Below are positions 1 to 64,000 of a DNA stretch of 64,000 bases, piece after piece. The DNA is taken from IMG/VR virus record IMGVR_UViG_3300032770_000009, positions 1 to 64,000 of that record; one strand, given 5' to 3'. The stretch's first letter is position 1. The number at the start of each line of letters is the position of its first letter. Both the position numbers and the translations under genes were made by a program. The notes under the pieces were generated by a model that was not told the DNA's origin, did no database searches, and worked only from the letters and a program-made list of their open reading frames with translations. The stretch is from a virus.

Positions 1-2724
1 ATTGCCACCGTACTTGTAGTAATCTTGCGGGCCGTTAATGAACTGAGCTAAACCGTAAGCACTTGAACTTGGATTCTGTGCTGTTAGATTCCAGCTTGCT
101 TCTCGGTTCTCTACCTTAACAAACGCATCCCACTGCTGTCCTGTAGCCCATCCGTACTTTTGTGCTATCTGCTTAGCTATAGCCGCAACTTTAGAACTTG
201 ATGTAGGTATGCTAGATGTACCTGCACCAGCAGCCGACTTAGTTACAGTATTTGGTGAGCCTGAAGATCCATTCGATGTTCTAGCACTTGAGCCTCCGTT
301 CCCTCCGCCAAGATAAGATCCCATAGCAGAGATAACATCTACCTCATTAACAGATCCGTATGCTCCACGAGACCCGTTAACTCCGCTGCTCATACCACGG
401 TTACCAACACCTGTACCGCTACCCGTTGTTCCTGATGCTGGTGTTCCTACCTGACCTGTATTACCTGCAATGAAAGAGCCCGAACCAGATGGCCGTGCAG
501 CATGTTGCCATGCATTAGGATCGTAGGAGATAATACTTACGTCTTGTCCGGTTTGCGGTGCCTGTATAAGCTGATGCCCGCTAATCATAAGACCAACATG
601 GCCAGGTGATGCTGACGTTCCGTCTGCACCAGCCATAAATACAAGATCACCCTCTTGTACTTTGTCTAACGGAACAGATCTTTTAGACAAAGCCGCCCAC
701 TGACCCTGTGAAGTACGAGGAAGATTAACTCCTGCTTGCTTGTAAGCCCACTGAACTAACGCAGAGCAATCAAAACCCACACCTGGAGTTTCTTTACCAT
801 ACGCGTATGGTACACCTTTTTGTGATTCTGCTGCGGATACAGCTTTCTTTGCTGCTGCTGACACTGATGCAGACTGAGTGTTACCACCCGTTTTCTGCTG
901 GCTTGTGGCCATTGACGCACCAGTAGCACCCGGATTAGTTACAGCCGGATTAGTCACATCATTCCACAAACTTTTTATAGCTCCCTCTATTGAAAAGCCC
1001 TGCGGTAAAGTGACAACACCTTTGTTCAATGTTTTAGATACTGGATTGGAGCCTGTGTTAGCTTGCGAGCTAAGATACTTGAGATATGCTGCTGATCCAC
1101 CTATTCCAGGTAAGCCTCTTCTCCCTAATGTATTGTTAAGTTGTGTGGTTAGTTTACCTCCAACTAAACCTCCGCCTAATATCAGAGCTAGCGGACCTAA
1201 TGCTCCTAATGCCCCGCTTCCTGATGCTAAACCACCCAAACCAGAAGCAGCGGCGTCTGCTGTCAGTTCACTTTCACCCGCTGTCGCAATGCCATTTGCC
1301 GCGCTTCTTGACATAAGTTTATTCAGCATCATATAAGATCCTGCTGTGCCAAGCATGTTAGTGCCAGATCCTAATGCTGATCCTGCGAAAGTACCAAGAG
1401 CACCGCCGCCGTAACCAAGTGCTGTACCCAACGGGCCGTTAAGTATTTTGTTAAGAGCGTTATTAAAATCTTCAAGTAGACCCGCTGCCTGCTGTAAACC
1501 TGTATTGAATCCACCAGCTACTTCACCAGCACGACCTGTTTGTGACGCTTGATTCTGTACTAGCGATGCCAAATCATTGTTAGCTGTTGATATTCCGTAC
1601 TTAGACAACTGCGCTCTAGCTGATTTCATCTGAGAAGCAGAACCAGATGCGGCTTGAGTCATAAGATTGCTAGCTTGTGTAGCTGAAAGTTTGCTGTTAT
1701 TTATCAACTGAGCATAGTCTGTCAGATACTGCTGCATAGCCGTCTGGGAAATATTCGTACCTTGAAGCAGGTAAGGAAGGGAAACCGCTGCTTTGCCGCC
1801 TGATGCGAATGCTGCTGTTACTTGCTGTGATGTAGCACCTTTAAGACCAAGACCCGAAAGAATAGCCTGTGCAGACTGACCGGCATTCATGTTAACGCCA
1901 CCGGGGCTATGTGACAGTATAGTGCCGCCGTATCCCAGTCTCTGCATGTTGTAAGACAGCATTGGCGAGTACAGTCCAGCACCCATAGAAGCAGCAGATG
2001 CCGCTGTAAGATTAGGATTTGAAATACCGAAACCGTATGCGGCTGAGAGTGCTCCTCTGCCTCTAGCTGACTGTGATATATTCTGTGACCCTGCTGCTGA
2101 CTGAAGGGTTTGCGCGAACTGAAGGTTATCTTGCAAACTTCCAGTACCAATAGAAAGCTGTCTGCCGGGTGTTGCTCCAGCTTGACCATACAATTGCTGC
2201 ATGGCTTGGTTCTGACTCATGCCGTTATAGTTATAACCTATAAGTGACTGAGTAGCATACGAATTCAAGGCTACTAGCTGCTGTGACTGCTGTGCTCCGT
2301 AACCCGCTACAGCACCAACCATAGCGAGAGCACCAGAAGAGAATCCGCCGTTGCCAGAATACAGTGACCTGTTAGACATGTAGCCGCCTGATGACATACC
2401 AGACATATTGCTACCGTAACCGCCATTACCTCCAGCAGTTTGCGATCCTAACCTAGTAGGGTTAACTATTCTAGGGAATCCCGCATTGGAGTTAGCGGGG
2501 CCTTGCTGTCTTGTAGCAGTGCCCCCGCCCATGCTTCCGCCGTTGGTCTGTATATTCTGAACTAGATTGTTCACAGCCGTAGTAAGACCCTGAACTGACG
2601 TGTTCAGAGTATCTATGCCTTGCTGAAGTACGTTTGTTCCTAACGTACCCAAAGCCCCGGATTGCAGGCTACCAGTCGTGTTCCCGGTATTATTCATACC
2701 AGTCGGCTGTGTAGGAGTTGTCAT
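1..2724 (-). CDS. Tape measure / tail lysin with NlpC/P60 peptidase and C-terminal lytic transglycosylase-like domain (runs off the window edge)
   Basis: Absent from the ORF track because it has no stop in the window. Manual translation from ATG 2724 (MTTPTQPTG...) is Ala/Gly/Ser-rich and contains GVPYAYGKETPGVGFDCSALVQWAY...GDLVF...GHVG (NlpC/P60) and NREASWNLTAQNPSSSAYGLAQF (SLT-like). Lies downstream of tube and chaperone genes. Confidence 0.85.
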   Translation of the reverse strand, partial: MTTPTQPTGMNNTGNTTGSLQSGALGTLGTNVLQQGIDTLNTSVQGLTTAVNNLVQNIQTNGGSMGGGTATRQQGPANSNAGFPRIVNPTRLGSQTAGGNGGYGSNMSGMSSGGYMSNRSLYSGNGGFSSGALAMVGAVAGYGAQQSQQLVALNSYATQSLIGYNYNGMSQNQAMQQLYGQAGATPGRQLSIGTGSLQDNLQFAQTLQSAAGSQNISQSARGRGALSAAYGFGISNPNLTAASAASMGAGLYSPMLSYNMQRLGYGGTILSHSPGGVNMNAGQSAQAILSGLGLKGATSQQVTAAFASGGKAAVSLPYLLQGTNISQTAMQQYLTDYAQLINNSKLSATQASNLMTQAASGSASQMKSARAQLSKYGISTANNDLASLVQNQASQTGRAGEVAGGFNTGLQQAAGLLEDFNNALNKILNGPLGTALGYGGGALGTFAGSALGSGTNMLGTAGSYMMLNKLMSRSAANGIATAGESELTADAAASGLGGLASGSGALGALGPLALILGGGLVGGKLTTQLNNTLGRRGLPGIGGSAAYLKYLSSQANTGSNPVSKTLNKGVVTLPQGFSIEGAIKSLWNDVTNPAVTNPGATGASMATSQQKTGGNTQSASVSAAAKKAVSAAESQKGVPYAYGKETPGVGFDCSALVQWAYKQAGVNLPRTSQGQWAALSKRSVPLDKVQEGDLVFMAGADGTSASPGHVGLMISGHQLIQAPQTGQDVSIISYDPNAWQHAARPSGSGSFIAGNTGQVGTPASGTTGSGTGVGNRGMSSGVNGSRGAYGSVNEVDVISAMGSYLGGGNGGSSARTSNGSSGSPNTVTKSAAGAGTSSIPTSSSKVAAIAKQIAQKYGWATGQQWDAFVKVENREASWNLTAQNPSSSAYGLAQFINGPQDYYKYGGN

Positions 2725-2855
2725 TAACGTTTCCTGTTATCTATCTTGTGTTTGACTCTGTTGAACCAGTGCCGTCTTTCTCTGACGGTCATTCTCTTAA
2801 CATCTTGCAGCCGCCAGTTATAAAAATCAACTAGCTGTTCTACTTCATAGTACAT
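2724..2855 (-). CDS. Small tail/baseplate assembly protein (T4 gp51-like or GT-type chaperone extension)
   Basis: Manual ORF MYYEVEQLVDFYNWRLQDVKRMTVRERRHWFNRVKHKIDNRKR. Its TAA overlaps the tape-measure ATG (TAATG). Confidence 0.6.
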   Translation of the reverse strand: MYYEVEQLVDFYNWRLQDVKRMTVRERRHWFNRVKHKIDNRKR

Positions 2856-2874
2856 GCGATAGTAATTTATACCG

Positions 2875-3798
2875 TTAGATCCATCCGAAGTCGAGAAACA
2901 GATCGCCGATGGATACCGTCACACTCTGTTCCTTACTGCAACTATCACAGTTAAATTTAATCTGATCATACTTAGGGCCTGGTTGTCTCTTGCCAAGCTC
3001 TGTCAAGATGGCATGCCGATCTGGTATAGACATACTTCTTGACATAGAAGGAAACGCAGCCATAAGCATTTCTTTACCGTTCTTATCTGTAATAGAAACT
3101 ACACAGCGTGCTATCAGAATTGTCTCTCTTTGAGCTTGAGTAAGATCTGACTTTTCAAATACTGCTAACTGGTCTTCGCCATTAGCAAGTCTTACCTTAG
3201 CATGCCCGCCTTTTCTAAGGCTCACAGTGAATTCAGCGTCAGAAGGATCGTTAAGTTTGACAGAAGGAATGTCATCGATAGTAAAGCTTAGATCTGCTTC
3301 GTTATCGCAATTAGGACAAGACCATTTAGAGATCTTAATTTCATCTCCGTATGTGGCCCTTCGTATACCAAGAATAATTGCTTCTCTGTCACCAATTAGC
3401 ATCTGAGCCAGTAGTCTTTCATCCTTGGAGTCACCAATTCTTGTCACACCGCATCTTAACAGTCTGTCAAGAAACGTGAAAGGGTTAGATGACTGAGATG
3501 CTTTAGCAAGCGATTCTTCGTCCTCGCCAGTCAGCTCTCTTACTTCAACGGTCTTTATAACGCCGTCCTTCCTGGCTAAACCACCAGGAAGGACTACGAT
3601 ATCACCGTCAGGAAATTTTATTTCCGGTGCGTTAGTAGCTGCTGTTTCGCTGAGAAGCTTTTCTATAACCGCGTTGGCCTGCTCTGGATTTTCCTTCGGG
3701 TCGATCCAGCTTTGATTATCTTTGATATCATCCGCAGTTGGTACATTCACTATTACAGGTGTTCTGCTATTTCTTATAGTTCTTGAGTTAGTTGGCAT
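2875..3798 (-). CDS. Baseplate hub assembly / tail assembly chaperone (T4 gp26-like)
   Basis: VRELTGEDEE motif and two CxxC pairs; located between tube and tape measure. Confidence 0.65.
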   Translation of the reverse strand: MPTNSRTIRNSRTPVIVNVPTADDIKDNQSWIDPKENPEQANAVIEKLLSETAATNAPEIKFPDGDIVVLPGGLARKDGVIKTVEVRELTGEDEESLAKASQSSNPFTFLDRLLRCGVTRIGDSKDERLLAQMLIGDREAIILGIRRATYGDEIKISKWSCPNCDNEADLSFTIDDIPSVKLNDPSDAEFTVSLRKGGHAKVRLANGEDQLAVFEKSDLTQAQRETILIARCVVSITDKNGKEMLMAAFPSMSRSMSIPDRHAILTELGKRQPGPKYDQIKFNCDSCSKEQSVTVSIGDLFLDFGWI

Positions 3799-3822
3799 GT
3801 TATACTCCTTATAATTTAATTG

Positions 3823-4410
3823 TTAGCCTGATGTCTGAGCACCACTGGTAAGATCTGGAGCGTCTGAAGCACCAATCTGAGATGCTAGAGAGAACTGGAA
3901 ACCCTCATGTGCTAGTACAAGTTGTGAAATAAATAACTGATTAGCACCCGCATCTAAATCTGACCACGCGATAGATGTTGGCCATGCATTATAGATAAGG
4001 AATTCAGCTTTGACCGCTACTGATGCTGCGGTTACAGGATGATCCAGAATCTGTATTAAAACAGACCAGCGGAAATCTTGTCCGTCTGTTGAATTACCTG
4101 TACCTTGAGCTACAGTAAATAACTGGCTAACCCAGTCGTAGTCAAAAGTTCCGTTATTAATAAGGGCTACACCACGTGATAGTGTAATAGGAGAGAAGTC
4201 CGCTTGACCAGGTAGCTTCTGTGTTGTGGTGTTATAGCCACCCTCCCTATATGCGATAACGTCAATTGTAAGGTTAAGACCTGAAACTGACATGAAGCCC
4301 ATAGGAATAGCCGCTTTGCCGCTTCCCGGTAAGAATGTAACCAAGAACTTGAAGTTTCTCAGCGGATCTGTAGCAAGGTGAGCTATAGATGAATTCTGTG
4401 TAACTGGCAT
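3823..4410 (-). CDS. Tail tube protein (T4 gp19-like)
   Basis: DPLRNFKFLV...YREGG...KLPG...ITLSRG...NAWP...SDLDA signature; follows the sheath gene. Confidence 0.9.
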   Translation of the reverse strand: MPVTQNSSIAHLATDPLRNFKFLVTFLPGSGKAAIPMGFMSVSGLNLTIDVIAYREGGYNTTTQKLPGQADFSPITLSRGVALINNGTFDYDWVSQLFTVAQGTGNSTDGQDFRWSVLIQILDHPVTAASVAVKAEFLIYNAWPTSIAWSDLDAGANQLFISQLVLAHEGFQFSLASQIGASDAPDLTSGAQTSG

Positions 4411-4412
4411 CT

Positions 4413-5966
4413 TTATTGTCCTGTAGAGGTTGTGATTGTAGTAGTCCCTGTATTTTGAAACTGGCTAACATTGATAAGAATAAACTCAGCAGGTGAGCTG
4501 ATAGCTACTGCTACTGTTGCGTTAACAATACCTGCTGCTGCTGTAGCGGGGGGGTTGTTAGATGCGTTACATGTAACACTAAATGAGTTAGCCTGGTTAG
4601 TACCACCCAGAGCGCCTTGCTGTAGAAGACCTGTCAGGTAATTATTCAGTGTATTTGTTATCCATGCCCACAGTGTAGGATTATTAGGTTCAAATAGTGC
4701 TGGCTGTAGAAGATAAGTAAAGTCGTGTTCTAGTTTAATAAGCATACGACGAACAGCTACATATCTGTCAGGGTAACCTTGACCTAAAGTACGAGCACCC
4801 ATGATAGCCGGGAAATAATTAGGCACAAGACGAATAGCGTTAATATTAGCGTTGTTCAGATTAGCAAGATCGGTAGAAGTAAACTGAGCTTCTACGTTGC
4901 TAAGTGCTATCTGACCAAATGCAACACCAGCAGGTGACTGCCATGGACCTTTCTTATTGTCTGTGCGTGACCATATACCAAGTACAGCGCCACCCGGTGG
5001 AACCCATATAGAAGAACCCGGAATGGCTGATGCCGGATCTGGAATCTGAATCCACGGCGCATACAGTGTAGCGTAAGAAGATGCGAGGAAAGGTGAACCT
5101 CCTGTTACCAGATTAGTATAGTTAGTTACCACCTGTGCTGATGTTTCATTAGGAGTAGGAGAAGGACCATCTACGATGATCATTGTATCTCCACGACCTT
5201 CAGCCCAGTCAATTAGTGCATTGATATCTGTGGCATCATATACACCAGGAATATTAACATTAAGAATCTGTCCTTGAAGCATGTCAAATGCCGCTGGAAC
5301 TGCTGTTGACATAGCAGGAGTAGTAACACCGTTTCCTCCGCCTGCTAATGCTGTAGGTGCAAACAATGCAGGATTATATGTACTTGTGTAAGCACCAGGC
5401 AGAGTAATAGCTACTGTAGTATATGAGCTACCGTATGTAGGAGAGTTAACAATAGAACCAACATACCTAGAATCAGCAGGATTGATTGACAAGTCAAGAA
5501 ATGTTTCAACTAAGTTAGCGTTAGCCGATCCGCCGTAGTATACCTGATAATTGAATCTTCCTGCCGCACCAGCAGTTGTCAATGCTACATAAACTTGATT
5601 ACCCCAAGTACCGGGTGATGCCGCTTTTATAGTCATGACGTTATCTGTTGGGCTGTTAGTATCAACGCAAACTAAAGTTGCTGAAGTAGCATCAGTATTT
5701 GGAACAGCTAGTACATATAGCTGTGAACCGCCGTTGTTAAAGAATTGGTACACAGCATAGTGCAGAGATGTACTTCCGATTATCTGCGAGAATGTACCAT
5801 ATTTCTGAGTGAACTGACTCCATGAAGATATCAGTGTAGGAACGTTAGGACCACGGTTATAGTTAGCCGCGATAGCACCTACTGCCTCTCCTGGGGTAGT
5901 GTTATTCTGAATTGGAAGAAGGGTTTCTGTTATGTAGATGCCCGGACTTCCTTGTGATGATGTCAT
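4413..5966 (-). CDS. Contractile tail sheath protein
   Basis: SPGIYITE N-terminus, PWQSPAG, GARTL, YVAVRR, LFEPN, PAEFI motifs. Confidence 0.93.
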   Translation of the reverse strand: MTSSQGSPGIYITETLLPIQNNTTPGEAVGAIAANYNRGPNVPTLISSWSQFTQKYGTFSQIIGSTSLHYAVYQFFNNGGSQLYVLAVPNTDATSATLVCVDTNSPTDNVMTIKAASPGTWGNQVYVALTTAGAAGRFNYQVYYGGSANANLVETFLDLSINPADSRYVGSIVNSPTYGSSYTTVAITLPGAYTSTYNPALFAPTALAGGGNGVTTPAMSTAVPAAFDMLQGQILNVNIPGVYDATDINALIDWAEGRGDTMIIVDGPSPTPNETSAQVVTNYTNLVTGGSPFLASSYATLYAPWIQIPDPASAIPGSSIWVPPGGAVLGIWSRTDNKKGPWQSPAGVAFGQIALSNVEAQFTSTDLANLNNANINAIRLVPNYFPAIMGARTLGQGYPDRYVAVRRMLIKLEHDFTYLLQPALFEPNNPTLWAWITNTLNNYLTGLLQQGALGGTNQANSFSVTCNASNNPPATAAAGIVNATVAVAISSPAEFILINVSQFQNTGTTTITTSTGQ

Positions 5967-5978
5967 AATGTCTCCGCT

Positions 5979-6707
5979 TTAATAGAGAGAGTTAACGTTC
6001 CAAGCAGTCTGAGTACCAACGGACAGCAATCCTACAGATTCGGATAATTCTTCTGTTGTCAGATCTTGGATATTTGCGTATAGATTTACATCTAGATTTA
6101 TTTGTTTTGCTGGACCATAAGTATAAATCTGATTTAGAAGCTCAGAGAATACTCTCACCTTGTACTTCACTGAGAAGTATCTCTTGTTGTTCTCATCGTA
6201 TCCGTCCATAGGAGAAGGACCGCCAAGAAGTTGAAGAGTGCGAATAGTACCATCTTGAGGAACATCTAGATAGCCAAATTTAGGGTGAAGCCTGTTATGC
6301 TGAGCCAACTGCTGAACTAATGGCATTGTGTGGTCAGTCATGAACCTAGTATAGACAGTAACATAGTAATCTAAGTTGTGAGGAATGGGAAAGTATGACC
6401 AGTAAGGCGAATCAGCAGGACTGAAATTAGTGGTAGCAGGGCCGGTGTCGTTCCACCATTTATTGTAACCTTCTGGTGCATAAGGTAGCTGAACAAACCC
6501 TCTGTGCTCACGTTCCGGTGCCGGATACCAGCCATCATGTTCTATTATGATGATTGGAAAGGTGAGATCAGCTACTTCTGTTTCAGGTAATCGGAAACGT
6601 ACCGGAACCGTGCGGCCTTCACTACCCGAATTAGCATCATAAACTTTTATACCCTGGAGCTTAAATTTTAAAGCAGCTCAAGCATCCTCGTTAAATAACC
6701 AGGACAT
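5979..6707 (-). CDS. Putative tail terminator/completion protein with an in-frame TGA at codon 10
   Basis: Frame is open from 6677 to 5979. ATG 6707 is coupled (TAATG) to the upstream gene and reads MSWLFNEDA*AALKFKLQG...VPVRFRLPE. The ORF track shows only the last 120 aa. Confidence 0.65.
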
Positions 6708-7186
6708 TAAGCATCACCTGTCTTTCCGTGGAGCCGTAGGTAAGCAGCGGCTAAATCTAGGATATTTGGGTTGTCCTTAAACATACCTAATCCTTGATTA
6801 CATCCGTTACAAAGTAACGCTCGCACTTTTCCGGTCTCATGGTCATGATCCACGACAAGAGTGGCGCTGAACAGTCCATTTTCGATTGGGCTGGTTTTAC
6901 AAATAGCGCATGTTCCTTCTTGTAGCTCAAGCATGAATTTGTATTCTTCTATTGTTAAGCCATATTTAGCTAGTGATCTTTTTCTTTCGTACAATCTTAG
7001 TGACTCAGCATATTCTACGTCCTGCTCTTTCCTTAGTGTACGACGATTCATAGACTGCTTAGACTCACATTTTCTGCACAAGCCTGATCGATAAGAATTT
7101 CTTCTTTTAGTAGCCTTATGTAGTCTAAAAGAGTCAATAGGTAACAGTTCTTTACAATCTTTACACTCTTTGAACTCTTTTTCCAA
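6707..7186 (-). CDS. Endonuclease VII-like (His-Me finger) free-standing homing endonuclease
   Basis: N-terminal CxxC...CxxC, KYGLT, CAIC, LVVDHDHETGKVRALLCNGCNQGLG. Confidence 0.88.
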   Translation of the reverse strand: MEKEFKECKDCKELLPIDSFRLHKATKRRNSYRSGLCRKCESKQSMNRRTLRKEQDVEYAESLRLYERKRSLAKYGLTIEEYKFMLELQEGTCAICKTSPIENGLFSATLVVDHDHETGKVRALLCNGCNQGLGMFKDNPNILDLAAAYLRLHGKTGDA

Positions 7187-7276
7187 CTGGTTTCCTTCCT
7201 AAAATAGCGAAAGCCCACAGGACTATGCGGGCATGACAAAATAGAACTGGCGTTCTCAGTATTGTCATTATAAAGC

Positions 7277-7313
7277 AAAGTCCTGTAACATTTCGCATGA
7301 ATGTTACAGGACT
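7277..7313 (-). terminator. Strong hairpin, probable intrinsic terminator
   Basis: Inverted repeat agtcctgtaacatt / aatgttacaggact followed by a T-rich tract on the minus strand. Confidence 0.6.
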
Positions 7314-7330
7314 ATGATATCACAAGTATG

Positions 7331-8812
7331 TTAGGTCCATGTGCCGTTACCGGAGAAATCTACTGGGAATGTGAAGTTAATGAATACCGGAGCACTAGTT
7401 ATACCAGATGGAGCATAAGTAAATGACACATGGCCGTTAGTTTGTACTTGTACAGTAAAAGCCTGAGTTGAATTAGCGTAAGCCACTTGCTGGTACACAG
7501 GGTGGGTAGGATGATATGGCAGAGTAGTTATAGTTCCAGTTTGATTAGATCCATTGACATTAATATAACCCATTAATGTTACAGTGCCATCTTGTGCGAG
7601 TTTATACTGAAGGGGATAGCCGCCAGATGCGTTAGACCATCCTGAGTTAAGTGAACATTCAATCCACTCATCGTAAGGTATGGTGTTGCTGACAGAAGTT
7701 GCTATTCCTAAACCGTCACCCCATGAATTTCCCGCTACTACAGTGTTATTCCAGGTAGCTAAATTAGTGTACAAAGGCCCGTTAACAGCTGGAACACTAA
7801 AGGTATTTCCTGTAACTATTACAACTGTAGGAGTAATTGAACTTGAATTGGCGATGTCAGAACCAATTAAACATCCATATGTACCATATGTATTTCCACC
7901 AGATAGCAAAGTAGCATTATTATTATTTGCAGTAATAACATAGCATTGCTGATTATTGTACAGAGTAGCATTTAATCCAGCAGGACTATTACTAGAGCCG
8001 CTGTAGTTTACAAGTATAGCTGAGTTAGATGGCGCTGACGAGTTGCTTTGTACACCACCGAAAATACAGTTAGACGCTGTGCCACCAGCCACTCCATTAA
8101 ACTCTATCGCATGGCTGTTACCAAACGGAGCATAGAAACTAACATTGTCAACTACATGACCGCTACCTTGGAATAATTCAATGAGAGTACAAGATGTGCT
8201 AACAGTAAACGACCCCACAGCATCTAGTTTTCCTCCTGTTATTTTAACATTATTAGCAGGAGTTGATGTACTAGTTAACTGAATATTAGTAAAAATATAC
8301 GGAGCATTAGGTGAACCGGGAATACGTTGTATAGTAGTCCCTCTTGACATAAGCACCCATGTATTAGAGCCAATGTAAACGGGGTTAGCTATTGAAAATA
8401 TTCCCGGTCCTATGTAAACAATACCTCCGCCAAGACCAGATACGTAATTCATCGCTGATTGCAGTGCTGACGACTGGTCAGTGTTAGTACCGGAAGTTAC
8501 ACCGAACATAGACACAGCATCTACTACTGCTGAATATATGCCGCCTATAGCAGCAGAAGCAGTTATAAGTGCAGGAGGAATAGTTCCTGAGCCATTAAGT
8601 TTAACAAGACCGTTTGCTGTGTTAAGCCCTGTAGTAAAAGGAGACACAAGTGTCTGAGCATAAGCACGATCGCCATGAGGATCAGTAGGTGAGTTAGCCG
8701 CATGGTTTTGCAAAGTAGTTTGAGTAGAAGTAGCCTGCGCTGACAGAGAAGTCAGATATGTATTAAGGATGTCTCCCCACGCAGTCTGACCGTCATAAGG
8801 TAGTGATGCCAT
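7331..8812 (-). CDS. Virion protein with right-handed beta-helix (tailspike/fibre-like)
   Basis: DQSSALQSA...GGGIVYIGPGIF pectate-lyase-3-like entry, Asn/Ser/Thr-rich repeats, fibre-type C-terminus (LNSGW). Confidence 0.65.
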   Translation of the reverse strand: MASLPYDGQTAWGDILNTYLTSLSAQATSTQTTLQNHAANSPTDPHGDRAYAQTLVSPFTTGLNTANGLVKLNGSGTIPPALITASAAIGGIYSAVVDAVSMFGVTSGTNTDQSSALQSAMNYVSGLGGGIVYIGPGIFSIANPVYIGSNTWVLMSRGTTIQRIPGSPNAPYIFTNIQLTSTSTPANNVKITGGKLDAVGSFTVSTSCTLIELFQGSGHVVDNVSFYAPFGNSHAIEFNGVAGGTASNCIFGGVQSNSSAPSNSAILVNYSGSSNSPAGLNATLYNNQQCYVITANNNNATLLSGGNTYGTYGCLIGSDIANSSSITPTVVIVTGNTFSVPAVNGPLYTNLATWNNTVVAGNSWGDGLGIATSVSNTIPYDEWIECSLNSGWSNASGGYPLQYKLAQDGTVTLMGYINVNGSNQTGTITTLPYHPTHPVYQQVAYANSTQAFTVQVQTNGHVSFTYAPSGITSAPVFINFTFPVDFSGNGTWT

Positions 8813-8819
8813 CTAAATC

Positions 8820-9353
8820 CTATGGTGTAGTTTGAAGTATAACGGGTTGTGACCAAGGAGCATACTGAGTATCGTCAACTAACTCATCTGGCTTAAGCTG
8901 AGTAGCTTCTATACGTATCATAGTTGGACGCTCTTGAATTTTACCGGACGGATTCATAGATAAAACTCTGAATACCTTCTGATTGTAATATATTCTGTCC
9001 TTAAGGTAATTCCCTTGAAGCACGTCTGCATAGTCCATGCCGGTCTTAGTAAACTGATCGAAAGCGCATATTGTAACTAAAGTGTCATTGAAATAGAAAC
9101 CCATGTCTGTATTCTGATTTTCTCCAGCTATGATTGTGGCGTGAAGAACAGGTATACGGACACGTGCATCATACTGACGACCCGGTGATACGGCTTCATC
9201 ATAGATGTTATCTATGACAGTAGCTGGTGCGTTAAACCTGTAGTAGTCAATCCAGTCCCCAGATGTTTGCCGCCAGCCCTCCATGGCAACATAGATTTGG
9301 TCTGTTTCTACATCAGCCGACCATCTGCCTCTTTTAAAATCCAGTCTGGACAT
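8820..9353 (-). CDS. Putative head-closure / head-tail connector protein
   Basis: Position between head and tail genes; DRIYYNQKVFRV beta-rich motif. Confidence 0.5.
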   Translation of the reverse strand: MSRLDFKRGRWSADVETDQIYVAMEGWRQTSGDWIDYYRFNAPATVIDNIYDEAVSPGRQYDARVRIPVLHATIIAGENQNTDMGFYFNDTLVTICAFDQFTKTGMDYADVLQGNYLKDRIYYNQKVFRVLSMNPSGKIQERPTMIRIEATQLKPDELVDDTQYAPWSQPVILQTTP

Positions 9354-9543
9354 TGGGTACCGCCTGATTTATATGGGCTTTGATATGTTCTGTTTGCTTG
9401 TGGTTCTGCTTCTTTGTACGGACTGCGTGGATAACTTGACTTGGCCATTCCCATATCATGTTCGCTATCAAGTTACCCACTACAATACCGCCCGGCCAGT
9501 AGAATAATTCCCATCCAACATGACCAGCTAAATCCCAGTTCAT
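9334..9543 (-). CDS. Small membrane protein
   Basis: ATG overlaps the upstream stop; one hydrophobic segment. Confidence 0.4.
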   Translation of the reverse strand: MNWDLAGHVGWELFYWPGGIVVGNLIANMIWEWPSQVIHAVRTKKQNHKQTEHIKAHINQAVPNVQTGF

Positions 9544-10358
9544 TACCAAGTCCCCTGCGAATTCCAAAGCGGTGAAGGTATGCCGCTATTGTCTATGTCA
9601 TTATTGTCGATCTGAGGTAGTTCGCGTACAGGCCATCTAACGTCATCGTATTCTCTGTCTTCGAATACCGGGACATACCGACCAGTAGTGTAAGAGACAC
9701 GGCGAAGTTTACGAGTAACAGTACGAAAAGCACCAACGTTAAGCTGACCACAGTATTGTTCATATCTAAGCTGCAACTCCTGTATATGTCCTATAAGCTG
9801 ACGGTACCTGCCCAGACGATCTACGTTTGTGCCCTCTGCGGTAACAATGTCTGTATCCGTAGCAGCATCATTAGCTAATGTCCATAATGTATTTATAGTA
9901 CACAGCATTATAAGAAGAGGTTCCTCTATGATTGGCAAATTAGCTAAAATCATAGGAGTTTCACGATAAGAAATGAATCCTCTGTAAGTGCGCTGTCTTT
10001 CCTTAACCGTTCTACCGTAACAGTGCTGATGCACCGAATCGTCAATGAATTTCTTTAGTTCGCGGTCAGTAAACAAACCCCAAGCTTGCCCTGACACAGT
10101 AATAGTAGCTCCGAAAGGCACTACGTTAACTAGCGATAGAAATCCCTGATGATCATTTATAAAATAGTCTACGTTTCTTTGCAAAGTAGTCACTGTAGAG
10201 TTATTAGTAATAGTAATTACTAAATTATCACAGTCTATATTCTGCTTAGGCAAATCGTAGTCGGTAGTCATACCGTCACCAAGATAATTGGATTTGAACG
10301 GCATGGGAGGGTCGCCAATCTCCATACGTAGTCGTCTAATTGCTTCGTCTGTATGCAT
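9543..10358 (-). CDS. Putative head-tail adaptor (neck) protein
   Basis: IRRLRMEIGD N-terminus and FTDREL motif typical of adaptor proteins; position. Confidence 0.55.
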   Translation of the reverse strand: MHTDEAIRRLRMEIGDPPMPFKSNYLGDGMTTDYDLPKQNIDCDNLVITITNNSTVTTLQRNVDYFINDHQGFLSLVNVVPFGATITVSGQAWGLFTDRELKKFIDDSVHQHCYGRTVKERQRTYRGFISYRETPMILANLPIIEEPLLIMLCTINTLWTLANDAATDTDIVTAEGTNVDRLGRYRQLIGHIQELQLRYEQYCGQLNVGAFRTVTRKLRRVSYTTGRYVPVFEDREYDDVRWPVRELPQIDNNDIDNSGIPSPLWNSQGTW

Positions 10359-10366
10359 GTGCTGCC

Positions 10367-11632
10367 TTAGTAGATAAAGTCTATTCGTTCTTGAGCCAAC
10401 TGGCGTATATGACTATTGACCCACGGTCCTATATTCCACTGTGTGTTAGCTGTAACTGATGCGGCTGAAAGTGTATCCCACTTAGTTAGCCATTCGGGAT
10501 CAACTTGTCCTATTGTAGTCCATTCTACCAAAATATTTTTGGCTACAGCTTTAAGTGTATTCCATTCGGTGCCTATGGTAACTACGACAGGGCCATCAGG
10601 ATCTAGGCCCGTAACCCAGTGGGTCAGCAACAGCACATCTTCTGCCGCCAATGTATTCCATTTTACTAGTTTCAAGTTTACTATACGGCCCAAAATATTG
10701 AATCTAATATTATTAAGAACAGCTACTAATTGCTTTGTGTTCCACTGAATATTTTTCAGTAGATCGACATCTTCTAACGTATTCCACTCAGTAAGTAATA
10801 ATTTCGTAACCAAGTTAATCTTAGTCACTGTGCCTAACGGTGCGGCTACTCGTACATTTGCAGTCAATCCGTTTATATTTAAAGGCTTTTCAAGAGATCC
10901 TATAGGAGCCGCTACTGAAACATTAGAAGTAGGAAGATGCGGGCTGATAGTAACAGTACCAGTATGTGCCTGAGACGTAACCGATGCAGTCAACCCATTT
11001 ACTGATGTTTTTACAAAAGATCTACTGGTATTAGCGACGGTTACTTTAGCAACATGACCTGCCTGGGACTCAGATACAGTACCAAGACGAGCAGTAACCG
11101 ATGCTGCTGCTTGTGGCAATGATGGACGTATAGCAACAGTGCCCATATGTGCTTGAGCTGTAACCGATGATGCTATCCCAGTAACAGAAATATTTGCAAC
11201 GTGGCTATTAGCTGTGATAGCTACAGTTGATGTTATTCCTGCTACAGAAGTACCAATAGTTCCGTAATAAGCGGACGAATTTACATTGGTGCCTAGTCCT
11301 TCTATGTCTACCACAGCAGCACCAATTGGTGCTGCTGTGGTAGCGCGAGCTGTAAGTCCGTTAACAGTGATGCCTACTATAAAACCAGAATTCAAATCCT
11401 GTATATTATGTGCACCCTCGTCAAGTATAGAGTTACCAAGTTCATCTAAAATTATATTACCTGGTGTGGCTACCGAAACAGAGGAAACAAGCCCAGCAGG
11501 GGATATCACTACTGTACCAACATGTGCGGTAGCGGTTACAGTAGCGATGTGACCTGTTACAGTTATTTTTTCAGTTCCGATTGGAGCTGCTACTGTAACA
11601 GCAGATACCAAACCAGATATATTAATTGCCAT
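10367..11632 (-). CDS. Virion structural protein with Thr/Val/Ala-rich and W-N-T repeats
   Basis: Repeating GxxAxVTxxAxxGTV units, then (E/Q/K)WNT repeats. Confidence 0.5.
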   Translation of the reverse strand: MAINISGLVSAVTVAAPIGTEKITVTGHIATVTATAHVGTVVISPAGLVSSVSVATPGNIILDELGNSILDEGAHNIQDLNSGFIVGITVNGLTARATTAAPIGAAVVDIEGLGTNVNSSAYYGTIGTSVAGITSTVAITANSHVANISVTGIASSVTAQAHMGTVAIRPSLPQAAASVTARLGTVSESQAGHVAKVTVANTSRSFVKTSVNGLTASVTSQAHTGTVTISPHLPTSNVSVAAPIGSLEKPLNINGLTANVRVAAPLGTVTKINLVTKLLLTEWNTLEDVDLLKNIQWNTKQLVAVLNNIRFNILGRIVNLKLVKWNTLAAEDVLLLTHWVTGLDPDGPVVVTIGTEWNTLKAVAKNILVEWTTIGQVDPEWLTKWDTLSAASVTANTQWNIGPWVNSHIRQLAQERIDFIY

Positions 11633-11635
11633 TTA

Positions 11636-12115
11636 TTAGCTTGATGTCCAAGTAGCAATACCAGAAGCGTTAATTGTAAGACTGAATGTCTGTCCTGATA
11701 TGACCTGTGAGCCGCCGAAATCCCAGTAAGCTATAAGAAGACCAGCGGTATCAGAGCTGCCACCTGCTGTATAGTCATAGAAGAATGCATAGTTAGCAGT
11801 CCATGTGGCTGTAGTCCATGAAGGATTAGCAGATGTAAGAGTCGATACAAGACCCGACTCTGTAAAAGTCACAGAAGTAAGAGTAAATCTAGAAGCGGGA
11901 GAAGCACCTGTATAGTTTACCTCAGTAAGAGCACCGCCACCGCCTGAACCCGCGTTGGCTAGAAACTGAGCTACAGTTGTGTAAGCTTCAGTAGCAGCAA
12001 CCCAGTTGAAAGTACCAGAAGCTAATCCTACTTTAAGAGTATCAGATGATAAGTTAACCGCATGTGTACCCATTGCCTGTGTAAAATTAGGGAAAATATG
12101 TGCCGCAGCAGCCAT
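11636..12115 (-). CDS. Virion structural protein
   Basis: NLSSDTLKVGL...LIAYWDFG, seen in small phage fibre-associated proteins; context. Confidence 0.5.
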   Translation of the reverse strand: MAAAAHIFPNFTQAMGTHAVNLSSDTLKVGLASGTFNWVAATEAYTTVAQFLANAGSGGGGALTEVNYTGASPASRFTLTSVTFTESGLVSTLTSANPSWTTATWTANYAFFYDYTAGGSSDTAGLLIAYWDFGGSQVISGQTFSLTINASGIATWTSS

Positions 12116-12126
12116 GTTTTATTTCC

Positions 12127-12705
12127 TTAAGCCATTGTGTCGAAGTTAATTTGAATGCCAGCACCGTCATTATTTACTGGACTTGTATTAGCGGCTGAAC
12201 GCTTAAGCCACAATGCATATACATATCCCGGTTGTATAGTACCAAGATAAATACCGTTAGCATAGCTGTTGCCTGATACGGGAACAGTGCTGGTGTTTGA
12301 CACCCAGCCTGAAACTCCAGATGGAGCAATAGTATTTGATGTGATCTTTACTGCTTGCTGTGATGTCGATCCTAGCAATGAAGCTCCTGTAGGATCTGCT
12401 GCTATCTGTAAACTAGCGCCACCTGCAATATAAGATGAAGTTGGCAGCCATGCTACAGTATTTAGCATTGAGTTGCCTGATGCTGTATTATTATGAACAA
12501 AAATACAAGCATAGTCTACCTGACTAGCCGCATTCTCAGCACCAGTGATGTCAGAGAAAATATTATCCAGGGGAGTATTGGAAACTACTGTAGTTGCAAT
12601 ATAGTTACCCCAAGAATTGCCAGGTGTTCCTCCTGTTGTGTTGCCTGCTGTAGCACCTGGTGCTGACAGCTTAAGCAGGATATCTGATGCGACGATTGCG
12701 GTCAT
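12127..12705 (-). CDS. Virion structural protein
   Basis: Long ORF in the structural operon. Confidence 0.5.
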   Translation of the reverse strand: MTAIVASDILLKLSAPGATAGNTTGGTPGNSWGNYIATTVVSNTPLDNIFSDITGAENAASQVDYACIFVHNNTASGNSMLNTVAWLPTSSYIAGGASLQIAADPTGASLLGSTSQQAVKITSNTIAPSGVSGWVSNTSTVPVSGNSYANGIYLGTIQPGYVYALWLKRSAANTSPVNNDGAGIQINFDTMA

Positions 12706-12712
12706 GGAAATC

Positions 12713-13225
12713 CTAAGAATCTGTAATAGTTAGAGCCGCTGGTGCTAGTGTAATAGACTGAGTCGCTAGAACCTGTTGCGGTGAAGAGAGAGTAAATGTT
12801 TCTAGAAGAAGACCAGTGGTACCAGTAGGGACTGATACTAGAGCTAACCACTGACATGGGAGTGTCATGTTAACTGAGAAAGGACCGAAAGTTATAAGAG
12901 CTGAATTCTGTATCGAAACAGGAGTACCGGAAGCGGCGGGATTCCAGTCAACAGATTGCCTTGAATAGCCGCTGTCTGTACATTCAGCTAACTGAGTTAT
13001 AGTAGTAGAACCTGTAGGATCTGCTGTTAGAAGTGCCAGATAAGGACCACCCACTGACACCCATGATGTGCCGTTCCATATCTGCACAGTAGAAGCATTG
13101 GAAGCGTTAACCCAATACTGACCTAGAACTCCAGAAGCTGGTGTAGAAGTTTGTACTAAAGGAGCGGCCACTCCTGTTACAGAATTCAACTGAAACATTG
13201 AACCTTGTTGCGCGACACCTGTCAT
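12713..13225 (-). CDS. Virion structural protein (fibre-associated)
   Basis: YLALLTADP...GYSRQSV motif; context. Confidence 0.5.
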   Translation of the reverse strand: MTGVAQQGSMFQLNSVTGVAAPLVQTSTPASGVLGQYWVNASNASTVQIWNGTSWVSVGGPYLALLTADPTGSTTITQLAECTDSGYSRQSVDWNPAASGTPVSIQNSALITFGPFSVNMTLPCQWLALVSVPTGTTGLLLETFTLSSPQQVLATQSITLAPAALTITDS

Positions 13226-13228
13226 ATG

Positions 13229-13666
13229 TTATGCGCCTCCCATATAAGAAACATAGCCTTTGTCGTTAAGATGATCTGCTACCTCACGCGGTACCCTGTA
13301 TAGTTGACCTTCTGAGAATGAATACATTTTCATAGATCCCATAACAGCGGGACGGCGTAGAGACAGATCAGGATTATCGTAGTCACCGGGATCGCTAACT
13401 TCTCTGCCGTAAGTCATCTGATCAATATCTTGATTTACTCTGATCATCCGGTAAGGAGTATTAACTTCTGCCTGACGAACCTCTACTACCGGCAGTGGTT
13501 CATTTGAGTCAGTATAGTCTACGATTTGTTCCTTAGCAGCCTGCTGCTGTGCGTTAACAAGGGCTATTCTCTGAGAAGCTTCAAGTATTTCGGTCTTACG
13601 AGCTTCTTGCAGTTCTTCTGTTAACTTACCTGTTAAGTCGGCTGCTCTTTTTCTTGATGCTGGCAT
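13229..13666 (-). CDS. Hypothetical protein downstream of the capsid gene
   Basis: ORF with ribosome-binding site (GAGGA). Confidence 0.6.
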   Translation of the reverse strand: MPASRKRAADLTGKLTEELQEARKTEILEASQRIALVNAQQQAAKEQIVDYTDSNEPLPVVEVRQAEVNTPYRMIRVNQDIDQMTYGREVSDPGDYDNPDLSLRRPAVMGSMKMYSFSEGQLYRVPREVADHLNDKGYVSYMGGA

Positions 13667-13706
13667 ATTATTCCTCTTTTCAGTTCTTCTGTTTGTACTT
13701 ACTGAT

Positions 13707-13734
13707 AGGCGGGGGTAGCAAGCTACCCCCGCCT
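13707..13734 (-). terminator. GC-rich hairpin after the major capsid gene
   Basis: aggcgggggtagc-aa-gctacccccgcct perfect inverted repeat. Confidence 0.6.
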
Positions 13735-13755
13735 TCTATATTACACTAAGATAAG

Positions 13756-14760
13756 TTAGTTTGTCTGTGCTACTAGTACAGACTGATCTGTAATAAGACC
13801 AAGACCCCATATAGCATACCATGCTAATGCATGTTCTCTTCCGAAGTCTAATATACCACCATCACGTAGTTCTACTGGCAATGAAATTGCATGACCAAAT
13901 GCGTTATCACCAATAAAGATAGCGTTGTAGTAAAGTGGGTTAGATGTGTTAGCTGCTACATAGTTGTTGTAAACTTGTGTAGTTTCAATGAATACTACAT
14001 CGTTAAGTCTGCCGATTTCACCAAGTAGGAAGTTTCCTGGTGCCGCATACTTTGTTACTTCAATAAACTCAGGATCATCACGTAGCTGACGTGACTGGTG
14101 TGGGTGAATGAAACAAACATATGTTTCTCCCAGCCTTGGCACATTCTTAGTTGCTAGTGTTTCCTGTGCGTCCTTAACAACAGCAGTTGTGAATGAGTAG
14201 TTTCCTACTGACAATGCTGATGATGATGTTGCCGCAGCGCCGTGGTCATATGGTGACAATGGTGTACGAACTGCTGTTGACAGCGCGAACTTGTTGTAAC
14301 CAAAGATCATTGATGAAGCCTGGTACAGTGTGTCTCTTGCACTACCATCTAGGTACAGTGCCATGTTACGTCCAAGTAGACGTGAACCTGACGCCATAAC
14401 ATCATCAAATGATGCATTAAGTAGTAGTTCTGAAACTGCGATAGCAAAGCCCTGCTCTGCTACAGTTATATCAAACTGAGATGCTGTAAGAGGATTTGTT
14501 TCCATACGTACACCTTCTACCAACTGTGACGCTGGAGGAAGATTATTGTACCTCATGAAGTGTATTGTCAAACCGGGCTGTACGCCAAGCTCTGTTTTCT
14601 TAACAGCAAATTGCTCGAAGCGTAAAATTGGCATTGCCTGGAACAAAATTTCTTTGCTCCAAATTGTTTGTACGGCTGGTGTAAGCTGCGATGAACCACC
14701 TGCATATGCTGTGGGTGATGCACTCATAAAGCTTGTTCCAGTAATCGCTGAACCGGCCAT
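13756..14760 (-). CDS. Major capsid protein (N4 gp56-like HK97 fold)
   Basis: PILRFEQFAVKKTELG, CFIHPHQSRQLRDD, GEIGR, DFGREH motifs; follows scaffold and portal. Confidence 0.9.
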   Translation of the reverse strand: MAGSAITGTSFMSASPTAYAGGSSQLTPAVQTIWSKEILFQAMPILRFEQFAVKKTELGVQPGLTIHFMRYNNLPPASQLVEGVRMETNPLTASQFDITVAEQGFAIAVSELLLNASFDDVMASGSRLLGRNMALYLDGSARDTLYQASSMIFGYNKFALSTAVRTPLSPYDHGAAATSSSALSVGNYSFTTAVVKDAQETLATKNVPRLGETYVCFIHPHQSRQLRDDPEFIEVTKYAAPGNFLLGEIGRLNDVVFIETTQVYNNYVAANTSNPLYYNAIFIGDNAFGHAISLPVELRDGGILDFGREHALAWYAIWGLGLITDQSVLVAQTN

Positions 14761-14795
14761 GAAGGCTTAGTCCTTTCTTATACTAGTATTCGATA

Positions 14796-15614
14796 TTAGG
14801 AGAATAGCCCGTGGCCGCTGCCTGCTCGGTCCATACCTGCTTGGCGACGATATTCGGCGTAATCTCTCATCGACATATTAGCTATTTGTTCTCTTGTAAG
14901 CTGTCTGTTAGCCGGTGATAGATTATCTAATGGGCTGAAAGGTGCTCCCGTAGGAGAAGTCCCCATTGGGAATGAAGGTGCTGGATTCGAACCCATAGCA
15001 GCATTAACTATTGCTGCGGTCTTCTCCTGTGCCTTCTTAATGGATGCTTCTACTTGTTCCTCATTGTCCCCTGTTATATATTCTGCTAAGTCAGGAATAA
15101 TAGTAGTAGCGTTTATTTCTTCGTTGATTCGTCTCTGAATATACGCTTTCAACGCCTGGTACTTGTTTTCCATCTCCATAGTTGCAAGCTTACGGTCCCA
15201 ATCGGCCTGTAGCTTTTCCTGCTGAGTCTGGAAATCAGCTTGCTGTCTCTCTAGAAGCTCCTGAACTGAAAGTTTTTCATTTTCCAGTCTCTTAGCTTCT
15301 GCTTCAGCAGCTTGCCTTTGCTTTGTTAATTCATCATCTCTTGCCTTTTTGTCCGCCATCAGTGAATCTACAGTCGATTTGAATTCATTCATCTGTGCAG
15401 TAGTCTTCTCTAGTCTGTCATAAAGCTTATCTTTTTCTTGCTGGCGAGCGCGTTCTAGATCTGCTTCTGTAAAGTACCGAGTTTCCTGCTGTACAGGCTG
15501 ACTTATCTGACTGTAATTAGCATACTGACTTACCGGCATTCCTGTGATAGAGTTAGGAGCACCACCAAGTTGTACTGATGTGTCTGATGGAATAGTAATA
15601 TTAGGCGTAGTCAT
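14796..15614 (-). CDS. Capsid scaffolding protein
   Basis: Coiled-coil, EKDKLY motif, C-terminal IANMSMRDYAEYR; directly upstream of the capsid gene. Confidence 0.75.
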   Translation of the reverse strand: MTTPNITIPSDTSVQLGGAPNSITGMPVSQYANYSQISQPVQQETRYFTEADLERARQQEKDKLYDRLEKTTAQMNEFKSTVDSLMADKKARDDELTKQRQAAEAEAKRLENEKLSVQELLERQQADFQTQQEKLQADWDRKLATMEMENKYQALKAYIQRRINEEINATTIIPDLAEYITGDNEEQVEASIKKAQEKTAAIVNAAMGSNPAPSFPMGTSPTGAPFSPLDNLSPANRQLTREQIANMSMRDYAEYRRQAGMDRAGSGHGLFS

Positions 15615-15739
15615 AAATAGTCCTTCCGTCGTCTTCCGAATAAGCCCCGAATATTTAGCGTGTAATTTGTAAAAGAGATTTGAATTTGATTATATTGTAC
15701 TACATATTAGCGGGGAGTTATAACCCCCCGGCTAAAAGT

Positions 15740-17476
15740 TTAATCTTGCGAAGATTCGTTCTTTCCAAAGTTTCTAACTTGCGGTAGTTTCGTACCAAAA
15801 GCCATAGTTGTGATATTACTCATCATATTTGTACCTTTGATACCAGTCACATCAGAGATAGTAGGAACAGCAGGTAGTATTCCCTTTGTGTCCACGTTAT
15901 CCATGGCTGATGCCGGCTTTCCTGGCTCTTCAGGCTTTGGCTTGTCATCTTGTTCAGCGTAACCCTCAGGTACAAGACCTGTAAGTTTCTGAATGTAAGC
16001 AGCCACTATACCCTGACGAATCTGTATTGCTGCTTCCTGTTCCATATCATGGATCTTCTCTTCAAAGATTTCCTGGAACTTCTCATCTGGGAATTCGACA
16101 CCAAGATCACGTAGCGCTCCGATATTTGATTCCAGACCAAGAGCTTTCTTAGCTTGTATTTCTGTAAGTTTAATAGTCTGGTCAACAGGCAACGGAGGAG
16201 GCCATGAAACCGTTATATCATATACCCCTGGATCGTTAGGATCAATCATCGGCATCTGCGATGGTTCCTGCATTATTCCTTCAGTATTAGGGTTATAAAT
16301 AAGATTCTCTGGCTCGAATAAGAATAGTGTCTTAAGCGCCATTTCTGAGATTCTTTTTATACCCTTTTCATACTGAATTTTTTTCTGCTTATAAGCATGC
16401 ATAGTAGGCATATACTGAATAGCTAATGCCACACCAGAAGTATTAGAGATAGCTTGTGCGGTACCAAGAGCGGCTTCAGGTATGCCGATCATTTCATGCA
16501 TACCTAGTTTAAGCATCTGAAGGAAATCGACAGCAGGACCAAGTGTAGAGAAATCTGATGCTAGGTTCTGTACAGATGCATCTTTAGATCTTAGTGACCA
16601 TATCTTGTTAGCTGATTTCTCAAGGTTAGCCGCTGACGCTCCCGTTATAATAGTTACTGGCGCTGTAGAGTAGTTGATGATATCAGATATCTCTGTAGCT
16701 TTTTCATTAAAATCACGATTAAGCGGGATAACGTCAATAATGTCTGACAATCCCCAAGGAGAAGCTGATGCTACTTTGTTAGCAATATGTACAACGGGAA
16801 TAAAGCCCATAGGGTTAGGACGACGATCGATAAGCTCGTCGTCCACGTATTCCTCAATCCATTCATCGTCAATTATTTCTACGTAGGTATGAACTTGTCG
16901 TGTACCTTCTATAGTGTCGCCCCAGAAACGATATTTAAGCTTGAATCTTATGAGGCGCTCACGATCATGGGGATGCCATGAAGGGAAGCAGAATGACGCA
17001 TTAAGGGGAAGCAATCTTACTCTGCCAGGGTGAGGATTGCCAGCGGGATCAATATAAGCGGGATCATATGCAACTTTAACGAATGCGTCTCCTTGTACCG
17101 ATCCCTGATTTCCTATAGTCCATAGAGTTTGCAGTTTGTCATTGTCTTTAGACCAGATACGATCAAGAAGCGCAGGCACTATATGCTGGTATGCTTCGTC
17201 TGACTCAAAGATAACGCCGTTAGCAAACGTAAAGTTTGTTAGCCAGTCAGACAACGCACGTACATAGTTGAATGTAATCTGAGGTTCGCCTGCTTCTCTC
17301 CTGTATGCCCAGTGATGACCAAGATAGAAAGCCCATGCCTGAGCGTAACGGTTTAGTCTAGGACCGTGTACTTCAAATTCTTCGTCTGATAATTCGACAA
17401 GCCCAAGCGGCGAGATGGCAATTGTTAAATCGCTTCCCGCCGCTCTATAACTCGGTGATACGAAATCTATACTCAA
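15740..17476 (-). CDS. Portal protein
   Basis: NPMGFIPVVHI, GLSDI, SNTSGVAL, WPPPLPVD motifs of SPP1 gp6-like portals. Confidence 0.88.
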   Translation of the reverse strand: MSIDFVSPSYRAAGSDLTIAISPLGLVELSDEEFEVHGPRLNRYAQAWAFYLGHHWAYRREAGEPQITFNYVRALSDWLTNFTFANGVIFESDEAYQHIVPALLDRIWSKDNDKLQTLWTIGNQGSVQGDAFVKVAYDPAYIDPAGNPHPGRVRLLPLNASFCFPSWHPHDRERLIRFKLKYRFWGDTIEGTRQVHTYVEIIDDEWIEEYVDDELIDRRPNPMGFIPVVHIANKVASASPWGLSDIIDVIPLNRDFNEKATEISDIINYSTAPVTIITGASAANLEKSANKIWSLRSKDASVQNLASDFSTLGPAVDFLQMLKLGMHEMIGIPEAALGTAQAISNTSGVALAIQYMPTMHAYKQKKIQYEKGIKRISEMALKTLFLFEPENLIYNPNTEGIMQEPSQMPMIDPNDPGVYDITVSWPPPLPVDQTIKLTEIQAKKALGLESNIGALRDLGVEFPDEKFQEIFEEKIHDMEQEAAIQIRQGIVAAYIQKLTGLVPEGYAEQDDKPKPEEPGKPASAMDNVDTKGILPAVPTISDVTGIKGTNMMSNITTMAFGTKLPQVRNFGKNESSQD

Positions 17477-17488
17477 TTAATACTCCTT

Positions 17489-18919
17489 TTAGGCTACATA
17501 TCCAGTACCAGCAATATGTGCATACCATACATTGTCTGCTGGGATATAGGTCATTATATATTTAGTTACGGTATTAGCTGATGTATTAAGTGTAACAGTA
17601 GGCGCTGTTGGGAAGTGAACATTGGATGGCCACGATATAGTAGCGCCGCCTCCAGATGGTTGCTTAGCTAAAACTACTATCTGCTTTCCGTAACCAGCAG
17701 CACCAGATGTAACCCCGTCAAATACAAGTGTATTAGAACCAGATGCTAACTGGAATGTCTGAATATCACCAAACTGCAAGAATAAAGTGTTCTCAAACAG
17801 ACCATCACTAGTTGCGGCTCCTGCTAATACATAGTCCGTACCACCCATGATAGCAAGACCGTCACCAGCATCCATTATTCCTAGTACACTATCATTGATA
17901 ATACCACTGAATCCTACAGGATTGTTATTAGGATTATAGTAACCACGAAAAGGTATAACTACATCTCCTGAAGTTGTGGCTACATTAGCAAACGAGAGTA
18001 CGCCAGTGCATCCGGCTATCTGTGATGCCGCTGAAGAGGAACCCATGTAAATAGTGTAGTGACTTTGATATCCGGTTGTAGCACCAGATGCGGGGGCATT
18101 TTCTACACTTATATTTAAATGGCTGTTGCTTATATAACTAGATCCGCTTCCTCCTGCTGGCTCAAGTGCTAATACTGAAGCAGTATTAGTAGATGCCACA
18201 TAGAAATTACCTCTTATACGAAGAGAGCATCCCTGTAACTGCGTACTGCTTTTTAGATATACGCCGCCTTGTGCCGGACCAGCTACTATAAGGAAATCAA
18301 AATTAGAGTAGTCAAAACTACCTGCTTCAAATACAACCGCTGTTCCGTTGCTTACAAGAATAGCCTGAATATTATTCTCTTCAGCCCATGCCCCGCCTGA
18401 GTTAACTCCGTGAAGTCCAGTACCTGCGAACTCGTAGATACCCACGTCGTTAATAACTAATCCTTGCAAATTACCGAATTGGATTCCGTTAGGAGTTCCT
18501 GTACCAGTAGAGCCGTTAAAAGATATACCTTTTACTGTACCAGCATTGAGAGAATCATCAAATGAACCGCTTGTGTTAATAGTTAAACAAGTTGAACTTC
18601 CAGTATAGTTAATGGTTACAGTAGAGGAACCATCACCTATAATATTCTGATCTTGAATCAAATGTAAGAAAGTAGAGCATTTGTAAGTACCAGTAGGAAT
18701 ATAAACGGTTGCAGGTGAAGAACCGATAGCAGTCTGAACTGCTGCAAACGCTGATGTAGAATCTGTAACCCCAGTCGGATCAGCGCCATAGAATACTACA
18801 TTGTATGTTGGAGGTAATAGTTCTATTACCTGATCTAGTGCTGCTGTAATCAAATTATGGTCAGATGTATGACCCGCGTCACCAACAGAATGACTACTAG
18901 GTATGTCCCATGAAACCAA
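17489..18919 (-). CDS. Beta-helix (pectate-lyase-3-like) virion protein / putative depolymerase
   Basis: YNVVFYGADPTGVTDSTSAF...VYIPTGTY. Confidence 0.75.
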   Translation of the reverse strand: MVSWDIPSSHSVGDAGHTSDHNLITAALDQVIELLPPTYNVVFYGADPTGVTDSTSAFAAVQTAIGSSPATVYIPTGTYKCSTFLHLIQDQNIIGDGSSTVTINYTGSSTCLTINTSGSFDDSLNAGTVKGISFNGSTGTGTPNGIQFGNLQGLVINDVGIYEFAGTGLHGVNSGGAWAEENNIQAILVSNGTAVVFEAGSFDYSNFDFLIVAGPAQGGVYLKSSTQLQGCSLRIRGNFYVASTNTASVLALEPAGGSGSSYISNSHLNISVENAPASGATTGYQSHYTIYMGSSSAASQIAGCTGVLSFANVATTSGDVVIPFRGYYNPNNNPVGFSGIINDSVLGIMDAGDGLAIMGGTDYVLAGAATSDGLFENTLFLQFGDIQTFQLASGSNTLVFDGVTSGAAGYGKQIVVLAKQPSGGGATISWPSNVHFPTAPTVTLNTSANTVTKYIMTYIPADNVWYAHIAGTGYVA

Positions 18920-18928
18920 TTAAATCCC

Positions 18929-19141
18929 CTACGCTACTCTATGTGATCTTCTACCAGCTCTGTTATGATGCAGATGCTTATCCTGGGCTTTAGGTAGACC
19001 CCCACCAGATGAAATTTTCATAGTCTTAGAAACTCCAGGATCACCAGAGAATTTCGTCATAGTGTTCTGTGACTTGGGGTCTACTCTCCTCTGCCTTTTA
19101 CCCTTAAATTGGCCCTGCGATAACACTGATGCCTGAGCCAT
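18929..19141 (-). CDS. Small basic protein
   Basis: K/R/H-rich 70 aa ORF in the operon. Confidence 0.5.
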   Translation of the reverse strand: MAQASVLSQGQFKGKRQRRVDPKSQNTMTKFSGDPGVSKTMKISSGGGLPKAQDKHLHHNRAGRRSHRVA

Positions 19142-19151
19142 ATTAAAATCC

Positions 19152-19613
19152 TTAGTCCATTACTTCCGCTGGTGAACGACGCATCCATCTACGGCCAAGA
19201 CCAGTGCCCCGCATTACTTCCTGGTAACGACGCTCTGCTGCTACTGAATCTGTTCCGCTGGCAAATTCGCTAAGATAAGTAGGTGCTTCAGGCCATGACG
19301 CTGAGCCTACATGTGCACGCTCTCTCATAGTTTCTGCTGGCCACTTCTCGTAAACGTTCATATTATGACCGCGTGCTGTGGTTGTGTAACCCTGTGACGC
19401 GCCATTAGAAAACTCTGACGGAAGATCAGTATCAGAAGCTAGACCCTCATAGAAACGCGCTGGTCCTTGCTGACCCGGTGCATTAGGTGCACCTTTACGC
19501 TCGTAGTATGTTGGTACACGCTCTGGGAACTGCGGTGCTGGTGCTATAGATGCGCCTGTTCCTGCTTTTCCTGTGTTAAAGCCTGTTGGCTCTGAATATA
19601 ATTGCTTTGCCAT
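19152..19613 (-). CDS. Hypothetical virion-associated protein
   Basis: ORF in the structural operon; MRERAHVGSASWPEAP motif. Confidence 0.55.
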   Translation of the reverse strand: MAKQLYSEPTGFNTGKAGTGASIAPAPQFPERVPTYYERKGAPNAPGQQGPARFYEGLASDTDLPSEFSNGASQGYTTTARGHNMNVYEKWPAETMRERAHVGSASWPEAPTYLSEFASGTDSVAAERRYQEVMRGTGLGRRWMRRSPAEVMD

Positions 19614-19615
19614 TT

Positions 19616-20026
19616 TTATCCTGTCCCTTCGACAGACCAGCCTGTGCTAGAACCACTTAAGTATACAGTTGTGCCAGGTGATGTCTTCTGTCCGTAAAGT
19701 GAGTAACCGTTAGGTTGTATTTCCGCTGGGGTTCCTGGTGTTCCTCCAGCTAAAGTCCCTTTTTGAATAACAGTAGCTGCCTGTGTCCAGTAAGGAAGTT
19801 CATTAGCGATCACTAATTTTTTCCCTGCTGGTATAGCGACAGTATGGTCTGTTCCGCTAGCTGGTGATGTAGTTATAGTGCTTACATAAATAGTAGCACT
19901 AGCATCTAAATTTTCTACAGCCACGTAAGCATAGCGAATTGGAACTCCTGCGCTAGTACCATCTGAGGTAAAAGCTACTGGTGAATTAGTGCCGCTGTAA
20001 GATTGCTTAGCGTATGAAGTAGCCAT
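19616..20026 (-). CDS. Putative virion structural protein
   Basis: Ser/Thr/Gly-rich; context. Confidence 0.5.
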   Translation of the reverse strand: MATSYAKQSYSGTNSPVAFTSDGTSAGVPIRYAYVAVENLDASATIYVSTITTSPASGTDHTVAIPAGKKLVIANELPYWTQAATVIQKGTLAGGTPGTPAEIQPNGYSLYGQKTSPGTTVYLSGSSTGWSVEGTG

Positions 20027-20029
20027 AAT

Positions 20030-20686
20030 TTAGCGAAGACCCACCCATGGGATAGTTGCGCCTAGAGTTGATGTACCAAAAACAGAAGCAGTAGTTAGCG
20101 TACCAGTTAGCGTACCAACTGTACCCGCACGGTAAGTTGTAGTAATTGTGTACGCAGGATTAGAAGCATTTGTAATATATGATGCTGGATCTGTCATAGT
20201 AGCCACTGTAGTTGCCGCAGAACCAAACAATGTAACAAAATAGCTTTGGCCACCAGTCAGAGTTACTGATGTAGCTGAACCTGTACCGTTAAAAGTAAGC
20301 GAGTTAAGAGCACCTAGTGATGCTGCTGTAGCTGCGGAGAATGCTAATGGTGTAGCTGTTCCCGCTGGAGCTGTTGCAGGCCATAGACCAACGGTTATAT
20401 TACCTGCTGTAGCCACTGCGATAAGATCTACATGTGAACATGTAAATGACTGAGGTACATAGATAAGTACAGCGGTTGTCGGTGTTGCAATTGAAACTGC
20501 TGTATCTTTAGCTAAGATAGGATCGTAAGTCCAAGCTGAATAGCCTGTGCGAAGTGCCGGATTGATAATCGATGAAGCAGCAGCGCCATAGCTTTCAAGT
20601 GACTTATTTGAATTGAAAGTAGTTGACTGGTTTGTCCAGCCGTAGCCAGTAACGTCAATGCCGTCTGGTCCTACTGATGTTGCCAT
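20030..20686 (-). CDS. Putative virion structural protein
   Basis: Ala/Thr-rich; shares WT(Y/C)DP motif with 20765-21616. Confidence 0.5.
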   Translation of the reverse strand: MATSVGPDGIDVTGYGWTNQSTTFNSNKSLESYGAAASSIINPALRTGYSAWTYDPILAKDTAVSIATPTTAVLIYVPQSFTCSHVDLIAVATAGNITVGLWPATAPAGTATPLAFSAATAASLGALNSLTFNGTGSATSVTLTGGQSYFVTLFGSAATTVATMTDPASYITNASNPAYTITTTYRAGTVGTLTGTLTTASVFGTSTLGATIPWVGLR

Positions 20687-20764
20687 AAGATTTTTTCCTT
20701 TACGTAAAGAAAGTTTTTACTAAGCCTAAGTATACACTATCTGTGAACTATTTAATATTATCTG

Positions 20765-21616
20765 CTATGACAATATGAAACAGATAGACGCCGCATTCGC
20801 CTGAGTATTAGAAGATAAAGTCAGACTACTTGGCAGAGTCGTTCCTGTTCCGTTAATAGCAGATCTATAACTAGCCGCTGAAAGTCCGGCGTTAGCGAGC
20901 AAAGTAGAAGATAATCCTGCTGATGCTCTTAATGTAGGTGGAGTAGTACCATTAGAAACTATTGCTATATAGTACATACCTGGTGTAGCAGCATAAGAAG
21001 ATGTGAATGCCGCAGTATGTATACCGGATGTCTGGAAATTCGTAGTCTGATCAGCAGTTAAAGCAACACGTGTACCTGAAGAATTATATAATCCTATAAA
21101 GTTTTCAGCTGATGTCAGTGTAGCTCCTACAGTAGTAACATTATAGATCACATTCGAAATAGTCATTGCCGATCTCACGAATACTGCCATTAGGTATATA
21201 GAACCCGTAGCTAGTAAGTTTGTAGTATTGCAGACAAGCGGGTCACATGTCCAAGTTTTCCATCCGAAATCATTGGGAGCAGGTGAGGTATTACGCTGGC
21301 CTGTATTACCATCTACTCTATACCATAAGTTCTGTATTCCACTCCAAGTATACATGGCTGTTTGACTAGCTGTAATAATATCGCTAGTACCGTCAGCTAC
21401 GTTGCTTGTACCACTTGCTGCCATCGTAATAACATTTGACCCAGTATTAATAATCACTAAAGGCTGCGCATCAAATTTTCCTGCTTGTACTATAATACCT
21501 GTCACATCGCTTGATGATGTTACAAGATTAAGACCAGCATTAACTGTAATAGTTGAGCTGCTACTTAAAGTTTGAGATGTTGCTCCGCCACCTAAAGTTA
21601 TCTGTGTTCCTGGCAT
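20765..21616 (-). CDS. Putative virion structural protein
   Basis: Ser/Thr-rich beta protein. Confidence 0.5.
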   Translation of the reverse strand: MPGTQITLGGGATSQTLSSSSTITVNAGLNLVTSSSDVTGIIVQAGKFDAQPLVIINTGSNVITMAASGTSNVADGTSDIITASQTAMYTWSGIQNLWYRVDGNTGQRNTSPAPNDFGWKTWTCDPLVCNTTNLLATGSIYLMAVFVRSAMTISNVIYNVTTVGATLTSAENFIGLYNSSGTRVALTADQTTNFQTSGIHTAAFTSSYAATPGMYYIAIVSNGTTPPTLRASAGLSSTLLANAGLSAASYRSAINGTGTTLPSSLTLSSNTQANAASICFILS

Positions 21617-23281
21617 TTAAACTCCTATCGGACTAAGATAATTACAAAGCAGATCTGCTATTCTACTATGACCTACTTCGCTTGGATGCTGCCCGTCGGC
21701 ATAATAAAGTCCATACGGGCCACCCCCACTTTGACCTGGTGGCATAAGCAGCGACAAATCCATAATTGCCGCATTGTTAGCTAAAGCGACAGCATACATA
21801 GCTGATACATATTCCTGCCATTGATTTGTTGTACTGTAATACTGAAGATAACAAGGCATAATAAGGAACGTTGGAGTTGGTGCTGACTCGGCAGCACATG
21901 CCGCTGTAATAACACCCAATAACGCTGACAGATCTGTCTGGAATTGTGCTGGAGTTATTACACCCCAGTCGTTAACACCAAGTTCTATAATATAGAGCTG
22001 AGCATATGTTGTAGCGATTGAATGTAAATCGCTTCCTTGCCATCCCGGTGTTGTAGCCCCGCTGGAACCACAATTGTAGACCTGTATTCCTGACGTCTCA
22101 TCACCATTATATTCAACTACACCATCAACCCATGTAGTACCTCCGCTTAGCCACTGAATTGTAAGCGTATGAGCTGTACCAGGAGTTGACCCCAATGTAA
22201 TAGGCCCTACTATATTTCCACCAGCTACAGAACCAGCCGATGTAGAAATAGTTGTGGTACCTCCGCCATCCACTTTCCATGTGAATGAACCGCCACTTAT
22301 ATCTGAAGTGTACAGTATGTATGCGGTTGTTCCCACTAAATGATATGTAAGAGTGCAACCCCCACCGGCACTTATATCATATGTGGCACCATTAAATCCT
22401 GCTCCGTATTGAACACCAGGAGTACCTGTTACAGTAATATAATCGGTACCTATGCTTGTGTCATGTAAAATTGGCGGTAGAACCCCACGACCATGTGTGT
22501 TTAAACCATTACTTGGAAACTTGATATTCAAGGCATTTTGAAGCATTACAGGCCAAGACTGCTCCCACTGAGACAAGAAAGATCCAGCCGTTATTGACGT
22601 ACCTATACACATGATACTACACGCCGCGTAATGTCTGCCAGCTAATACAGATTCCCATGCTTCCAGTGGACCCGTTTCATGTGGTTGATTCCATTTAGTG
22701 GGTCCAAAAATAGCATACTGCTGAGTGCCTGATGGTAATGATGACAGCCAGGTAGAACCACCTGATGCATAAGTTAATGTTGCTCCTGCAACTTCACTAG
22801 CTAATTCTCGTATAGCATATGATTCATAATTTGCTGGTGCCTGTAAATAAAGTACAACGGTTGTTAATCCACTAGTATTACTTGTTATTATCGCCCAGAA
22901 ATTACCTGGTGCGATAGTCTGGCAGTCATTAGCAGTTAAAGTTATAGTTGGTGGTGATCCCATAGCGGCATCTTGTTTCACATAAAACTTTACTGATGCT
23001 GATGATGCCTGATCAGGACCACCGCTGCCTTGTATATACAATGAAGTATCAGCAGAAAAATACTGAGAAGTTAAAGATATAGTAGCTACAGCTTGCCACT
23101 GTCCTTGCTGTGACGATGTAGAACCTAAGCTTACAACAGGTTCATTAAAAGGTAGCTGACTTATTGTCATTTTCTTTGTAGTACCAGATGCAGACATAGA
23201 AGTATCATGTATATCGTCAACCAATAATATGTCGTCATTCTGTACATTTGTTATAGCTGTATAGCTTTCAAATTTACCCAT
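21617..23281 (-). CDS. SGNH/GDSL hydrolase-domain virion protein
   Basis: Block I variant GTSITAG, NCGSSGAT, ELGVND, DGQHPS catalytic motifs. Confidence 0.8.
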   Translation of the reverse strand: MGKFESYTAITNVQNDDILLVDDIHDTSMSASGTTKKMTISQLPFNEPVVSLGSTSSQQGQWQAVATISLTSQYFSADTSLYIQGSGGPDQASSASVKFYVKQDAAMGSPPTITLTANDCQTIAPGNFWAIITSNTSGLTTVVLYLQAPANYESYAIRELASEVAGATLTYASGGSTWLSSLPSGTQQYAIFGPTKWNQPHETGPLEAWESVLAGRHYAACSIMCIGTSITAGSFLSQWEQSWPVMLQNALNIKFPSNGLNTHGRGVLPPILHDTSIGTDYITVTGTPGVQYGAGFNGATYDISAGGGCTLTYHLVGTTAYILYTSDISGGSFTWKVDGGGTTTISTSAGSVAGGNIVGPITLGSTPGTAHTLTIQWLSGGTTWVDGVVEYNGDETSGIQVYNCGSSGATTPGWQGSDLHSIATTYAQLYIIELGVNDWGVITPAQFQTDLSALLGVITAACAAESAPTPTFLIMPCYLQYYSTTNQWQEYVSAMYAVALANNAAIMDLSLLMPPGQSGGGPYGLYYADGQHPSEVGHSRIADLLCNYLSPIGV

Positions 23282-23292
23282 TTAAATCCTTT

Positions 23293-24051
23293 TTATATAT
23301 AACTTACGATAACTCGGCCAGTAACAGATGTAGGCGCTTTCAAAGTAACAACAGCGGCAGCATAGTTGTTGCTAGTGCTGCTTAGTGTACCAGAATAAGT
23401 TGCTGTTCCAGTAGAAGACAGAATATTATAGCCTGACTTTTCATAAATCTGATATGTCGTACCTGATATATTAACGCCCACGTTTCTAGTAGTTTCGTTA
23501 ACCCACGGAGAACTTGGACCTGTAACAGTCATTGTAGAACCAGCATTTTGTGCAGCTCCTACCATTCCGATAGCTATTTCACTGGCTTGGGTTGTAGTTG
23601 CGGTTGCGGTAGAAGAAAATGTTCCCGCACCGCTTCCAGTTCCTGAAATAGTTTTATCAACAACAGATGACAAAGCGAGTCCCGATATTTCAAAGGAATC
23701 AATTAAGATGAATCCCTGATTAGTTGAACCTGCTGTTCCGCCGAAAGACCAGTTAACATCTATTACCTTCTGTCCGCCGCCAGTATTTGGGTTAACCCAA
23801 ATTGCTATGGTATCTCCGCCGCTACCTCCTGTATCTACTTTTGATACGGCAGATGCCCAGTTTTCTGCTGTTCCGTTTGTGGTAACTGACGTAATAGAAG
23901 GACTGTCACCAAATGGACCAGAGTAATAAATGCAGGCCACTAGACAATTAGCAGCAGTAGTGTTACTAGAGAAAGTTGTAGCAGTTGTAGCTGATGTCCC
24001 AGAACTTACTGCTGCTGTTGTACTAATATTCTGTACTACTGATATTGCCAT
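23293..24051 (-). CDS. Putative virion structural protein
   Basis: Ser/Thr-rich beta protein. Confidence 0.5.
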   Translation of the reverse strand: MAISVVQNISTTAAVSSGTSATTATTFSSNTTAANCLVACIYYSGPFGDSPSITSVTTNGTAENWASAVSKVDTGGSGGDTIAIWVNPNTGGGQKVIDVNWSFGGTAGSTNQGFILIDSFEISGLALSSVVDKTISGTGSGAGTFSSTATATTTQASEIAIGMVGAAQNAGSTMTVTGPSSPWVNETTRNVGVNISGTTYQIYEKSGYNILSSTGTATYSGTLSSTSNNYAAAVVTLKAPTSVTGRVIVSYI

Positions 24052-25575
24052 TTAGAATCCTAGTTTCCATCCTTGACATAGCCATCCTGACTTAGCTGTA
24101 GAATACCTGAAAGCCACCGCGTCAGTTTTGCCTGATGTTGATGTCCATGTTGGCTGTCCGTCAGCACCAAATAAAAAAGCTGCGTTAAATAACGGAGTAA
24201 ATGCTCCTGAATAAGCTATGTCGATAACTATTTGCTGTCCGTTAACTGGGTTGGATGGTGCTCCTAGAGTGTGAGAACTACCTCCAAGTGCCCATGTAAA
24301 TACATTTCCGTTAGCGGCATTTATGGAAACTGACGAGCCATCGGTTAGAGCTGTTACAGCAGGAGCTAAGTATCCTGTCATTGTTGTTCCAGCTAAAGCC
24401 GCACCACCGAGAGCTGTTAATGCCGCTGATGCTGTAGTAGCTCCTGTGCCGCCGTTAGCTATAGGTACAGATGTCACATTAACAGGAACTAAATTAAGTA
24501 AAGCTACAGTATTGGATGCGTCATCGTGTGTTGATGCTGTAGTACCTGACAGATCACTACCAGTAAAAGTCATACCAGCAGATGTTGACGTTTGGCTTGC
24601 ACCGTAAGCTGCTCCCTGTGCGTAGCAATTACTAGCCATTACTACATTAAGAGAGCCATTCGCTCTGTAACCAGCATAAGTGGTGCCACCTGCTAGTCCG
24701 TCTCCTATAGCATAGCAGCCGGATAATATGTATCTGCCGCCGCTACCGCTTGCACTATTGTCGAATAAGAAACCGTCTTTGTTATTAGCATGAGTAGTGC
24801 ATCCAATTAGATTAAGTGCTCTACCTGCGCCACCCTGACCTGTAAAATGGAAACCCGCACCTCCAGTGCTTCCCTCCCCTTTGCATCCTATAAAGTGTGT
24901 ATTAAGAGAAAAAGCTATATTCCAGTTGTCAGAGCTGTTAGCGCTAGATTCACAGTTAACAAACCAGCTATCGGGAAGATTGTCAGCGTATACACCGTAG
25001 CCTGCTGTATAAGAAAATTTGCAGTTATCTATAAACCAGTCATCAGGATTTTTTCCAACTCCTGTGTCTGTTTCAAAATGTAAGGCGTCAGACCATACAG
25101 AGTTAACAGCGACACCGCGCATTATGCAGGCACCCCAGGCACCATGTGCTTGAATACCATAGCCCGCTGTCATAACTGAGCCATCTAATGTGAAATCCAC
25201 TAATGATACGCCATAATACTGAGTAGATGTAGTGTTGTACATTTTAATTGCGGCTGTACCACTAAAACTGCTAACAACTTTTATTACTGAGCCGCCACTA
25301 CCTCCACTGCCCGCACCGTAGTTATCGATAGCAGATGCCATCCAAGGTGCGCGACCACGTATAGACGACCCGCTAGTTGGTGTTAAAGGTGCATTAATAT
25401 AGTATGGATTGCTAGAGCCTGTATAAACAAGATTTACTTGACCACCAGCAGTTAAGACATTATTTATGTTTGTAACATCTGTTGCTCCGGTAGAATCACC
25501 TGATGGCAGTATCGTTACAACAACATTACTAACTGATGGTGTTTCAACAAGCAGCGGGGAAAGAATCTGTGGCAT
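24052..25575 (-). CDS. Right-handed beta-helix fibre/tailspike protein
   Basis: Repeating NC/GC beta-helix rungs; PIANGGTGATTA fibre motif. Confidence 0.65.
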   Translation of the reverse strand: MPQILSPLLVETPSVSNVVVTILPSGDSTGATDVTNINNVLTAGGQVNLVYTGSSNPYYINAPLTPTSGSSIRGRAPWMASAIDNYGAGSGGSGGSVIKVVSSFSGTAAIKMYNTTSTQYYGVSLVDFTLDGSVMTAGYGIQAHGAWGACIMRGVAVNSVWSDALHFETDTGVGKNPDDWFIDNCKFSYTAGYGVYADNLPDSWFVNCESSANSSDNWNIAFSLNTHFIGCKGEGSTGGAGFHFTGQGGAGRALNLIGCTTHANNKDGFLFDNSASGSGGRYILSGCYAIGDGLAGGTTYAGYRANGSLNVVMASNCYAQGAAYGASQTSTSAGMTFTGSDLSGTTASTHDDASNTVALLNLVPVNVTSVPIANGGTGATTASAALTALGGAALAGTTMTGYLAPAVTALTDGSSVSINAANGNVFTWALGGSSHTLGAPSNPVNGQQIVIDIAYSGAFTPLFNAAFLFGADGQPTWTSTSGKTDAVAFRYSTAKSGWLCQGWKLGF

Positions 25576-26960
25576 TAACCAACCACCACGCAGCTTATAG
25601 TGTTAGATGCTGGTGCTGTAGTGAAACCAAGAGCAACAGCGTTAGCACTCGATACTGTAACGTCGCAGATAACTAACTGACTTGAAGAATTATAAACCAT
25701 AACCATAGGATATGAGTTATTCAAGTTATGAGTTACTGTGATAGACGTTGAAGATCCATTACCAAGTGTAAGACCTGAATTGTAAAGACCAGGGGCACCA
25801 AGTGATGTTCTAGCCGCTGACGCTGATGTTGCGTTTGTACCACCATTAGCGACTGATACAGGTGTTGACAGAGAAATAGTATTACCGGATTTTGATAATC
25901 CTGTTCCTGCTGTTATCTCACCGGCACCAGAGAACTGGGTCCACTTAATATTGTTAGTACCATAAGTGAATGCAGCATTTGTTGAAGGTACAGATACAAC
26001 CCATCCTGAACTGGAGTTAGCTGTGCCGCCTTCTACGAATACAAACGCACCAGCAGGACCGTTAGTTCCTGACATGTCAGCGGCACGGGAAACAGACAAG
26101 TTAGTTGTATTAGATGTTACCTGATACAAACCGTTACCTGGTTGTGTTGAACCAGCGGAACCTGTTCCTGTTGAAGCGGGTGCGTCTTTAATAAGAATAT
26201 AATCGTTAACAGCGGGGGACTGTCCGTCAACTGTAGTTCCTGTTATCTGAGTAACAGAACCAGCAGAAATAGTGAATGTTTCTGTTCCTACTGTTGCTGC
26301 GACTGCTGAATTCTTTATATTAAGACCTTGGACAGCAGCGGATACAGCAGAAGTTACGAATGCCGTAGTAGCAACTTGTGTGGTATTAGTTCCTGACGAT
26401 GCCGTTGGTGCTGTAGGAGTACCAGTCATCGTAGGAGAACCGGGTGGCAGGTAATCAGTATTGGATACAGCAGAGTTGAATCCGCCAGATCCGTTGCCCT
26501 TTAAGATAGACGTACCTGATGTTGCCGGTGCATAATCAGTACCAGAAGTGGCGTTAGAGAATCCACCGGAGCCAGAACCCTTAAGAATGGATGTACCTGA
26601 AGTAGCAGGAGCATAATCTGTTCCTGACACAGCGGCTACAAGTTGATTGGAACTAGCCTTTACAACAGAACCAGAAGTTACTGATGTCTGTAATGTAATA
26701 GCGGGGGTAGTAGAAGCATTGGCTACAGTACCCTGGAAACCGTTAGCAGTTACAACGGACACAGTGGTCACAGATCCGCCACTGCCAGCAGCAGGATATA
26801 TCCATCCTGATCCTGTGTAGTATCCTAATTCCCCGGTACCGCTGTCATAGTAGATCTGTCCGGTTACAGGAGATGAAGGAGCACCGGAATGAACGTGCAA
26901 AACGTGGTTTATAATCTCATTTTGAGTCATATCCAGTGTGGTTAAAACTGAAGTTGTCAT
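25575..26960 (-). CDS. Fibre-like virion protein
   Basis: TGTPTAPTA...TQVATTAFV, WTQFSGAG, ANGGTNAT fibre motifs. Confidence 0.65.
   Translation of the reverse strand: MTTSVLTTLDMTQNEIINHVLHVHSGAPSSPVTGQIYYDSGTGELGYYTGSGWIYPAAGSGGSVTTVSVVTANGFQGTVANASTTPAITLQTSVTSGSVVKASSNQLVAAVSGTDYAPATSGTSILKGSGSGGFSNATSGTDYAPATSGTSILKGNGSGGFNSAVSNTDYLPPGSPTMTGTPTAPTASSGTNTTQVATTAFVTSAVSAAVQGLNIKNSAVAATVGTETFTISAGSVTQITGTTVDGQSPAVNDYILIKDAPASTGTGSAGSTQPGNGLYQVTSNTTNLSVSRAADMSGTNGPAGAFVFVEGGTANSSSGWVVSVPSTNAAFTYGTNNIKWTQFSGAGEITAGTGLSKSGNTISLSTPVSVANGGTNATSASAARTSLGAPGLYNSGLTLGNGSSTSITVTHNLNNSYPMVMVYNSSSQLVICDVTVSSANAVALGFTTAPASNTISCVVVG
26455..26640 (-). repeat. Internal coding tandem repeat of about 25 aa (SGTDYAPATSGTSILKGxGSGGF), two full copies plus a partial third
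   Basis: Seen in translation and DNA. Confidence 0.7.
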
Positions 26961-26971
26961 TTGTTTACTCT

Positions 26972-27244
26972 CTAGTTACAGTAAACCGTTCCTGAGAACG
27001 GAGCAGTAAAAGTTACAATTAAGTTATTCATATCTGTATAAGTAACATCCCCTATTATCATATGCTTAGCAGAACTTACTACTGTAACAGACGGATATTT
27101 TTGAAGATTATGATTTACTGTAACTGTGTCTGTTACAGTAAATGACTGTATATAGTTTTTATCAAAACTACCTGTGAATGCAGGCGGACCTGGAGCGAAA
27201 TTCTGACCCCAGCCCGACTGAACAGGAGTGGCTGTGAAAGTCAT
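26972..27244 (-). CDS. Small fibre-associated protein
   Basis: VNHNLQKYPSVTV motif, similar to the C-terminus of 25575-26960. Confidence 0.55.
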   Translation of the reverse strand: MTFTATPVQSGWGQNFAPGPPAFTGSFDKNYIQSFTVTDTVTVNHNLQKYPSVTVVSSAKHMIIGDVTYTDMNNLIVTFTAPFSGTVYCN

Positions 27245-28128
27245 TAAATCACCTGATATATGTTAAGAAATCCTACTGGTATAACGGCTGTTTGAGTATC
27301 TGTTATGACTTGCACCCAAACTCTGTAAACTCCTATCGCAAGAGGTAGTCCTCCCGCACCAGATCCGATAAGAATCTGGGCTATATTGCCTGTTGTAGTA
27401 GGTGCCCATGACGCTGTATACCAGTCTGCATCTGAAGGTACATTATTTGTCGTTTCAAAAGCGAATGACACCGGGAAACTAGTAAGATTTTGAGGAACAC
27501 CAGAAGTTGAGTAGTTAACTACGTTAGTTGTAAGATACTGAGTGGCGGTTACCGGGATGCTTGTGAAATTATGAGAATCGTCATCGTCATCGTCAGTTAC
27601 AGGACGTATAGTACCTGGAATAATCAGAGATCTTATATCTTGTATAGCAGTATCATCAGCAGATGGCGCGGTTATATCATACTGATTGCCACCCTCAAAA
27701 TTCTCGCGTACATGATAAGTAAATGATGTTGGTGTCATATTTGCGTTATCTGTTGCTAATACTGATGCATACAGACGACCGTACTGGAGGTAGATCTTGC
27801 CGTCCCCCATCTGGTTAACTCCGATAAGACTGAAATTCAGTCCAGCGTATCTCTGAGGCATGAAAGTAGTATGCCCGTCTATATCGAAAGTCAACGGCGA
27901 AGACGGCCAGAAAGTGAGATAACCAGATAGAGGATTCCCACTAGTATCATAGTAGCTGCCATTGACAACAACATAGTTAAGGCCAGCCGGAAAACCGGGA
28001 CCGTTAGCCAGCAAGGGATTCGTAGCATAGATGTAACCAGGTGCTTGCGACGTGAAACCCGGAATCCACCAGGCATCAACAAGCGGTTCATTTATAGTGT
28101 CCGCATAAGGGAAGGACCACAGGCTCAT
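27244..28128 (-). CDS. Putative virion structural protein
   Basis: ORF preceded by the candidate late-promoter motif. Confidence 0.5.
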   Translation of the reverse strand: MSLWSFPYADTINEPLVDAWWIPGFTSQAPGYIYATNPLLANGPGFPAGLNYVVVNGSYYDTSGNPLSGYLTFWPSSPLTFDIDGHTTFMPQRYAGLNFSLIGVNQMGDGKIYLQYGRLYASVLATDNANMTPTSFTYHVRENFEGGNQYDITAPSADDTAIQDIRSLIIPGTIRPVTDDDDDDSHNFTSIPVTATQYLTTNVVNYSTSGVPQNLTSFPVSFAFETTNNVPSDADWYTASWAPTTTGNIAQILIGSGAGGLPLAIGVYRVWVQVITDTQTAVIPVGFLNIYQVI

Positions 28129-28167
28129 AAAGCTCCTATAATTATATATTTACATAGCCAGTATACA

Positions 28168-29742
28168 CTACCTAAGTGATCTAGTGTATGCTCCAGGTCC
28201 ATTCAAGTGTCTTGAATAAAGTACGTTAGACATGACTTCTACTTCTGTTGACTGATCTAGATCAGAAAGTTTGGAAAGAATACAAGCCATAGCCAGTGAA
28301 TCGGGATAATCGTCATGAGCATTGGAAACATTTGGTGCTTCAGCAAGAACATATGGTCCTTTAAATTTCACTTCCAGATCTTCCATCTCCTGACGGAAGC
28401 GGGTGTAGACTTTTCTTTTCCTTATCTTAGCACCAGCAGGCCAGGAAATCTGACCGTGCTCTATAAGCTGCATCAGGTATTTCCATCTCTCCGACTGATC
28501 TGTGTTAGCTGAACCTAACTCTACAACTTCAACATGAGGCATCAAAACTTTAAGGCGCTGTGCTACTACATCACCAAGACCCCCTGTGTCGATTCCTACT
28601 TTCCATAAATTATAATTTGACAGGAATTCAACTATCCGGAAATACTGTTCTTCCCAGTCCATACCTTCAAGATCTAGCCAGTTAAGCACTTGGTGATAGT
28701 ACATGCCATATGGATCTGGATTATTCCAGTCAACATAGACAATAGTAACAATAGTTCGGTCTTGCTTGCGGCCAACGTCAATACCAGCTACCAGTGGCGT
28801 GCGATGATAAGCGTACACAAATGACTGCATAGACGTATCGCCAAGTTCATCCAGCCGTTCGCTGGTGGTGAACATGCCTTTTTCAAGAACCCATATCAGC
28901 CGGTAAGAAAGTTTAAATTCGTTAGAGTCAATTCCTATACGGTCCATTTCTCGTTCAACGGACTGCTTGTAGTCAGGATTATATTTAGCTACAATTTTCC
29001 AGTCAAATTCATAATGATTTCTCTTTGAGCCTGACGCATGGTAACGTTTATTCGATTGTATAGTATCGTAGAAAACACCTTTGTTAAATGCTGGTGTGCC
29101 CGTGAAAACCATTGTCCCATTAGTAGCCGCACGCATAGGAGCTATTTTCTTGTCAACTACAACTTTCTCTGCGCCCTGACATTCATCGATAAGAATAAAG
29201 TGATATGTTCGTCCTTCTATAGTTGCTTTAGGATGACATGTTGTCTTACGAACTAGTGAGCCGTTACTTAACTCTATATACCGGCCGCGAACAGTCATCT
29301 TAATATCAATATCAGGATCTTCTAATATGAACCGAGAATGATCGGACACTATACGTTCCTGTATACGACCAAATAAGTTATCTGCCTGCTCATCTACAGG
29401 TGCGAATGCTCCTACTTTGCAGCCATTACGGAACTTGTAAAAATGCTTAGGATAGACTTTAGCTAGTAACGGAAAAAACACCATAACAACACAAGAAGCT
29501 AATGCTAGTGACTCTGTTTTACCTGACTGACGTGAGAAAAGACCAGTTATAGTCGCACCGTCACCTGTAATAAGACTCTCAAATATTCTGGATATAAATT
29601 CTGTCTGGTAAGGTCTAAGTTCATCCCCTGGAGGCTGAAATTCATTGGCTATAAGCACAAGTTTCTGCACTAATTTCGGTACAAAGTCTTTGTCATCCTC
29701 TGATAAACTTAGGTCATTTTCTTCTAGATCTGATATCTCCAT
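28168..29742 (-). CDS. terL: Terminase large subunit
   Basis: LRPYQ, Walker A SRQSGKT, Walker B ILIDECQ, TGTP, GIDVG and HDDYPDS nuclease motifs. Confidence 0.93.
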   Translation of the reverse strand: MEISDLEENDLSLSEDDKDFVPKLVQKLVLIANEFQPPGDELRPYQTEFISRIFESLITGDGATITGLFSRQSGKTESLALASCVVMVFFPLLAKVYPKHFYKFRNGCKVGAFAPVDEQADNLFGRIQERIVSDHSRFILEDPDIDIKMTVRGRYIELSNGSLVRKTTCHPKATIEGRTYHFILIDECQGAEKVVVDKKIAPMRAATNGTMVFTGTPAFNKGVFYDTIQSNKRYHASGSKRNHYEFDWKIVAKYNPDYKQSVEREMDRIGIDSNEFKLSYRLIWVLEKGMFTTSERLDELGDTSMQSFVYAYHRTPLVAGIDVGRKQDRTIVTIVYVDWNNPDPYGMYYHQVLNWLDLEGMDWEEQYFRIVEFLSNYNLWKVGIDTGGLGDVVAQRLKVLMPHVEVVELGSANTDQSERWKYLMQLIEHGQISWPAGAKIRKRKVYTRFRQEMEDLEVKFKGPYVLAEAPNVSNAHDDYPDSLAMACILSKLSDLDQSTEVEVMSNVLYSRHLNGPGAYTRSLR

Positions 29743-29777
29743 TAATCTCCTTATTCTTTACGTATTTTTCTCCAGTA

Positions 29778-29951
29778 TTATTTGATTTTCTTTGCTTTCT
29801 TTAGAGGCTTAGGCTCAGTTACTTTCTTGGTACTTACTTTCTTCTGAGCAGCACGTGTAGTTTTTCGCTTATTAGCTTTCTTAAGAAATTGTCTGCGCTG
29901 TTCAGTTTTTGCAGACTGAGGTATTTCGGCACCTTTAGATTTTTCTGCCAT
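29778..29951 (-). CDS. Small highly basic protein
   Basis: Manual ORF MAEKSKGAEIPQSAKTEQRRQFLKKANKRKTTRAAQKKVSTKKVTEPKPLKKAKKIK. Confidence 0.5.
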   Translation of the reverse strand: MAEKSKGAEIPQSAKTEQRRQFLKKANKRKTTRAAQKKVSTKKVTEPKPLKKAKKIK

Positions 29952-29952
29952 T

Positions 29953-30201
29953 TTATCTCAGCAATCCGAAAGGAAAATGAAGTGAAAGCCACAAGAATAA
30001 TAGCCATACTACTAATGTCACAACCCAGTGTTCCCATGTCCATATACCAAGATCAAATGGGCGTGACAAACTAAGCTTCTCCAGTCCCCATACTTCTTCG
30101 CTGAGAGTGTTAGCTGAATTTTTAAATACCCAGTATAATTCTGGAATAAGAAATGCTAAAATCCATGCTATCCAGTAAATACCAAAGTATGTTACTTTCA
30201 T
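29953..30201 (-). CDS. Small membrane protein with two predicted helices (holin candidate)
   Basis: Two Trp-rich hydrophobic segments. Confidence 0.45.
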   Translation of the reverse strand: MKVTYFGIYWIAWILAFLIPELYWVFKNSANTLSEEVWGLEKLSLSRPFDLGIWTWEHWVVTLVVWLLFLWLSLHFPFGLLR

Positions 30202-30416
30202 TATTTTCCTTTATGATTCCATTTCTTAGCATTCTGTGCAAAAATCTTACGCTTCTTTGTTAGCGTACTGTCACCAGGCTTTATCTTCTTATCTTTTTCA
30301 GGCATATCTTTGCTTGTAGATAGCCCAAGTGACTTTCGTAAAGCACCCTGCTTTACTTTTCCTATAGGACCACTAGATTTCTTCTTAGCAGGTGGTCTCT
30401 TATTGTCTGCTGCCAT
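30201..30416 (-). CDS. Small basic protein
   Basis: K-rich; KRKIFAQNAKKW motif. Confidence 0.55.
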   Translation of the reverse strand: MAADNKRPPAKKKSSGPIGKVKQGALRKSLGLSTSKDMPEKDKKIKPGDSTLTKKRKIFAQNAKKWNHKGK

Positions 30417-30428
30417 AATTCTTTCCTC

Positions 30429-30743
30429 TCACTTATGCAATAGTAATGCTACCCATCCATAAAGACCAACTATAACACCTAATGCTGCTATAGTTGTTCC
30501 TATAAGCCATCTGCGACCAGAAGATCTAGCTTTCTCATCTGCTTCGTGTACTTCTTCATGCCTCGCAAATTTTGTTGTCATGTCTGACTTTAACTCAGAA
30601 AGATCTCGCGTTATAGTAGATATCTGTGTACTAAGCACAGCAATGGCGGCATTACCTGACTTTAGAGTATCTACTGACTGACGAATCTCCGTTAATTCAC
30701 CCCGAAGTTGATCAACTTCCCGACGTGACACGTAGTCTTCCAT
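30429..30743 (-). CDS. Coiled-coil protein with C-terminal transmembrane helix (lysis accessory candidate)
   Basis: Sequence composition; near the lysin. Confidence 0.5.
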   Translation of the reverse strand: MEDYVSRREVDQLRGELTEIRQSVDTLKSGNAAIAVLSTQISTITRDLSELKSDMTTKFARHEEVHEADEKARSSGRRWLIGTTIAALGVIVGLYGWVALLLHK

Positions 30744-30761
30744 GTGAATCTCTTTCTTAAA

Positions 30762-31127
30762 TTAGCATTTTAGATCAGTGGCAAGCTCTCCAAGTCGATC
30801 ATGAAGACCTTGAATATAAACCATAGAAGGTGTAGTACCTACAGGTGGTTTATCGGCATGTAAAGCTTCTAGTGTAGTGCAGAGTTTACTGAATACAATC
30901 TGACTTTGCTGTTGCTGCTGACTGCGAGCAGTATTATAGTTATGCTGTATTGAAAAGGCTAAAATTACGCTGATTCCCGCGTTAATAACAGCTACTAATA
31001 TGATAGCTATAATTATGCCTACTAAGGTCTTATCAGCTTTTCTCGCACTACGAGTTTCATCTATGCTCATAACTGCCTGCTTATCTAAAGCGGATAAAAT
31101 TGTTACAGGTACTAGTCTACCAGACAA
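30762..31127 (-). CDS. Membrane protein (lysis accessory candidate)
   Basis: Single hydrophobic helix and two Cys. Confidence 0.45.
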   Translation of the reverse strand: MSGRLVPVTILSALDKQAVMSIDETRSARKADKTLVGIIIAIILVAVINAGISVILAFSIQHNYNTARSQQQQQSQIVFSKLCTTLEALHADKPPVGTTPSMVYIQGLHDRLGELATDLKC

Positions 31128-31131
31128 AACA

Positions 31132-31163
31132 AAAAAGCCCCAAGGCTGAGCCTTGGGGCTTTA
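31132..31163. terminator. Intrinsic terminator
   Basis: aaaaaagccccaagg-ctgag-ccttggggcttt. Confidence 0.7.
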
Positions 31164-31780
31164 AATATGTTACAGTGTATGACCTGCGTGAAAACACGGA
31201 CATTTCCATGTTCTGTCAGGATTGTCATTTGACGCATTGCCTATCAAACCAGGGCATATACTATGATGGTTTGAGGCACAAAATCCGCACTTGTATTTAC
31301 CAGGCACGTAGTTATCTGATGTTATCTGTTTTTCTTCTAGCAGCAAGTTCATCTAACATCACCGCCAGTGCTAGTGATGTTTCTTTCATTATCTGTTCAG
31401 TAGTTATACTTGTGTTCCTGCGGTACAAAGACAGAGACATACTTAGATCACTAAGGCCAGTATCTATATGGTCTATAAGATCGCCTTTTGCAAGTCTCTT
31501 AGAACGTCTTACTGCTGCCTTGTAGTTACGCCAGTTGCGGAATAGTTTCGGGGTCAAAGAATCTCCCTTCTAATGCTTGAAGCAGATGCTTGTCAGGGTC
31601 GAGACTACTTGGCTTCCATGTTCCTATAAGGAATGCTTTGCCTGGAAAGAAATGAAATCCGTGTGCCATGCTAACCCTGAACGGGTATTCGTTTTCGTGT
31701 ACCGTAGTTTTGAAATACAGAGGAACGCCGTAAGCCCTGTCTATACCCCAAAACATGTTGCCCATGTCGTGTGTAATCAT

Positions 31781-32362
31781 TTAACCTATTTTCAGATATC
31801 CGAAACTTTCTAATGTCGTGTTTATAAAGCGGCCGGGAGAAGGAGCCATACGGAATGATTTAGCTACTGCTGGTGGTACAGGGTGCTCAGTGCCGTAATC
31901 GTATATAGCTCCGTCAGTATAAAACTGAACTCGTAATATTCCCTGAGATTTAGAATAGCCTGCTGCTATAGTACGCCTGTGATCCCATCCGTTACCAGGA
32001 AATGCTGTCTTAGTAGGAGCATATGTGAGAGGAATGAAATCGCCGCTGGCATTATCTGACTGAGCGAATAAATCCGCTTCAGTAGCTTCTATATACGGAT
32101 CACCGTAATACCTACTGTTAGGTATATTCTCAGAGTTAGGCAACGTTGATGCCCTGCCTGGTATAACACCCGGATATCCTCTAGTGGTTCCTTCTTTGTT
32201 ACCAGTAGCCCACACACGCGCTCTGCCAGCTTGAATCGCAGACTGGTCATCATTTACCTGGTTAGGGTTAATAGCTTGCCTACGGGCCGCTCCGCGCTCT
32301 ACACCAGCAGATATACGGGGCGCTGGCTTGTTAGTTATTTTAACGCGGCGCTTTGATGCCAT
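31781..32362 (-). CDS. KTSC-domain protein
   Basis: AAGYSKSQGILRVQF...AIYDY...FRMAPSPGRFIN. Confidence 0.65.
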   Translation of the reverse strand: MASKRRVKITNKPAPRISAGVERGAARRQAINPNQVNDDQSAIQAGRARVWATGNKEGTTRGYPGVIPGRASTLPNSENIPNSRYYGDPYIEATEADLFAQSDNASGDFIPLTYAPTKTAFPGNGWDHRRTIAAGYSKSQGILRVQFYTDGAIYDYGTEHPVPPAVAKSFRMAPSPGRFINTTLESFGYLKIG

Positions 32363-32860
32363 CTATGCTCCTGTAAAGAAATTCGGCAGCAAAGTTGACT
32401 GGTCTAGATTTTTTCCTAAAGCCATGTCAGTCCATTGCGTGCCGTCTACTGAGGTTTGTGTTTCAGTGCATGTATTAGGACCGCAAAGGTGATCTCCTCT
32501 GCCGTAGTGAGCTGACCACAGCCGGTACTGGGAACGTTTGAATCCGTTAGCATTCATAGTCAGCATCAGACGATCTAAGTTAGACGCCTGAGTATAGATA
32601 ACCGGCCTTACAACTTTACGGGCCATCTGCCGGTTAAGCCAGGCATATACATCTGCTATAGTTGCGTCTCCGGTTTCCACATCTAAGCACTCGGCATTTT
32701 CTGACGAATTAATAGCTATAGATAAGATTGTAGCATGAGGAAATTCTTTTTGCAGGGTAGAATATGTAGGCCAGTAACCGCCGACATACCCAGCTACATA
32801 CTGAGCGTTTTTAGGTATCTGGCTAACGTTAATGCTGTCGTACATTACGAGATTTGCCAT
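32363..32860 (-). CDS. Glycoside-hydrolase (GH25-like) lysin catalytic domain
   Basis: CLDVETGDAT, PVIYT, LWSAHY, TQWTD, LDQS motifs. Confidence 0.65.
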   Translation of the reverse strand: MANLVMYDSINVSQIPKNAQYVAGYVGGYWPTYSTLQKEFPHATILSIAINSSENAECLDVETGDATIADVYAWLNRQMARKVVRPVIYTQASNLDRLMLTMNANGFKRSQYRLWSAHYGRGDHLCGPNTCTETQTSVDGTQWTDMALGKNLDQSTLLPNFFTGA

Positions 32861-33725
32861 GTTATCTCCTTAGATAGTATTTTTTACTATCTAAGTCTAT
32901 CAGATGACTTTATGAAACCTCTTCGGGCGGCGCTGCTTGTAAAACAACCAGGTATTGTGAATGTTCGCTATGTGTTCTGCTGCTTCCTGAGAAATGAAAC
33001 AAGCCACTTCACCTTCATAAGATTCACTAGGAGGTATTTCATTAGTCTTAACACACCATCCGCCGATAGTATCTTCCGGCATAGCGAACCATTCTTTATT
33101 TAGATAATCAGGCATGGATCTCCACCGTAAACTGATTCTCGTCTTCATCAGTCCATCTATAATGTAATGGCTGTCCTAGTGGAGTTTTTACTTCTCTTCC
33201 GCCAGGGAACCTAACCATGTAAGCATCTCTTCCAGCTTGAATGGAAACGCTGTTATCTCCTGTCTTGCTGTACTGTCCAGTTTGGACGGATGCGCGGACC
33301 TTCTTCATCCGAGACATTATAGTGCGGGCAATGTTTCCCAGCCTGAACATGCCTTCCCCTTTCATCAAACCTGCATATGTCAACTTCAAAAGAATTATGG
33401 TAACTAGTATCATCTGGTCTTCGACGTATCTGTGAATGAAAAACTCTTCGTCTCTCATCCATAGGATCAATGTCCTCTTCTACTTCTTCAAGCGGAGGCT
33501 CTACACCTAAAGTTAACTCCCACGGATCATTAACGCCCACGGTACCTTTTACCTTCTATAGTAAAATCCGGCTGGCTGCCAGTACCGCACTCAGCGGTCC
33601 ATTCTTTACCGCATTTATCACACTTCCAGTCACAATACCAAGTGCCGAATCTCAACCTTGTATTACTATGGTGCGGACTCTGATGCTGAGACTGCTTTAT
33701 GCTACTACTTACACAGCCTACTAGA

Positions 33726-34094
33726 TTACCCATTTCTGAAACCTTTCAGTCGCCAGTTCCACAGTTGCCAGTATTTCTGTCCTTCTTCTGTACTGTCCCA
33801 GTCTGTTATTCTTCTGACGTTATCGACATCCATAAAGTTCCACGGTTTATCCATAGTGACAGCAATAGCAATACGATGAATGCCGTCGCGCAAACGAGTA
33901 AAATCCCTGTTAACATAAAGAGGAATAAGTTGACCGTTGTCATGTAATGATTTACGTAGAATAGCATACTGAGTAGAAATGTCCGCATTAACTTCCTCTA
34001 TCACTTGAGGAAGGAAATCTCCTACTTTCACAAACCCGGTAGGAGAAGGAAAATCTAATTGTTTAATTTTATCGATATGCCATAACTGCTTCAT
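33726..34094 (-). CDS. ParB/Srx-like N-terminal domain protein
   Basis: SLHDNGQLIPLYV...LRDGIHRIAIA; likely start MKQLWH. Confidence 0.6.
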   Translation of the reverse strand: MKQLWHIDKIKQLDFPSPTGFVKVGDFLPQVIEEVNADISTQYAILRKSLHDNGQLIPLYVNRDFTRLRDGIHRIAIAVTMDKPWNFMDVDNVRRITDWDSTEEGQKYWQLWNWRLKGFRNG

Positions 34095-34377
34095 TAACTC
34101 CCCTGTAAAATCTTTTCTGCTATTACAGACATAGTGCAAGAATACTTGCCCTTGCTGCTGTTGTATGAATCTACAATACAAAGCCTGTCTTCGTCTTTAA
34201 TACTGAAATCGTAATCATACCCAAAAAACTCCTCAGCCGCTATGAACGCTTTTCTCTTCATATCATTAAACGTGTCACCATACACATGGACACTTAATCT
34301 TAGTCTCTCAGGCTCTCTAGGTGTACTCGGAATTGAGCTAGGAATGTACCTGTAACTATTAGAACTTAAAAGATCCA

Positions 34378-34929
34378 TTATTTTCCTCCATTAGCTAGAA
34401 TATTTAGTGCTTCGAACATTGCTATTTTTTCTCTCATCCATTTAACTTCTCTAGCATCTGCTAGTGCGTTATGCTTGCTGTCATTTTTTCTGCCGGGATT
34501 ATAACCTAGTCGTTCCATCTCTTGAGCGACATCGTTAGTCCGCTGAACAAACGGCATATCAATCATACGGCCGTAAAGCTGAGCTAGCACAACATGATCA
34601 TATGCGGCAAAGTAAGCCCACAGAGAAGGATTAGCGTATTCGACTACAAAATCTAGAACTTCCTTAGCAATCTCTGAACGGCTCTTAACATTAGCATAAT
34701 CAGGATGACTTTCATCCCATACCGGGAACTTTGGATCTATAGGCTGTGCTAGCGGAAGATAAGGAAGAACGTTAGCTCTAATCCACATATTCTTAGCGGC
34801 GTCCTTGATTAGTTCAAGGTCGTCAACCACAGCATAATATTCCTGATTGTCTTCTCTCACCATACCTATTGAAATAAGCCTTATAGTTTCACCGTTCTCA
34901 AGAAACTCCGTATCATAATATATTTCCAT
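34378..34929 (-). CDS. DEDD 3'-5' exoribonuclease (RNase AS / Rv2179c-like)
   Basis: YYDTEFLE...LISIGMV...AYDHVVLAQLYG...HNALADA. Confidence 0.85.
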   Translation of the reverse strand: MEIYYDTEFLENGETIRLISIGMVREDNQEYYAVVDDLELIKDAAKNMWIRANVLPYLPLAQPIDPKFPVWDESHPDYANVKSRSEIAKEVLDFVVEYANPSLWAYFAAYDHVVLAQLYGRMIDMPFVQRTNDVAQEMERLGYNPGRKNDSKHNALADAREVKWMREKIAMFEALNILANGGK

Positions 34930-34977
34930 TTAACCTCCTTAAATGCATATAGCCACCTTAAGGTGGCTATAGTTACG

Positions 34978-35050
34978 TAGGTACTGACGGAATTGAACCG
35001 CCGACCTGTTGTTTGTAAGACAACCGCTCTCCCAACTGAGCTAAGCACCC
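34978..35050 (-). tRNA. tRNA-Val(TAC)
   Basis: Cloverleaf; anticodon loop CT-TAC-AA; T loop TTCAATT. Confidence 0.9.
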
Positions 35051-35051
35051 G

Positions 35052-35123
35052 TGATCCTAGAAGGAATCGAACCTTCACCGCCAGAATGAGAATCTGACAT
35101 CCTAGCCGTTAGACGATAGGACC
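35052..35123 (-). tRNA. tRNA-Glu(CTC)
   Basis: Cloverleaf; loop TT-CTC-AT. Confidence 0.88.
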
Positions 35124-35402
35124 GTTATTTAGTGTTGTCTACAAGAAAACTTTTCTTGCAAGAATTACAGTAGAACACTGATTTAGTAGTATCTTTGTCG
35201 TAAATATAAAAAAACGTGGTGTTTTTCTTACCGCAGTGGGTACATTTCTCACCAAACTTTTTTACCATAGTTGCTTCCTTACTTTGCGAAGTAAGACTCA
35301 CACGAATTACAGAACCACACTTCTTCTCTGTAACGCTCGTCCCATTCTTTGTATCTTGTCTCACTGCTGCCACAGTCTGGACATATCAGCGTCTCACACA
35401 TG

Positions 35403-35475
35403 TGCCGCCAGTAGGACTCGAACCTACGACCCGATCTTTAAGAGAGACCTGCTCTACCAACTGAGCTATGGGGGC
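35403..35475 (-). tRNA. tRNA-Lys(CTT)
   Basis: Cloverleaf; loop CT-CTT-AA. Confidence 0.9.
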
Positions 35476-35521
35476 GGGTGGTCCAGTATTATTAGCGTCC
35501 CCTGAACCAAGGGAGGTTTGA

Positions 35522-36451
35522 TTAAGCGGTTGTTACTACGTCAATGAAGCCTGTTGCCTGTCCGTTAGGATCAGGAACACGATTACTGTAGCTAGCTCCT
35601 GCTGCTGCCGGAATAACTAGCATTGAGTATGTGTGGCCAGGTGAAAGACCCCATAGATAACCAACGCCTGAACATGTGTAACCGTAGTGAGGCTGGCCTG
35701 ATGGCGATGTCATACCGTAACCGAATGTTTCGGTTACAACGCAAGAACCATCTGCTGAGTTAACTGGGGGGATATCCCAGCCTACTGTTGCTGTTGAACG
35801 ACCGTCAGTGATGACATGTCCGCCTTCAACGTACGAACGAGTAGAAATCACAGGACTAGTTGTACTTGTGTCATCCCATGTTACAGAACCTTCTACAGGG
35901 TCATTCGTAGTGTTCGTAAACGTTAGTGGTGAGCCGCTAATAGTTGTCGATACTTCAAATGTCGCCGCTGTTACATTCGATGCGGTATTTACATTTGAAT
36001 CTACAACATATAGAGATACGGTTGTGTCTGAAGACGGTAGTACATAGGTGCTTGTATTACCGGGAGTCTGTTCCTGGGGCACGTTATCAAAGTTGTTAGC
36101 TGTTGCATTAGGTGCATTAACAGATAGCCCTGTAGCTGGTGTGTATGTTCCACCAGTTACTAGAGTGTTAACTGCACTAGCAATATCTGCCGCTAGTGTG
36201 GTACCAGTAGCATTTGGATTCTGCTGCTGAACAAACTGCTCTAGATCATAAGTTACGATGGTACCGTTTGATGGTACCGGGCTCTTGTTTGTGACACTCA
36301 GTGTTGACGGTAGCGTGCTACCAATAGGGAATGTAAAGTTAGTGGTTTCTGTAGTTGCGGCATGAGCTGTACTAGCAAAGCCAGCACCCATACCCATAGT
36401 CGCAACAGCGGCAACGCCTACGACTAGTGCTGCGAATTTTGTTCTAAACAT
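35522..36451 (-). CDS. Secreted Thr-rich protein
   Basis: Sec signal peptide ending AHA; preceded by the candidate late-promoter motif. Confidence 0.6.
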   Translation of the reverse strand: MFRTKFAALVVGVAAVATMGMGAGFASTAHAATTETTNFTFPIGSTLPSTLSVTNKSPVPSNGTIVTYDLEQFVQQQNPNATGTTLAADIASAVNTLVTGGTYTPATGLSVNAPNATANNFDNVPQEQTPGNTSTYVLPSSDTTVSLYVVDSNVNTASNVTAATFEVSTTISGSPLTFTNTTNDPVEGSVTWDDTSTTSPVISTRSYVEGGHVITDGRSTATVGWDIPPVNSADGSCVVTETFGYGMTSPSGQPHYGYTCSGVGYLWGLSPGHTYSMLVIPAAAGASYSNRVPDPNGQATGFIDVVTTA

Positions 36452-36562
36452 GATTTTCTTGTTATCCGTTTCGTTTAGGGAATATTACTAGCCACAGTAT
36501 ACACTGTGGGTCGTGCAAGTAGCCTTCCCGAAAGGGATAGACTCTTATTCGGCGAGAAATTT

Positions 36563-36624
36563 CGGACAATCAACGGGATCTGCCGTGCCGCTTAAGGGAT
36601 AGGTTGTGCCACTGTTAATTATCC
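36563..36624 (-). ncRNA. Conserved structured RNA motif of about 60 nt, copy 1, 3' of tRNA-Ser
   Basis: Near-identical core to 41999-42056; closing stem GGAUAAUUAAC/GUUGAUUGUCC. Confidence 0.55.
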
Positions 36625-36627
36625 TTG

Positions 36628-36713
36628 AGGAAGCGGTGGGACTCGAACCCACACGGGACGCAATGCCCGTACGCTTTTCAAGAGCGTTCCACACCAGCCA
36701 TGTTAGCGCTTCC
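36628..36713 (-). tRNA. tRNA-Ser(TGA)
   Basis: Long variable arm; loop CT-TGA-AA. Confidence 0.85.
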
Positions 36714-36729
36714 ATATTTAATTGTTACG

Positions 36730-36818
36730 CGGAGACAGAAGGATTTGAACCTTCGTGAGACGCAATGCTCAACGATATTAGCAGTATCGCGCAATCGACC
36801 AGACTATGCGATGTCTCC
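36730..36818 (-). tRNA. tRNA-Ser(GCT)
   Basis: Long variable arm; loop CT-GCT-AA. Confidence 0.9.
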
Positions 36819-36972
36819 ATGTTATTTAATTGTTATCATAGTACAGTCTGCCGCAGCAAATACATCTGTCATTCACCAATCGACAAGTACAGCCGCAGCA
36901 TGTTTCCGGACTCATGTGGTCGCAATTGCATTTACATTTATCGGGTTTCATTTAGTTATTTCCTCCTGTAAG

Positions 36973-37046
36973 AGCGCCCGACCGGACTTGAACCGGCAAA
37001 CCTCTAACTTGGCAAGCTAGCATTCTACCAATTGAACTACGAGCAC
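36973..37046 (-). tRNA. tRNA-Gly(GCC)
   Basis: Cloverleaf; loop TT-GCC-AA. Confidence 0.9.
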
Positions 37047-37092
37047 ATAAAGCGGAGACTGACGGAATTAACGATCAGCATCTCCGTTTAAG

Positions 37093-37167
37093 CGAGACCA
37101 ACGGGATTTGAACCCGTGACCACTACCTTGACAGGGTAGCGCTCTATCCGGACTGAGCTATGGCCCC
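37093..37167 (-). tRNA. tRNA-Asp(GTC)
   Basis: Cloverleaf; loop CT-GTC-AA. Confidence 0.92.
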
Positions 37168-37199
37168 ATGACTGCCTCAGAAGAGAGGCAGGTAAATCT

Positions 37200-37228
37200 A
37201 GTCTACACTATAATCGTGCGGATGTCAA
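37200..37228 (-). promoter_or_regulatory. Housekeeping-sigma promoter
   Basis: TTGACA-N17-TAGACT. Confidence 0.7.
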
Positions 37229-37229
37229 G

Positions 37230-37835
37230 CTACTTACCTGTAGCACTCGCCTTGAGAATATCAGGAGAACCTAGTAGCTGAACCTGGTGAGTGCTCTCGT
37301 TCCATGTAGCCGAACCAGAGACAGCATCCACGAAACCCTCCCAGTATTGGATGTACTGCTGACCCTTGCTATTGACACAAAGGACGTTAGTACCTGTAGA
37401 ATCACCAGTGTAAACGCCAGTTGGGTCCATCTGACCGATAACATTATCGCCTTGATTTTCCTGGTAACCGCCACCGTCAGGCTGTGCAACCTGCTGGTCA
37501 GGGTTAGTAAGCTGATCAGAAGATGCGACCGGCATACCGATAGAAGCACACGAAGAGATGGGATTCTGAATTCCTTGATTGAAGAAGAACGTTGTAGTGT
37601 TCTCTCCCTGGGCTTCGATGTCTTCAACATTCTGAAGAGTAGCGCGCTGCTGTGAATAGTTGTAGATATGAACAGGCTGGTTATTAAGTAGATTGTTACT
37701 GTCCTGCTGCTGTGCCTGGCTTTCTTGCTGCTGTGCACTAGGCGGCGTAGAAGCTGAGCTGTCAGAACTGCACCCAGTCATAAAAGCTGCCAGAAGAATC
37801 GCAGCCGATACCCCACCGACGATAAACTTGTTCAT
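37230..37835 (-). CDS. Lipoprotein
   Basis: Signal peptide with lipobox-like MTGC followed by a Ser/Gln linker. Confidence 0.7.
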   Translation of the reverse strand: MNKFIVGGVSAAILLAAFMTGCSSDSSASTPPSAQQQESQAQQQDSNNLLNNQPVHIYNYSQQRATLQNVEDIEAQGENTTTFFFNQGIQNPISSCASIGMPVASSDQLTNPDQQVAQPDGGGYQENQGDNVIGQMDPTGVYTGDSTGTNVLCVNSKGQQYIQYWEGFVDAVSGSATWNESTHQVQLLGSPDILKASATGK

Positions 37836-37858
37836 TTGTTTCCTCCTAGATTTTCTTC

Positions 37859-38380
37859 CTAATTGCCCATGTAGTAATACGTTGAGCTTGGGTTCAGACT
37901 ACCATCTGAACAATTTGTGTTGATCCACTTGGTATCGACGTTAGCGGCCGGAAGGGAACCGTTAACTTGAGTAGCCAGATAACAAACCTGACCGGCATCA
38001 TACTCGCGCTGGGACTTAAGCTGATTAGCATAAGTAGTGTCTCCCTGCTGCTGAGCAGAAATGATATCCGTAGAATCGCCATTGACACTCTGAATACCTG
38101 TAACAATTCGCTCACCTAGCGCGGACTGAAAGCTGAAAGACCCCTCAGCAATCTGACCTTCACCATTAGTGATTTGCTTCTGAATTTGTAGCTGGTGCTG
38201 AGTAACGCTCTTTGTTAGTGTCCACGATCCTTCGTAGATAGCGAAGATCCCGTAAACAATTGCGAAGACTACGATAACAGCAGCTACAAAGCCACCTAGA
38301 ATCTTCACCCTACCTCCTAGAGATTCTATAATTCTTTGCCACCGTGTCATATGTGGCGTTAACAAAATCGATCTGGTCAT
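37859..38380 (-). CDS. Membrane-anchored protein (true start probably near 38308)
   Basis: N-terminal hydrophobic helix; two Cys. Confidence 0.55.
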   Translation of the reverse strand: MTRSILLTPHMTRWQRIIESLGGRVKILGGFVAAVIVVFAIVYGIFAIYEGSWTLTKSVTQHQLQIQKQITNGEGQIAEGSFSFQSALGERIVTGIQSVNGDSTDIISAQQQGDTTYANQLKSQREYDAGQVCYLATQVNGSLPAANVDTKWINTNCSDGSLNPSSTYYYMGN

Positions 38381-38552
38381 CTGTATCAGCTTGTTCTAGC
38401 TGAACCATTCTGAGCATTTCAATTTCTTCCATCTTACGTTTCCAGGCTATCGGCGATAGTTTAGTCTTAGCCTGATATTTGAAGCAGTACCTTACGAAAG
38501 GCACGCCTACTGCCGTTGATATCAGCAGAGCAACCCCTAGTATTACTAGCAT
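38310..38552 (-). CDS. Small membrane protein
   Basis: N-terminal hydrophobic helix. Confidence 0.5.
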   Translation of the reverse strand: MLVILGVALLISTAVGVPFVRYCFKYQAKTKLSPIAWKRKMEEIEMLRMVQLEQADTDDQIDFVNATYDTVAKNYRISRR

Positions 38553-38607
38553 GTTAGACCCTTTAGTGTAGGGGGCGAGTTTCCCCGCCCCCTTGCTGTG
38601 TAACTAC

Positions 38608-38655
38608 AAACTACCAGACCCACGGGCATCTGTCAAATCCGGCAAACCGGACATT
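38608..38655 (-). promoter_or_regulatory. Promoter with upstream CGGACATT box
   Basis: TTGACA-N17-TAGTTT with TG extension. Confidence 0.65.
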
Positions 38656-40287
38656 CTAGACATCCCAGGGCCAACGACCATCTGAAGAATCTTCTATCAT
38701 TGGTATTAGTTTGAATGTAGCATCTGAAAGACCGCCAAGCTGGTACTTACGGTCCTTACCTACAGGAAGATCAGTAACTTTATAGCCTGCAAGATCGAAT
38801 GCATACACGTAAGCACTGCCAAAGTTGAAGTTAGCGACACCATAGCCATAGCCGTAGTAGCCATGGCCAGGGAAAGATTGTCCATCAGTGAAGATAAACA
38901 CTCTCTTGTGCTTATTCGGATCGAAGTGCTTCTGTAGTGCGTCTAGTGTTTGAGTACCATGTCCTACTTCACCGTTACGACGGTTAACTTCCTCCACTAT
39001 CTTAAGCACAGAAGTACCTGGCTTAACGGTTAGCTTCTTAGAAGAAGAAGCGAACATAACGATATCCACGTTACCTGGAGACTTAGCAGCCACAGCAGCA
39101 CCGAATAGAGCCGCTGCACCAGCACGTGACATCTTGCTCTTGTCAGATATAGGGGCATCCATTGAACCAGATGTGTCTACAAGCACCAAAGTTGAACTGT
39201 CGAACACCGGAATATTCTGAGTAGAATATTCTAGTGCCTGCTCAAGTGCCGCATGGTAGATAAGACTATTAGTCTCATTGAACGCAGAAAGGAATCTGAA
39301 CGGGAACTGTCTTGACTTCTCTATAACCTCCTTGTTGGTCAGTTTGTTGACAACAAGATCACGCACAGCAGTAGAAATACCTGCCTGCTCGAAATTGCGA
39401 AGGTTACGGATAAGAGCCATAATACCCATTGAAGGAATAACTGACTCCCACAACTTGTTCTTAGCCACTTTGGTACCGGCTAGAGAAAGAACATCTTCCC
39501 ATGTAAGACCAGCAGCCTTAACACGATCAGAGTCAAGAAGAGCCTTGACATCCTTAGCCGCATCAGCCCTCAATGACTGGTTAGCTGAAATCATAGGCAG
39601 CAAACTTGTGTCAGTATCAGAGCCATAACGCTTGCTGATTATAAACGAGAACAAAGCACCTTGCCATGGCTTAGAAGGCTTAACGTGAGTCAAATTCAAT
39701 ACATCAGAGAACTTAACTGAATATGCATCGGTGTTGTACTTAAGAACACTGTACTCGTTGTACAACTTAAGTACAGAATCAGAAATACCCCTCTTAACAG
39801 GCTTAGGTAGTTTACCAAACTTAGAAAGCCAGTAAGACACAAACTCGCCTGGTTCGTCAGCACGTGAAAGAACTTCAGAAATGATATGGCGATTCATGCC
39901 CTTCATGCCCATTGACGAAAGCAGCTCGTCTTCCGCTACAGCACCCTTGTTGTTAAGGCGAGCATACACAAAGTGAGCCGCACCTACTACAGACGCGGTA
40001 CGGATGTTAGCTTCTGATCTAAGCCAGATCAGAAACTTCATAGTCCATATAGGATCATAAACAGCTAGTGTCTCTACTAGATCGGTGAACCGCTTGTTAC
40101 GGTCATCACCCTTCTCATAGTAGGTCTTCTCACCGTAAAAGAGGTTTGCACCCAGACGGAAAAGCTCTGTCCTTTTGTCAGAAACAGCACCCTGACCGCC
40201 GCCGTAAGTACGAACACCCGGAACTACTGTTGAAGTCATTGGTGAGACTGGGCCACGGTTTACGGTCTTAGTGTTGATCTTTGACAT
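38656..40287 (-). CDS. rsr: Ro60/Rsr TROVE-domain RNA-binding protein with C-terminal vWA domain
   Basis: TROVE motifs RADEPGE, KLPKPVKRG, HVKP, LTWE, MGIMALIRNLRN, SRQFPFRFLSA; MIDAS motif DTSGSM and FTDGQ. SD GGAGG precedes ATG 40287. Confidence 0.93.
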   Translation of the reverse strand: MSKINTKTVNRGPVSPMTSTVVPGVRTYGGGQGAVSDKRTELFRLGANLFYGEKTYYEKGDDRNKRFTDLVETLAVYDPIWTMKFLIWLRSEANIRTASVVGAAHFVYARLNNKGAVAEDELLSSMGMKGMNRHIISEVLSRADEPGEFVSYWLSKFGKLPKPVKRGISDSVLKLYNEYSVLKYNTDAYSVKFSDVLNLTHVKPSKPWQGALFSFIISKRYGSDTDTSLLPMISANQSLRADAAKDVKALLDSDRVKAAGLTWEDVLSLAGTKVAKNKLWESVIPSMGIMALIRNLRNFEQAGISTAVRDLVVNKLTNKEVIEKSRQFPFRFLSAFNETNSLIYHAALEQALEYSTQNIPVFDSSTLVLVDTSGSMDAPISDKSKMSRAGAAALFGAAVAAKSPGNVDIVMFASSSKKLTVKPGTSVLKIVEEVNRRNGEVGHGTQTLDALQKHFDPNKHKRVFIFTDGQSFPGHGYYGYGYGVANFNFGSAYVYAFDLAGYKVTDLPVGKDRKYQLGGLSDATFKLIPMIEDSSDGRWPWDV

Positions 40288-40308
40288 TTTTACCTCCAAA
40301 AATATAAA

Positions 40309-40384
40309 GCCCCAAGTTTACATTCGCTTAATCATTTGTTGCAGTGGAAGAACACATGATTTCGATAGGTCGTAAACCTGGAGC
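40309..40384 (-). ncRNA. Long bulged hairpin RNA just upstream of the Ro60 ribosome-binding site
   Basis: GCUCCAGGUUUAC/GUAAACUUGGGGC 13-bp stem with G-U pairs, plus AAUCAU/AUGAUU inner stem. Confidence 0.5.
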
Positions 40385-40401
40385 GGTTTTTATAGAAACT
40401 G

Positions 40402-40531
40402 TTACCTTGAGAATAAGATTAAGTCAGCATTTGGGATTATGAGTCCCAGTTCCCGCCATGGGAACCCGGGATGTGGCCCCGGGTAATAGAGTCGAACTAT
40501 TGAAGTATCTGACTAAAATGCACCAAAGTAA
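40402..40531 (-). ncRNA. Y-RNA-like unit 1 (T arm, looped acceptor, D arm, anticodon CAU)
   Basis: Closing stems plus GGUGC and UACUUC motifs; T loop UUCGACU. Confidence 0.8.
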
Positions 40532-40540
40532 GTTTATAAA

Positions 40541-40649
40541 TCCTGAGAATAATACATAAACAGCAAGGGAGCCATCCCATACGGCAAGGAATCGAACCTT
40601 AGCCCTGCGAATTGTTGGAGCAGAAGTAGCTGTTTATTTTGCACCAGGA
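40541..40649 (-). ncRNA. Y-RNA-like unit 2
   Basis: UCCUG/CAGGA and AUAAACAGC/GCUGUUUAU stems; T loop UUCGAUU. Confidence 0.8.
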
Positions 40650-40662
40650 ATATGAAGTTGTG

Positions 40663-40811
40663 TTGCCTAGAGTATACTGCGGTCACAGTATAGTTTCGTA
40701 AAGCTCTACCATTAAGCTACACCGGGAAGAAGCCCCGGCGTCAGGATTCGAACCTGAATCTCTTGATTAACAGTCAAATTGAAGTAACTGTGTACCTTTG
40801 CACCTAGGCAA
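40663..40811 (-). ncRNA. Y-RNA-like unit 3 (permuted tRNA-Asn-like, anticodon GUU)
   Basis: Anticodon arm, T arm, looped acceptor and D arm in that order inside the conserved stems. Confidence 0.82.
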
Positions 40812-40817
40812 AGCTTA

Positions 40818-40980
40818 TTAATCCAGAGTTTAGGGCGACGACAGATGGCTTGTTATTTTATTTCGCGTCTTTCCAGTTAAACGACAGCCGCATGATTGAG
40901 CGGCCGACAGGATTCGAACCTGTATGACGGTCTCCGCATGACATATTTTGAAGTAACTGTAGTCTTTGCACCTGGATTAA
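40818..40980 (-). ncRNA. Y-RNA-like unit 4 (classical YrlA-like: T arm, looped acceptor, D arm)
   Basis: UUAAUCCAG/CUGGAUUAA closing stem; T loop UUCGAAU. Confidence 0.82.
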
Positions 40981-40987
40981 GTTGTGT

Positions 40988-41114
40988 AGTCAAGAGTAAG
41001 AAACGATCTCGGAGTTTGAATCTTCAACAGGACTTGAACCTGTAACATTTTCTTTTAAAGAGAAACTATCTGCCATTGATATATGAAGTAACCGAAATCA
41101 AACGCACCTTGACT
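40988..41114 (-). ncRNA. Y-RNA-like unit 5 (unpermuted cloverleaf, anticodon UUA)
   Basis: AGUCAAG/CUUGACU stem; D arm, UUUCU-CUUUAAA-AGAAA arm, T arm. Confidence 0.78.
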
Positions 41115-41117
41115 TAG

Positions 41118-41190
41118 AGGTCCATGCCGGATTCGAACCGGATAAAGTGAGGTTGCAACTCACCGCCTAAGCCTTTTCAGCCACAGGACC
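41118..41190 (-). tRNA. tRNA-Cys(GCA)
   Basis: Cloverleaf; loop TT-GCA-AC; U discriminator. Confidence 0.88.
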
Positions 41191-41195
41191 ATTAA

Positions 41196-41348
41196 ATTCC
41201 TAGAGATTGAGCACCTTACGGGTTAAAATATTTTATTTCACCATCAGCAGTTTAAGAGCTGCTGACTAGGATTTGAACCTAGAATCTCAAAATTGATAGT
41301 TTTGTGTGTTTACCTTTGAAGTAGCCGTTAGGTAGTGCACCTAGGAAT
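41196..41348 (-). ncRNA. Y-RNA-like unit 6 (opened in the D loop, anticodon AUC)
   Basis: AUUCCUAG/CUAGGAAU stem; CAAAA-CUAUCAA-UUUUG arm; T arm; UCAGCAG/CUGCUGA looped acceptor. Confidence 0.78.
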
Positions 41349-41387
41349 GTCCACAACACTAGGAGGTACAGTATGGTGGAATTTACT

Positions 41388-41519
41388 GTTCAGAGAATAA
41401 GTTAGACTCAGTGACGATTTCAACCTCCACACCCGCGTGTGGCGCTCTCTAGCTTGAGCTATAACGCAAGGACTTAACCTTTGCTGCATTAGAAGTAACT
41501 GTGTCTTTTGCACCTGAAC
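41388..41519 (-). ncRNA. Y-RNA-like unit 7 (degenerate tRNA-like cargo)
   Basis: GUUCAG/CUGAAC stem, conserved motifs, D-arm-like UAGCUC..GAGC. Confidence 0.72.
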
Positions 41520-41522
41520 TAG

Positions 41523-41595
41523 TAGTGATAACTGGATTTGAACCAGTGACCGGCAGGATATGAATCTGCTGCTCTACCAACTGAGCTATACCACT
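41523..41595 (-). tRNA. tRNA-Met or Ile2 (CAT)
   Basis: Cloverleaf; loop TT-CAT-AT. Confidence 0.8.
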
Positions 41596-41635
41596 AGGTG
41601 TGGGACTTGCACCCACTAGTTATCCCAACTCTGTA

Positions 41636-41717
41636 AATCTGGAGTATAAATCGGCTACTGTGTCTTTTGGATAACTATAGCGTTGTTTGAAGTATCAGTG
41701 ACCTTCGCACCCAGATT
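41636..41717 (-). ncRNA. Y-RNA-like unit 8 (minimal)
   Basis: AAUCUGG/CCAGAUU stem; GGUGCGAAG and UACUUC motifs. Confidence 0.72.
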
Positions 41718-41725
41718 AAGATTAC

Positions 41726-41820
41726 TGTTCTAGAATATATAACGCATCACGGTCGGTTTCTACCATGGTGGCTTAAAAGGCTACTGTTTGAAGTAACCGT
41801 AATGCTTTGCACCTAGAACA
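41726..41820 (-). ncRNA. Y-RNA-like unit 9 (minimal, Lys-like CUUUUAA loop)
   Basis: UGUUCUAG/CUAGAACA stem; conserved motifs. Confidence 0.75.
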
Positions 41821-41823
41821 TAG

Positions 41824-41899
41824 ACGCGGGAGTGAGATTCGAACTCACGTAGAACGGCTTATGAGACCGTGCTGGAACCGAACTCCAGTCTATCCCGCA
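41824..41899 (-). tRNA. tRNA-Met(CAT)
   Basis: Cloverleaf; loop CT-CAT-AA. Confidence 0.85.
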
Positions 41900-41908
41900 G
41901 TGTTTAAA

Positions 41909-41990
41909 ACTCAGAGAATAATTTGAAAACAGCGCATTTACAGACCAATGTGAATAGTGTTTGAAGTAACTGTCTTCTTTGCACCTGAGT
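41909..41990 (-). ncRNA. Y-RNA-like unit 10 (minimal)
   Basis: ACUCAG/CUGAGU stem; conserved motifs. Confidence 0.75.
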
Positions 41991-41998
41991 AGTATTTT

Positions 41999-42056
41999 GG
42001 AATTAACTGGGATCTGATGTGCCGCTTAAGGGATGGGTTGTGCCACTGTTAATTCC
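41999..42056 (-). ncRNA. Conserved structured RNA motif of about 60 nt, copy 2, 3' of tRNA-Glu
   Basis: GGAAUUAAC/GUUAAUUCC stem; core shared with 36563-36624. Confidence 0.55.
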
Positions 42057-42059
42057 TTG

Positions 42060-42130
42060 TAGCCCTACAGGGACTCGAACCCTGTTTACAAGATTGAAAG
42101 TCTTGTTTCCTACCTATAGAAGATAGGGCC
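42060..42130 (-). tRNA. tRNA-Glu(TTC)
   Basis: Cloverleaf; loop CT-TTC-AA. Confidence 0.88.
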
Positions 42131-42197
42131 ACGATCAGCAAGACTGCTGTGTCACTTAGCTAGCTTCGTTTCGTGTCTCTGCCTTGCTGATGTAACC

Positions 42198-42246
42198 ATC
42201 CTACCAGACCCGCGCCCCTTTGTCAAATCGGGGCGAATCGGACATT
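42198..42246 (-). promoter_or_regulatory. Promoter pointing into the tRNA / Y-RNA / Ro60 unit, with CGGACATT box
   Basis: TTGACA-N17-TAGGAT. Confidence 0.72.
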
Positions 42247-42403
42247 TCGGGCTACTCTCGAAGCTCTGCTAACTTATCGTGAGCTTCTTTAAAATCATTT
42301 GTGATTAACTCAACTTCAGCAGTAACAGGAACATCTTCCGAATCATCAGTGATTTCCACTTTACCGAATCTATCAGTGTAGACGTAATAAGTCATTGTAC
42401 ACC

Positions 42404-43417
42404 CTAATTAATAAGAAGAAGAGAAGTGCCGCCGATAAGTTTACGGTTCAAAGCAGTAGACTGCACAAAGATAGTATAGTTAGCGTACTGTGTACTAGAT
42501 GGATCTACATCTACTGTGTGATCAGGCAGGCCAAGCAACTGCCTAGCTTGAGGACCAGTGTAGATCTTCCCCCCGAAACCAATAGCGATATTCTTTTGCG
42601 GCTGAATTGTTTCCTTCTTAGTAAGTTGATAGTAAGCTTTACCGATAATAAGCTTCCTTCCAGTGTGGTCGTAGACGAATTCGTCTACTCTCTGGTCAAA
42701 AGGCACCGCTATAAGCTGGTGTGTTCCTGGTGACAAAGCATTAAGAGACAACTTAATGTCCGACTCTGTTACCCTATTAAGACTAAACAGGTTCTTACTG
42801 CTTCTGATACCCATAGACCTGTTAGTCATAAAGGTAGTAGAAGCTTGACGAACAATATGTCCTACTGTTTCAAGTCCCTTAGCAGATGTTGTATCCCAGA
42901 TTATTACGTTTTCTTTAGGGAATCCGTACTTTACAGCATAGTTAACACCTGTCTGGTTAGGTACGAAACAAGCATAAGACCAGTTTCCCTTGCCGTCAAG
43001 GACAGAAAAGTTTGACTTTAGAGTCAATGCACTGTGTGAAGAACTGTTTTCGTCACCATCAGTAATCACGTACATTAGGAAAGCGTGCTCACCGTATAGT
43101 GTAGCGGTCTTATCAAGGTCTTCCATTGCCTTAATGGTGGCGTCAATAAGAGCTGTACCACCAGAAGCACGGTACATTCCCTTAATAGACTGCATTCTCA
43201 GCACATCCATATCGTATGCAAGGCACTTGATATGATTGTATCCGGAAGAGAATGTGTATACAGTAACTCTTGTTTCCTGTTCCTGAGCTATAGATTGCTC
43301 AGCTAAGTGCTTTACTGTGTCATCTACTACACTAACTACAGTATTTGTTAAGTAATTCATGCTGCCTGATGCGTCTATAACTAAGACAACATGGTTAATA
43401 AAGTTTTTAAGTGCCAA
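42404..43417 (-). CDS. vWA-domain protein
   Basis: MIDAS motifs LVIDASGSM, GGTALIDA, VITDGDENSS. Confidence 0.85.
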   Translation of the reverse strand: MALKNFINHVVLVIDASGSMNYLTNTVVSVVDDTVKHLAEQSIAQEQETRVTVYTFSSGYNHIKCLAYDMDVLRMQSIKGMYRASGGTALIDATIKAMEDLDKTATLYGEHAFLMYVITDGDENSSSHSALTLKSNFSVLDGKGNWSYACFVPNQTGVNYAVKYGFPKENVIIWDTTSAKGLETVGHIVRQASTTFMTNRSMGIRSSKNLFSLNRVTESDIKLSLNALSPGTHQLIAVPFDQRVDEFVYDHTGRKLIIGKAYYQLTKKETIQPQKNIAIGFGGKIYTGPQARQLLGLPDHTVDVDPSSTQYANYTIFVQSTALNRKLIGGTSLLLIN

Positions 43418-43637
43418 AATACCCTCCTAGATAGTGAAAATAGGGTCTAAATGACCCTATTTTCAGTTAAATATAGACAAAAACGGTCAGTTAGTCAAAC
43501 GTGCCGCCTGTATTTGTTACTTCTGTAGCTGAAACAAGCTTCTGAGAAGTCCAGCCTAGTGCCCAGCCTTCATTAGCAACAGGAACACCCCATAAAAAGT
43601 ACATGTTATTCTGCTCATGTGCTGAAATTTGCATAAT

Positions 43638-44213
43638 TTAACCAACGTTTGTAGAAGCAATAATCAAAAGTGCGTTCATTGTTACATAGAAACGCATCTG
43701 AGGGTTAGGATAAGCAACTGTAACACCGTTTGTGTTGTAGTTTCCGCCCTGAGAAGTCCAGCCAGGAACGTTAGCGTGACTTAATGTCGCGTTATCGTAG
43801 CCTAATGGGTATACGCCATCATCAGATGTGCCCAAAGCAGCATTAAGTACGATCTGGAAACCCGCATAACCAACCGCGTTAGCATACTCATTGTAAGAAA
43901 CAGAGTTAGAATAGTTAGAAGCAAGCTCCTGTAGTGACTGCCCGTTAGCTGAAACTTGAGTAATAGACACAAGAGTAGGCAAAATCACCGTTGAACCAGT
44001 AGAACCGCCACCTGTACCGTTGTCAGAGAAGAAAATCCTTGACGGATTAACGCCTTGCTGGTCTAAAATACCGGCTACATAAACTGTAGAGCCTGGTGTG
44101 TACACGCCGTTAGTGAAAGAATAAGTTGCAGCATCGGTTGGAGTACCCGCGCTACGTTGAAATGTAGTGTTAATAACAGGAAACCCTGCTAGATTTGCTA
44201 CTGAAAGAGCCAT
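43638..44213 (-). CDS. Hypothetical protein, paralog of 45943-46314
   Basis: Shared TNGV..Y(V/I)AG.LD...FF.D...LPTL..QVS motifs. Confidence 0.6.
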   Translation of the reverse strand: MALSVANLAGFPVINTTFQRSAGTPTDAATYSFTNGVYTPGSTVYVAGILDQQGVNPSRIFFSDNGTGGGSTGSTVILPTLVSITQVSANGQSLQELASNYSNSVSYNEYANAVGYAGFQIVLNAALGTSDDGVYPLGYDNATLSHANVPGWTSQGGNYNTNGVTVAYPNPQMRFYVTMNALLIIASTNVG

Positions 44214-44259
44214 GTTAACTCCCTAATGGAATAATATTACTCTCACAGTATACACTAAG

Positions 44260-44331
44260 AGCGAATGACGAGACTCGAACTCGCAGTCATAGCTTGGAAG
44301 GCTATTGGTTTAACCGTTAACCAACATTCGC
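44260..44331 (-). tRNA. tRNA-Gly(TCC)
   Basis: Cloverleaf; loop CT-TCC-AA. Confidence 0.88.
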
Positions 44332-44332
44332 A

Positions 44333-44417
44333 TGGTGCCCCCACTCAGATTCGAACTGAGACGCAATAAAGCACGGGGTTTAAATCCGTTGGATAGACCT
44401 GATTCTCCTATAGGGGC
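44333..44417 (-). tRNA. tRNA-Leu(TAA), CCA encoded
   Basis: Loop TT-TAA-AC; variable arm. Confidence 0.8.
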
Positions 44418-44440
44418 TTTAGAGAAACAGAGTAACGCAC

Positions 44441-44815
44441 CTATTTCATTGTTTCATCCGACTGAATGTCGGAAGTTTTGTCTAGCCTCGGCACTTTGAA
44501 GGCCAGAATACCTTCCCTAACCATAGCATCTACTACGTCTTGCCTGTCATCATAGAAAATATGAAGGTCAAGTGCCTTAGCTTGTGCCACCTTAAGGGCT
44601 GGTGCCTCTCTTGGATGCCTGAAAGCAACCTCATACACACCATCAACATAAGGTGTGTATGAAAGCACCTGCTCCATTATGGTACCCTTACGCCTCGGTC
44701 CAATAGCAGAGATGACATATACTTTGTCACCGTAAGAAATATGACGTCGCATAAGATTAACTATCTGATTAGGCCATGCGTCTAGAACATTATGGTAGTC
44801 GAATCCTACTCTCAC
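44441..44815 (-). CDS. HAD-like protein
   Basis: VGFDYHNVLD...ISA...K...FYDDR. Confidence 0.6.
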   Translation of the reverse strand: MRVGFDYHNVLDAWPNQIVNLMRRHISYGDKVYVISAIGPRRKGTIMEQVLSYTPYVDGVYEVAFRHPREAPALKVAQAKALDLHIFYDDRQDVVDAMVREGILAFKVPRLDKTSDIQSDETMK

Positions 44816-45001
44816 TTAATGGTCCCTCCTATGTGCGGGTACAGGACAGTGACGAATATGATTACTGCACGCAAGTTCGTCACAGTGAATTTTCAGTATA
44901 CCTACTTTAGCGTGGTCACACTTTGTACTTGTGCAAACCGGATCGCCTTTTCTGTGCTTACCCCGCACGGCCATTATCCTTTTTCCTCCTATTTGATTAC
45001 G

Positions 45002-45074
45002 TGCCCGTCCTGGGATTTGAACCCAGACTGTATAAGGTTTGAGCTTATTATCTCTACCGTTGGAATAGGCGGGC
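45002..45074 (-). tRNA. tRNA-Leu(CAA), short variable loop
   Basis: Loop CT-CAA-AC. Confidence 0.82.
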
Positions 45075-45197
45075 TTACGTGAGAGAAAAGAGCATTTATA
45101 GGCTATCTTCAGCTCTTACTCTGCTAGTATTTCTCAGACAGCCCGCGAATACTATGCAATAGCCTCTCACTGAGCACAGTTAGCAAGACTGTACTTG

Positions 45198-45269
45198 TGG
45201 TTCAGTCTGGAATCGAACCAGCGCCCATTGCTTTTCAGGCAATCGCTCTACCGACTAAGCTACAGAACC
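45198..45269 (-). tRNA. tRNA-Phe(GAA)
   Basis: Loop CT-GAA-AA. Confidence 0.9.
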
Positions 45270-45276
45270 ATTTTTT

Positions 45277-45420
45277 CTAATACCACTGGTGACTATCATT
45301 GTTAGTGCAAACATGCTCTTGCAACATAGCATGTCCTCTTGTCAGATCACATGACCCGTCACATCGTGGACATTTTGCAGGACAAGGGTCTTTGCCTCTG
45401 TAAACTATATTAAGTCCCAT
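45277..45420 (-). CDS. Cys/His microprotein (CxxxCPxCxxxC...H...HxC...HxW family)
   Basis: MGLNIVYRGKDPCPAKCPRCDGSCDLTRGHAMLQEHVCTNNDSHQWY; SD AAGGAGG. Confidence 0.7.
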   Translation of the reverse strand: MGLNIVYRGKDPCPAKCPRCDGSCDLTRGHAMLQEHVCTNNDSHQWY

Positions 45421-45442
45421 TTAATCCTCCTTATCATAACAG

Positions 45443-45525
45443 TACCCCGCAAGGGATTTGAACCCTCACACCGTCACCGATACTAGATCCTAAGTCTAGC
45501 GCGTCTGCCATTCCGCCAACGGGGC
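45443..45525 (-). tRNA. tRNA-Leu(TAG)
   Basis: Loop CT-TAG-GA; variable arm. Confidence 0.92.
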
Positions 45526-45731
45526 ATTGTGGCCGTATTTGACAGGTTCGGCTTCCTGATTTACGGTTTTGCTTCCGCTCTCCCCGTACTAGCCTCATAC
45601 GGATTATCAAGTTTATCAGAACAGTGATTATCTCAGCAAGTCTCCTAGACAAATTTGTACTTGCGCCAGACTATACTTCGCGTTTGCCACATTGCTGTAT
45701 AGCCGAACTGTCCTGTTCCTGTAGCACTACG

Positions 45732-45811
45732 TGGGCCGCCTAGGGATCGAACCTAGCATGTCAAAGACGGCAGGGTTACAGCCTGCTTTCCCACCTTGGG
45801 AATTCCGACCC
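45732..45811 (-). tRNA. tRNA-Tyr(GTA)
   Basis: Loop CT-GTA-AC; variable arm; atypical D arm. Confidence 0.82.
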
Positions 45812-45888
45812 AAAACCTAGGCAATCCGGAGAAAACCTAGGAGTAATCTTAGATGACGACGTTACCGCCGCCCTGAGTTGATATTTAA

Positions 45889-45927
45889 AGCCTACCAGAC
45901 CCAACGTCCGATGTCAAATCGGACATT
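45889..45927 (-). promoter_or_regulatory. Promoter with CGGACATT box
   Basis: TTGACA-N17-TAGGCT. Confidence 0.7.
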
Positions 45928-45942
45928 CAGGACAAACCGGGA

Positions 45943-46314
45943 TTAACCGTAAGCTGTACCAGCAGTGATAAGCAAGCCGAATTCATCAAGATAAATCTGA
46001 GAATTGGCCGAAGTAGCGTCTGGAGAACCAGCAGAATAAGACAAAGTAACATAGTAAGCACCAGTCTTAGTGTTTCCTGCTGAATCAACAACACTTACCT
46101 GCTGTACTTGTGTCAGTGTCGGTAACGCTATGGATGTTCCGTCAGTGTAAAAGAACTTAGCTCTGTTCTCGCCGTCAAGATAACCGGCAATATAAGCACC
46201 CGCGTGTGTTGTAGAAACACCGTTAGTGTAAGTAAAGCTCGATGCGTCAACGTTAGTAGCTCCGCCCCACGCAGGGTAGCCACCTAAATTGTAAACTGAT
46301 AAACCTGCTGACAT
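45943..46314 (-). CDS. Hypothetical protein, paralog of 43638-44213
   Basis: Shared motifs and shared upstream element. Confidence 0.6.
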   Translation of the reverse strand: MSAGLSVYNLGGYPAWGGATNVDASSFTYTNGVSTTHAGAYIAGYLDGENRAKFFYTDGTSIALPTLTQVQQVSVVDSAGNTKTGAYYVTLSYSAGSPDATSANSQIYLDEFGLLITAGTAYG

Positions 46315-46361
46315 ATTAGCAGCCTCTCATGAGAGAAATAATATTACAATGACAGTATACA

Positions 46362-46823
46362 CTAGGCTAGCAAGTAGTTCTCCGCTTGCTGTATATGAGA
46401 TCTTTGCAGTCCGTCAACATAATCAACAATTACCTGGTACCCGTTACTTTCGTACAAGTGATGCTGAAAGTCCCATTCGTCTTCTAGAGCTGCAAACTTG
46501 CGCCCATCAGCATATTTCTTTGCTGAGTAAGCCTTGTCTGCACCGACAGACGATGAAAACTTCCAAGGTTTCACCTGTATAAAGGGCAGTTCGGGCAATC
46601 CGACTTTTGGTGCTATATGTACTGGCGCTTGTGCACCCCACATAGTACACCATACAAGTTCAGAATCGGTTTTATCGGCTAGATCTAGCAGCCATGATCC
46701 GTGATTAGGATTCAAATGGACAGTAAAACCATTTATTTCGTATGTTACATGGTCTTTAGACGGACGGACGGGGTTAAGCACCCCGTCCACGTCTATCAGT
46801 ATCAAGTTACTTTTGATGGACAT
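46362..46823 (-). CDS. HAD-family phosphatase (RNA-repair-associated type)
   Basis: LIDVDGVLNP...ELVWCTMW...LGLPELP...ALEDE. Confidence 0.75.
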   Translation of the reverse strand: MSIKSNLILIDVDGVLNPVRPSKDHVTYEINGFTVHLNPNHGSWLLDLADKTDSELVWCTMWGAQAPVHIAPKVGLPELPFIQVKPWKFSSSVGADKAYSAKKYADGRKFAALEDEWDFQHHLYESNGYQVIVDYVDGLQRSHIQQAENYLLA

Positions 46824-47120
46824 AGTAGCCACCGTCAGCCCTGCGAGCACTCTTCGCCTTGCCACCGGAGTCTAGGAATTGCTGGTATTGTCTAGCAGTC
46901 ATGAATACTTCTCCAGAATGATCATGTCCCACATCGATAGGCTTACCGTGATTCTCAGCTTTGCCATTGCAGCCTTGCTTAATATGATCAATCTCTATAG
47001 GAAGACCACAGCATCCCCATGTTTTTCCAGACTTCTTCTTAAGACCGGCCGCCAAAGCCATTGCAGCCCTGAAAGCTGACTTGCTGATAGCCATTGTTTC
47101 CTCCTTGTTTGTTTGTGCTA

Positions 47121-47198
47121 TGGTCTAGATAGAGGGATTCGAACCCCCGTTATGCCTGACCCCAAATCAGGTGCCATACCAAGCTAGGCGATATCTAG
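47121..47198 (-). tRNA. tRNA-Pro(TGG), CCA encoded
   Basis: Loop TT-TGG-GG. Confidence 0.88.
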
Positions 47199-47201
47199 AA
47201 A

Positions 47202-47273
47202 CCGGGAGGTTCTTCCATTAAACTACCATACCCATGAATAGTGGATATGACCGGAGTCGAACCGGATTCCCCG
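47202..47273 (-). ncRNA. Free-standing circularly permuted tRNA-like element with no anticodon loop
   Basis: Order is T arm, looped acceptor, D arm; the two ends pair as an anticodon stem. Confidence 0.7.
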
Positions 47274-47275
47274 TG

Positions 47276-47348
47276 TGGACAGTAAGGGATTCGAACCCTT
47301 ATTCGCTTGCTTGCAAAGCAAGTGCCTTACCAGTCGTGCCAACCGCCC
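47276..47348 (-). tRNA. tRNA-Ala(TGC)
   Basis: Loop TT-TGC-AA; G3-U70 pair. Confidence 0.88.
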
Positions 47349-47728
47349 ATTGTGCCGCTTACGCGGCGGTACTACTAGAAAACCATGTCGATAAACGCAT
47401 CGAATTCTGCGTCTAGGATATCCTGCTGTGCTCTTTGCATTTCATAAGCAGCAGCACGGCGATTACCCATAGCCAGATCCATCTGTGCTCTTTGCTGAGC
47501 CATCTGAGCATCTTCCAGATCCATAATTTCATCGAACTCAATAAAATCCATTAGTCCTCCTAAAACTTGTTACCGTAGTCTGATGGCATTACAATCCAGT
47601 TTCCGCCATCCCAGTATCTTACTACACCATCCATGTCAACCCATTGCTCATACGTATAAGGGTTATCTGGCGGATCTTGTGTTCTTATTGATTTATTCAC
47701 GTTGGGCGACTGGGACTTGAACCCAGGA

Positions 47729-47956
47729 CTATGAAGCAGTAGACATCTTTACGATATAAATTCCCATAGCAACAGCAGCAAAGAAAGATACTGTGCCCAA
47801 AGCTGGGTACTTCTTTATAAGAGCATGGGAACCTGCTATTGCAAGATAAGTCCCTGTAACCATAACAACAGCAGCTTGTTCCTCTGGTGTCATTGCTGAT
47901 ACTACATTTTCATAGTCTTGCATACTAGAGAAGCCCATAAATTCTGTTTCATTCAT
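47729..47956 (-). CDS. Small membrane protein with two predicted helices, inside the insertion
   Basis: Two hydrophobic segments; SD GGAG. Confidence 0.55.
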   Translation of the reverse strand: MNETEFMGFSSMQDYENVVSAMTPEEQAAVVMVTGTYLAIAGSHALIKKYPALGTVSFFAAVAMGIYIVKMSTAS

Positions 47957-47987
47957 TTAATTCTCCGAATCTGTAAAATTGTTAAAG

Positions 47988-48061
47988 TTGGGATAGAAGG
48001 AATTGAACCTTCTCAAAGTGTTTATAAGACACTTTCCGTCAAACCGTTCGGACCTACCCCA
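47988..48061 (-). tRNA. tRNA-Ile(TAT)
   Basis: AGTGT-CT-TAT-AA-ACACT arm; T loop TTCAATT. Confidence 0.82.
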
Positions 48062-48456
48062 ATGCTAAGAATCTCGTAATCCTCAGCCCAGTTGATATTG
48101 GGAGAAGCTTTGAAAGGATTTTTGACTCTTAAACGCATACTACCTGCTGGTGCGTCATCAACTGGAATCCAGTATACCTTGTTTAAGTCAGGCGAGTACA
48201 CGGCAAACAAATCAGCTTCACCTTTGTAACCCTTGTGGACATTTGTGAAAGGACTAATGCTAACAGTGTTGAATACAACACAGCCGTTATCAATTCTGCC
48301 AGTTTTGACTTGGATTCGTGTGAAGTTATTGTTTTCTTCAACAACCATATCATATCGCTGGTTGTCTCCAAACGGCAGCAGAACTGTTTTTCCCTGCTTG
48401 ATTAGCTCGGCTAAGACAACAGCTTCACTTATTTCTCCGACTGCTTTGCTATTCAC
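48022..48456 (-). CDS. PD-(D/E)xK homing-type endonuclease
   Basis: GEISE...PFGDNQRYDMV...RIQVKTG...ADLFAVY motif pattern. Confidence 0.85.
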   Translation of the reverse strand: MNSKAVGEISEAVVLAELIKQGKTVLLPFGDNQRYDMVVEENNNFTRIQVKTGRIDNGCVVFNTVSISPFTNVHKGYKGEADLFAVYSPDLNKVYWIPVDDAPAGSMRLRVKNPFKASPNINWAEDYEILSIGVGPNGLTESVL

Positions 48457-48822
48457 TAATCTCCTTGTGCTGCTCTAACCGACTGAACTACCGCCCAATG
48501 ATTACTAAGATTCTTTTTCTGCTTTCTCGACAAGAATCTTAGCAGCGGCAAGCGCGGCCAATTCTGTCTTAGTAAGAGTCTTAGGATCTCTCTTTTCAAG
48601 TTCTTTAATCACCTTAAGAGCCCTTGCAAGAGCATCTTCCACTACAGTCCACCTACTTTCCATCCACGGTTAGGTACAGTATCTACAGGTTCACTAACCC
48701 ACAATACATCCCATAATACAGCAGGTGCATGCTTTAAAGTTACCCTGTCACCTATTTTAACATCTTTATCAACCCAGCATGTAAGATGGGTGTCGTGTGC
48801 TTTTAACTTGACTTGTATCATG

Positions 48823-48895
48823 TGAGTCCCGTGGGATTTGAACCCACAACTCCCAACTTAAAAGGATGGTACTCTGCCAATTGAGTTAGAGACTC
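48823..48895 (-). tRNA. tRNA-Lys(TTT)
   Basis: Loop CT-TTT-AA. Confidence 0.88.
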
Positions 48896-49218
48896 ATTTT
48901 CCCTGAGCCGTACTGATTTTTCCAACCTCGAATAGCCAACTGCTCAAGGTTATCGGCTTTCGATTTCTGAGTATGATGAACTGCGCATAGAAGTTGGCAC
49001 TTTTCAAGTTCAGCTAGAAATCTTACTTTAGCTATAGACCACATTTTGTTGACAGGAACCTCTTTGTAAACCCAGTCTATGTGGTCTATTTGCAAGTTTT
49101 CCGTTGTTTCACATATCGCACACACTCCACCTAGCAGTTTTTTAGCAAGAGCCATTCGCTCCGCATAGCGTCTTTGCATGTATGTATTCATGTAATTGTT
49201 ATAGTCTTTAGAAGGCAT
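48886..49218 (-). CDS. HNH endonuclease
   Basis: LGGVCAIC...LQIDHID...ELEKCQLLCAVHHTQK. Confidence 0.85.
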   Translation of the reverse strand: MPSKDYNNYMNTYMQRRYAERMALAKKLLGGVCAICETTENLQIDHIDWVYKEVPVNKMWSIAKVRFLAELEKCQLLCAVHHTQKSKADNLEQLAIRGWKNQYGSGKMSL

Positions 49219-49483
49219 ATTTAGTTGTTTTTCTTTTTTGGCTGCATATGTTCTGGAGCAGGTTTCTTACACAAAGAACATCTAAGGACGCCTGTCACTC
49301 TGTCTTTAATATAAAAATGTTTACCATTCTGGCAATTACTGTTACCCATACTACTTCACTTTTTTCCAAATGTCAACTAGAAGATTAACGCAGGCTATAA
49401 TAGCTATTCCTGTACCTAGTCCGCTACCAAAAAATACCTCAAATCCGTGTTCCCAACCCATCTGTCCCTCCTAATATAGAAAG

Positions 49484-49556
49484 TACCCTGAGAGGGATTC
49501 GAACCCCCGACCTTATGCTTAGAAGACATTAGCTCTATCCACTGAGCTATCAGGGC
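49484..49556 (-). tRNA. tRNA-Arg(TCT)
   Basis: Loop CT-TCT-AA. Confidence 0.9.
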
Positions 49557-49769
49557 TTGGTTTAGCAACGACACTATTAAGCCGCCGTATGCTAAACGGT
49601 ATACGCATGTTTACAGGCTGCAGTCCTAATATCTAGAATTTTGCTGTCAGAACCTCAAGTCCAATAAGTCATGCCTGACTTTATGCTCCGCACCGTCAAG
49701 GACTCAAGACGGTGCAACCTTCTATATACAGAAGACCTTTCATCCGGATTTCATATCTGTACGGGAGCG

Positions 49770-49842
49770 CGCCCTGACCTGGACTCGAACCAGGGACCGT
49801 CACTTTAGGAAAGTGTTATTCTATCCTCTGAACTACCAGGGC
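49770..49842 (-). tRNA. tRNA-Arg(CCT)
   Basis: Loop TT-CCT-AA. Confidence 0.88.
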
Positions 49843-50070
49843 GTAAAACTATTTTTCCTTCTGCTCTTTCTCTAGCTTAACTACTTCCCTTGTACGACGA
49901 AGCACTTCAGCCTTAAGCTTTTTAACCATAGCATAACTATCCGGGTTTCCGCCATTGCGGTCTTTGATTAGTTGTATAGCCTCAGCCAAATCGGATTCAG
50001 CATCCGCTAGAAGCATCTTAGCCAAACCTAGAGTATCAGCCATTCTTTCCTCCATCTCTTGTTTTCTATG

Positions 50071-50144
50071 TTGGGGAAGAGGGACTTGAACCCTCGGTCT
50101 TTTCCTTATCAGAGAAACGATTTCACCAGCTAATCTACTCCCCA
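50071..50144 (-). tRNA. tRNA-Ile(GAT)
   Basis: Loop CT-GAT-AA. Confidence 0.88.
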
Positions 50145-50153
50145 TTGTTACTG

Positions 50154-50215
50154 TGGAGTCAAGAGATTTGAACTCTCCACCCATAGTGGCCAATTACGGG
50201 TTACACCATTACCCC
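50154..50215 (-). ncRNA. tRNA-like element lacking a D arm
   Basis: Acceptor GGGGTAA/TGACTCC, T loop TTCAAAT, CCCGTA/TATGGG arm, no D stem. Confidence 0.55.
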
Positions 50216-50217
50216 AG

Positions 50218-50289
50218 TACACCCAGAGGGAGTCGAACCCCCATTCCTAGATCCGTAGTCTAGTGCCCTGTCCATTGAACGATGGGTGC
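50218..50289 (-). tRNA. tRNA-Arg(ACG)
   Basis: Loop CT-ACG-GA. Confidence 0.9.
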
Positions 50290-50370
50290 ATGTACTAAAT
50301 TTGACGAATGAGACTTTACTTATCAGTGTATTCTATGATTCTCTTGTACGGGCTTTAGTACGTGCCCTTG

Positions 50371-50442
50371 GGCGAACATCGAGAATTGAACTCGAATATT
50401 TGGTTCCACAGACCAATGTTCTACCATTGAACTATATCCGCC
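50371..50442 (-). tRNA. tRNA-His(GTG)
   Basis: Loop CT-GTG-GA; G-1:C73 pair. Confidence 0.9.
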
Positions 50443-50568
50443 ATGGGTCACGCAATTTTATGCTTCTTGCGTGGAACAGCTTCTGTATTTACAGCTACAG
50501 ATCAGCAGGAGCCCTTTTGTTCCGACATCTTGTAAAGCGCGCCCGGAACGGGTAATGCTCATACCTAG

Positions 50569-50639
50569 CAGGGCGACAGGGACTCGAACCCCAAACTGCG
50601 GTTTTGGAGACCGCTGTTTTACCATTAAACTATCTCCCC
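50569..50639 (-). tRNA. tRNA-Trp(CCA)
   Basis: Loop CT-CCA-AA. Confidence 0.88.
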
Positions 50640-50783
50640 AAGTGAGAAACGCACTTACCTATGCGCAGAATTAACGCCGCCTTCCCCATCCGGCATTATT
50701 GCGTTAAGCATAACCACCCATGCGATAGCCGCCGATATCGCCCTAGAACCCTCAGCGCATCTCTCTTTGTTGTTATGTCTAAT

Positions 50784-50812
50784 ACCCTACCACACGTCCG
50801 GCCCTTTGTCAA
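50784..50812 (-). promoter_or_regulatory. Housekeeping-sigma promoter
   Basis: TTGACA-N17-TAGGGT. Confidence 0.68.
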
Positions 50813-51541
50813 ATCAAGTGACTGAGACAAAAATCCGCGTATCGTCACCCTTCGGGCGAACCACCGTACCCTGGGGCAAATCGGACATTCGGGACGTAAC
50901 TAGTTTTCCAGACGTCCCTCGAAGATCCATCTCATGCATGTGATAGCGTTTGCAGAAACATTCATCCCAGTCAGATCCACCGGGGAGGTAAGCCTTGCAC
51001 TCAGGATCGTGCTTAGCATTAAAAGCATTAACCGTTTTGTCAGCCTCTTGTTTATCAAGAGTAGTCATAATACACTGATGGTAACTATCCCACGGAACTT
51101 CAGCGCATACTACGTAGCAGATCACTTAAGGAATGTTTCTATCTTGCCGCGCTTCATGAATTTTTCCATGTCAACTTCACCAAGTACGTTGGCTTCTATA
51201 AGTTCAACCTTGACATCGTATTTTCTTGGCTCATCGAACCCCGCGTAAACATATGTCTGCACAGCCATTTGCAAACCACCATAACGCACTCTTGGCTTGC
51301 TTGCCCATCTAAACCTAGGGTTTATCTCTGTTCTCGTAACCCTGAACAGATGACGCTTATTGTTATCGTACATTAATCCTCCTGATTGAGCCATTCAAAG
51401 TCAGCTTCGCTAAGCTGGCCGCCAGTAGACGGTGATACATATATTTTAGGATGGCGCGGCCTGTACTGACAACGATACACCCATATACCAAACACTTCAG
51501 CATGTACCATAGGTACACCACAGCATTCAAATGTCATTACG

Positions 51542-51612
51542 CTTCCCCCCAAAGATTCGAACTTCGATTCATGGTTCCAAAGACCACTGTCCTGCCATTA
51601 GACGAAGGGGAA
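51542..51612 (-). tRNA. tRNA-Gln(TTG)
   Basis: Loop CT-TTG-GA. Confidence 0.88.
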
Positions 51613-51617
51613 TAGAG

Positions 51618-51690
51618 CTTCCGCCCCAAGATTCGAACTTGGAACCACATGGTTCAGAGCCATGTACTCTGCCAGTTGAGCTAGACGGAA
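51618..51690 (-). tRNA. tRNA-Gln(CTG)
   Basis: Loop CT-CTG-AA. Confidence 0.88.
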
Positions 51691-52381
51691 ATATGCCGCT
51701 TACGCGGCTGTTGTATTTAACTCGATAATACCATTTATGTCAAGTGCTTCAGTTTGAACAGCTAGCATCTGACTATTTTTCATGTAGCGCTTCTGCCTGT
51801 CCTGAGCTTCCTGGCGTTTACGTGCCTTTTCTGCTTGCATAACACCTTTGTTAGGACCATATTTACGTGGCGGTCCTTGCGGGCCTGTGAATTTATACCA
51901 CTTATCCAAAACTCTTCTCCCACCATTCGGCGAATACAGGACCGTTGAACTTCAGAACATGGCGAAGCTTGTTACGCTTGCGGTGACCCTCAGCATTATA
52001 ACGCATATGCGACGGCTTCTTGCGCTTATTACCTGTTTTGCTATGTGCCATCATACCCCCTTAAGCTTCGCTGTGGTCGTACGTAACTCCCTTATTAGCA
52101 CATTTAACACAAATATGTAGATTAGCTTGTGCGTCACTCATAAGTTTGTTAAATCTCATTTTATATTCGCAGTGCTTGCACCTGTAAACGTATGTCACTT
52201 TCCCTCCAGCCACAACTTCCAGAAATCGTCGAGAAGTTGCTTCTTTATGTCTTCTGCCATTTCTTCCGCTAGATTCCATTCCTCTATAGGAATGCTATGT
52301 TTCACACGAAATTCTTCGGCATGGCGTTTAGCATCTTCTAGAGCTTTAGCCTCAGCTTTAGCATCCATTTTCCTCCTGTCG

Positions 52382-52454
52382 AGCCAGATATCGGATTTGA
52401 ACCGATGACCGCATTCTTACCATGAATGTGCTCTACCGACTGAGCTAATCCGGC
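52382..52454 (-). tRNA. tRNA-Thr(GGT)
   Basis: Loop AT-GGT-AA. Confidence 0.9.
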
Positions 52455-52545
52455 TTGTGGCGTCAGTAGAAATGCTAGTTTAAAGCGCTACTATATCTAG
52501 TATTTCTTGGGGCTGCTGTCGGCCGCACCAGTTATTCCCCTTTAG

Positions 52546-52619
52546 AGCCACCTAACGGATTCGAACCGTTGACCTGCTCATTACAAGTGAGCTGCTCTGG
52601 CCATCTGAGCTAAGGGGGC
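52546..52619 (-). tRNA. tRNA-Thr(TGT)
   Basis: Loop CT-TGT-AA. Confidence 0.92.
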
Positions 52620-52749
52620 GTATTTCTAATTGTCCTTACGGTACAAGTAAGTTGTAGTACGACAAGCAGGGCATTCTTTCCTGATAACTTTGTCAGTGTA
52701 CTTAAGTTCTGATATTTCTTCGCAAAGAAGACATTTGTATTTATTCACG

Positions 52750-52822
52750 CTCTCACATCAGGACTCGAACCTGAAACCTATCGGTTAACAGCCGAACGCT
52801 CTGCCAATTGAGCTATGCGAGA
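52750..52822 (-). tRNA. tRNA-Asn(GTT)
   Basis: Loop CT-GTT-AA. Confidence 0.92.
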
Positions 52823-52978
52823 TTGATGGGGTGGGCTTTTTCCTGTATCCCTTGCAACAGTGCGGTGCCCACTTGAACCATTAGGTGCCATTAGCGGTTA
52901 TTGGTTTTTACTGCCATCGATTTTGATTGATTTGAGACTTAGAAAAGAGACTGTCAGGTAGTCCGCCTGACAGAAAGA

Positions 52979-53034
52979 ACACTACCAGGCCAGGGATCGC
53001 TTGTCAAATCGGACATTTCAGGACAGGTCGGACA
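52979..53034 (-). promoter_or_regulatory. Promoter at the head of the tRNA cluster with GGACA boxes
   Basis: TTGACA-N17-TAGTGT; CGGACATTTCAGGACAGGTCGGACA upstream. Confidence 0.7.
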
Positions 53035-53195
53035 AAGCGTAGGAAATCTCGTTGTACGCTGAATCTATGGCAATCAAAAGATCATGAAACTTACCATCAG
53101 GATCAGGCACTTCTTCTATATCATTTGTTATATCGGTTAGGGTTAATAGCAGCCCTTTAACTAAATCTTGTACTTGTTTCATATATATTATACTC

Positions 53196-53660
53196 CTAAA
53201 AGTCGATCCATGGTGTGCCCACAGCGAAAGTAGGTATACCGAGGGACTGCCACATTCTCAGAACTTGCGGTCTGTCGTCTATAGCGAACTGAATATCGTA
53301 TTTCGGTTCTATATGATTACGGTAAATTTCTTCCTTCACTATGTAGTCTTTCCTGTAATCAGGCAGACCGTTAGCCAGCCAGTCAGGACGCATAAACAGC
53401 TCATTGTCGTAAGGCGTGAAAACATTCTTACCGAGCCATTCCTTTGTGTCGTCACGGCTTCTCTCCGGTCTTCCTGATACAAAGACGCAGGTAACGTTAT
53501 CTGGTTCTGAAGGAGACAGAATAAGACTAGTTACGACATGGATGACATGAGGATTAGGTTTGTCAAGCATAACTTTATCGTAATCGAGATGTCCCCTGAT
53601 GCCTTCGTGGTCCGCCACTGTGCCATCTATATCACATATGAATGCTTTTATTTTATTCAT
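53196..53660 (-). CDS. HAD 3'-phosphatase (T4 polynucleotide kinase phosphatase domain-like)
   Basis: CDIDGTVA, VSGR, LFMR, RKDYIVKEEIY, IDDRPQV. Confidence 0.88.
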   Translation of the reverse strand: MNKIKAFICDIDGTVADHEGIRGHLDYDKVMLDKPNPHVIHVVTSLILSPSEPDNVTCVFVSGRPERSRDDTKEWLGKNVFTPYDNELFMRPDWLANGLPDYRKDYIVKEEIYRNHIEPKYDIQFAIDDRPQVLRMWQSLGIPTFAVGTPWIDF

Positions 53661-54225
53661 TACCCTCCAAGCAACAGCCGTCGCATCCGTGAACAGATAC
53701 GTCTCTTTTAATTGTCTTGTTGAATGCTACATCATCAGGGTCAGGGTGACCAACACCGTGAGGACACAGCCTTTCCATCTTCTTAGCATCTGCTCTCCAA
53801 TTCTGCGGCCATGCAGTCATATGATGATCGGAAGGGTTATGAATGCAGCAGTTACGTCCCTGGCACATTTTACTGTTATGCACTCTAAGAGTCTGGCCGC
53901 CGACAAGGGTAACATCTTCCATGTCAAGTATCTTCTCTGCTGAATCCCAGAAAGCATCCCATTCGTACTCTTCCATAGACCTGCCGACATGCCATGTGTA
54001 GGTGGCGTTGTTAATGTCAGGAGAACAGAAGTAGCACGGGTAAGCTTCAAATGACTTTTTCCTGGATTTCATCAGTGAAGCAGCGTGCTTGTGTGCTGTC
54101 AGGAAATCAGAGTGCTTAACCTTGGTGCCGCATGTTGAATCTCTGCCGTAGTATCTTCCCGCTGCAAGGTGTACTTTTATTTCCTTATCGGTAGGATAGA
54201 TTAGTTCCAGCGGAAGGTCTATCAT
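53653..54225 (-). CDS. Cys/His-rich two-domain hypothetical protein
   Basis: CGTK...YPCYFC...WHVG and CCIHNPSDHHM...ERLCPHGVGHPDPD...HGCDGCC. Confidence 0.6.
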   Translation of the reverse strand: MIDLPLELIYPTDKEIKVHLAAGRYYGRDSTCGTKVKHSDFLTAHKHAASLMKSRKKSFEAYPCYFCSPDINNATYTWHVGRSMEEYEWDAFWDSAEKILDMEDVTLVGGQTLRVHNSKMCQGRNCCIHNPSDHHMTAWPQNWRADAKKMERLCPHGVGHPDPDDVAFNKTIKRDVSVHGCDGCCLEGNE

Positions 54226-55045
54226 CTCTTCCTAATATCGTATGTGCGTCCGGTTACTTTGCGGTTTGACATTGACTCGTTAAGCATAACAGCACGTCTA
54301 GATGCTGATGACTTGAACAGGAAACGGTGAGCGTTATATGCTAGCTCCTCTGTTTCCTTGATGTAAATTTCCCATTTCTTAAGCACTTATAACCTCAAAC
54401 TGCTGTGTGTGAGCCGCTACTGATGTTCTTACAGATTTCTTAGCCTTGGCGATTAGGTGCTTCGGCGGAGTTGTCCGTGTAGCAGTAACAGGGGTAGGCT
54501 CATTGCTTACCTGGTTCCAGGTAGTCATCTCTACTTTGTCGAAATGTTTCGGGTGTACCATGTCATGACCTTCATCAAGGTCGCACACAAGTATAACTTT
54601 TCCTGTCACAGCACTTCTCTTGTTTGACTTGCAACGAGCCATGATTCTCCCTACCTGTTGAAGATTATGTTAGCCGCGTATACCAGTGACATTCCGTATG
54701 TCATCAGAATTGAGTCTAGCCGGTCTGGTGCTTCTTTGTCTGACGTGATTTCCCTTCCAACTTCAGCCAGTAGCCTGCCTGCCGTGTACAGTGCGGTTGC
54801 GGCGCTGTTCTTGTCTAGTTCGTCACCCAAGGCTGTTGCGAAAGAAGAACCTCCCGTGCGTACTAATGACATATCCGTACTATTAGTATTACTGTCTACT
54901 ATTGCAGCTAATTCCTTAGAAGCGTTTACTGCTTCTTCTAGACTACAAGTATCTTCACTACTCAATATATCCTCCTATATTACGACTGTATGTGTATGAC
55001 CAGTGGTGACCACTGGTACCATGTCTCTGTGCTATGTGTGGTATG

Positions 55046-55152
55046 AGGCTACCACAGACATCGGCATTTGTCAAATCGGACATTTCGGGACATACGCGCA
55101 TATAAAGGTGCGAAAATCTGGACTTGACAAGACGGCCGGTCCATGATAGTCT
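55046..55152. promoter_or_regulatory. Divergent promoter pair at the strand switch
   Basis: Minus strand TTGACA(55069-74)-N17-TAGCCT; plus strand TTGACA(55124-29)-N17-TAGTCT; CGGACATTTCGGGACA lies between them. Confidence 0.75.
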
Positions 55153-55195
55153 GATGACATGATCGTACACGTGGACACATGGAGGGAATCGACAC

Positions 55196-55636
55196 ATGGA
55201 ATTTGAGAACGGAACAAGGGTATCGTTCGAAGTAACAGGAACAGTCATCAGTGACGAGTCGTTCCTAGACAAGATGGAAGAAATCTACGGGCCTGTAGCT
55301 AAGAGTATGGACATAACGATGTCAGGACGTGACTTCACCAACATACTTCTTGACAACGGAGTTGTTACCCGGATTGATACAACAGAAGACGAACTGGGTA
55401 TAGCAGTTAGCAGGGTAAAGCCTCGCTACTGGCCTCCTAAGAGAGATGATGTATGGAGAGACGACCATGACGGATCTTGGTATGTAACCGAAATGGATTT
55501 CGGTAACCGTAAGGGAACACGTATGAAGCAGTTTACAGGAGACGGAGAAGTTGTCCGCAGTTCTGTTGTTTTCTTGCAGGAAAACGTGCACCCTTACCTG
55601 CTTATAAGAGACGGAGAGTACCTAGGTGTTAGTTAA
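55196..55636 (+). CDS. Hypothetical protein (WPP-x-x-DVW family)
   Basis: First gene after the plus-strand promoter; RYWPPKRDDVWRD...LLIRDG. Confidence 0.65.
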   Translation: MEFENGTRVSFEVTGTVISDESFLDKMEEIYGPVAKSMDITMSGRDFTNILLDNGVVTRIDTTEDELGIAVSRVKPRYWPPKRDDVWRDDHDGSWYVTEMDFGNRKGTRMKQFTGDGEVVRSSVVFLQENVHPYLLIRDGEYLGVS

Positions 55637-57475
55637 AGGCAAGCCGCTTAAGCTTACATATGCTGGATCTGTAATATCTGTCAACTCCGACAGAAAAGCA
55701 ACAATAGCCAATATAACCGTTATGCTGAACGGAACTTACTACGTGGCTACCGGAAGTAGCTGGAGAGACAGTGGAGACCCTTACGACAAGACTAAGGGAG
55801 ATCTTATCGCATTCAGCCGGGCTGTTGAAGAACTAAGAGACGTTCTGAAAGAAGAAGTAAGGAAACTAGGAGACTAATGGAGACATTCAACTTCACCAAA
55901 GCCGGTTACGCATATCACTTAGGGAATTTCCAGTTCTACTGGATTTCCAAGGACACCTACTATGAAGTAACACATTACGGCAGGACTGGAATTATATGTC
56001 AGGTGCATCCGTACAAAGGAGAAGAAGGCACTCTAGGGCAAGACAGTAAAATGTTCACCGTAATAGCTCACGACTATCCCGGTGTAGGAAAACTTGAGCA
56101 GATGGTGAAAGGCGCGGATCTTCTGGAATACATAGATTCAATTCGCATGGGAAGAGGAATGTAAAATGGCAATGGCGGCTCTAATTGCGGCGAACGTGGT
56201 AAATCAGTCGGCGGCAACTACAGCCGCTAAAGTCAGATCAAGATACGCTAAGTTCGATACTAGTCTTCTGTACACTGTTAACGACGATTACTCCACCCAC
56301 CCGTATCCTACTAACGAGGAACTGGGGATACAAGATGTTACTCGTACTACTCTAGGTCAGCCGGTACTTAAGGAGGACAAGGATGTCTACGGTCTTCCTA
56401 AAGCTGAGACAAGGTGGGAAGTATTCAAGAAGATGTGGATTCCCAACTTCAAGTACAAGGGCAGGAGACGTAAATGATAGAAATATCAGAAGGTCTAGTC
56501 AAGGTAAATTACGTAGAAGCATTACACGAAACAGACGAGTTTGTTGTCTACATGGTCAATACTGCTACTAAGAGACCTGAAGTCATAAGCTGGAATAGCT
56601 CTATTGTTACCCTTCTTCCTGCTGACAAAGACTGGGGCATGATTCGTCCCATGGACTACACGGTTATCCGGTTTCCTGAGAAATTTGGATATACATCAGT
56701 GTACCAAGAGGAGCGGTACTGCGTGTTCTTCATACAGTTCAAGACAGAGCACGGTACGATAGTATGGGAGAAGGATGACACAGGTAGTTAACAGCATAGG
56801 ATACGGAGACGGCTTCCAGTACAATTTATCATCTCCGGTGGTAGTGAACACCGGAGATACTATGCTGGTAAACGGCACTCCGTTGACATATGACGGACGT
56901 GGATGGAATTACGGTTATAACACGATTTCATCAGGATCAGCAAACGGAACATGGAATGAGGAAAATATGAATAACGTGGCAAATGTTTACGACAACCTTA
57001 TCTTTACAAGAAACTGGTGCTACGAGCCGTGGTCGGTTACCAATATCAAGACCGGCAAGGAAGTAGGTAAGGTCTACGAGGTTAAGAGAGGTAGTCACGT
57101 AGGACTGAACAACAACAGCAGTTTTTACAGTGTCCTGGCTGACGGAAAGATCACTTACCCTCTTCTTAGCTGGAATGCGCTTCTGGAGAAGCTTGGGGGA
57201 TAAGAATGCCATTCTGGCACGAATGGTAGTAAAATGATAGTAGTCACAACTACTATCACAGGAGCTTTAATGGCAACTATGTACTCACCAAGGCATTCAG
57301 CTAACTCAATGCCAAGGGTGCAGCCCTTTGCCGGGAACAACACCAGGAACTTACAGCCACAGCAGTTTGGTACCGGAACAAGGTCAAGCGGTAATGTCAA
57401 TACAGGATTCAATCCACTGACATATCAGGGCGGTGCTCACAGAGCAGGATCAGGCGGCATATTCAACATGTAAAT

Positions 57476-57497
57476 GAAAGGGACTTCGGTCCCTTTC
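57476..57497 (+). terminator. Intrinsic terminator
   Basis: gaaagggac-ttcg-gtccctttc, UUCG tetraloop. Confidence 0.7.
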
Positions 57498-57514
57498 AGT
57501 ATTTTAGGAGGAAA

Positions 57515-57667
57515 GTGGGACTTTACTGCATAGAGAAATGCCCTAAGTGCAGAAAGAACGTGTGTAAGTTCACCAGTAATCATGGTCACAACCTAAGTAA
57601 ATGGCAACACGAATGCAAGGGCTGCGGAGGAAAATGGGATGTCTCGTTTGTTCCGGGGAAAGACTAG
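57515..57667 (+). CDS. Cys/His microprotein
   Basis: MGLYCIEKCPKCRKNVCKFTSNHGHNLSKWQHECKGCGGKW...; SD AGGAGG. Confidence 0.65.
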   Translation: MGLYCIEKCPKCRKNVCKFTSNHGHNLSKWQHECKGCGGKWDVSFVPGKD

Positions 57668-57814
57668 AGTAAAACTTTCAGTAGTAGAAGATCACTGGCC
57701 GGAAATTCGTATAGTAGAAGATATACCTGTAGAAGGTATTACGCCGCAGGCTCTTATAATCCGCGTAGGGAGTGTCTTCACTTACGATTCAGATCCGAAG
57801 GCAAGAACAGGAAT

Positions 57815-58306
57815 ATGGGTAAATTACGATTCTGGCGACGGAGACAATCTCTACGGGCCGGTACTGATGGATTACGAAAGCTGGAAAAAAGTAAACAAGC
57901 ACGTAAAGAAGCGATGGAGGGACAGAACATGGCCAATCTACATCTGGTTCGACAAGATGACGGCGAAATTGTCCGCGTTGGACATACAGTTGAGATAAGC
58001 AAAGTCATAGAAATTACAGATATACTCAGCACCAATTCTTACAAAGGTAGTGCCTTTGTAAAAGGCGATGACGGAAAGCGCTATCTAGTAGGAACAGAAT
58101 GGGACTTCAAGTTCGCTACTCCTAAGACATGGCCTCCGAGACCTGGGGATGTATGGAAGACCAACGATGTTAAATACGCCGCTATAGCACGCGGTGACAT
58201 TATAGTGCTAGAACCAATGACAACCAATGACAGGAATGTCGTACTTCCTTCAGATTTCGGTTCGTTCCTCGCGCAGAACCCAATACTAGTCTACCGCGAA
58301 AGGTAA
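57815..58306 (+). CDS. Hypothetical protein (WPP-x-x-DVW family; true start probably later)
   Basis: TWPPRPGDVWKTND...LVYRER. Confidence 0.55.
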   Translation: MGKLRFWRRRQSLRAGTDGLRKLEKSKQARKEAMEGQNMANLHLVRQDDGEIVRVGHTVEISKVIEITDILSTNSYKGSAFVKGDDGKRYLVGTEWDFKFATPKTWPPRPGDVWKTNDVKYAAIARGDIIVLEPMTTNDRNVVLPSDFGSFLAQNPILVYRER

Positions 58307-58823
58307 GCTATGGACATCATAAAAGGAAGTAATGTAAAAGTTACCCTTAAAGGTATCGTGACGGAAGTAGTTCAGGGAGGATTTTGGATCAAGCACCCAG
58401 ATAGTCCTAACTCAAGTTTCATCTACACGGGTCATGGGGTCACTGTAGAAGACATGCCCCTAGAAAGCCCAGAGAGCCAATCTGGGAGGGTTTATAAGCT
58501 AGACGAGTCCGGGGCAGCAGTTAGGGCTTAAAGTCGATCAGCGTGGCTGTACGGGCCTTACAGGAGGTACTATGAACAAGGAAGAGATCGTAGATGAGAT
58601 ACATAAAAAATTTTATTCCGAAACTAGCCTTGAGCCGCTTCGCCAGGCATATGATTTCGGTTACGAAGAAGGCTACCGTGACGGCTTCAAAGATGGTCAG
58701 TACGAAGCGGATCACGGATACCGGGAATGAAATAGACCAGGTGTGGTCGGACGCTGAGATAGGATACTATCTAAGGCAGATAGCTGACAAGATAGACCCT
58801 AATCCTCAGTTCAAGGAGATTTA

Positions 58824-59778
58824 ATGAAATGCGGTTTCAAATGCCCCTCATGCGGTGGAAATTGCAGTAAGGACTCGGTATCCGGTCTGCACTACTGTAA
58901 AACTCACGGCTTGTGGCCTAAGATGAAGTAGGCGGCAAATGCGAGCTAATCTTATAAAACTTATGATACCGAAACAGTGCCCGGAAGAATGCGGCACATG
59001 TCATCATCAGTGCATACAAGACAAAGGTCATAATGTAAAAAAGAAAAAACATATATGCTTCTACGGCCATGAGTGGCAGTAATGGAAAAATTCTGCATGA
59101 TGCCGTGTCCTTACTGTGATAGCTGCTGTCAGTTGCTGTGGCTGCACATACCAATGGTTGTAGAGCATGTATGCGCTAGAAGGCACAGGTACACAAACGA
59201 TGACGTGCTCAAGCCAGTGTGAAAAATGCGAAGGTATATGCACTCAGCTCAGCAAACATGAAATGCACAAGTGCCCTGTAGGACACAAATGGAAAAACGA
59301 ATGGTGGGAAGAATAATTTCCAAGATAGAGGACTAAATTTGCGTAGGTCCATACTGAAAACGCCGTGCTCTAAATGCGGATGCTGGCATGACATAAGAGG
59401 CGCAAGACCTCACTGTGAAAATTGCAACTGCAATCATGTAGGAGCGGGCAGCCGTGTAAACGGTAAATGCCCGTGCTGCGGATACTGATGCCAAGGCTTA
59501 AACTACCGCCTGGAATACCCGACCAGTGCGAAGAAACAAACAGATGCCCTGTATGCGGCGATGACTGTATAGAATACAAAGGGCACAGACCGAAAATAAA
59601 ACATCTGTGCATTAAATGGCATGAATGGGAGTAGAAAATGGCAAGAAAACCGTGTCCTGAAAAATGCCCTGTATGCGGAGGACAATGCCGGTGGACAGCG
59701 GGACATGTGATACTGGACAACACATGGCACCAGTGCTATGTCAACGTTACGCATCCATGGCCTAAAACAGAAGACTAA
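58824..59778 (+). CDS. Tandem run of Cys/His microprotein genes (58824-58931, 58963-59082, 59082-59222, 59200-59316, 59488-59634, 59638-59778)
   Basis: Manually translated and below the ORF-track size cutoff; overlapping start/stop codons; shared Cys/His spacing. Confidence 0.7.
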
Positions 59779-60162
59779 ATAAGAAGGGAGGATGAAATGA
59801 GAAAATACGTGATGCTTTACCTGTTCGGGGTTGTCATGTTCTACGTGTTGCAGTCAGTAAGCCCCGCACTTGGTTTCATGACTATGGCTGCTTCATTTAG
59901 TCTTCCCTTCCTTAAATACTCACTGCGGGCAGCCAGAATAGAAGACGAAAGATGCAGGAGTGAAAATCTCAGGGGAATACGCTGATGGTTGACTGCAACT
60001 ACAAGTGGACTAATACTGACCCCAACGCAGAAAGAGGACCCGACGGCAAGAAACTGCACCCTTTTCACATATGCACTAACTTGGCTCACGCTTTGGGAAC
60101 GCACAAATGCAAATGCGGTGTAATCAAAGTTAAAGACAAAAGAAATTGAAAAAGGAGGAGAC

Positions 60163-60558
60163 ATGGATTATTTCCACAAAGGCGATCTTGTTACGGTCAC
60201 TATCAGGAACTTTAAGGTTATGGAAGACGACAGTCTGAGAGGTGTTCACGACGGCATAGCATATTCAACAAGAGCAGGAAGAATATCTGACGAAATTTTC
60301 CTGTCACAGTACAGCGGAGAAATCTCAGCTGTCAAGGAAACACGTGCCAGCGATTTCCGTCCGAAGGTAGGAGATATCTATAAGGCAGACGGCAAGATCT
60401 GGTATGTCAGGAAATACAACGGTTACAGCGGCACAGTAGTAATCGAAGACGGAGAAGGAAACTCTTACTCTGACGACAAGTACAACTTGAGCAACGAACT
60501 GGAAAGTTTCGGAAGGAAAATGCCCAGGCTACTGGTAAGAGACGGCAAGGAGGTTTAA
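60163..60558 (+). CDS. Hypothetical protein (WPP-x-x-DVW family)
   Basis: FRPKVGDIYKADGKIWY...LLVRDG; SD AAGGAGG. Confidence 0.65.
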   Translation: MDYFHKGDLVTVTIRNFKVMEDDSLRGVHDGIAYSTRAGRISDEIFLSQYSGEISAVKETRASDFRPKVGDIYKADGKIWYVRKYNGYSGTVVIEDGEGNSYSDDKYNLSNELESFGRKMPRLLVRDGKEV

Positions 60559-61429
60559 TGAGCAGTCACAGATGCCAGGAAAAATGCTGCAAATGCGATT
60601 ATCAGTGCTGTCTTCTGAAAGACCACGCAGGGTACGAGTTCATAAAGAAGCACTATTGCTCAGTGCATTTCTACATGGTAGATCCAAGACCGTCTGAGTA
60701 AAAGGAAACATGTCGAAACTAAGCAGAGAACAGCAGGCATCAAAAAACGGGGGATGGTATTCCTGCACTTCCAAATGCCCTAAATGCGGCAGGGAATGCA
60801 GCACGTTCACAGGAAGAACTCCCTCCGCTGAACATGAAAAGCACATGTACTCCTCTATGCCAGCGCACTCTAAAATAAGAGGCGGCGACAATCACAAGTG
60901 CACTAGCTGCTGGGTGTACTGGGCATAGTCTAGCAAAGGAAAAATACAATGGGTATGAGAAAAAACAACAACGGCCGGTGCCCTTCACGATGTGACAGAG
61001 GGAAACTTACCGACAGATGCACAAACCAGTGCAATCTACAGATCAACCATCACCGTGATTTCTATTACGATGACGATGATAACAAGATTCCGCAGACACC
61101 AAAGAAAATGCACGACTGCGGCAAGCACTAATGGCTAATATTGACCCAGACTGCACTTATCAGCAGTGCGGGCACAGAAGAGGCAGCACTACAGGACCGC
61201 ACTGTATTGACGAAAAATGCCCCAACTGGGTTAACAAATGCGAGAAACACCGTACAGACGGCAAGAATGGAAGTACAATGCCATGGAGATCAAGGAAGCC
61301 TGACAAGTGAGTAACGTATGCGGGATACAGTGCCCTTACTGCGAAGGGCACTGTAAAATTAAACACAAATACAAGCCGCAGCATCATATATGTGATACGA
61401 ATGATTTCCATACATGGACAACTAGTTAG
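60558..61429 (+). CDS. Second run of Cys/His microprotein genes (60558-60701, 60710-60928, 60949-61131, 61131-61310, 61307-61429)
   Basis: Manual translation; coupled start/stop codons. Confidence 0.65.
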
Positions 61430-61437
61430 GAGCAGCA

Positions 61438-61968
61438 GTGACTGACGTGGTACTTTGCGAAAACAAATGGGTTTCGCTTATAGAAAGAACACTAGACGGA
61501 CATGACCCTTACGTGTACTCCCATGAAACCAGATGCCAGGGAAGAATAGTCGCGCTGCTTCCTTACAGGGTTAAAGTTGTCAAAGGCATCTGGGAAAACA
61601 CAGAATACAGGGAATATCTAGTTAAAAGCGAGATGACCCCGTGCTGGACCCCGGAAAGGATATACAGTGCTATCACAGGAGGATACGAAGGCGGTGACAT
61701 AGCCGATGACGCTGTTAAGGAAATGCTAGAAGAAACCGGCTATGTTATAGACAAAGACGAACTAATAAGTCTGGGGACAAGTTACGCCAGCAAAAGCTCT
61801 GACACCGTATACAGCCTGTTTACCGTAGATCTTACCGACAAGCAACCGGGAGATGCTAACGGAGACGGAACCGAAGAAACACAGCAGTCAGTATGGATCA
61901 GCGGCGAGGAAATAAAAATGATACAAGACCCGCAAGTATCCGTTATGTACATCCGGTTGCAGCACTGA
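61438..61968 (+). CDS. Nudix hydrolase
   Basis: Nudix box GGYEGGDIADDAVKEMLEETGY. Confidence 0.85.
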   Translation: MTDVVLCENKWVSLIERTLDGHDPYVYSHETRCQGRIVALLPYRVKVVKGIWENTEYREYLVKSEMTPCWTPERIYSAITGGYEGGDIADDAVKEMLEETGYVIDKDELISLGTSYASKSSDTVYSLFTVDLTDKQPGDANGDGTEETQQSVWISGEEIKMIQDPQVSVMYIRLQH

Positions 61969-61983
61969 AATAAAGGAGGAACA

Positions 61984-62115
61984 ATGGGACTTATAATGTG
62001 CGATGCGAAATGCCCGTCATGCGGAGACAAATGCCAGTGGACAAAATCATGGCACGCCAGATATCCGGGTGACGGTCATGTATGCAAGAGATACAAGCAT
62101 TTGTGGCCGAGATAG
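61984..62115 (+). CDS. Cys/His microprotein
   Basis: MGLIMCDAKCPSCGDKCQWTKSWHARYPGDGHVCKRYKHLWPR; SD AAGGAGG. Confidence 0.7.
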   Translation: MGLIMCDAKCPSCGDKCQWTKSWHARYPGDGHVCKRYKHLWPR

Positions 62116-63720
62116 GAAAATCAGATGACTGAAGAAATACAGCAAGCCTACCGTGATCTAGACGCGGCGCTCACACGTATCAAAAACACCAAGCCGGGAA
62201 AAACAACTAGCGGACTGGAAGCACTGTACGGCAACGCATACTCCAGACTAGTACGACTCGGTGAGCGGCCTAAACTAAGAGGAAAATACAGGATTCAGTA
62301 AATGGCTGAAGAAATGTTCAGCAGCGAAGAAATCCGTACAATAATGTATGAAGTTAACGCTCCAGGAATGCTGAAAGTAAAAGACAGATACGGGATGCCG
62401 GTACTAATACCCGCCCAGTCAGTCACAGAAATATTCCCTAACTGGGAAGGTAAAATACACTACAAAACAGCAGGCGGCTCATACTACACCGGCCCCTACA
62501 GGCATACCTACGAAATACGAAACGAACTGGAACGAGTAGCAACACTAATAGCTTAAGACTCCAGCAAGGAAAAACAATGACACTTAAACCAGGAAACAGA
62601 ATAGGCATCCCCAAATGTACCTGTCAGTGGACAGACAGAGGCGACTACGAAGGGCAAGGCGGAAAAGGGCCAAAAGATTCTGATATGGAAAGAAGAGAGT
62701 GGATGGGCAAAACATACTATCGTCTGATAACTAGTCATGACTGCCCAGTACACAGTTAGGAAAATTCATGAAAATAAAACAGCGCTTCAGTGAACTGATG
62801 ACGGTATTAATGGTCATAGGAGACCAGATTATGGGCTTGAGGCAGGATATAACAGAACTTAGGAAAGAGCTGGCGGAATACAACGGCAGAGAAGCTAAAG
62901 ATATTACGATGCGCTGGGAGTAAACAGGCTCGCCGCCACCTAAATAGAAAGAAGGAACATGGAACAACTAAAACCAGTAGTACAAACTAATGATGTAAAT
63001 TTTGGATACAAGCTGAAAAGGCTGCTGGAACTAAACCCAGGTAAGCTAATCAGAAACACTAGTCTATCAACAGCGCTATCTTGTGCTACAAGTCAAATCA
63101 CAGGAGCTATAACACATCTAAATAGAAGACTAGACACGGACGTGCATTTCGTAGCTCAGGAAATACCAGGAGCACCAAGAGGACTGTACTACTATGGCCC
63201 GAAAATTCAGCAGGATGAACTACTAAAGATGCTGGATACATATACAGGTGTAGATGACCTAGAGATTCCCTGGTAATGTGCTACAACCAAATTTAAGCTA
63301 AAAACCAGCCGATTATCACTTATGGTAGTCGGTTTTGGTGTTTCTAAGGCAAAAGCAAGTGTTTAACGTATGTAAAAATCAAACACTTTTCCTTCCACTG
63401 GCTACTGAGAGTGACAATGATAGTAGTCTGAATGTGCTACATATAATGCCATACCACCCTTATGTACTGTCTAACTGAGTCTAAAATCCCTGCGTCTCTA
63501 AAAATTTTACGACCCTATCTACTGTTTTACTGTAAAATTGCTAAAACATTCAACTCAGATCTGGTCTCCCCCACTCTCAGAAACGGACATTAAGGATGGG
63601 GGGGTACATAACGGACATTAACTGTAACGGGATGATAACGAAATGGATGTGTGACTTGACAATGCAATACTTGTATGAATGTGAATGTGTGCAGAGTATG
63701 TATGCATGTCTATGTCGTCA

Positions 63721-63736
63721 TGTTTCACGTGAAACT
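63721..63736. promoter_or_regulatory. parS-like palindrome
   Basis: TGTTTCACGTGAAACT, 15/16 match to the bacterial parS consensus TGTTTCACGTGAAACA. Confidence 0.6.
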
Positions 63737-64000
63737 TGGAGGAAATTGCTGCCTGGCTATATTACGTGTGTATACGCATATATCTATGTTGTGTTAATCA
63801 TACTCATGTTAGTTACTGGTTATATTTAAGGGTATTAATAATTCTAGTGGGCGGCGGCAGAGAGTAACGGGTTATTGCTAAAAGTAACTCCCCTCTGTAC
63901 GGGGCAGAGGGGAGGCTAGGAGCGGCTGAACTAGTGGGGGGTTGTCCGGGTACCTAGGGACTGGTCTAGATGGCTTAGCGTGTCTCTGCGGCCCATCCAA

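What the first reader, a model, noticed from the sequence alone, without database searches (positions are those of the whole stretch)
40402..41348. The handle is grafted at a different point of the tRNA cloverleaf in each unit
Seen on the minus strand. Unit 1: T arm, acceptor closed by a loop containing CCA (CCCGGG-GCCACAU-CCCGGG), D arm, anticodon arm UGGGA-CUCAUAA-UCCCA; opened at the variable loop. Unit 3: anticodon arm with CUGUUAA (Asn), T arm, looped acceptor, D arm; opened between D and anticodon arms. Unit 4: T arm, acceptor, D arm with no anticodon arm (classical YrlA layout). Unit 5: ordinary D-anticodon-T order, joined through the acceptor end. Unit 6: apparently opened inside the D loop. 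Established: permuted tRNA genes with varied breakpoints in Cyanidioschyzon and some archaea mature through a terminal helix, cleavage and circularisation. Inference: these are either mimics exposing different tRNA surfaces, or true permuted pre-tRNAs whose ends are held by Ro60 for cutting and ligation, which would be new for a phage.
Basis: partly seen in the sequence, partly recalled or inferred. Interest (0 to 1): 0.88.

Follow-up and report, generated by a model that had tools for sequence, protein, structure and literature searches.

The report
Phage Y RNAs with reshuffled tRNA-like modules
Next to a phage copy of the RNA-binding protein Ro60 lie ten small RNA genes that share one protein-binding stem but carry tRNA look-alikes whose arms are arranged in a different order in each gene, so they are most likely tRNA mimics and not tRNAs in the making.

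Summary
On the minus strand, 40403-41990, ten tandem Y-RNA-like units lie just upstream of a Ro60 (TROVE/vWA) gene. The finding covers six of them. Each unit has the same handle: a 6-7 bp terminal stem that differs in every unit, a GUGC(A/G)AAG / UAUUCU internal loop, a second stem, then UACUUC.

The tRNA-like module on top of the handle joins it at different points:
- Unit 1: variable-loop position.
- Unit 3: between the D and anticodon arms.
- Unit 4: anticodon position (classical YrlA, plus an extra hairpin).
- Unit 5: acceptor end.
- Unit 6: probably inside the D loop, but this is ambiguous.

ARAGORN finds cloverleaves in the rejoined modules of units 1, 3 and 6. It finds none in 30 shuffles per unit or in 100 background segments. 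Orthologues in other phage contigs keep these layouts with compensatory changes. A 25-unit alignment of the unit-3 type is 94.5% paired, against 33-46% when partners are slid.

The tRNA-mimic reading is favoured. The cut-and-ligate maturation reading found no support here: no RtcB, Rnl2-type ligase or CCA-adding enzyme in the complete 116.5-kb genome, apparently a bacterial host, and CCA in few acceptor loops.

YrlA was already likened to a permuted tRNA in print, and its optional "V" hairpin may be the same element as the anticodon-like arm. I class this as a new variant of a known kind.

Other first-stage notes of this scan describe the same array; I saw only their headline texts.

The parts
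38656..40287 (-). Ro60 / Rsr gene (543 aa from the ATG; TROVE + vWA domains), directly downstream of the array
   Evidence: Pfam TROVE 1.2e-20 and VWA_2 6.6e-8. tblastn gives 36-40% identity to 'Ro-like RNA binding protein' of Streptomyces and Gordonia phages.
40403..40530 (-). Handle, then T arm (40485-40501), acceptor hairpin with G-CCA in the loop (40464-40484), D-like arm (40451-40463), anticodon-like arm CUCAUAA (40432-40448). The handle leaves at the variable-loop position.
   Evidence: Fold; arm coordinates. Rejoined form is called tRNA-Met(cat) in 157 variants. Orthologue L212:403-528 keeps all arms with compensatory changes.
40540..40650 (-). Y9 = unit 2. Handle, then a hairpin with loop UCCAACAAUUC (40605-40623), an extended T arm (40583-40604) and a small hairpin (40567-40578).
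   Evidence: A near-identical module lies in L212 at 283-395. The same loop word occurs in L165, L198 and L211.
40664..40810 (-). Y8 = unit 3. Handle, then anticodon-like arm CUGUUAA (40762-40778), 5-nt spacer, T arm (40742-40756), acceptor hairpin (40719-40741), D arm (40702-40718). The handle enters between the D and anticodon arms.
   Evidence: Rfam YrlA 26.9 bits at 40700-40764 and tRNA 25.6 bits at 40740-40795. Rejoined form is called tRNA-Asn(gtt) in 134 variants. The class is supported by the 25-unit alignment. The unconstrained fold differs.
40820..40978 (-). Y7 = unit 4. Handle, then a short hairpin (40924-40939), T arm (40907-40923), 7-bp acceptor hairpin (40885-40906), D arm (40866-40883). 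This is the classical YrlA layout.
   Evidence: ARAGORN on rejoined forms gives no consistent anticodon.
40988..41114 (-). Y6 = unit 5. Handle, then a complete cloverleaf in normal order with anticodon UUA. The 5-bp acceptor is made with the conserved ACUUC word.
   Evidence: ARAGORN tRNA(tta) at 41018-41090. Rfam tRNA 50.8 bits, model positions 3-68. Drawing. Analogue L134:4110-4250 has a tRNA of 63.4 bits inside a handle.
41197..41347 (-). Y5 = unit 6. Handle, then a flank with GGUA, anticodon-like arm CUAUCAA (41288-41304), T arm (41266-41282), acceptor hairpin (41244-41265), then either half of a D arm or a local A/U hairpin (41224-41240).
   Evidence: Rejoined form is called tRNA-Asp(atc) in 172 variants. 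Orthologue L134:3818-3971.
41388..41519 (-). Y4 (outside the finding). Handle, then a long-looped hairpin, D arm (41444-41459) and a 6-bp stem with a tetraloop (41427-41442). It has no T arm.
41636..41717 (-). Y3. Short unit (82 nt): handle plus a small insert.
41727..41819 (-). Y2. Short unit (93 nt).
41913..41990 (-). Y1. Short unit (78 nt) with a 6-bp terminal stem.
   Evidence: Sequence printed. The stem was read by eye. z-score only -0.27.
41119..41190 (-). tRNA-Cys-like gene in the spacer between Y5 and Y6.
   Evidence: ARAGORN. Rfam tRNA 34.8 bits.
41522..41595 (-). tRNA-Met(CAU) in the spacer between Y3 and Y4.
   Evidence: ARAGORN. Rfam tRNA 65.6 bits.
41823..41899 (-). tRNA-Met(CAU)-like gene in the spacer between Y1 and Y2.
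   Evidence: ARAGORN only. Rfam gives only tRNA-Sec at 24.4 bits, below threshold.

Best explanation
This is a tandem array of ten YrlA-type Y RNA genes, probably co-transcribed with interspersed tRNAs and the downstream Ro60 gene and then cut into separate RNAs of about 80-160 nt.

Each RNA has a constant handle: a terminal stem made of its own two ends, a conserved internal loop (5' GUGC(A/G)AAG, 3' UAUUCU), a second stem, and the word (Y)UACUUC. The phage Ro60 ring most likely binds this handle.

On top of the handle sits an exchangeable tRNA-derived module. It is a circular permutation of the cloverleaf with the acceptor closed by a loop, and the handle enters at a different exposed site in different units: the variable loop, the 26/27 hinge, the anticodon position, the acceptor end, and perhaps the D loop.

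The RNAs act as tRNA mimics that tether Ro60, and whatever Ro60 recruits (such as host PNPase), to tRNA-binding factors. They are not matured into translating tRNAs.

Shown here: the anatomy, its conservation and covariation, and the link to the Ro60 gene. Inferred, not tested: Ro60 binding, co-transcription and processing, the L-shaped fold, and the function.
For: Clustering. The motif GGTGC-N-ACTTC occurs 14 times in the window against 2.1 expected; 10 of these cluster at 40502-41985 on the minus strand. They are the only cluster in the 116.5-kb genome.

Terminal stem. It is present in all ten units with a different sequence in each. 8 of 10 have a perfect 6-mer partner, against a control mean of 0.60.

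Link to Ro60 elsewhere. The same motif and unit anatomy occur beside Ro60 genes in other phage and metagenome contigs. There are 303 candidate units in 106 of 161 sources, and 221 in 84 sources after filtering.

Covariation. The 25-unit alignment of the unit-3 type has 94.5% of cells paired, against 71.2% in shuffles (0 of 500 reach the observed value) and 32.8-46.4% when partners are slid. 26 of 36 pairs show changes on both sides, including both handle stems, all 7 acceptor pairs and the two inner pairs of the anticodon-like arm.

Permuted cloverleaves. ARAGORN finds them, and none in controls.

Orthologues.
- L212 keeps the syntenic order unit 3-like, unit 2-like, unit 1-like, then Ro60.
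- L212:403-528 keeps every arm of unit 1, with double changes in the terminal stem, acceptor, D-like and anticodon-like stems and an identical CUCAUAA loop.

Literature.
- PMC4201824 (section 6 and passages): the GNCGAAN0-1G motif, YUAY before the module, T/acceptor/D arms with an optional upstream hairpin, and two Y RNAs processed from one precursor in M. smegmatis.
- PMC12135203 (passages): a phage Ro60 binds phage-encoded Y-like RNAs and host PNPase.

Folding energy. z-scores run from -1.4 to -4.5 for 9 of 10 units.
Against: - Rfam's YrlA model does not recognise any unit at its gathering score. The best hit is 26.9 bits against 69, and it covers the module only. There were no YrlA hits in 12 related loci.
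- The published 5' motif is GNCGAA. Most window units read GUGCAAAG, and only one unit has CGAAG.
- Unit 3's free-energy minimum is a different fold, 5.2 kcal/mol better than the tRNA-like one, and the tRNA-like pairs have probability 0.01 or less.
- Unit Y1 has z = -0.27.
- There are no expression or end-mapping data of any kind, and nothing here shows Ro60 binding.
- The D-like arm of unit 1 (5-nt loop) and the D position of unit 6 are not canonical, so an L-shaped fold is an assumption.
- 7 of 89 looped acceptors, including unit 1, carry N-CCA straight after the stem. That is more than the roughly 1.6% expected and hints that some are opened like real pre-tRNAs.
Confidence: 0.72

Rival explanations
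1. Opened but not ligated. Host RNase P cuts the looped acceptor of units that have a 7-bp acceptor stem, the 3' end is trimmed or given CCA, and the result is a two-piece, handle-bridged tRNA-like molecule that stays on Ro60. It may even be charged. This is a maturation step added to the Y RNA reading, as shown for M. smegmatis YrlA.
For: PMC4201824 (passages): M. smegmatis YrlA with a 7-bp acceptor is cut by RNase P in vitro and in vivo and gains CCA. Units 1, 4 and 6 have 7-bp acceptor hairpins and unit 3 has 8 bp. Unit 1 encodes G-CCA directly after the 3' acceptor strand. 7 of 89 looped acceptors across loci do the same, against about 1.6% expected.
Against: The orthologue of unit 1 lacks CCA (loop ACUUCAU). 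Most loops (82 of 89) have no CCA. There are no RNA data. The phage has no CCA-adding enzyme of its own, though a host would.
Confidence: 0.15
2. True permuted pre-tRNAs. The handle holds the ends for excision and ligation, the acceptor loop is then opened, and ordinary translating tRNAs result (Met, Asn, Asp-like).
For: Rejoined modules of units 1, 3 and 6 pass ARAGORN. Genes with an RNA-repair flavour lie in the same tRNA cluster: HAD_PNKP phosphatase, HAD_SAK_2 and an Rv2179c-like exoribonuclease. The idea was raised for YrlA in 10.1101/312249 (passages).
Against: - No RtcB, Rnl2-type ligase or CCA-adding enzyme in the complete genome.
- The host lineage appears bacterial, and no splicing endonuclease is reported in bacteria (10.1101/312249).
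- The phage already has ordinary tRNA-Asn, tRNA-Asp and two tRNA-Met genes.
- Anticodon AUC in unit 6 and the reduced D arms are poor tRNA features.
- The anticodon-like loop of unit 3 is not kept in the L212 orthologue.
- Modules are not copies of the phage's own tRNAs.
Confidence: 0.05
3. The graft point varies less than it seems. The hairpin 5' of the T arm in units 3 and 6 is the optional 'V' (variable-arm) stem-loop already described for YrlA. On that reading units 3, 4 and 6 all have the classical layout with the handle in the anticodon position, and only units 1 and 5 differ.
For: [quoted passage not shown] Our UUAC of UUACUUC sits exactly there. The secondary structure is the same; only the homology assignment differs.
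Against: In the 25-unit alignment the loop columns (50-56) carry no gaps, so it is 7 nt in all 25. The U at position 33 is kept in at least 90% and an A at position 38 in all. The stem is 5 bp. It is followed by a 5-nt spacer of consensus AGGUC before the T stem, as after a real anticodon arm; a class II variable arm is followed by 1-2 nt (that last figure is recalled). No long-range anticodon-stem pairs remain between this hairpin and the strand after the D arm. I could not see the figures or supplements of PMC4201824.
Confidence: 0.2
4. Non-functional debris of a decaying tRNA array, separated by a repeated processing or promoter element.
For: The array lies inside a 33-tRNA cluster. Several units (Y1-Y3) have no tRNA arms. 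Tandem tRNAs are known to give false YrlA hits (PMC4201824; also seen at 34998-35109).
Against: Compensatory changes appear in every helix across 25 units and in pairwise orthologues. The link to Ro60 genes holds across 84 or more sources. Promoter-like sites are not enriched: 10 found against 9.0 expected.
Confidence: 0.03

Closest known systems
YrlA (Y RNA-like A; Rfam RF02553) of bacteria and mycobacteriophages
   Same: It is encoded next to Ro60/rsr. The two RNA ends pair into a stem. A conserved purine-rich 5' motif sits in an internal loop, and YUAY precedes the module. The tRNA-like domain has a T arm, a closed acceptor hairpin and a D arm (unit 4 is this layout). More than one Y RNA per locus, processed from one precursor, is known. 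It has been described as resembling a circularly permuted tRNA.
   Different: No unit reaches the Rfam threshold. The motif reads GUGC(A/G)AAG, not GNCGAA. There are ten units in one array. Some modules carry a full anticodon-like arm (units 1, 3, 5, 6), whereas published YrlA 'lacks the anticodon loop' (10.1101/312249). The handle is attached at the variable loop (unit 1), the acceptor end (unit 5) or possibly the D loop (unit 6), and not only at the anticodon position.
D. radiodurans Yrn1
   Same: It is a Ro60-bound Y RNA with a T-like arm. PMC4201824 states that the orientation of its T and D arms relative to the RNA ends differs from YrlA, and that the hairpin between them takes the anticodon-arm position. 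So variation of the graft point between Y RNA families is already documented.
   Different: That variation is between species and families. Here it occurs among paralogues in one array that share one handle. No sequence comparison with Yrn1 was made here.
Circularly permuted tRNA genes of Cyanidioschyzon merolae and some archaea
   Same: The 3' half precedes the 5' half, the acceptor is closed by a loop, breakpoints vary, and the rejoined halves pass a tRNA finder.
   Different: Those are matured by a splicing endonuclease and a ligase into the cell's only copy of that tRNA. Here the host appears bacterial, no ligase gene was found in the phage, ordinary tRNAs for the same anticodons are present, and the linking helix is a conserved Ro60-type handle. 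I did not test for a bulge-helix-bulge motif.
Thermus phage phiLo Ro60 with Yrl1/Yrl2
   Same: A phage Ro60 with Y-like RNAs encoded upstream. The anatomy is stem, bulge with a CGAA motif, stem. Binding to the phage Ro60 and to host PNPase was shown in vitro (PMC12135203, passages).
   Different: That paper's text does not mention a tRNA-like domain ('tRNA-like' occurs 0 times). There are two RNAs, not ten. phiLo Ro60 is only 26% identical to this one.

Membership tests
YrlA-type Y RNA | Encoded within a few kb of a Ro60/TROVE gene, on the same strand | tested here: met
   The array ends 116 nt upstream of the Ro60 start codon. The same link is seen in 84 sources after filtering.
YrlA-type Y RNA | 5' and 3' ends pair into a stem, with a conserved 5' motif (GNCGAAN0-1G) in a bulge or internal loop | tested here: inconclusive
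   The stem is present in 10 of 10 units. The motif is GUGC(A/G)AAG: related to the published pattern but not a literal match. Relatives read GGUGCGAAG or GGUGCGCAG.
YrlA-type Y RNA | YUAY word before the tRNA-like domain | tested here: met
   UUAC, AUAC or CUAC precede UUC in all 10 junctions.
YrlA-type Y RNA | Module order T arm, closed acceptor hairpin, D arm, with no anticodon loop | tested here: not met
   Met only by unit 4. Units 1, 3, 5 and 6 carry 7-nt anticodon-like loops. Units Y1-Y4 and Y9 lack one or more arms.
YrlA-type Y RNA | Reaches the Rfam RF02553 gathering score (69 bits) | tested here: not met
   Best hit 26.9 bits at 40700-40764, model positions 24-84 only.
YrlA-type Y RNA | Bound by Ro60 in vivo; carries tRNA modifications (pseudouridine 55, dihydrouridine) | not testable with these tools
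   No RNA run holds this sequence.
Permuted pre-tRNA | Rejoined halves form a canonical cloverleaf | tested here: met
   Met for units 1, 3 and 6 (ARAGORN; controls 0 of 30 per unit and 0 of 100). D arms are reduced in units 1 and 6.
Permuted pre-tRNA | Ligase and processing enzymes are available; CCA is encoded or added | tested here: not met
   No RtcB, RNA_ligase (PF09414) or PolyA_pol family in the phage genome. The Rnl1 search was uninformative. Host enzymes are unknown.
Permuted pre-tRNA | A mature re-ordered tRNA or a circular intermediate exists | not testable with these tools
   No RNA data.
tRNA (RF00005), unit 5 | Full cloverleaf with a 7-bp acceptor and free ends | tested here: not met
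   50.8 bits, but model positions 3-68 only. Pairs 1:72 and 2:71 are mismatched, and the strands continue into the handle stems.

The most novel reading that the evidence does not exclude
The array is a panel of Ro60-tethered tRNA decoys or sensors. Each unit would display a different tRNA face or anticodon loop (CAU, GUU, AUC, UUA here; GUU, GCU, UGG, UUU recur in other phages) to host tRNA-targeting defence nucleases or other tRNA-binding factors. Alternatively, some units (unit 1, with its encoded G-CCA) are opened by RNase P into two-piece 'split' tRNAs bridged by the Ro60 handle, which would be the first split or permuted tRNAs in a bacterial virus.
Probability: 0.15. Interest if true: 0.9.

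Novelty: new variant of a known kind. Interest (0 to 1): 0.66.

Why it matters
Y RNAs are thought to work as tethers: one end holds Ro60 and the other recruits a partner. What the tRNA-like end of bacterial Y RNAs binds is still an open question. This array is a natural series in which one handle carries ten different modules, some with full anticodon arms, each attached through a different site of the cloverleaf. That argues the module is a swappable cargo and gives a set of variants with which to look for partners.

The layout with an anticodon-like arm is common beside Ro60 genes in other phage and metagenome contigs. My rule-based census flagged 29 of the 101 filtered units that have a T arm, one of which is known to be misfiled. 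It escapes the Rfam YrlA model. In at least one cultured phage (Streptomyces phage LuckySocke) such a unit is annotated as tRNA-Ser(gct). Phage tRNA counts may therefore be inflated by Y RNA modules.

Cultured relatives on Streptomyces make the question open to experiment.

Tried and rejected
1. My first model: the GGTGC...ACTTC junction is a handle made from the ACTTC side of one junction and the GGTGC side of the next, or else a self-contained local hairpin. A duplex-energy test of the flanks showed no excess for either partner choice (85 and 114 comparisons, Wilcoxon p = 0.78 and 0.91). An apical-stem test showed only two nearly invariant pairs (96 and 91 of 115), with the third and fourth pairs at chance (48 of 114 and 34 of 113). 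Both models were dropped once the true terminal stem was seen.

Single-protein scans of viral and metagenome contigs found nothing. Scans with an alignment gave relatives at 35-52% identity.

3. DNA pattern scans of viral contigs gave only single, chance-like matches.

4. blastn of the array against phage records found only tRNA-like pieces.

5. Sequencing runs: no RNA holder listed. One DNA run, possibly the source sample, holds the stretch.

6. The promoter and terminator scan was at chance level.

7. The rule-based census of layouts is rough. It misfiled window unit 5 as 'AC|V|T|hairpin' and window unit 1 as 'YrlA layout', so its counts (120 no T arm, 53 YrlA layout, 29 with an upstream anticodon-like arm, 12 T arm only, 6 tRNA order, 1 variable-loop type, of 221) are approximate. 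The ARAGORN census of all 221 units over-calls, because pieces of the handle can imitate an anticodon arm across the artificial join. I do not rely on it beyond the window units.

8. Of the 29 units flagged as having an upstream anticodon-like arm, I aligned 25. I left out window unit 5 (misfiled) and L177:1641, L200:4848 and L211:7587 (112-113 nt, short).

9. MAFFT misaligned the modules of unit 6 and its L134 orthologue. That comparison rests on my reading of the printed sequences.

10. Papers PMC10870794 and PMC6047535 are not held. They may already show anticodon-like hairpins.

11. Searches for prior print: searches found no paper that joins permuted tRNA with phage or Ro60 beyond those cited.

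12. Script errors were bugs and were re-run.
Full report
What is there. The window belongs to a 116,568-base virus record rated complete. It is a tailed phage with a tail sheath, portal and terminase. Its terminase is about 51% identical to those of BRock-like Streptomyces phages of 112-116 kb. On the minus strand a Ro60 gene (38656-40287; TROVE and vWA domains) lies inside a cluster of 33 ARAGORN-called tRNA genes. Directly upstream of it, the word GGTGC-N13/14-TACTTC occurs ten times between 40502 and 41985. The whole window has 14 matches against 2.1 expected, and there is no other cluster in the genome.

Finding the real unit. I first took this word for a helix between neighbouring units or for a local hairpin. 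Both ideas failed their tests. Reading related loci showed a second conserved word, CUUGAUCUCGGG in G+C-rich relatives and UUAUUCU here, that always precedes the reverse complement of the 7 nt ending in the first G of GGTGC.

In the window every unit has such a terminal stem of 6-7 bp, with a different sequence in each. 8 of 10 units have a perfect 6-mer partner and 6 of 10 a 7-mer. In 50 shifted control registers the means were 0.60 and 0.14.

The unit therefore reads: stem 1, then GUGC(A/G)AAG, then stem 2 (variable, ending ...ACAG), then UUACUUC, then the module, then stem 2', then UAUUCU, then stem 1'. This is the polarity and anatomy of YrlA as printed by Rfam's consensus and described in PMC4201824 (5' motif GNCGAAN0-1G, YUAY before the module; section 6 read).

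Three tRNA genes (41823-41899, 41522-41595, 41119-41190) sit in the spacers between units, not inside them.

The modules.
- Unit 1 (40403-40530): T arm, 7-bp acceptor hairpin with loop G-CCA-CAU, D-like arm (5-nt loop), then an arm with the loop CUCAUAA. The handle therefore leaves where a variable arm would.
- Unit 3 (40664-40810): arm with loop CUGUUAA, 5-nt spacer, T arm, acceptor hairpin, D arm. The handle sits between the D arm and the anticodon-like arm.
- Unit 4 (40820-40978): short hairpin, T arm, acceptor, D arm. This is the classical YrlA layout.
- Unit 5 (40988-41114): a whole cloverleaf in normal order with anticodon UUA (ARAGORN; Rfam tRNA 50.8 bits over model positions 3-68). Its 5-bp acceptor uses the constant ACUUC and runs on into the handle.
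- Unit 6 (41197-41347): arm with loop CUAUCAA, T arm, acceptor hairpin. The D position is either a D stem split across the handle (GUGA/ACAC, 3 of 4 pairs, with GGUA kept just 3' of UACUUC) or a local A/U hairpin.
- Outside the finding: unit Y4 has an acceptor-like hairpin, a good D arm and a tetraloop-capped stem but no T arm. Y9 has a hairpin with loop UCCAACAAUUC plus a T arm. Y1-Y3 are little more than the handle.

Is it more than chance? I rejoined each module in silico, as a head-to-tail duplication with a grid of end trimmings, and ran ARAGORN.
- Unit 1 gave tRNA-Met(cat) in 157 variants.
- Unit 3 gave tRNA-Asn(gtt) in 134 variants.
- Unit 6 gave tRNA-Asp(atc) in 172 variants.
- All of these calls span the artificial join.
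- Unit 5 is found unpermuted.
- Unit 4 gives no consistent call, and Y1-Y4 give none.
- The same procedure gave nothing in 30 shuffles of each of five units, and nothing in 100 background segments of the window.

Folding-energy z-scores are -1.4 to -4.5 for nine units and -0.27 for Y1. Against this, unit 3's unconstrained minimum is another fold, 5.2 kcal/mol better than the tRNA-like one.

Relatives. Alignment-based scans gave 160 loci at 35-52% identity. A script found 303 candidate units in 106 of the 161 sources, and 221 in 84 after requiring the 3' word and a sensible length. None of 12 loci scanned, nor the window, gives an Rfam YrlA hit at threshold.

A rule-based census (approximate, with known misfilings) found that about 100 units have a T arm. 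About half of those have the classical layout. 29 have a 5-bp/7-nt-loop arm placed 3-6 nt upstream of the T arm; such arms occur at about 1% of positions overall. The recurrent loops are CUGUUAA (8) and CUGCUAA (5).

I aligned 25 of those 29. For a structure with both handle stems, the anticodon-like arm, and the T, acceptor and D arms:
- 94.5% of cells pair, against 71.2% in shuffles (0 of 500 reach it) and 32.8-46.4% when partners are slid.
- 26 of 36 pairs change on both sides.
- The loop columns (50-56) carry no gaps, so the loop is 7 nt in all 25. The U at the position of U33 is kept in at least 90% and an A at position 38 in all. The spacer to the T stem is 5 nt, consensus AGGUC.

Locus L212 (Ro60 52% identical) holds the same order of units before its Ro60 gene.
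- Its last unit (403-528) is the orthologue of unit 1. It has the same four arms and the same CUCAUAA loop, with double changes in the terminal stem, acceptor, D-like and anticodon-like stems, but a loop without CCA.
- These two are the only variable-loop-type units among the 303.
- Its unit at 283-395 is nearly identical in module to unit 2.
- Its unit 3 counterpart has a hairpin in the same place but with an 8-nt, non-anticodon loop (my reading).

L134 (Ro60 46% identical, a 116-kb contig) has two relevant units.
- One is an analogue of unit 5: a tRNA of 63.4 bits inside a handle.
- The other is an orthologue of unit 6 (3818-3971). There the split D stem would be GUUU/AAAC (4 of 4) and GGUA is kept. 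A local hairpin is again possible.

So unit 6's 'opened in the D loop' is supported by one compensatory change and remains open.

How it most likely works. By homology of anatomy and position, these are Y RNAs bound by the phage Ro60 through the stem-loop-stem handle. They are probably cut from a long transcript together with the interspersed tRNAs. No minus-strand terminator-like site lies in the array, and promoter-like sites are at chance level. In M. smegmatis two Y RNAs come from one precursor (PMC4201824). The modules are tRNA mimics.

The handle enters at sites that I recall as exposed and tolerant of insertions in real tRNAs: the variable loop, the 26/27 hinge, the variable pockets of the D loop, the anticodon loop and the acceptor end. 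The constant UACUUC precedes whichever arm comes first. This argues for a fixed scaffold with exchangeable cargo.

What the cargo binds is unknown. For a phage Ro60, binding of its Y-like RNAs and of host PNPase has been shown in vitro (PMC12135203, passages).

The maturation model.
- The complete genome has no RtcB, Rnl2-type ligase or PolyA_pol/CCA enzyme. The Rnl1 search had a silent control.
- The phage already encodes ordinary tRNAs for Asn, Asp and Met, and the modules are not copies of them.
- I rate full maturation at 0.05.

A partial step, RNase P opening of 7-bp acceptor hairpins as shown for M. smegmatis YrlA, is plausible for some units. N-CCA follows the stem in 7 of 89 looped acceptors, including unit 1.

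Compared with what is known. YrlA as a circularly permuted tRNA look-alike, its possible processing, several Y RNAs per locus, phage Ro60 and Y RNAs, and a different arm orientation in Yrn1 are all in print (PMC4201824; 10.1101/312249; PMC12135203).

The hairpin upstream of the T arm may be the element that PMC4201824 calls 'V'. If so, units 3, 4 and 6 share one graft point by that naming. I argue from loop size, the U33/A38 conservation and the 5-nt AGGUC spacer that it is an anticodon-arm mimic, but I could not see that paper's figures or supplements.

Three things I did not find in print:
- a variable-loop graft carrying all four arms (unit 1);
- a whole cloverleaf caged in a handle (unit 5 and its analogues);
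- ten different modules on one handle in a single array.

A practical by-product: in Streptomyces phage LuckySocke, the unit next to Ro60 (L302 2769-2914) is annotated, and called by ARAGORN, as tRNA-Ser(gct).

Verdict. Of the two interpretations, the mimic half is supported and the maturation half is not. This is a new variant of a known kind, of real interest to people who work on Ro60 and Y RNAs and on phage tRNAs, and it can be tested in cultured relatives.

Noticed in passing
L302 2769-2914 (Streptomyces phage LuckySocke, OR725497.1): A Y-RNA-like unit directly upstream of the Ro-like gene is annotated in GenBank, and called by ARAGORN, as tRNA-Ser(gct) (2774-2847). The call starts inside the handle. 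This phage's handles read GATGCG and not GGTGCG, so my regular expression missed them. Phage tRNA counts may include such units.
   Followed up: partly
window 34378-34929, 46362-46865, 53196-53660, 48022-48456 (all minus strand): Four genes lie scattered among the tRNA genes: an Rv2179c-like 3'-5' exoribonuclease, a HAD_SAK_2 'RNA repair' HAD protein, a PNKP-type phosphatase domain without a recognised kinase, and a PD-(D/E)XK endonuclease. No RNA ligase was found in the genome.
   Followed up: partly
window 42404-43417 (-): A second vWA-domain protein (337 aa) is encoded just upstream of the array and tRNA-Glu.
   Followed up: no
window 40605-40623 (-); L212 ~306-324; L165:9396, L198:9656, L211:7771 units: Five units share a hairpin loop N-CCAACAAU. 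In L165 and L211 the hairpin is followed by D, anticodon and T arms, giving an acceptor-first layout in which the handle would enter between the T arm and the acceptor. Window unit 2 looks like a reduced form of this.
   Followed up: partly
window spacers after units, e.g. 40651-40663 and 40979-40987 (-); G+C-rich relatives: A conserved word, ACAACUU(C/A)A, follows the 3' end of many units. It may be a processing or 3'-end signal.
   Followed up: no
window 40664-40810 (-): Unit 3 can fold into an alternative structure in which each strand of stem 2 forms its own local hairpin. This fold is 5.2 kcal/mol more stable than the tRNA-like fold. It could be chance or a switch.
   Followed up: partly
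window 41571-41618 (-): A lone T-arm-like hairpin lies in the spacer just before tRNA-Met. It gives a weak YrlA-model hit of 21.9 bits when combined with the tRNA's own acceptor and D arm.
   Followed up: no
L301 (Mycobacterium phage Myrna, NC_011273.1 94710-94781): Myrna's tRNA array holds an annotated 'tRNA Sup TTA'. This is the same unusual anticodon as window unit 5, but there it is a free-standing tRNA gene.
   Followed up: no
L300 (Gordonia phage Rabbitrun, NC_060133.1 56414-57149): Four very short 'hypothetical protein' genes (27-93 codons) are annotated in the stretch upstream of the Ro-like gene, where Y RNA units would be expected.
   Followed up: no
window 42198-42226 (-): The best promoter-like site in the region (TTGACA-17-TAGGAT with an upstream TG) lies just upstream of tRNA-Glu and the array. 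It is a consensus match only.
   Followed up: no

Follow-up and report, generated by a model that had tools for sequence, protein, structure and literature searches.

The question raised by this locus is what fills the short interval between two tRNA genes of a phage. The phage is of the myovirus type (tail sheath, SPP1-like portal and large terminase) and is represented by a 116,568-nt virus record from a wetland metagenome, the first 64,000 nt of which form the stretch of DNA analyzed here (the window). ARAGORN finds 33 tRNA genes in the phage. They lie within 34977-52822, every one on the minus strand, and together cover all 20 amino acids. Two of these, tRNA-Ala(tgc) and tRNA-Pro(tgg), are separated by 77 nt counted from the Ala discriminator to Pro +1. 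The initial annotation placed within this gap a circularly permuted tRNA body lacking the handle of a Y RNA, fitting exactly between its neighbors. Neither ARAGORN nor the Rfam tRNA model (RF00005) calls a canonical tRNA there, and there is no anticodon loop.

Read on the minus strand, the element spans 47203-47273. It is a 71-nt, tRNA-shaped sequence that is permuted and has no anticodon. Its parts run 5' to 3' as closing stem, variable loop (3 nt), T arm, acceptor closed by a hairpin loop, U8-A9, D arm and the second strand of the closing stem (Table 1). There are 22 base pairs, 18 Watson-Crick and 4 G-U, and no mismatch in any helix; the closing stem contributes five of them (four G-C and one G-U). 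The bases of the elbow and core are all in place, namely U8, A14, A15, G18-G19, U54-A58 and G53-C61, and the U just 5' of the T stem faces A15, a possible Levitt pair. The register chosen by ARAGORN gives an acceptor of 8 bp and a further U(-1)-A73 pair; these 8 bp and the 4-bp T stem make the canonical 12-bp stack. The element is real and well formed, and the sequence bears out the anatomy originally proposed, with every pair intact. The range first given, 47202-47273, does contain it, but includes one surplus G. The fit between the two tRNAs also holds, because the 77-nt gap consists of CA, the element and GUUU, leaving 2 nt on the Ala side and 4 on the Pro side.

Table 1. Positions of the element, its parts and other features of the window
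Feature	Position	Strand	Details
tRNA-Ala(tgc), upstream neighbor	47275/6-47348	-	ARAGORN, Rfam tRNA
Closing stem, 5' strand	47269-47273	-	counterpart of anticodon-stem positions 39-43; pairs with 47203-47207
T arm	47251-47265	-	4-bp stem, 7-nt loop UUCGACU (U54, U55, C56, A58, G53-C61)
Acceptor-stem analogue	47226-47250	-	9-bp hairpin, 7-nt loop; pair probabilities 0.61-0.99
U8-A9 linker and D arm	47209-47225	-	4-bp stem; 7-nt loop with A14, A15, G18, G19, A21
Closing stem, 3' strand	47203-47207	-	equivalent to positions 27-31; one base (position 26) stands before it
tRNA-Pro(tgg), downstream neighbor	47121-47198	-	CCA encoded; ARAGORN, Rfam tRNA
Ro60 orthologue	38656-40299	-	547 aa; Pfam TROVE E 1.2e-20, VWA_2 E 6.7e-8
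Y-RNA-like array	40380-41990	-	about nine genes with 5' motif, 4 tRNAs interleaved; directly upstream of Ro60 gene
tRNA with UUA anticodon	41018-41090	-	within the array; ARAGORN; Rfam tRNA 50.8 bits
vWA-protein ORF	42404-43417	-	in tRNA region
HAD-domain ORF	46362-46865	-	340 nt downstream of element
Orphan tRNA 3' piece	47681-47726	-	T arm and acceptor 3' strand, no 5' partner
75-aa ORF	47729-47956		stop directly followed by the orphan piece
PD-(D/E)XK_5 endonuclease ORF	48022-48456	-	in tRNA region
Degenerate tRNA-like element	50145-50216	-	72-nt gap between tRNA-Arg(acg) and tRNA-Ile(gat)
tRNA-Gln(ctg)/tRNA-Gln(ttg) junction	51589-51642	-	R1 29.4 bits; 6 of 7 acceptor pairs

We used a covariance model, R1, of the core formed by T arm, acceptor hairpin and D arm. 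Its training set consisted of 7 Y-RNA heads from the phage itself and four relatives (G000-G005) and did not include the candidate. R1 matches the element at 47209-47266 with 38.9 bits (E = 5.2e-9 on a rough calibration), which ranks third in the window behind two of the training sequences. Junctions between tandem tRNAs also score with R1 because they provide a T arm followed by a D arm. The best of these in the window has 34.4 bits, 4.5 below the element, and in other phages they reach up to 46 bits. The element is set apart from junctions in that its neighbors are complete, and its acceptor hairpin and closing stem lie wholly within the gap.

Circularization was imitated in silico by doubling the native fragment head to tail and applying ARAGORN at lowered thresholds. 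A cloverleaf was returned for five of six end choices, of undetermined type in the program's output and with no anticodon call. Taken alone, the closing stem has moderate significance, about 0.1 by our own estimate given the registers that our scanner permits. The nearest-neighbor energy of the cloverleaf is -19.0 kcal/mol, 2 kcal/mol higher than the minimum free energy (MFE) of -21.0 kcal/mol. The T stem and D stem have pair probabilities of 0.10 and 0.03, so the ensemble does not favor either, and the fold z-score is -0.62. Low nearest-neighbor support is common among unmodified tRNA sequences, and such values are not positive evidence.

The Y-RNA array that the initial annotation placed some 5 kb away is present, with about nine units that end at the TROVE/Ro60 gene and lie 5-7 kb from the element. 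Its 5' motif (GGUGCA, 6-20 nt, YACUUC) is found in 8 copies and one variant on the minus strand, and in none on the plus strand. Six units were folded, giving MFE structures with long terminal stems. The full head of T arm, acceptor hairpin and D arm is present in two units only, at ~40972 and ~40804, while the rest have a T arm alone or no tRNA part. One head-bearing unit matches positions 24-84 of Rfam YrlA with 26.9 bits, and no unit of the array reaches the gathering score of 69. The array is unusually large. The tRNAs interleaved with it are two tRNA-Met, one tRNA-Cys and one with a UUA anticodon, which would read the UAA stop codon.

The handle motif is absent at the element, the nearest of the 8 copies being at 41985. 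Because complete tRNAs lie only 2 and 4 nt away, there is no space for a Ro60-binding handle. We considered a hidden handle spanning the neighboring tRNAs and rejected it, there being no handle motif nearby. The element had also been proposed as a building block of the array. The design of the head is indeed common to both, but the T and D stems differ, and paralogy beyond the design is conjectural. Among other ORFs of the tRNA region are one with a HAD domain of the kind found in 'Swiss army knife' RNA-repair proteins, a PD-(D/E)XK_5 endonuclease and a vWA protein (Table 1).

The closest known relatives in design are the YrlA RNAs (RF02553) of Salmonella, M. smegmatis and mycobacteriophages. 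Their heads are proven tRNA mimics, by a crystal structure and by modification by TruB and DusA (PMC4201824, 10.1101/312249), and in the account of Wang et al. 2018 (10.1101/312249) they are tRNAs in circularly permuted form whose acceptor stem is closed. Like these, the element has the order T arm, loop-closed acceptor and D arm, its ends enter through the position of the anticodon stem, the same elbow and Levitt-type contacts are possible, and there is a Ro60 gene on the same strand of the same genome. Unlike YrlA it has no Ro60-binding terminal stem, no 5' motif and no V arm, and it lies 6.9 kb from the Ro60 ORF rather than within ~4 kb. Its T and D stem sequences are also unlike those of the array heads, whereas the treatment of YrlAs in Wang et al. 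(10.1101/312249) stresses their conserved T and D stems. Rfam YrlA (gathering score 69 bits) gives no match at the element at E <= 10. This miss is not discriminating, because the phage's own Ro60-linked heads reach only the sub-threshold score given above. The M. smegmatis YrlA differs further in that its Ro60 handle is kept and Rsr binding has been shown; a Ro60/Rsr-binding motif GNCGAAN0-1G is given in Chen et al. 2014 (PMC4201824). The element therefore belongs to the YrlA kind by design, and not by the defining handle of the family.

Further systems share some of these features. Two-piece tmRNA (RF04321/RF01851) likewise has a T arm, acceptor 3' strand, spacer and acceptor 5' strand in that order, with an alanine-type G3-U70 and A73. 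The Rfam permuted tmRNA and cyano_tmRNA models match 47227-47266 with 20.4 and 18.8 bits against gathering scores of 47 and 70, and these sub-threshold matches cover only the T arm and acceptor hairpin. Unlike two-piece tmRNA, the element has a full D arm but neither a tag reading frame nor pseudoknots, and it does not encode CCA. The tRNA cluster of phage T4 includes stable non-tRNA RNAs whose ends are made by tRNA-processing enzymes. The RNase P-released RNAs of the mascRNA type, as mentioned in 10.1101/312249, are similarly small and structured, with ends made by tRNA enzymes. Unlike the element, both mascRNA-type and T4-cluster RNAs are not permuted and have a free acceptor end.

Heads of this design were sought in other phages. 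Our own scanner for complete permuted cloverleaves gave 13 matches on both strands of 1.59 Mb of phage DNA, and the flanks of these resemble tRNA or Y-RNA surroundings, judged by eye and in part against tRNA calls. Four pattern scans and one R1 search of whole records extended the survey to ~2.6 Mb of phage loci with many tRNA arrays. The pattern scans gave at least 118 loci in each of two, together with 11 viral-contig loci and 4 genome-contig loci; the matches listed are mostly tRNA dimers, plus Y-RNA heads that bear a handle. Among the best 30 loci of the R1 search, made on 40 whole phage records, the strict scanner recognizes two complete heads, both seen before and neither with tRNAs on both sides. 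In all, the scanner finds about 25 other complete permuted heads in the ~2.6 Mb. Many have a GUUACUUC-like motif just upstream. Of five that were folded with their flanks, four sit within a longer terminal stem and the fifth folds differently. Where the distance was computed, the nearest tRNA is at least 22-37 nt away. Given the longer terminal stems and distant tRNAs elsewhere, the missing handle of the element is a real difference. No second handle-less head was found in the ~2.6 Mb, and only the candidate adjoins tRNAs on both sides. We found no literature description of handle-less heads in phage tRNA arrays; the supplementary tables of Chen et al. 2014 may list phage cases. A bacterial head with T and D arms near-identical to the search pattern occurs on a contig of Actinoplanes sp. 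(L331, 348-394, plus strand), and is probably a chromosomal or prophage YrlA.

Unable to decode, and lacking the handle by which Ro60 would tether it, the element is most likely a free tRNA-body mimic of the YrlA type that is released by processing of its tRNA neighbors. We hold this reading tentatively, with a probability of roughly 45%. The element would be transcribed as part of the minus-strand tRNA operon; co-transcription with the neighbors is suggested because no promoter- or terminator-like site was found near the element on the minus strand. Its 5' end would be made by 3'-end processing of tRNA-Ala, leaving CA, and its 3' end by RNase P cutting at +1 of tRNA-Pro, leaving a GUUU tail. 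We infer this release from the geometry of the locus and from the known activities of RNase P and 3'-end processing. The freed RNA is predicted to take up an L-shape in which the tRNA elbow is intact and the two ends pair as a 5-bp remnant of the anticodon stem. It may then occupy or titrate a factor that recognizes the tRNA elbow or acceptor arm; candidates would be the effector of YrlA heads, a tRNA-processing or tRNA-modifying enzyme, or a host defense nuclease directed at tRNA. The cloverleaf with its 12-bp stack, the R1 score, and the Ro60 gene and head-bearing Y RNAs in the same genome weigh for such a mimic. Against it weigh the failure to find a second copy, the Rfam YrlA miss, stems unlike those of the array heads, the 3-nt variable loop and 4-bp T stem, the weak ensemble support for the T and D stems, the nearby tRNA debris and the 4.5-bit margin over the best junction.

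The lack of further copies points to the next most probable explanation, a young evolutionary leftover that has no function of its own. The initial annotation had called for a search of related phages, and this went against conservation. The terminase led to relatives at 14 loci (50-77% identity) and a conserved ORF of 123 aa to relatives at 7 loci, and tRNA order is syntenic among the phage and these relatives. Five related lineages keep the adjacency of tRNA-Ala(tgc) and tRNA-Pro(tgg), and none has a T arm or R1 match in the gap, which measures 64 nt in G001, 101 nt in G004, 235 nt in G002, 183 nt in L055/L056 and ~125 nt in L053/L054, where ARAGORN misses the Ala gene. The fillers of these gaps are mutually unrelated, and other spacers turn over equally fast and completely. 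None of the relatives from the TerL and orf123 alignments carries the element, and the HAD_SAK and orf123 proteins used as single queries gave no relatives among viral contigs. Megablast with a 1.6-kb query gave no match in phages. Blastn with 301 nt and 77 nt returned only the flanking tRNAs or chance stretches, and no homologue turned up among 50,697 phage records. An exact 22-mer of the element has no match in IMG/VR viral contigs. The element is spanned by its source assembly only, with no variants there, while a second run does not extend over it, and by these searches it is a singleton. Without a homologue, a covariation test is impossible.

Two of these gaps, in G004 (L016 1404-1504) and G002 (L017 ~1700-1819), both on the minus strand, contain another kind of candidate small RNA, without a T loop or an Rfam match. 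Its terminal stem, GGRCGU ... ACGYCC, runs on into GCCA and so resembles an acceptor end that encodes CCA. In the more distant G005, a Y-RNA-like gene with a head occupies a 191-nt gap on the 5' side of tRNA-Pro(tgg), which is a lead for the ancestry of the element and nothing more.

Such a leftover could be the junction of two tandem copies of one tRNA that lost their outer halves, or a Y RNA that lost its handle. In favor of a leftover, the acceptor 3' strand continues with A and then C. The same is true of 31 of the 33 phage tRNA genes, in which the discriminator is followed by C and then by unrelated bases with no full CCA; CCA is encoded only in Pro-tgg and Leu-taa. In this light the loop of the hairpin resembles the usual spacer between two tRNAs. 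A permuted head is already mimicked by the tandem tRNA-Gln junction, a live example of how heads could arise from tRNA dimers; a dimeric-tRNA origin of YrlA is a published model, set out in 10.1101/312249. The debris nearby is also in keeping with a leftover. One case is the orphan 3' piece that follows the 75-aa ORF, which looks like tRNA debris or an attachment-site-like remnant. The other is the degenerate element between tRNA-Arg and tRNA-Ile, whose T arm is good and whose acceptor pairs over 6 bp, but which lacks a D stem and has an unusual anticodon arm; in relatives this gap has unrelated hairpins. Yet unlike these two the element has all its pairs and elbow bases intact, and as a leftover would be so only because it is young. 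Moreover, two deletions would both need to have stopped exactly at the base of the anticodon stem, and no parent was found among the 176 tRNAs of G000-G005, where the best combined half-scores are 47 of 128 (median 30). On balance we regard a leftover as somewhat unlikely, while taking it seriously.

A reading with clearly less in its favor makes the closed acceptor a precursor. RNase P would cut before G1 and a 3' enzyme after A73, the 8-nt loop would be removed and CCA added, giving a two-piece, anticodon-less body that could be charged by AlaRS. The outer end of the acceptor is of the alanine type (G1-C72, G2-C71, G3-U70, A73 and C74, with U at -1), and stands 12 bp from the T loop. It is textbook knowledge that AlaRS charges anticodon-less minihelices with G3-U70. 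The CCA-addition pathway must be active, because 31 of the 33 phage tRNAs need it; no Pfam match to a CCA-adding enzyme was found in the phage, so that it relies on that of the host. There is also a precedent in the M. smegmatis YrlA, which has a 7-bp acceptor and is described as an RNase P substrate in vitro that in vivo is cleaved and receives a CCA tail (PMC4201824). Against this, RNase P may be kept from cutting by the -1:73 pair and by the shortness of the 7-nt loop, and most YrlA acceptor stems are reported to be poor substrates for the enzyme in the account of 10.1101/312249. Chance alone will not rarely place a G-U at one particular position in a stem of 9 bp, and this one was noticed only afterwards. 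We know of no role for an RNA of this kind, and we consider that this reading is probably wrong.

It is a little less probable still that the element is a designed look-alike of an anticodon-cleaved tRNA-Ala, chargeable by AlaRS and carrying the full alanine identity set. The identity bases G3-U70 and A73 are present in the register of the 12-bp stack, and the acceptor end is closed. If this improbable reading were true, the RNA could interact with EF-Tu, with factors of RNA repair or with host sensors that detect tRNA damage.

The order of the parts is also that of true circularly permuted tRNA genes, in which the ends are ligated and the acceptor loop opened to give a decoding tRNA. Such genes, reportedly described by Soma in 2007, Maruyama in 2010 and Chan in 2011, occur in red and green algae and in Thermofilum. 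Like the element they have the 3' half first and an acceptor closed by a loop, their termini pair as the anticodon stem, and the resemblance to algal and archaeal permuted genes is drawn in 10.1101/312249; ARAGORN moreover accepts the circularized fragment, as noted above. The algal and Thermofilum genes, however, carry anticodon-loop bases and a splicing motif and mature into decoding tRNAs, whereas the element has 6 loop bases. Joining its native ends thus gives a 6-nt loop and does not restore a 7-nt anticodon loop with U33 and a purine at 37, in line with the missing anticodon call. No Pfam match to RtcB or RNA_ligase (Rnl2) was found in the 116.6-kb genome; the scope of this search is RtcB and Rnl2-type ligases, since the controls for PF09511 (the T4 Rnl1 family) were silent. 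The phage's own tRNAs already serve all 20 amino acids, and no bacterial splicing endonuclease is known according to the discussion in 10.1101/312249. The circularization raised in the initial annotation thus finds no support, and a decoding tRNA from this locus is very improbable.

Finally, that the element is a chance look-alike or a scoring artefact of tRNA-dimer junctions is hardly credible even in view of the R1 scores that junctions attain, because the neighbors are complete and do not overlap it, and all nine pairs of the acceptor hairpin and all five of the closing stem fall inside the gap.

The preferred reading, a free mimic of the tRNA body, bears on how Y RNAs work. Y RNAs are thought to tether Ro60 to an effector through the tRNA-like head. 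What is new is a single genome that combines a handle-less head with Ro60 and a full Y-RNA array. A phage with Ro60, about nine handle-bearing Y RNAs and a handle-less head would amount to a case in which nature has separated the two modules. A free head, provided that it is stable, could serve as bait for the factor that binds such heads, and it would show that a phage can profit from mimicry of the tRNA body without Ro60. The element agrees with a published view in which junctions between tRNAs give rise to YrlA heads and, if it should instead be a young leftover, it would show the birth of such heads.

Follow-up and report, generated by a model that had tools for sequence, protein, structure and literature searches.

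A single genome of an uncultured soil/wetland phage was found to carry 12 divergent Cys/His genes, whose products of 35–72 residues form one paralogous family in which the Cys and His positions are fixed and the remaining sequence is free to vary. We tentatively propose that these paralogs form a panel of metal-held mini-domain binders for host takeover or counter-defence, a reading we regard as possible rather than probable. The window analyzed here is the 64,000-nucleotide stretch at positions 1 to 64,000 of IMG/VR record IMGVR_UViG_3300032770_000009. The whole genome is that of a 116,568-bp myovirus with 33 tRNAs, and its capsid protein is 72% identical to the counterpart in Streptomyces phage BRock. 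Eleven copies are located in the only plus-strand island of the genome, and one is located in the tRNA array. The copies and nearby elements are listed below.

57475..57498, plus: terminator-like hairpin (stem of 10 pairs followed by a T-rich tail) directly upstream of the first copy; consensus scan
57515..57667, plus: family copy, 50 aa; GTG start; SD AGGAGG; orthologs P0005 (26/46) and P0006 (29/49)
58824..58931, plus: family copy, 35 aa; SD AGGAG; overlaps the upstream ORF at TAATG
58963..59082, plus: family copy, 39 aa (47 aa from a start at 58939); no SD found
59082..59222, plus: family copy, 46 aa; TAATG coupling to the preceding stop; C-terminal H-x-Y
59200..59316, plus: family copy, 38 aa (49 aa from a start at 59167); 23-nt overlap with the previous copy in a different frame
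59488..59634, plus: family copy, 48 aa (55 aa from 59467); x5 between Cys 1 and 2
59638..59778, plus: family copy, 46 aa; SD GGAG; AlphaFold2 mean pLDDT 82.3
60558..60701, plus: family copy, 47 aa; SD AGGAGG; TAATG overlap with ORF 60163-60558; C-terminal H-x-Y
60710..60928, plus: family copy, 72 aa; SD AAGGA; extended N-terminus; about 20 residues inserted ahead of H-x-C
60949..61131, plus: 60-aa Cys/His-rich ORF; by eye C-x3-C, C-x3-C-x5-H and H-x-C-x2-H
61307..61429, plus: family copy, 40 aa; start codon GTG, which overlaps the stop codon of ORF 61131-61310 (GTGA)
61984..62115, plus: family copy, 43 aa, the final one in the cluster; SD AGGAGG
63307..63334, plus: terminator-like hairpin, likely the end of the plus-strand island
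45277..45420, minus: family copy, 47 aa; SD AGGAGG; ortholog P0018 (25/39)

The twelve genes and their island

All 12 ORFs had been reported by the first-pass annotation, and each was found at its position and translated as claimed; the example peptide that it quoted lies within the 59638 copy. The pattern it described as common to the family, C-x3-C-P-x-C-x3-C ... H-x-C ... H-x-W, was confirmed in all 12 ORFs, with some variation. We searched stop-to-stop segments in six frames of the whole 116.6-kb genome for the strict core C-x3-C-x2-C-x3-C. This gave 11 matches, 10 of which were family copies and one an unrelated segment at 19443; 100 mononucleotide shuffles gave a mean of 0.08 and a maximum of 1. 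A fuller regular expression matched nine times in the genome and never in the shuffles. The copies at 57515 and 59488 escape the strict core through x4 and x5 spacings, respectively. In the 57515 copy, the variant x4 lies ahead of the fourth Cys and the C-terminus reads C-x-C-GG-K-W.

A profile HMM built from the 12 copies, a check that had been suggested, recovered exactly these 12 in the genome (E ≤ 1.1e-10; next segment, 0.34). When each copy was left out in turn, 11 of 12 still outranked all non-family segments (E 9e-12 to 6e-3). The 57515 copy failed (rank 15, E 0.1); its orthologs P0005 and P0006 are canonical. Mean pairwise identity was 30%, and 15% when ligand columns were removed, in agreement with the view that the ligands are fixed and the rest differs. 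That the family had mostly been missed by the ORF track also fits, as 11 of 12 genes are shorter than the 60-codon cut-off and only the 72-aa copy would be listed at a 60-aa minimum. The ORF at 60949..61131 looks by eye like a degenerate member, but its membership is not supported: the probability by hhalign against A2 was 3%, and the family HMM misses it.

The starts were said to have SD sites or coupled start/stop codons. Eight of 12 indeed have an SD, and the other four are TAATG/TGATG-coupled or overlap the preceding ORF; the 59488 copy, for example, is coupled through TGATG to a Cys-rich ORF at 59339-59488. An SD core of at least four bases precedes 8/12 family starts versus 70/337 (21%) of all ATG/GTG in the island. 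On other metagenome contigs, orthologs were present for five different paralogs, with best scores of 133–263; the paralog–paralog background reached 103 at most (median 48). P0002 is a near-identical ortholog of the 59082 copy (44/46), and the 59488 copy has the orthologs P0003 (40/46) and L223:237-413 (32/46). L223, a related 1.2-kb metagenome contig, holds six family ORFs in a different order; its ORF at 407-553 and P0007 (17/36) are the closest outside relatives of the 61984 copy. In one ortholog pair, the 59488 copy and its L223 counterpart, pN was 0.18 and pS 0.78 (synonymous changes, 20.6/26.5 sites; non-synonymous, 21.4/117.5). This pair is under purifying rather than diversifying selection, so that at this evolutionary depth there is no sign of a fast arms race.

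These sequence comparisons support the 12 ORFs as genuine, tightly packed genes. The opposite reading, that they are untranslated and the motif is a chance or DNA-level repeat, could appeal to the copies below usual gene-calling lengths, which are the majority, and to the four without SD. It is close to refuted and we give it almost no weight, because the motif is far more frequent than chance, the protein level is conserved though synonymous sites are saturated, and the starts are SD-led or coupled. Moreover, predicted proteins with the motif occur in unrelated bacteria, one archaeal MAG and other phages, and these outside homologs share the first Cys, which was absent from the search pattern.

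The expansion is confined to the phage lineage of the window. The family was absent from 15/15 relatives with capsid identity of 62–80%, 10 of which are at least 90% complete; as a positive control, the same search recovered 12/12 copies in the window's own genome. BRock has no such small-gene plus-strand island beside its polynucleotide kinase gene. A PHROG search of the nine longer island ORFs gave a weak Nudix match only. A consensus scan of the region detected 14 terminator-like hairpins, with 8.4 ± 2.8 expected there. The promoter scan found 17 sites versus 18.1 expected, which is the chance level, and the proposed early expression is thus a guess from position. The 45277 copy is flanked by tRNA-Phe (45197-45269) and tRNA-Leu (45442-45525) in the minus-strand tRNA array. 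This placement between two tRNA genes is the sole link behind the suggestion of a protein parallel to the RNA array, which we regard as a figure of speech.

Predicted fold, probable metal binding and proposed function

We aligned 37 family sequences from phages, bacteria and one archaeal MAG. The order C, C, C, C, H, C was invariant, and P, H and W were at least 90% conserved; seven ligand positions (C, C, C, C, H, C, H) thus vary little or not at all. An eighth ligand, a His six residues past the fourth Cys, was present in at least 70% of the sequences and in 8/12 window copies. It is missing or shifted in four of 12, and a strict two-zinc site therefore cannot apply to every copy.

AlphaFold2 models of the 59638 and 45277 copies (mean pLDDT 82.3 and 77.4; domain blocks of the latter, 81–88) predicted a compact, zinc-ribbon-like fold with short beta-hairpins. 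Structural neighbours of the models were weak and mostly zinc ribbons, with VIA-align Z of 2.0–2.5 (best values 2.5 and 2.4), far below significance, and Foldseek E values no lower than 3 in PDB and 0.43 in BFVD. They included an RNA polymerase I subunit, TFS4, Kti11 and topoisomerase/PriA zinc modules. Each protein would in essence consist of one compact mini-domain of zinc-ribbon-like form, with bound metal keeping it together. From the ligand set (C-x3-C-P-x-C-x3-C, the usual His six residues later, H-x-C and the final His of H-x-W), two zinc sites per domain are plausible and most likely. We infer that one site would be made up of the CPxC knuckle and the C ... H of the last hairpin, and the other of Cys 1 and 4 and the two middle His.

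Small phage proteins are a main source of host-takeover and anti-defence factors and are systematically under-annotated. Outside the ligands, the copies have diverged freely, most of all in the loop from the fourth Cys to H-x-C, which measures 8–14 residues. The pI ranges from 6.3 to 9.2 and the net charge from −1 to +6, with +5 or +6 in four of the 12 copies, +1 in three and −1 to 0 in five. The phage would thereby hold a panel of twelve different surfaces upon one scaffold, each paralog being maintained by purifying selection in related phages. During infection, the paralogs may act as small intracellular binders that serve host takeover or counter-defence, each with its own macromolecular target in the host (or phage).

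Three other readings accept the genes as real. The metal may be a [4Fe-4S] cluster instead of zinc, held by C-x2-C-x3-C plus a distal Cys or by C-x3-C-x2-C, and the proteins would then be redox-sensitive regulators like the small WhiB-like proteins known from actinobacteria and their phages. Both spacings are found in [4Fe-4S] sites too. That of C1-C2-C3 is the radical-SAM spacing, and that of C2-C3-C4 is the C-x2-C-x3-C of the molybdopterin-oxidoreductase Fe4S4 domain, present in 11/12 copies (x4 in the 57515 copy); the phage clade is also related to Streptomyces phages. Also in favour, the profile of that domain (Molybdop_Fe4S4, PF04879) matched P0019, alone in hmmscan, at 20.5 bits (E 4.6e-4), below the gathering score of 22.7, and P0007 showed a faint Fer4_12 match. 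Against a cluster, 0/12 window copies matched an Fe-S family at E ≤ 1. The WhiB-like spacing is not found, the distance to the fifth Cys (10–16 residues) is below that of the oxidoreductase domain, and the conserved His and CPxCG knuckle are typical of zinc sites, which makes a cluster quite improbable. Small nucleic-acid-binding zinc fingers that each recognise a site of their own, serving as phage transcription factors or structural DNA/RNA binders, have a better though still low chance. Their precedent is the proposal of Iyer et al. for the zinc-ribbon expansion of phage G (PMC7824862, section 3.4.3). The basic copies, with net charge of +5 or +6, may bind nucleic acids; several loops are Lys-rich, one copy lies within the tRNA array, and zinc ribbons of transcription factors and polymerases are among the weak structural neighbours. 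Against this, the five neutral or acidic copies and the three at only +1 fit poorly, no DNA-binding family matched at threshold, and no repeated DNA motif fit as a set of binding sites was found in the island, the repeats detected there being the coding Cys-knuckle itself.

Exported disulfide-rich peptides or modified-peptide precursors (bacteriocin-like, RiPP-like) would likewise be small, Cys-rich and variable, and one homolog, P0011, has a signal-peptide-like N-terminus by eye. In the 12 phage copies, however, only 2–13 residues precede the first Cys, too few to accommodate a signal or leader peptide. The PHROG search of the nine longer island ORFs found no maturase, radical-SAM enzyme or exporter, and a folded domain is favoured by the invariant His and Trp and by the compact fold predicted with confidence; we consider this reading very unlikely. 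If the paralogs are intracellular binders, as we prefer, they would serve as probes for host targets and as a natural scaffold of very small size; binding of nucleic acids or Fe-S clusters would instead make them a new regulator class. The family offers a defined, testable case: its scaffold is about 35 residues long, has seven or eight fixed ligands and comes in twelve natural surface variants in one genome, and the orthologs indicate that each variant is retained.

Relation to known families and occurrence of the domain

The domain is without a family name in Pfam, PHROGs or NCBIfam. A match to a characterised family with one shared function had been named as evidence against the panel, and none was found in Pfam, PHROG, NCBIfam or PDB. 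Among the 12 copies and 16 homologs, no Pfam zinc-ribbon profile reached its gathering score, and 7/12 window copies gave no row whatever in Pfam hmmscan at E ≤ 1. The best sub-threshold row was Zn_Ribbon_TF for P0006 (19.8 bits; cut-off 29), and the 57515 copy gave Zn_ribbon_Dof at 18.7 bits (26.6) and Zn_ribbon_PaaD at 17.4 bits (27). FAM221 (PF14753) was missing from the hmmscan lists of the same 28 sequences at E ≤ 1, and gave no match at E ≤ 10 in a six-frame search of the window's own genome. The Lar restriction-alleviation profile TIGR03655 (cut-off 39.6 bits) matched only P0019, at 13.5 bits and through the N-terminal knuckle alone. The family resembles zinc ribbons (TFIIB-type PF08271, Dof PF02701, PaaD PF23451, PADR1 PF08063) in having a CPxC knuckle followed by short beta-hairpins, and differs from that superfamily in its extra conserved ligands, namely the first and fourth Cys and two His.

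Phage expansions of tiny zinc proteins are already in print: section 3.4.3 of Iyer et al. 2021 (PMC7824862) describes a lineage-specific zinc-ribbon expansion of about 35 copies in Bacillus phage G, proposed there as transcription factors or structural nucleic-acid binders. As in that account, one very small Cys-based, probably metal-binding domain has been multiplied into many divergent paralogs in one genome, with 12 copies here and none in 15 relatives. Differences lie in the ligand pattern, which here is C4 plus H, H-x-C and H-x-W with a single CPxC knuckle, and in the type of phage, a jumbo phage with a genome of nearly 500 kb in the case of phage G and a BRock-like myovirus of 116 kb here. 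Since the general phenomenon was published before, the family is only moderately surprising.

One-domain C(P)XCG zinc-finger micro-proteins of less than 70 aa, many per genome, are described for Haloferax volcanii in PMC11241148 and PMC10716476. As far as those descriptions go, the phage proteins are likewise stand-alone, with one predicted zinc-binding domain, a CPxCG knuckle and similar size (35–50 aa in 11 of 12, 72 aa in one). Unlike the Haloferax proteins, which are cellular and not one paralogous family, the present family is viral and paralogous, and it has a single C-P-x-C and a His-based second half (H-x-C ... H-x-W).

Outside the window's genome, the domain is sparse in bacteria, one archaeal MAG and other phages, with 1–3 copies per genome, the cellular genomes included; in one bacterial family it occurred in 1/61 genomes only. 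When 50,697 phage records were searched by tblastn with two members, P0010 and the 45277 copy, nothing significant emerged, only rows at E 0.6–0.7 in other phages, and this search thus detected no homology to the phage G expansion. A broader form of the binder reading, somewhat unlikely in our judgement, is that the C4-H-HC-H mini-domain represents a previously undescribed binder scaffold, stabilised by metal and shared across domains of life. Some phage lineages would then have amplified it into panels, with each paralog neutralising a different host defence or regulatory protein, and the single copies in bacteria and one archaeal MAG would be captured or ancestral. If so, the panels would be a natural counterpart of engineered mini-binder libraries. 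The neighbourhoods of the cellular homologs are unrelated and uninformative. Among these homologs, the signal-peptide-like N-terminus that P0011 displays by eye is a poor fit with a cytoplasmic zinc thiolate domain.

Membership and maintenance of the microprotein family

We are highly confident that the Cys/His microproteins of this phage form a real and old family whose members are individually maintained, that they consist of a tiny Cys/His domain with a confidently predicted compact fold, and that they were amplified in this phage lineage alone. The copies are named by their start coordinates, and the features concerned are as follows.

57515 to 62115, plus strand: eleven copies of the family
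45277 to 45420, minus strand: the twelfth copy
about 54.6 to 63.3 kb, plus strand: block of small genes (the island) containing the eleven copies
53196 to 53660: polynucleotide-kinase-like gene flanking the island

All twelve ORFs reported by the first-pass annotation were present, with the translations given there. A six-frame search of stop-to-stop segments across the complete genome gave 11 occurrences of the strict core C-x3-C-x2-C-x3-C, against a mean of 0.08 in shuffled sequences (n = 100). Ten of these occurrences were family copies, and the remaining one, at 19443, was unrelated. A fuller expression including H-x-C and H-x-[WYF] gave nine matches versus 0. An HMM built from the twelve copies recovered all of them at E values of 1.7e-18 to 1.1e-10, the next segment being at E 0.34. 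When each copy was left out in turn, 11 of the 12 outranked all 2,439 non-family segments, the exception being the 57515 copy (E 0.1). This copy is linked to the family because its clear orthologs among the database homologs, P0005 (26/46 identical) and P0006 (29/49), have the canonical motif.

Four other Cys/His-rich plus-strand ORFs are interleaved with the copies (59339-59488, 59985-60149, 60949-61131 and 61131-61310; 49–60 aa, with coupled starts and stops). Their membership was unsupported by HMM and profile comparison.

Of the 12 starts, 8 were preceded by a Shine-Dalgarno (SD) core of four bases or more, which in four cases was the full AGGAGG, compared with 70/337 for all ATG and GTG codons of the island. 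The remaining four starts lie in the packed stretch 58939-59634 and overlap the preceding stop codon (TAATG, TGATG) or the preceding ORF, in agreement with the SD sites or coupled starts proposed for these genes.

The contig L223, a 1,216-bp metagenome sequence from a related phage, contains six family ORFs, several of them overlapping. It also encodes orthologs of two non-family ORFs of the window, the small membrane ORF 59797-59985 and ORF 59985-60149, and the latter looks real because of this ortholog (L223 835-993). Gene order on L223 differs from that in the window, indicating that the array was rearranged between relatives. Between the 59488 copy and its L223 ortholog (48 codons), 20.6 of 26.5 synonymous sites and 21.4 of 117.5 non-synonymous sites were changed (pS 0.78, pN 0.18). 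Next to these counts, the alternative that the ORFs are non-coding is barely conceivable.

Orthologs of single paralogs were also found among the predicted proteins of public assemblies: P0002 corresponds to the 59082 copy (44/46), P0003 to the 59488 copy (40/46), and P0018 to the 45277 copy (25/39). The ortholog alignments scored 133–263, whereas paralog pairs in the window reached no more than 103 (median 48). As the orthologs score above this paralog background, the paralogs must have split before these phages did, each being kept since. P0005 and P0009 come from contigs of about 32 kb, and P0018 from a contig of 19.7 kb.

Domain anatomy, predicted fold and possible function

We aligned 37 sequences, comprising 11 window copies, 11 database proteins, four L223 ORFs, one sequence from another phage, and 10 cellular loci. 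No variation was seen at six positions: all four Cys in C-x3-C-P-x-C-x3-C, together with both ligands in H-x-C. At least 90% of the sequences kept the Pro, as well as His and Trp in H-x-W. A His six residues past the fourth Cys was shared by at least 70% of the sequences and, within the window, by 8 of the 12 copies. Between the fourth Cys and H-x-C lies an unalignable loop of 8–14 residues. Mean identity among the window paralogs was 30%, falling to 15% when the ligand columns were left out. The window copies have 2–13 residues ahead of the first Cys, a pI of 6.3 to 9.2, and a net charge of −1 to +6.

AlphaFold2 predicted compact models with short hairpins for the 59638 copy (23 sequences; mean pLDDT 82.3) and the 45277 copy (37 sequences; mean pLDDT 77.4, with domain blocks at 81–88 and the N-terminal tail at 51). 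In a putative arrangement of two sites, one would be formed by the CPxC knuckle plus the final Cys and final His, the other by the two middle His plus the first and fourth Cys. We infer this pairing from the ligand order and the hairpin positions, and not from model coordinates.

The first-pass annotation had named a match to a characterized family with one shared function as evidence against its reading; no such match was found at threshold in Pfam, PHROG, NCBIfam, or PDB. Neither the 12 copies nor 16–20 homologs reached threshold with any model of Pfam, PHROG, or NCBIfam; their top rows were zinc-ribbon families, well under the cut-offs. Kinship with the FAM221 domain was unsupported in this genome. 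When two family alignments (A2 and A3) were used as profiles against the solved structures of PDB, no match had an E value lower than 0.39. Fold searches of PDB (Foldseek, VIA-align wide) and of BFVD yielded nothing significant for either model, the weak rows being zinc ribbons, and the best score in the ESM Atlas, 0.79, was to clusters without a name. The homolog P0010 matched phrog_20343, a family of unknown function, in its C-terminal half only (E 1.7e-6). No earlier description of the C4-H-HC-H motif was found in the literature, in which motifs are not searchable as text. The C4-H-HC-H domain, which is without a family assignment, is presented here as probably new.

The proposal that the proteins are a panel of binders for host takeover or counter-defence is our tentative reading, one that may well prove wrong. 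Zinc would be the metal, bound in two sites, and the working parts would be the variable loop and surface; the island would be expressed early. A different role, that of nucleic-acid-binding factors, was proposed in PMC7824862 for the zinc-ribbon expansion of Bacillus phage G. We consider this role unlikely for the present family. One homolog came near the Fe4S4 domain of molybdopterin oxidoreductases (20.5 bits vs 22.7); Fe-S proteins in place of zinc proteins are an improbable explanation. Exported or modified peptides are a still more remote alternative to the binders that we tentatively prefer.

Distribution in phages and cellular genomes

Among 1.84 billion representative proteins, a profile of the family had 19 matches at E ≤ 0.001, comprising the window's own protein, one C2H2 zinc-finger false positive, and 17 motif-bearing proteins. 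P0010, P0004, and P0011, the last from an Auribacterota MAG, have two or three tandem domains. By eye, P0011 has a signal-peptide-like N-terminus, and P0004 has a long C-terminal tail rich in Pro, Ala, and Gly.

We also scanned nucleotide sequences with a degenerate DNA pattern. The resulting counts are undercounts, because the pattern catches just 4 of the 12 window copies. The scan of IMG/VR gave 17 loci, of which one was real (L014, a single copy in a 120.7-kb phage), and P0018 and the 57515 copy as queries found no new IMG/VR loci. The genome scan gave at least 120 loci; among the matches listed, 14 passed the HMM, and the first Cys, which is absent from the pattern, was at the right spacing in 11 of these 14. 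The cellular loci among the matches listed came from Planctomycetota, Nitrospirota, Auribacterota, Gammaproteobacteria, Anaerolineae, Gemmatimonadales, and a haloarchaeal MAG. In the bacterial family of one cellular carrier, 1 of 61 genomes searched had a match, the carrier itself. The neighbourhoods in Stieleria, a Nitrospirota MAG, an Auribacterota MAG, a Salinigranum MAG, and Rhodanobacter had no common neighbour and no prophage signal. This sparse spread over phages, bacteria, and one archaeal MAG is new.

Expansion of the family, as proposed by the first-pass annotation, held for the window phage with its 12 copies and did not extend to the other genomes counted, which had 1, 1, 1, 1, and 3 domains (five cellular genomes) and one copy (the L014 phage). 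A zinc-ribbon expansion of roughly 35 copies in Bacillus phage G is already published (PMC7824862) and is a known phenomenon of the same kind; small proteins of phages are the subject of a review (PMC11323111). The new element is a panel of 12 copies in a phage of medium size.

A tblastn search with two members gave no significant match in 50,697 phage records. Gene 2 of Gordonia phage ScarletRaider (L226 772-2178; a 468-aa hypothetical protein) has a repeated C-x4-G-H-x-G-x-H resembling the middle of the cellular members, at a tblastn E of only 0.7.

Phage genome and setting of the island

The source genome is a 116,568-bp IMG/VR record, complete by CheckV, and its first 64 kb make up the window. 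The products of this genome include a tail sheath, a baseplate hub, a portal, a large terminase, and a major capsid protein. The last of these shares 72% identity with its counterpart in Streptomyces phage BRock (genus Borockvirus) and has more than 598 relatives in IMG/VR. The stretch was contained in one DNA sequencing run only, labelled wetland metagenome, which may be its source; no RNA run containing it was listed. With megablast and blastn, no nucleotide match to the region was found in 50,697 phage records.

With few exceptions the long ORFs lie on the minus strand, and the island is the single plus-strand block. In 15 phage records with 62–80% capsid identity, including BRock, ten of them at least 90% complete, no family member was detected at E ≤ 0.01 (0/15), and the same search of the window's own genome found 12/12 copies. 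The polynucleotide-kinase-like gene was conserved in 5/5 relatives tested, a gene at the island's opposite end was present in 0/5, and in BRock the kinase gene is inside a continuous minus-strand replication block. Therefore, the island and its array are an accessory module of a sub-lineage. Three relatives identified by a Nudix gene, searched as whole records, had no family member, and the 131-aa neighbour ORF had no IMG/VR relative. A promoter scan was at chance level, and a search of the island for regulatory repeats gave none.

All 33 tRNA genes of the genome lie on the minus strand, from 34,977 to 52,822. Among them, ARAGORN called a tRNA with the anticodon TTA, which reads the TAA stop codon (41018-41090, minus strand). 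TAA is the stop codon of 4 of the 12 microprotein genes, and read-through would not fuse neighbouring copies, which are in other frames.

At the left edge of the island, a 190-aa Cys/His-rich ORF (53653-54225, minus strand) adjoins the kinase-like gene; its sole match was a faint one to phrog_15216 (E 0.0055). The plus-strand ORFs 57639-57998 and 57815-58306 have about 180 nt in common, read in different frames, and neither has a PHROG match; one of them, or its start, is probably not real. ORFs 55196-55636 and 57815-58306 (plus strand) have a common W-P-P-(K/R)-x-x-D-V-W stretch (BLASTP E 2e-4 over 15 residues; DNA repeat D10), and ORF 60163-60558 resembles this pair by eye only, without support from BLASTP.
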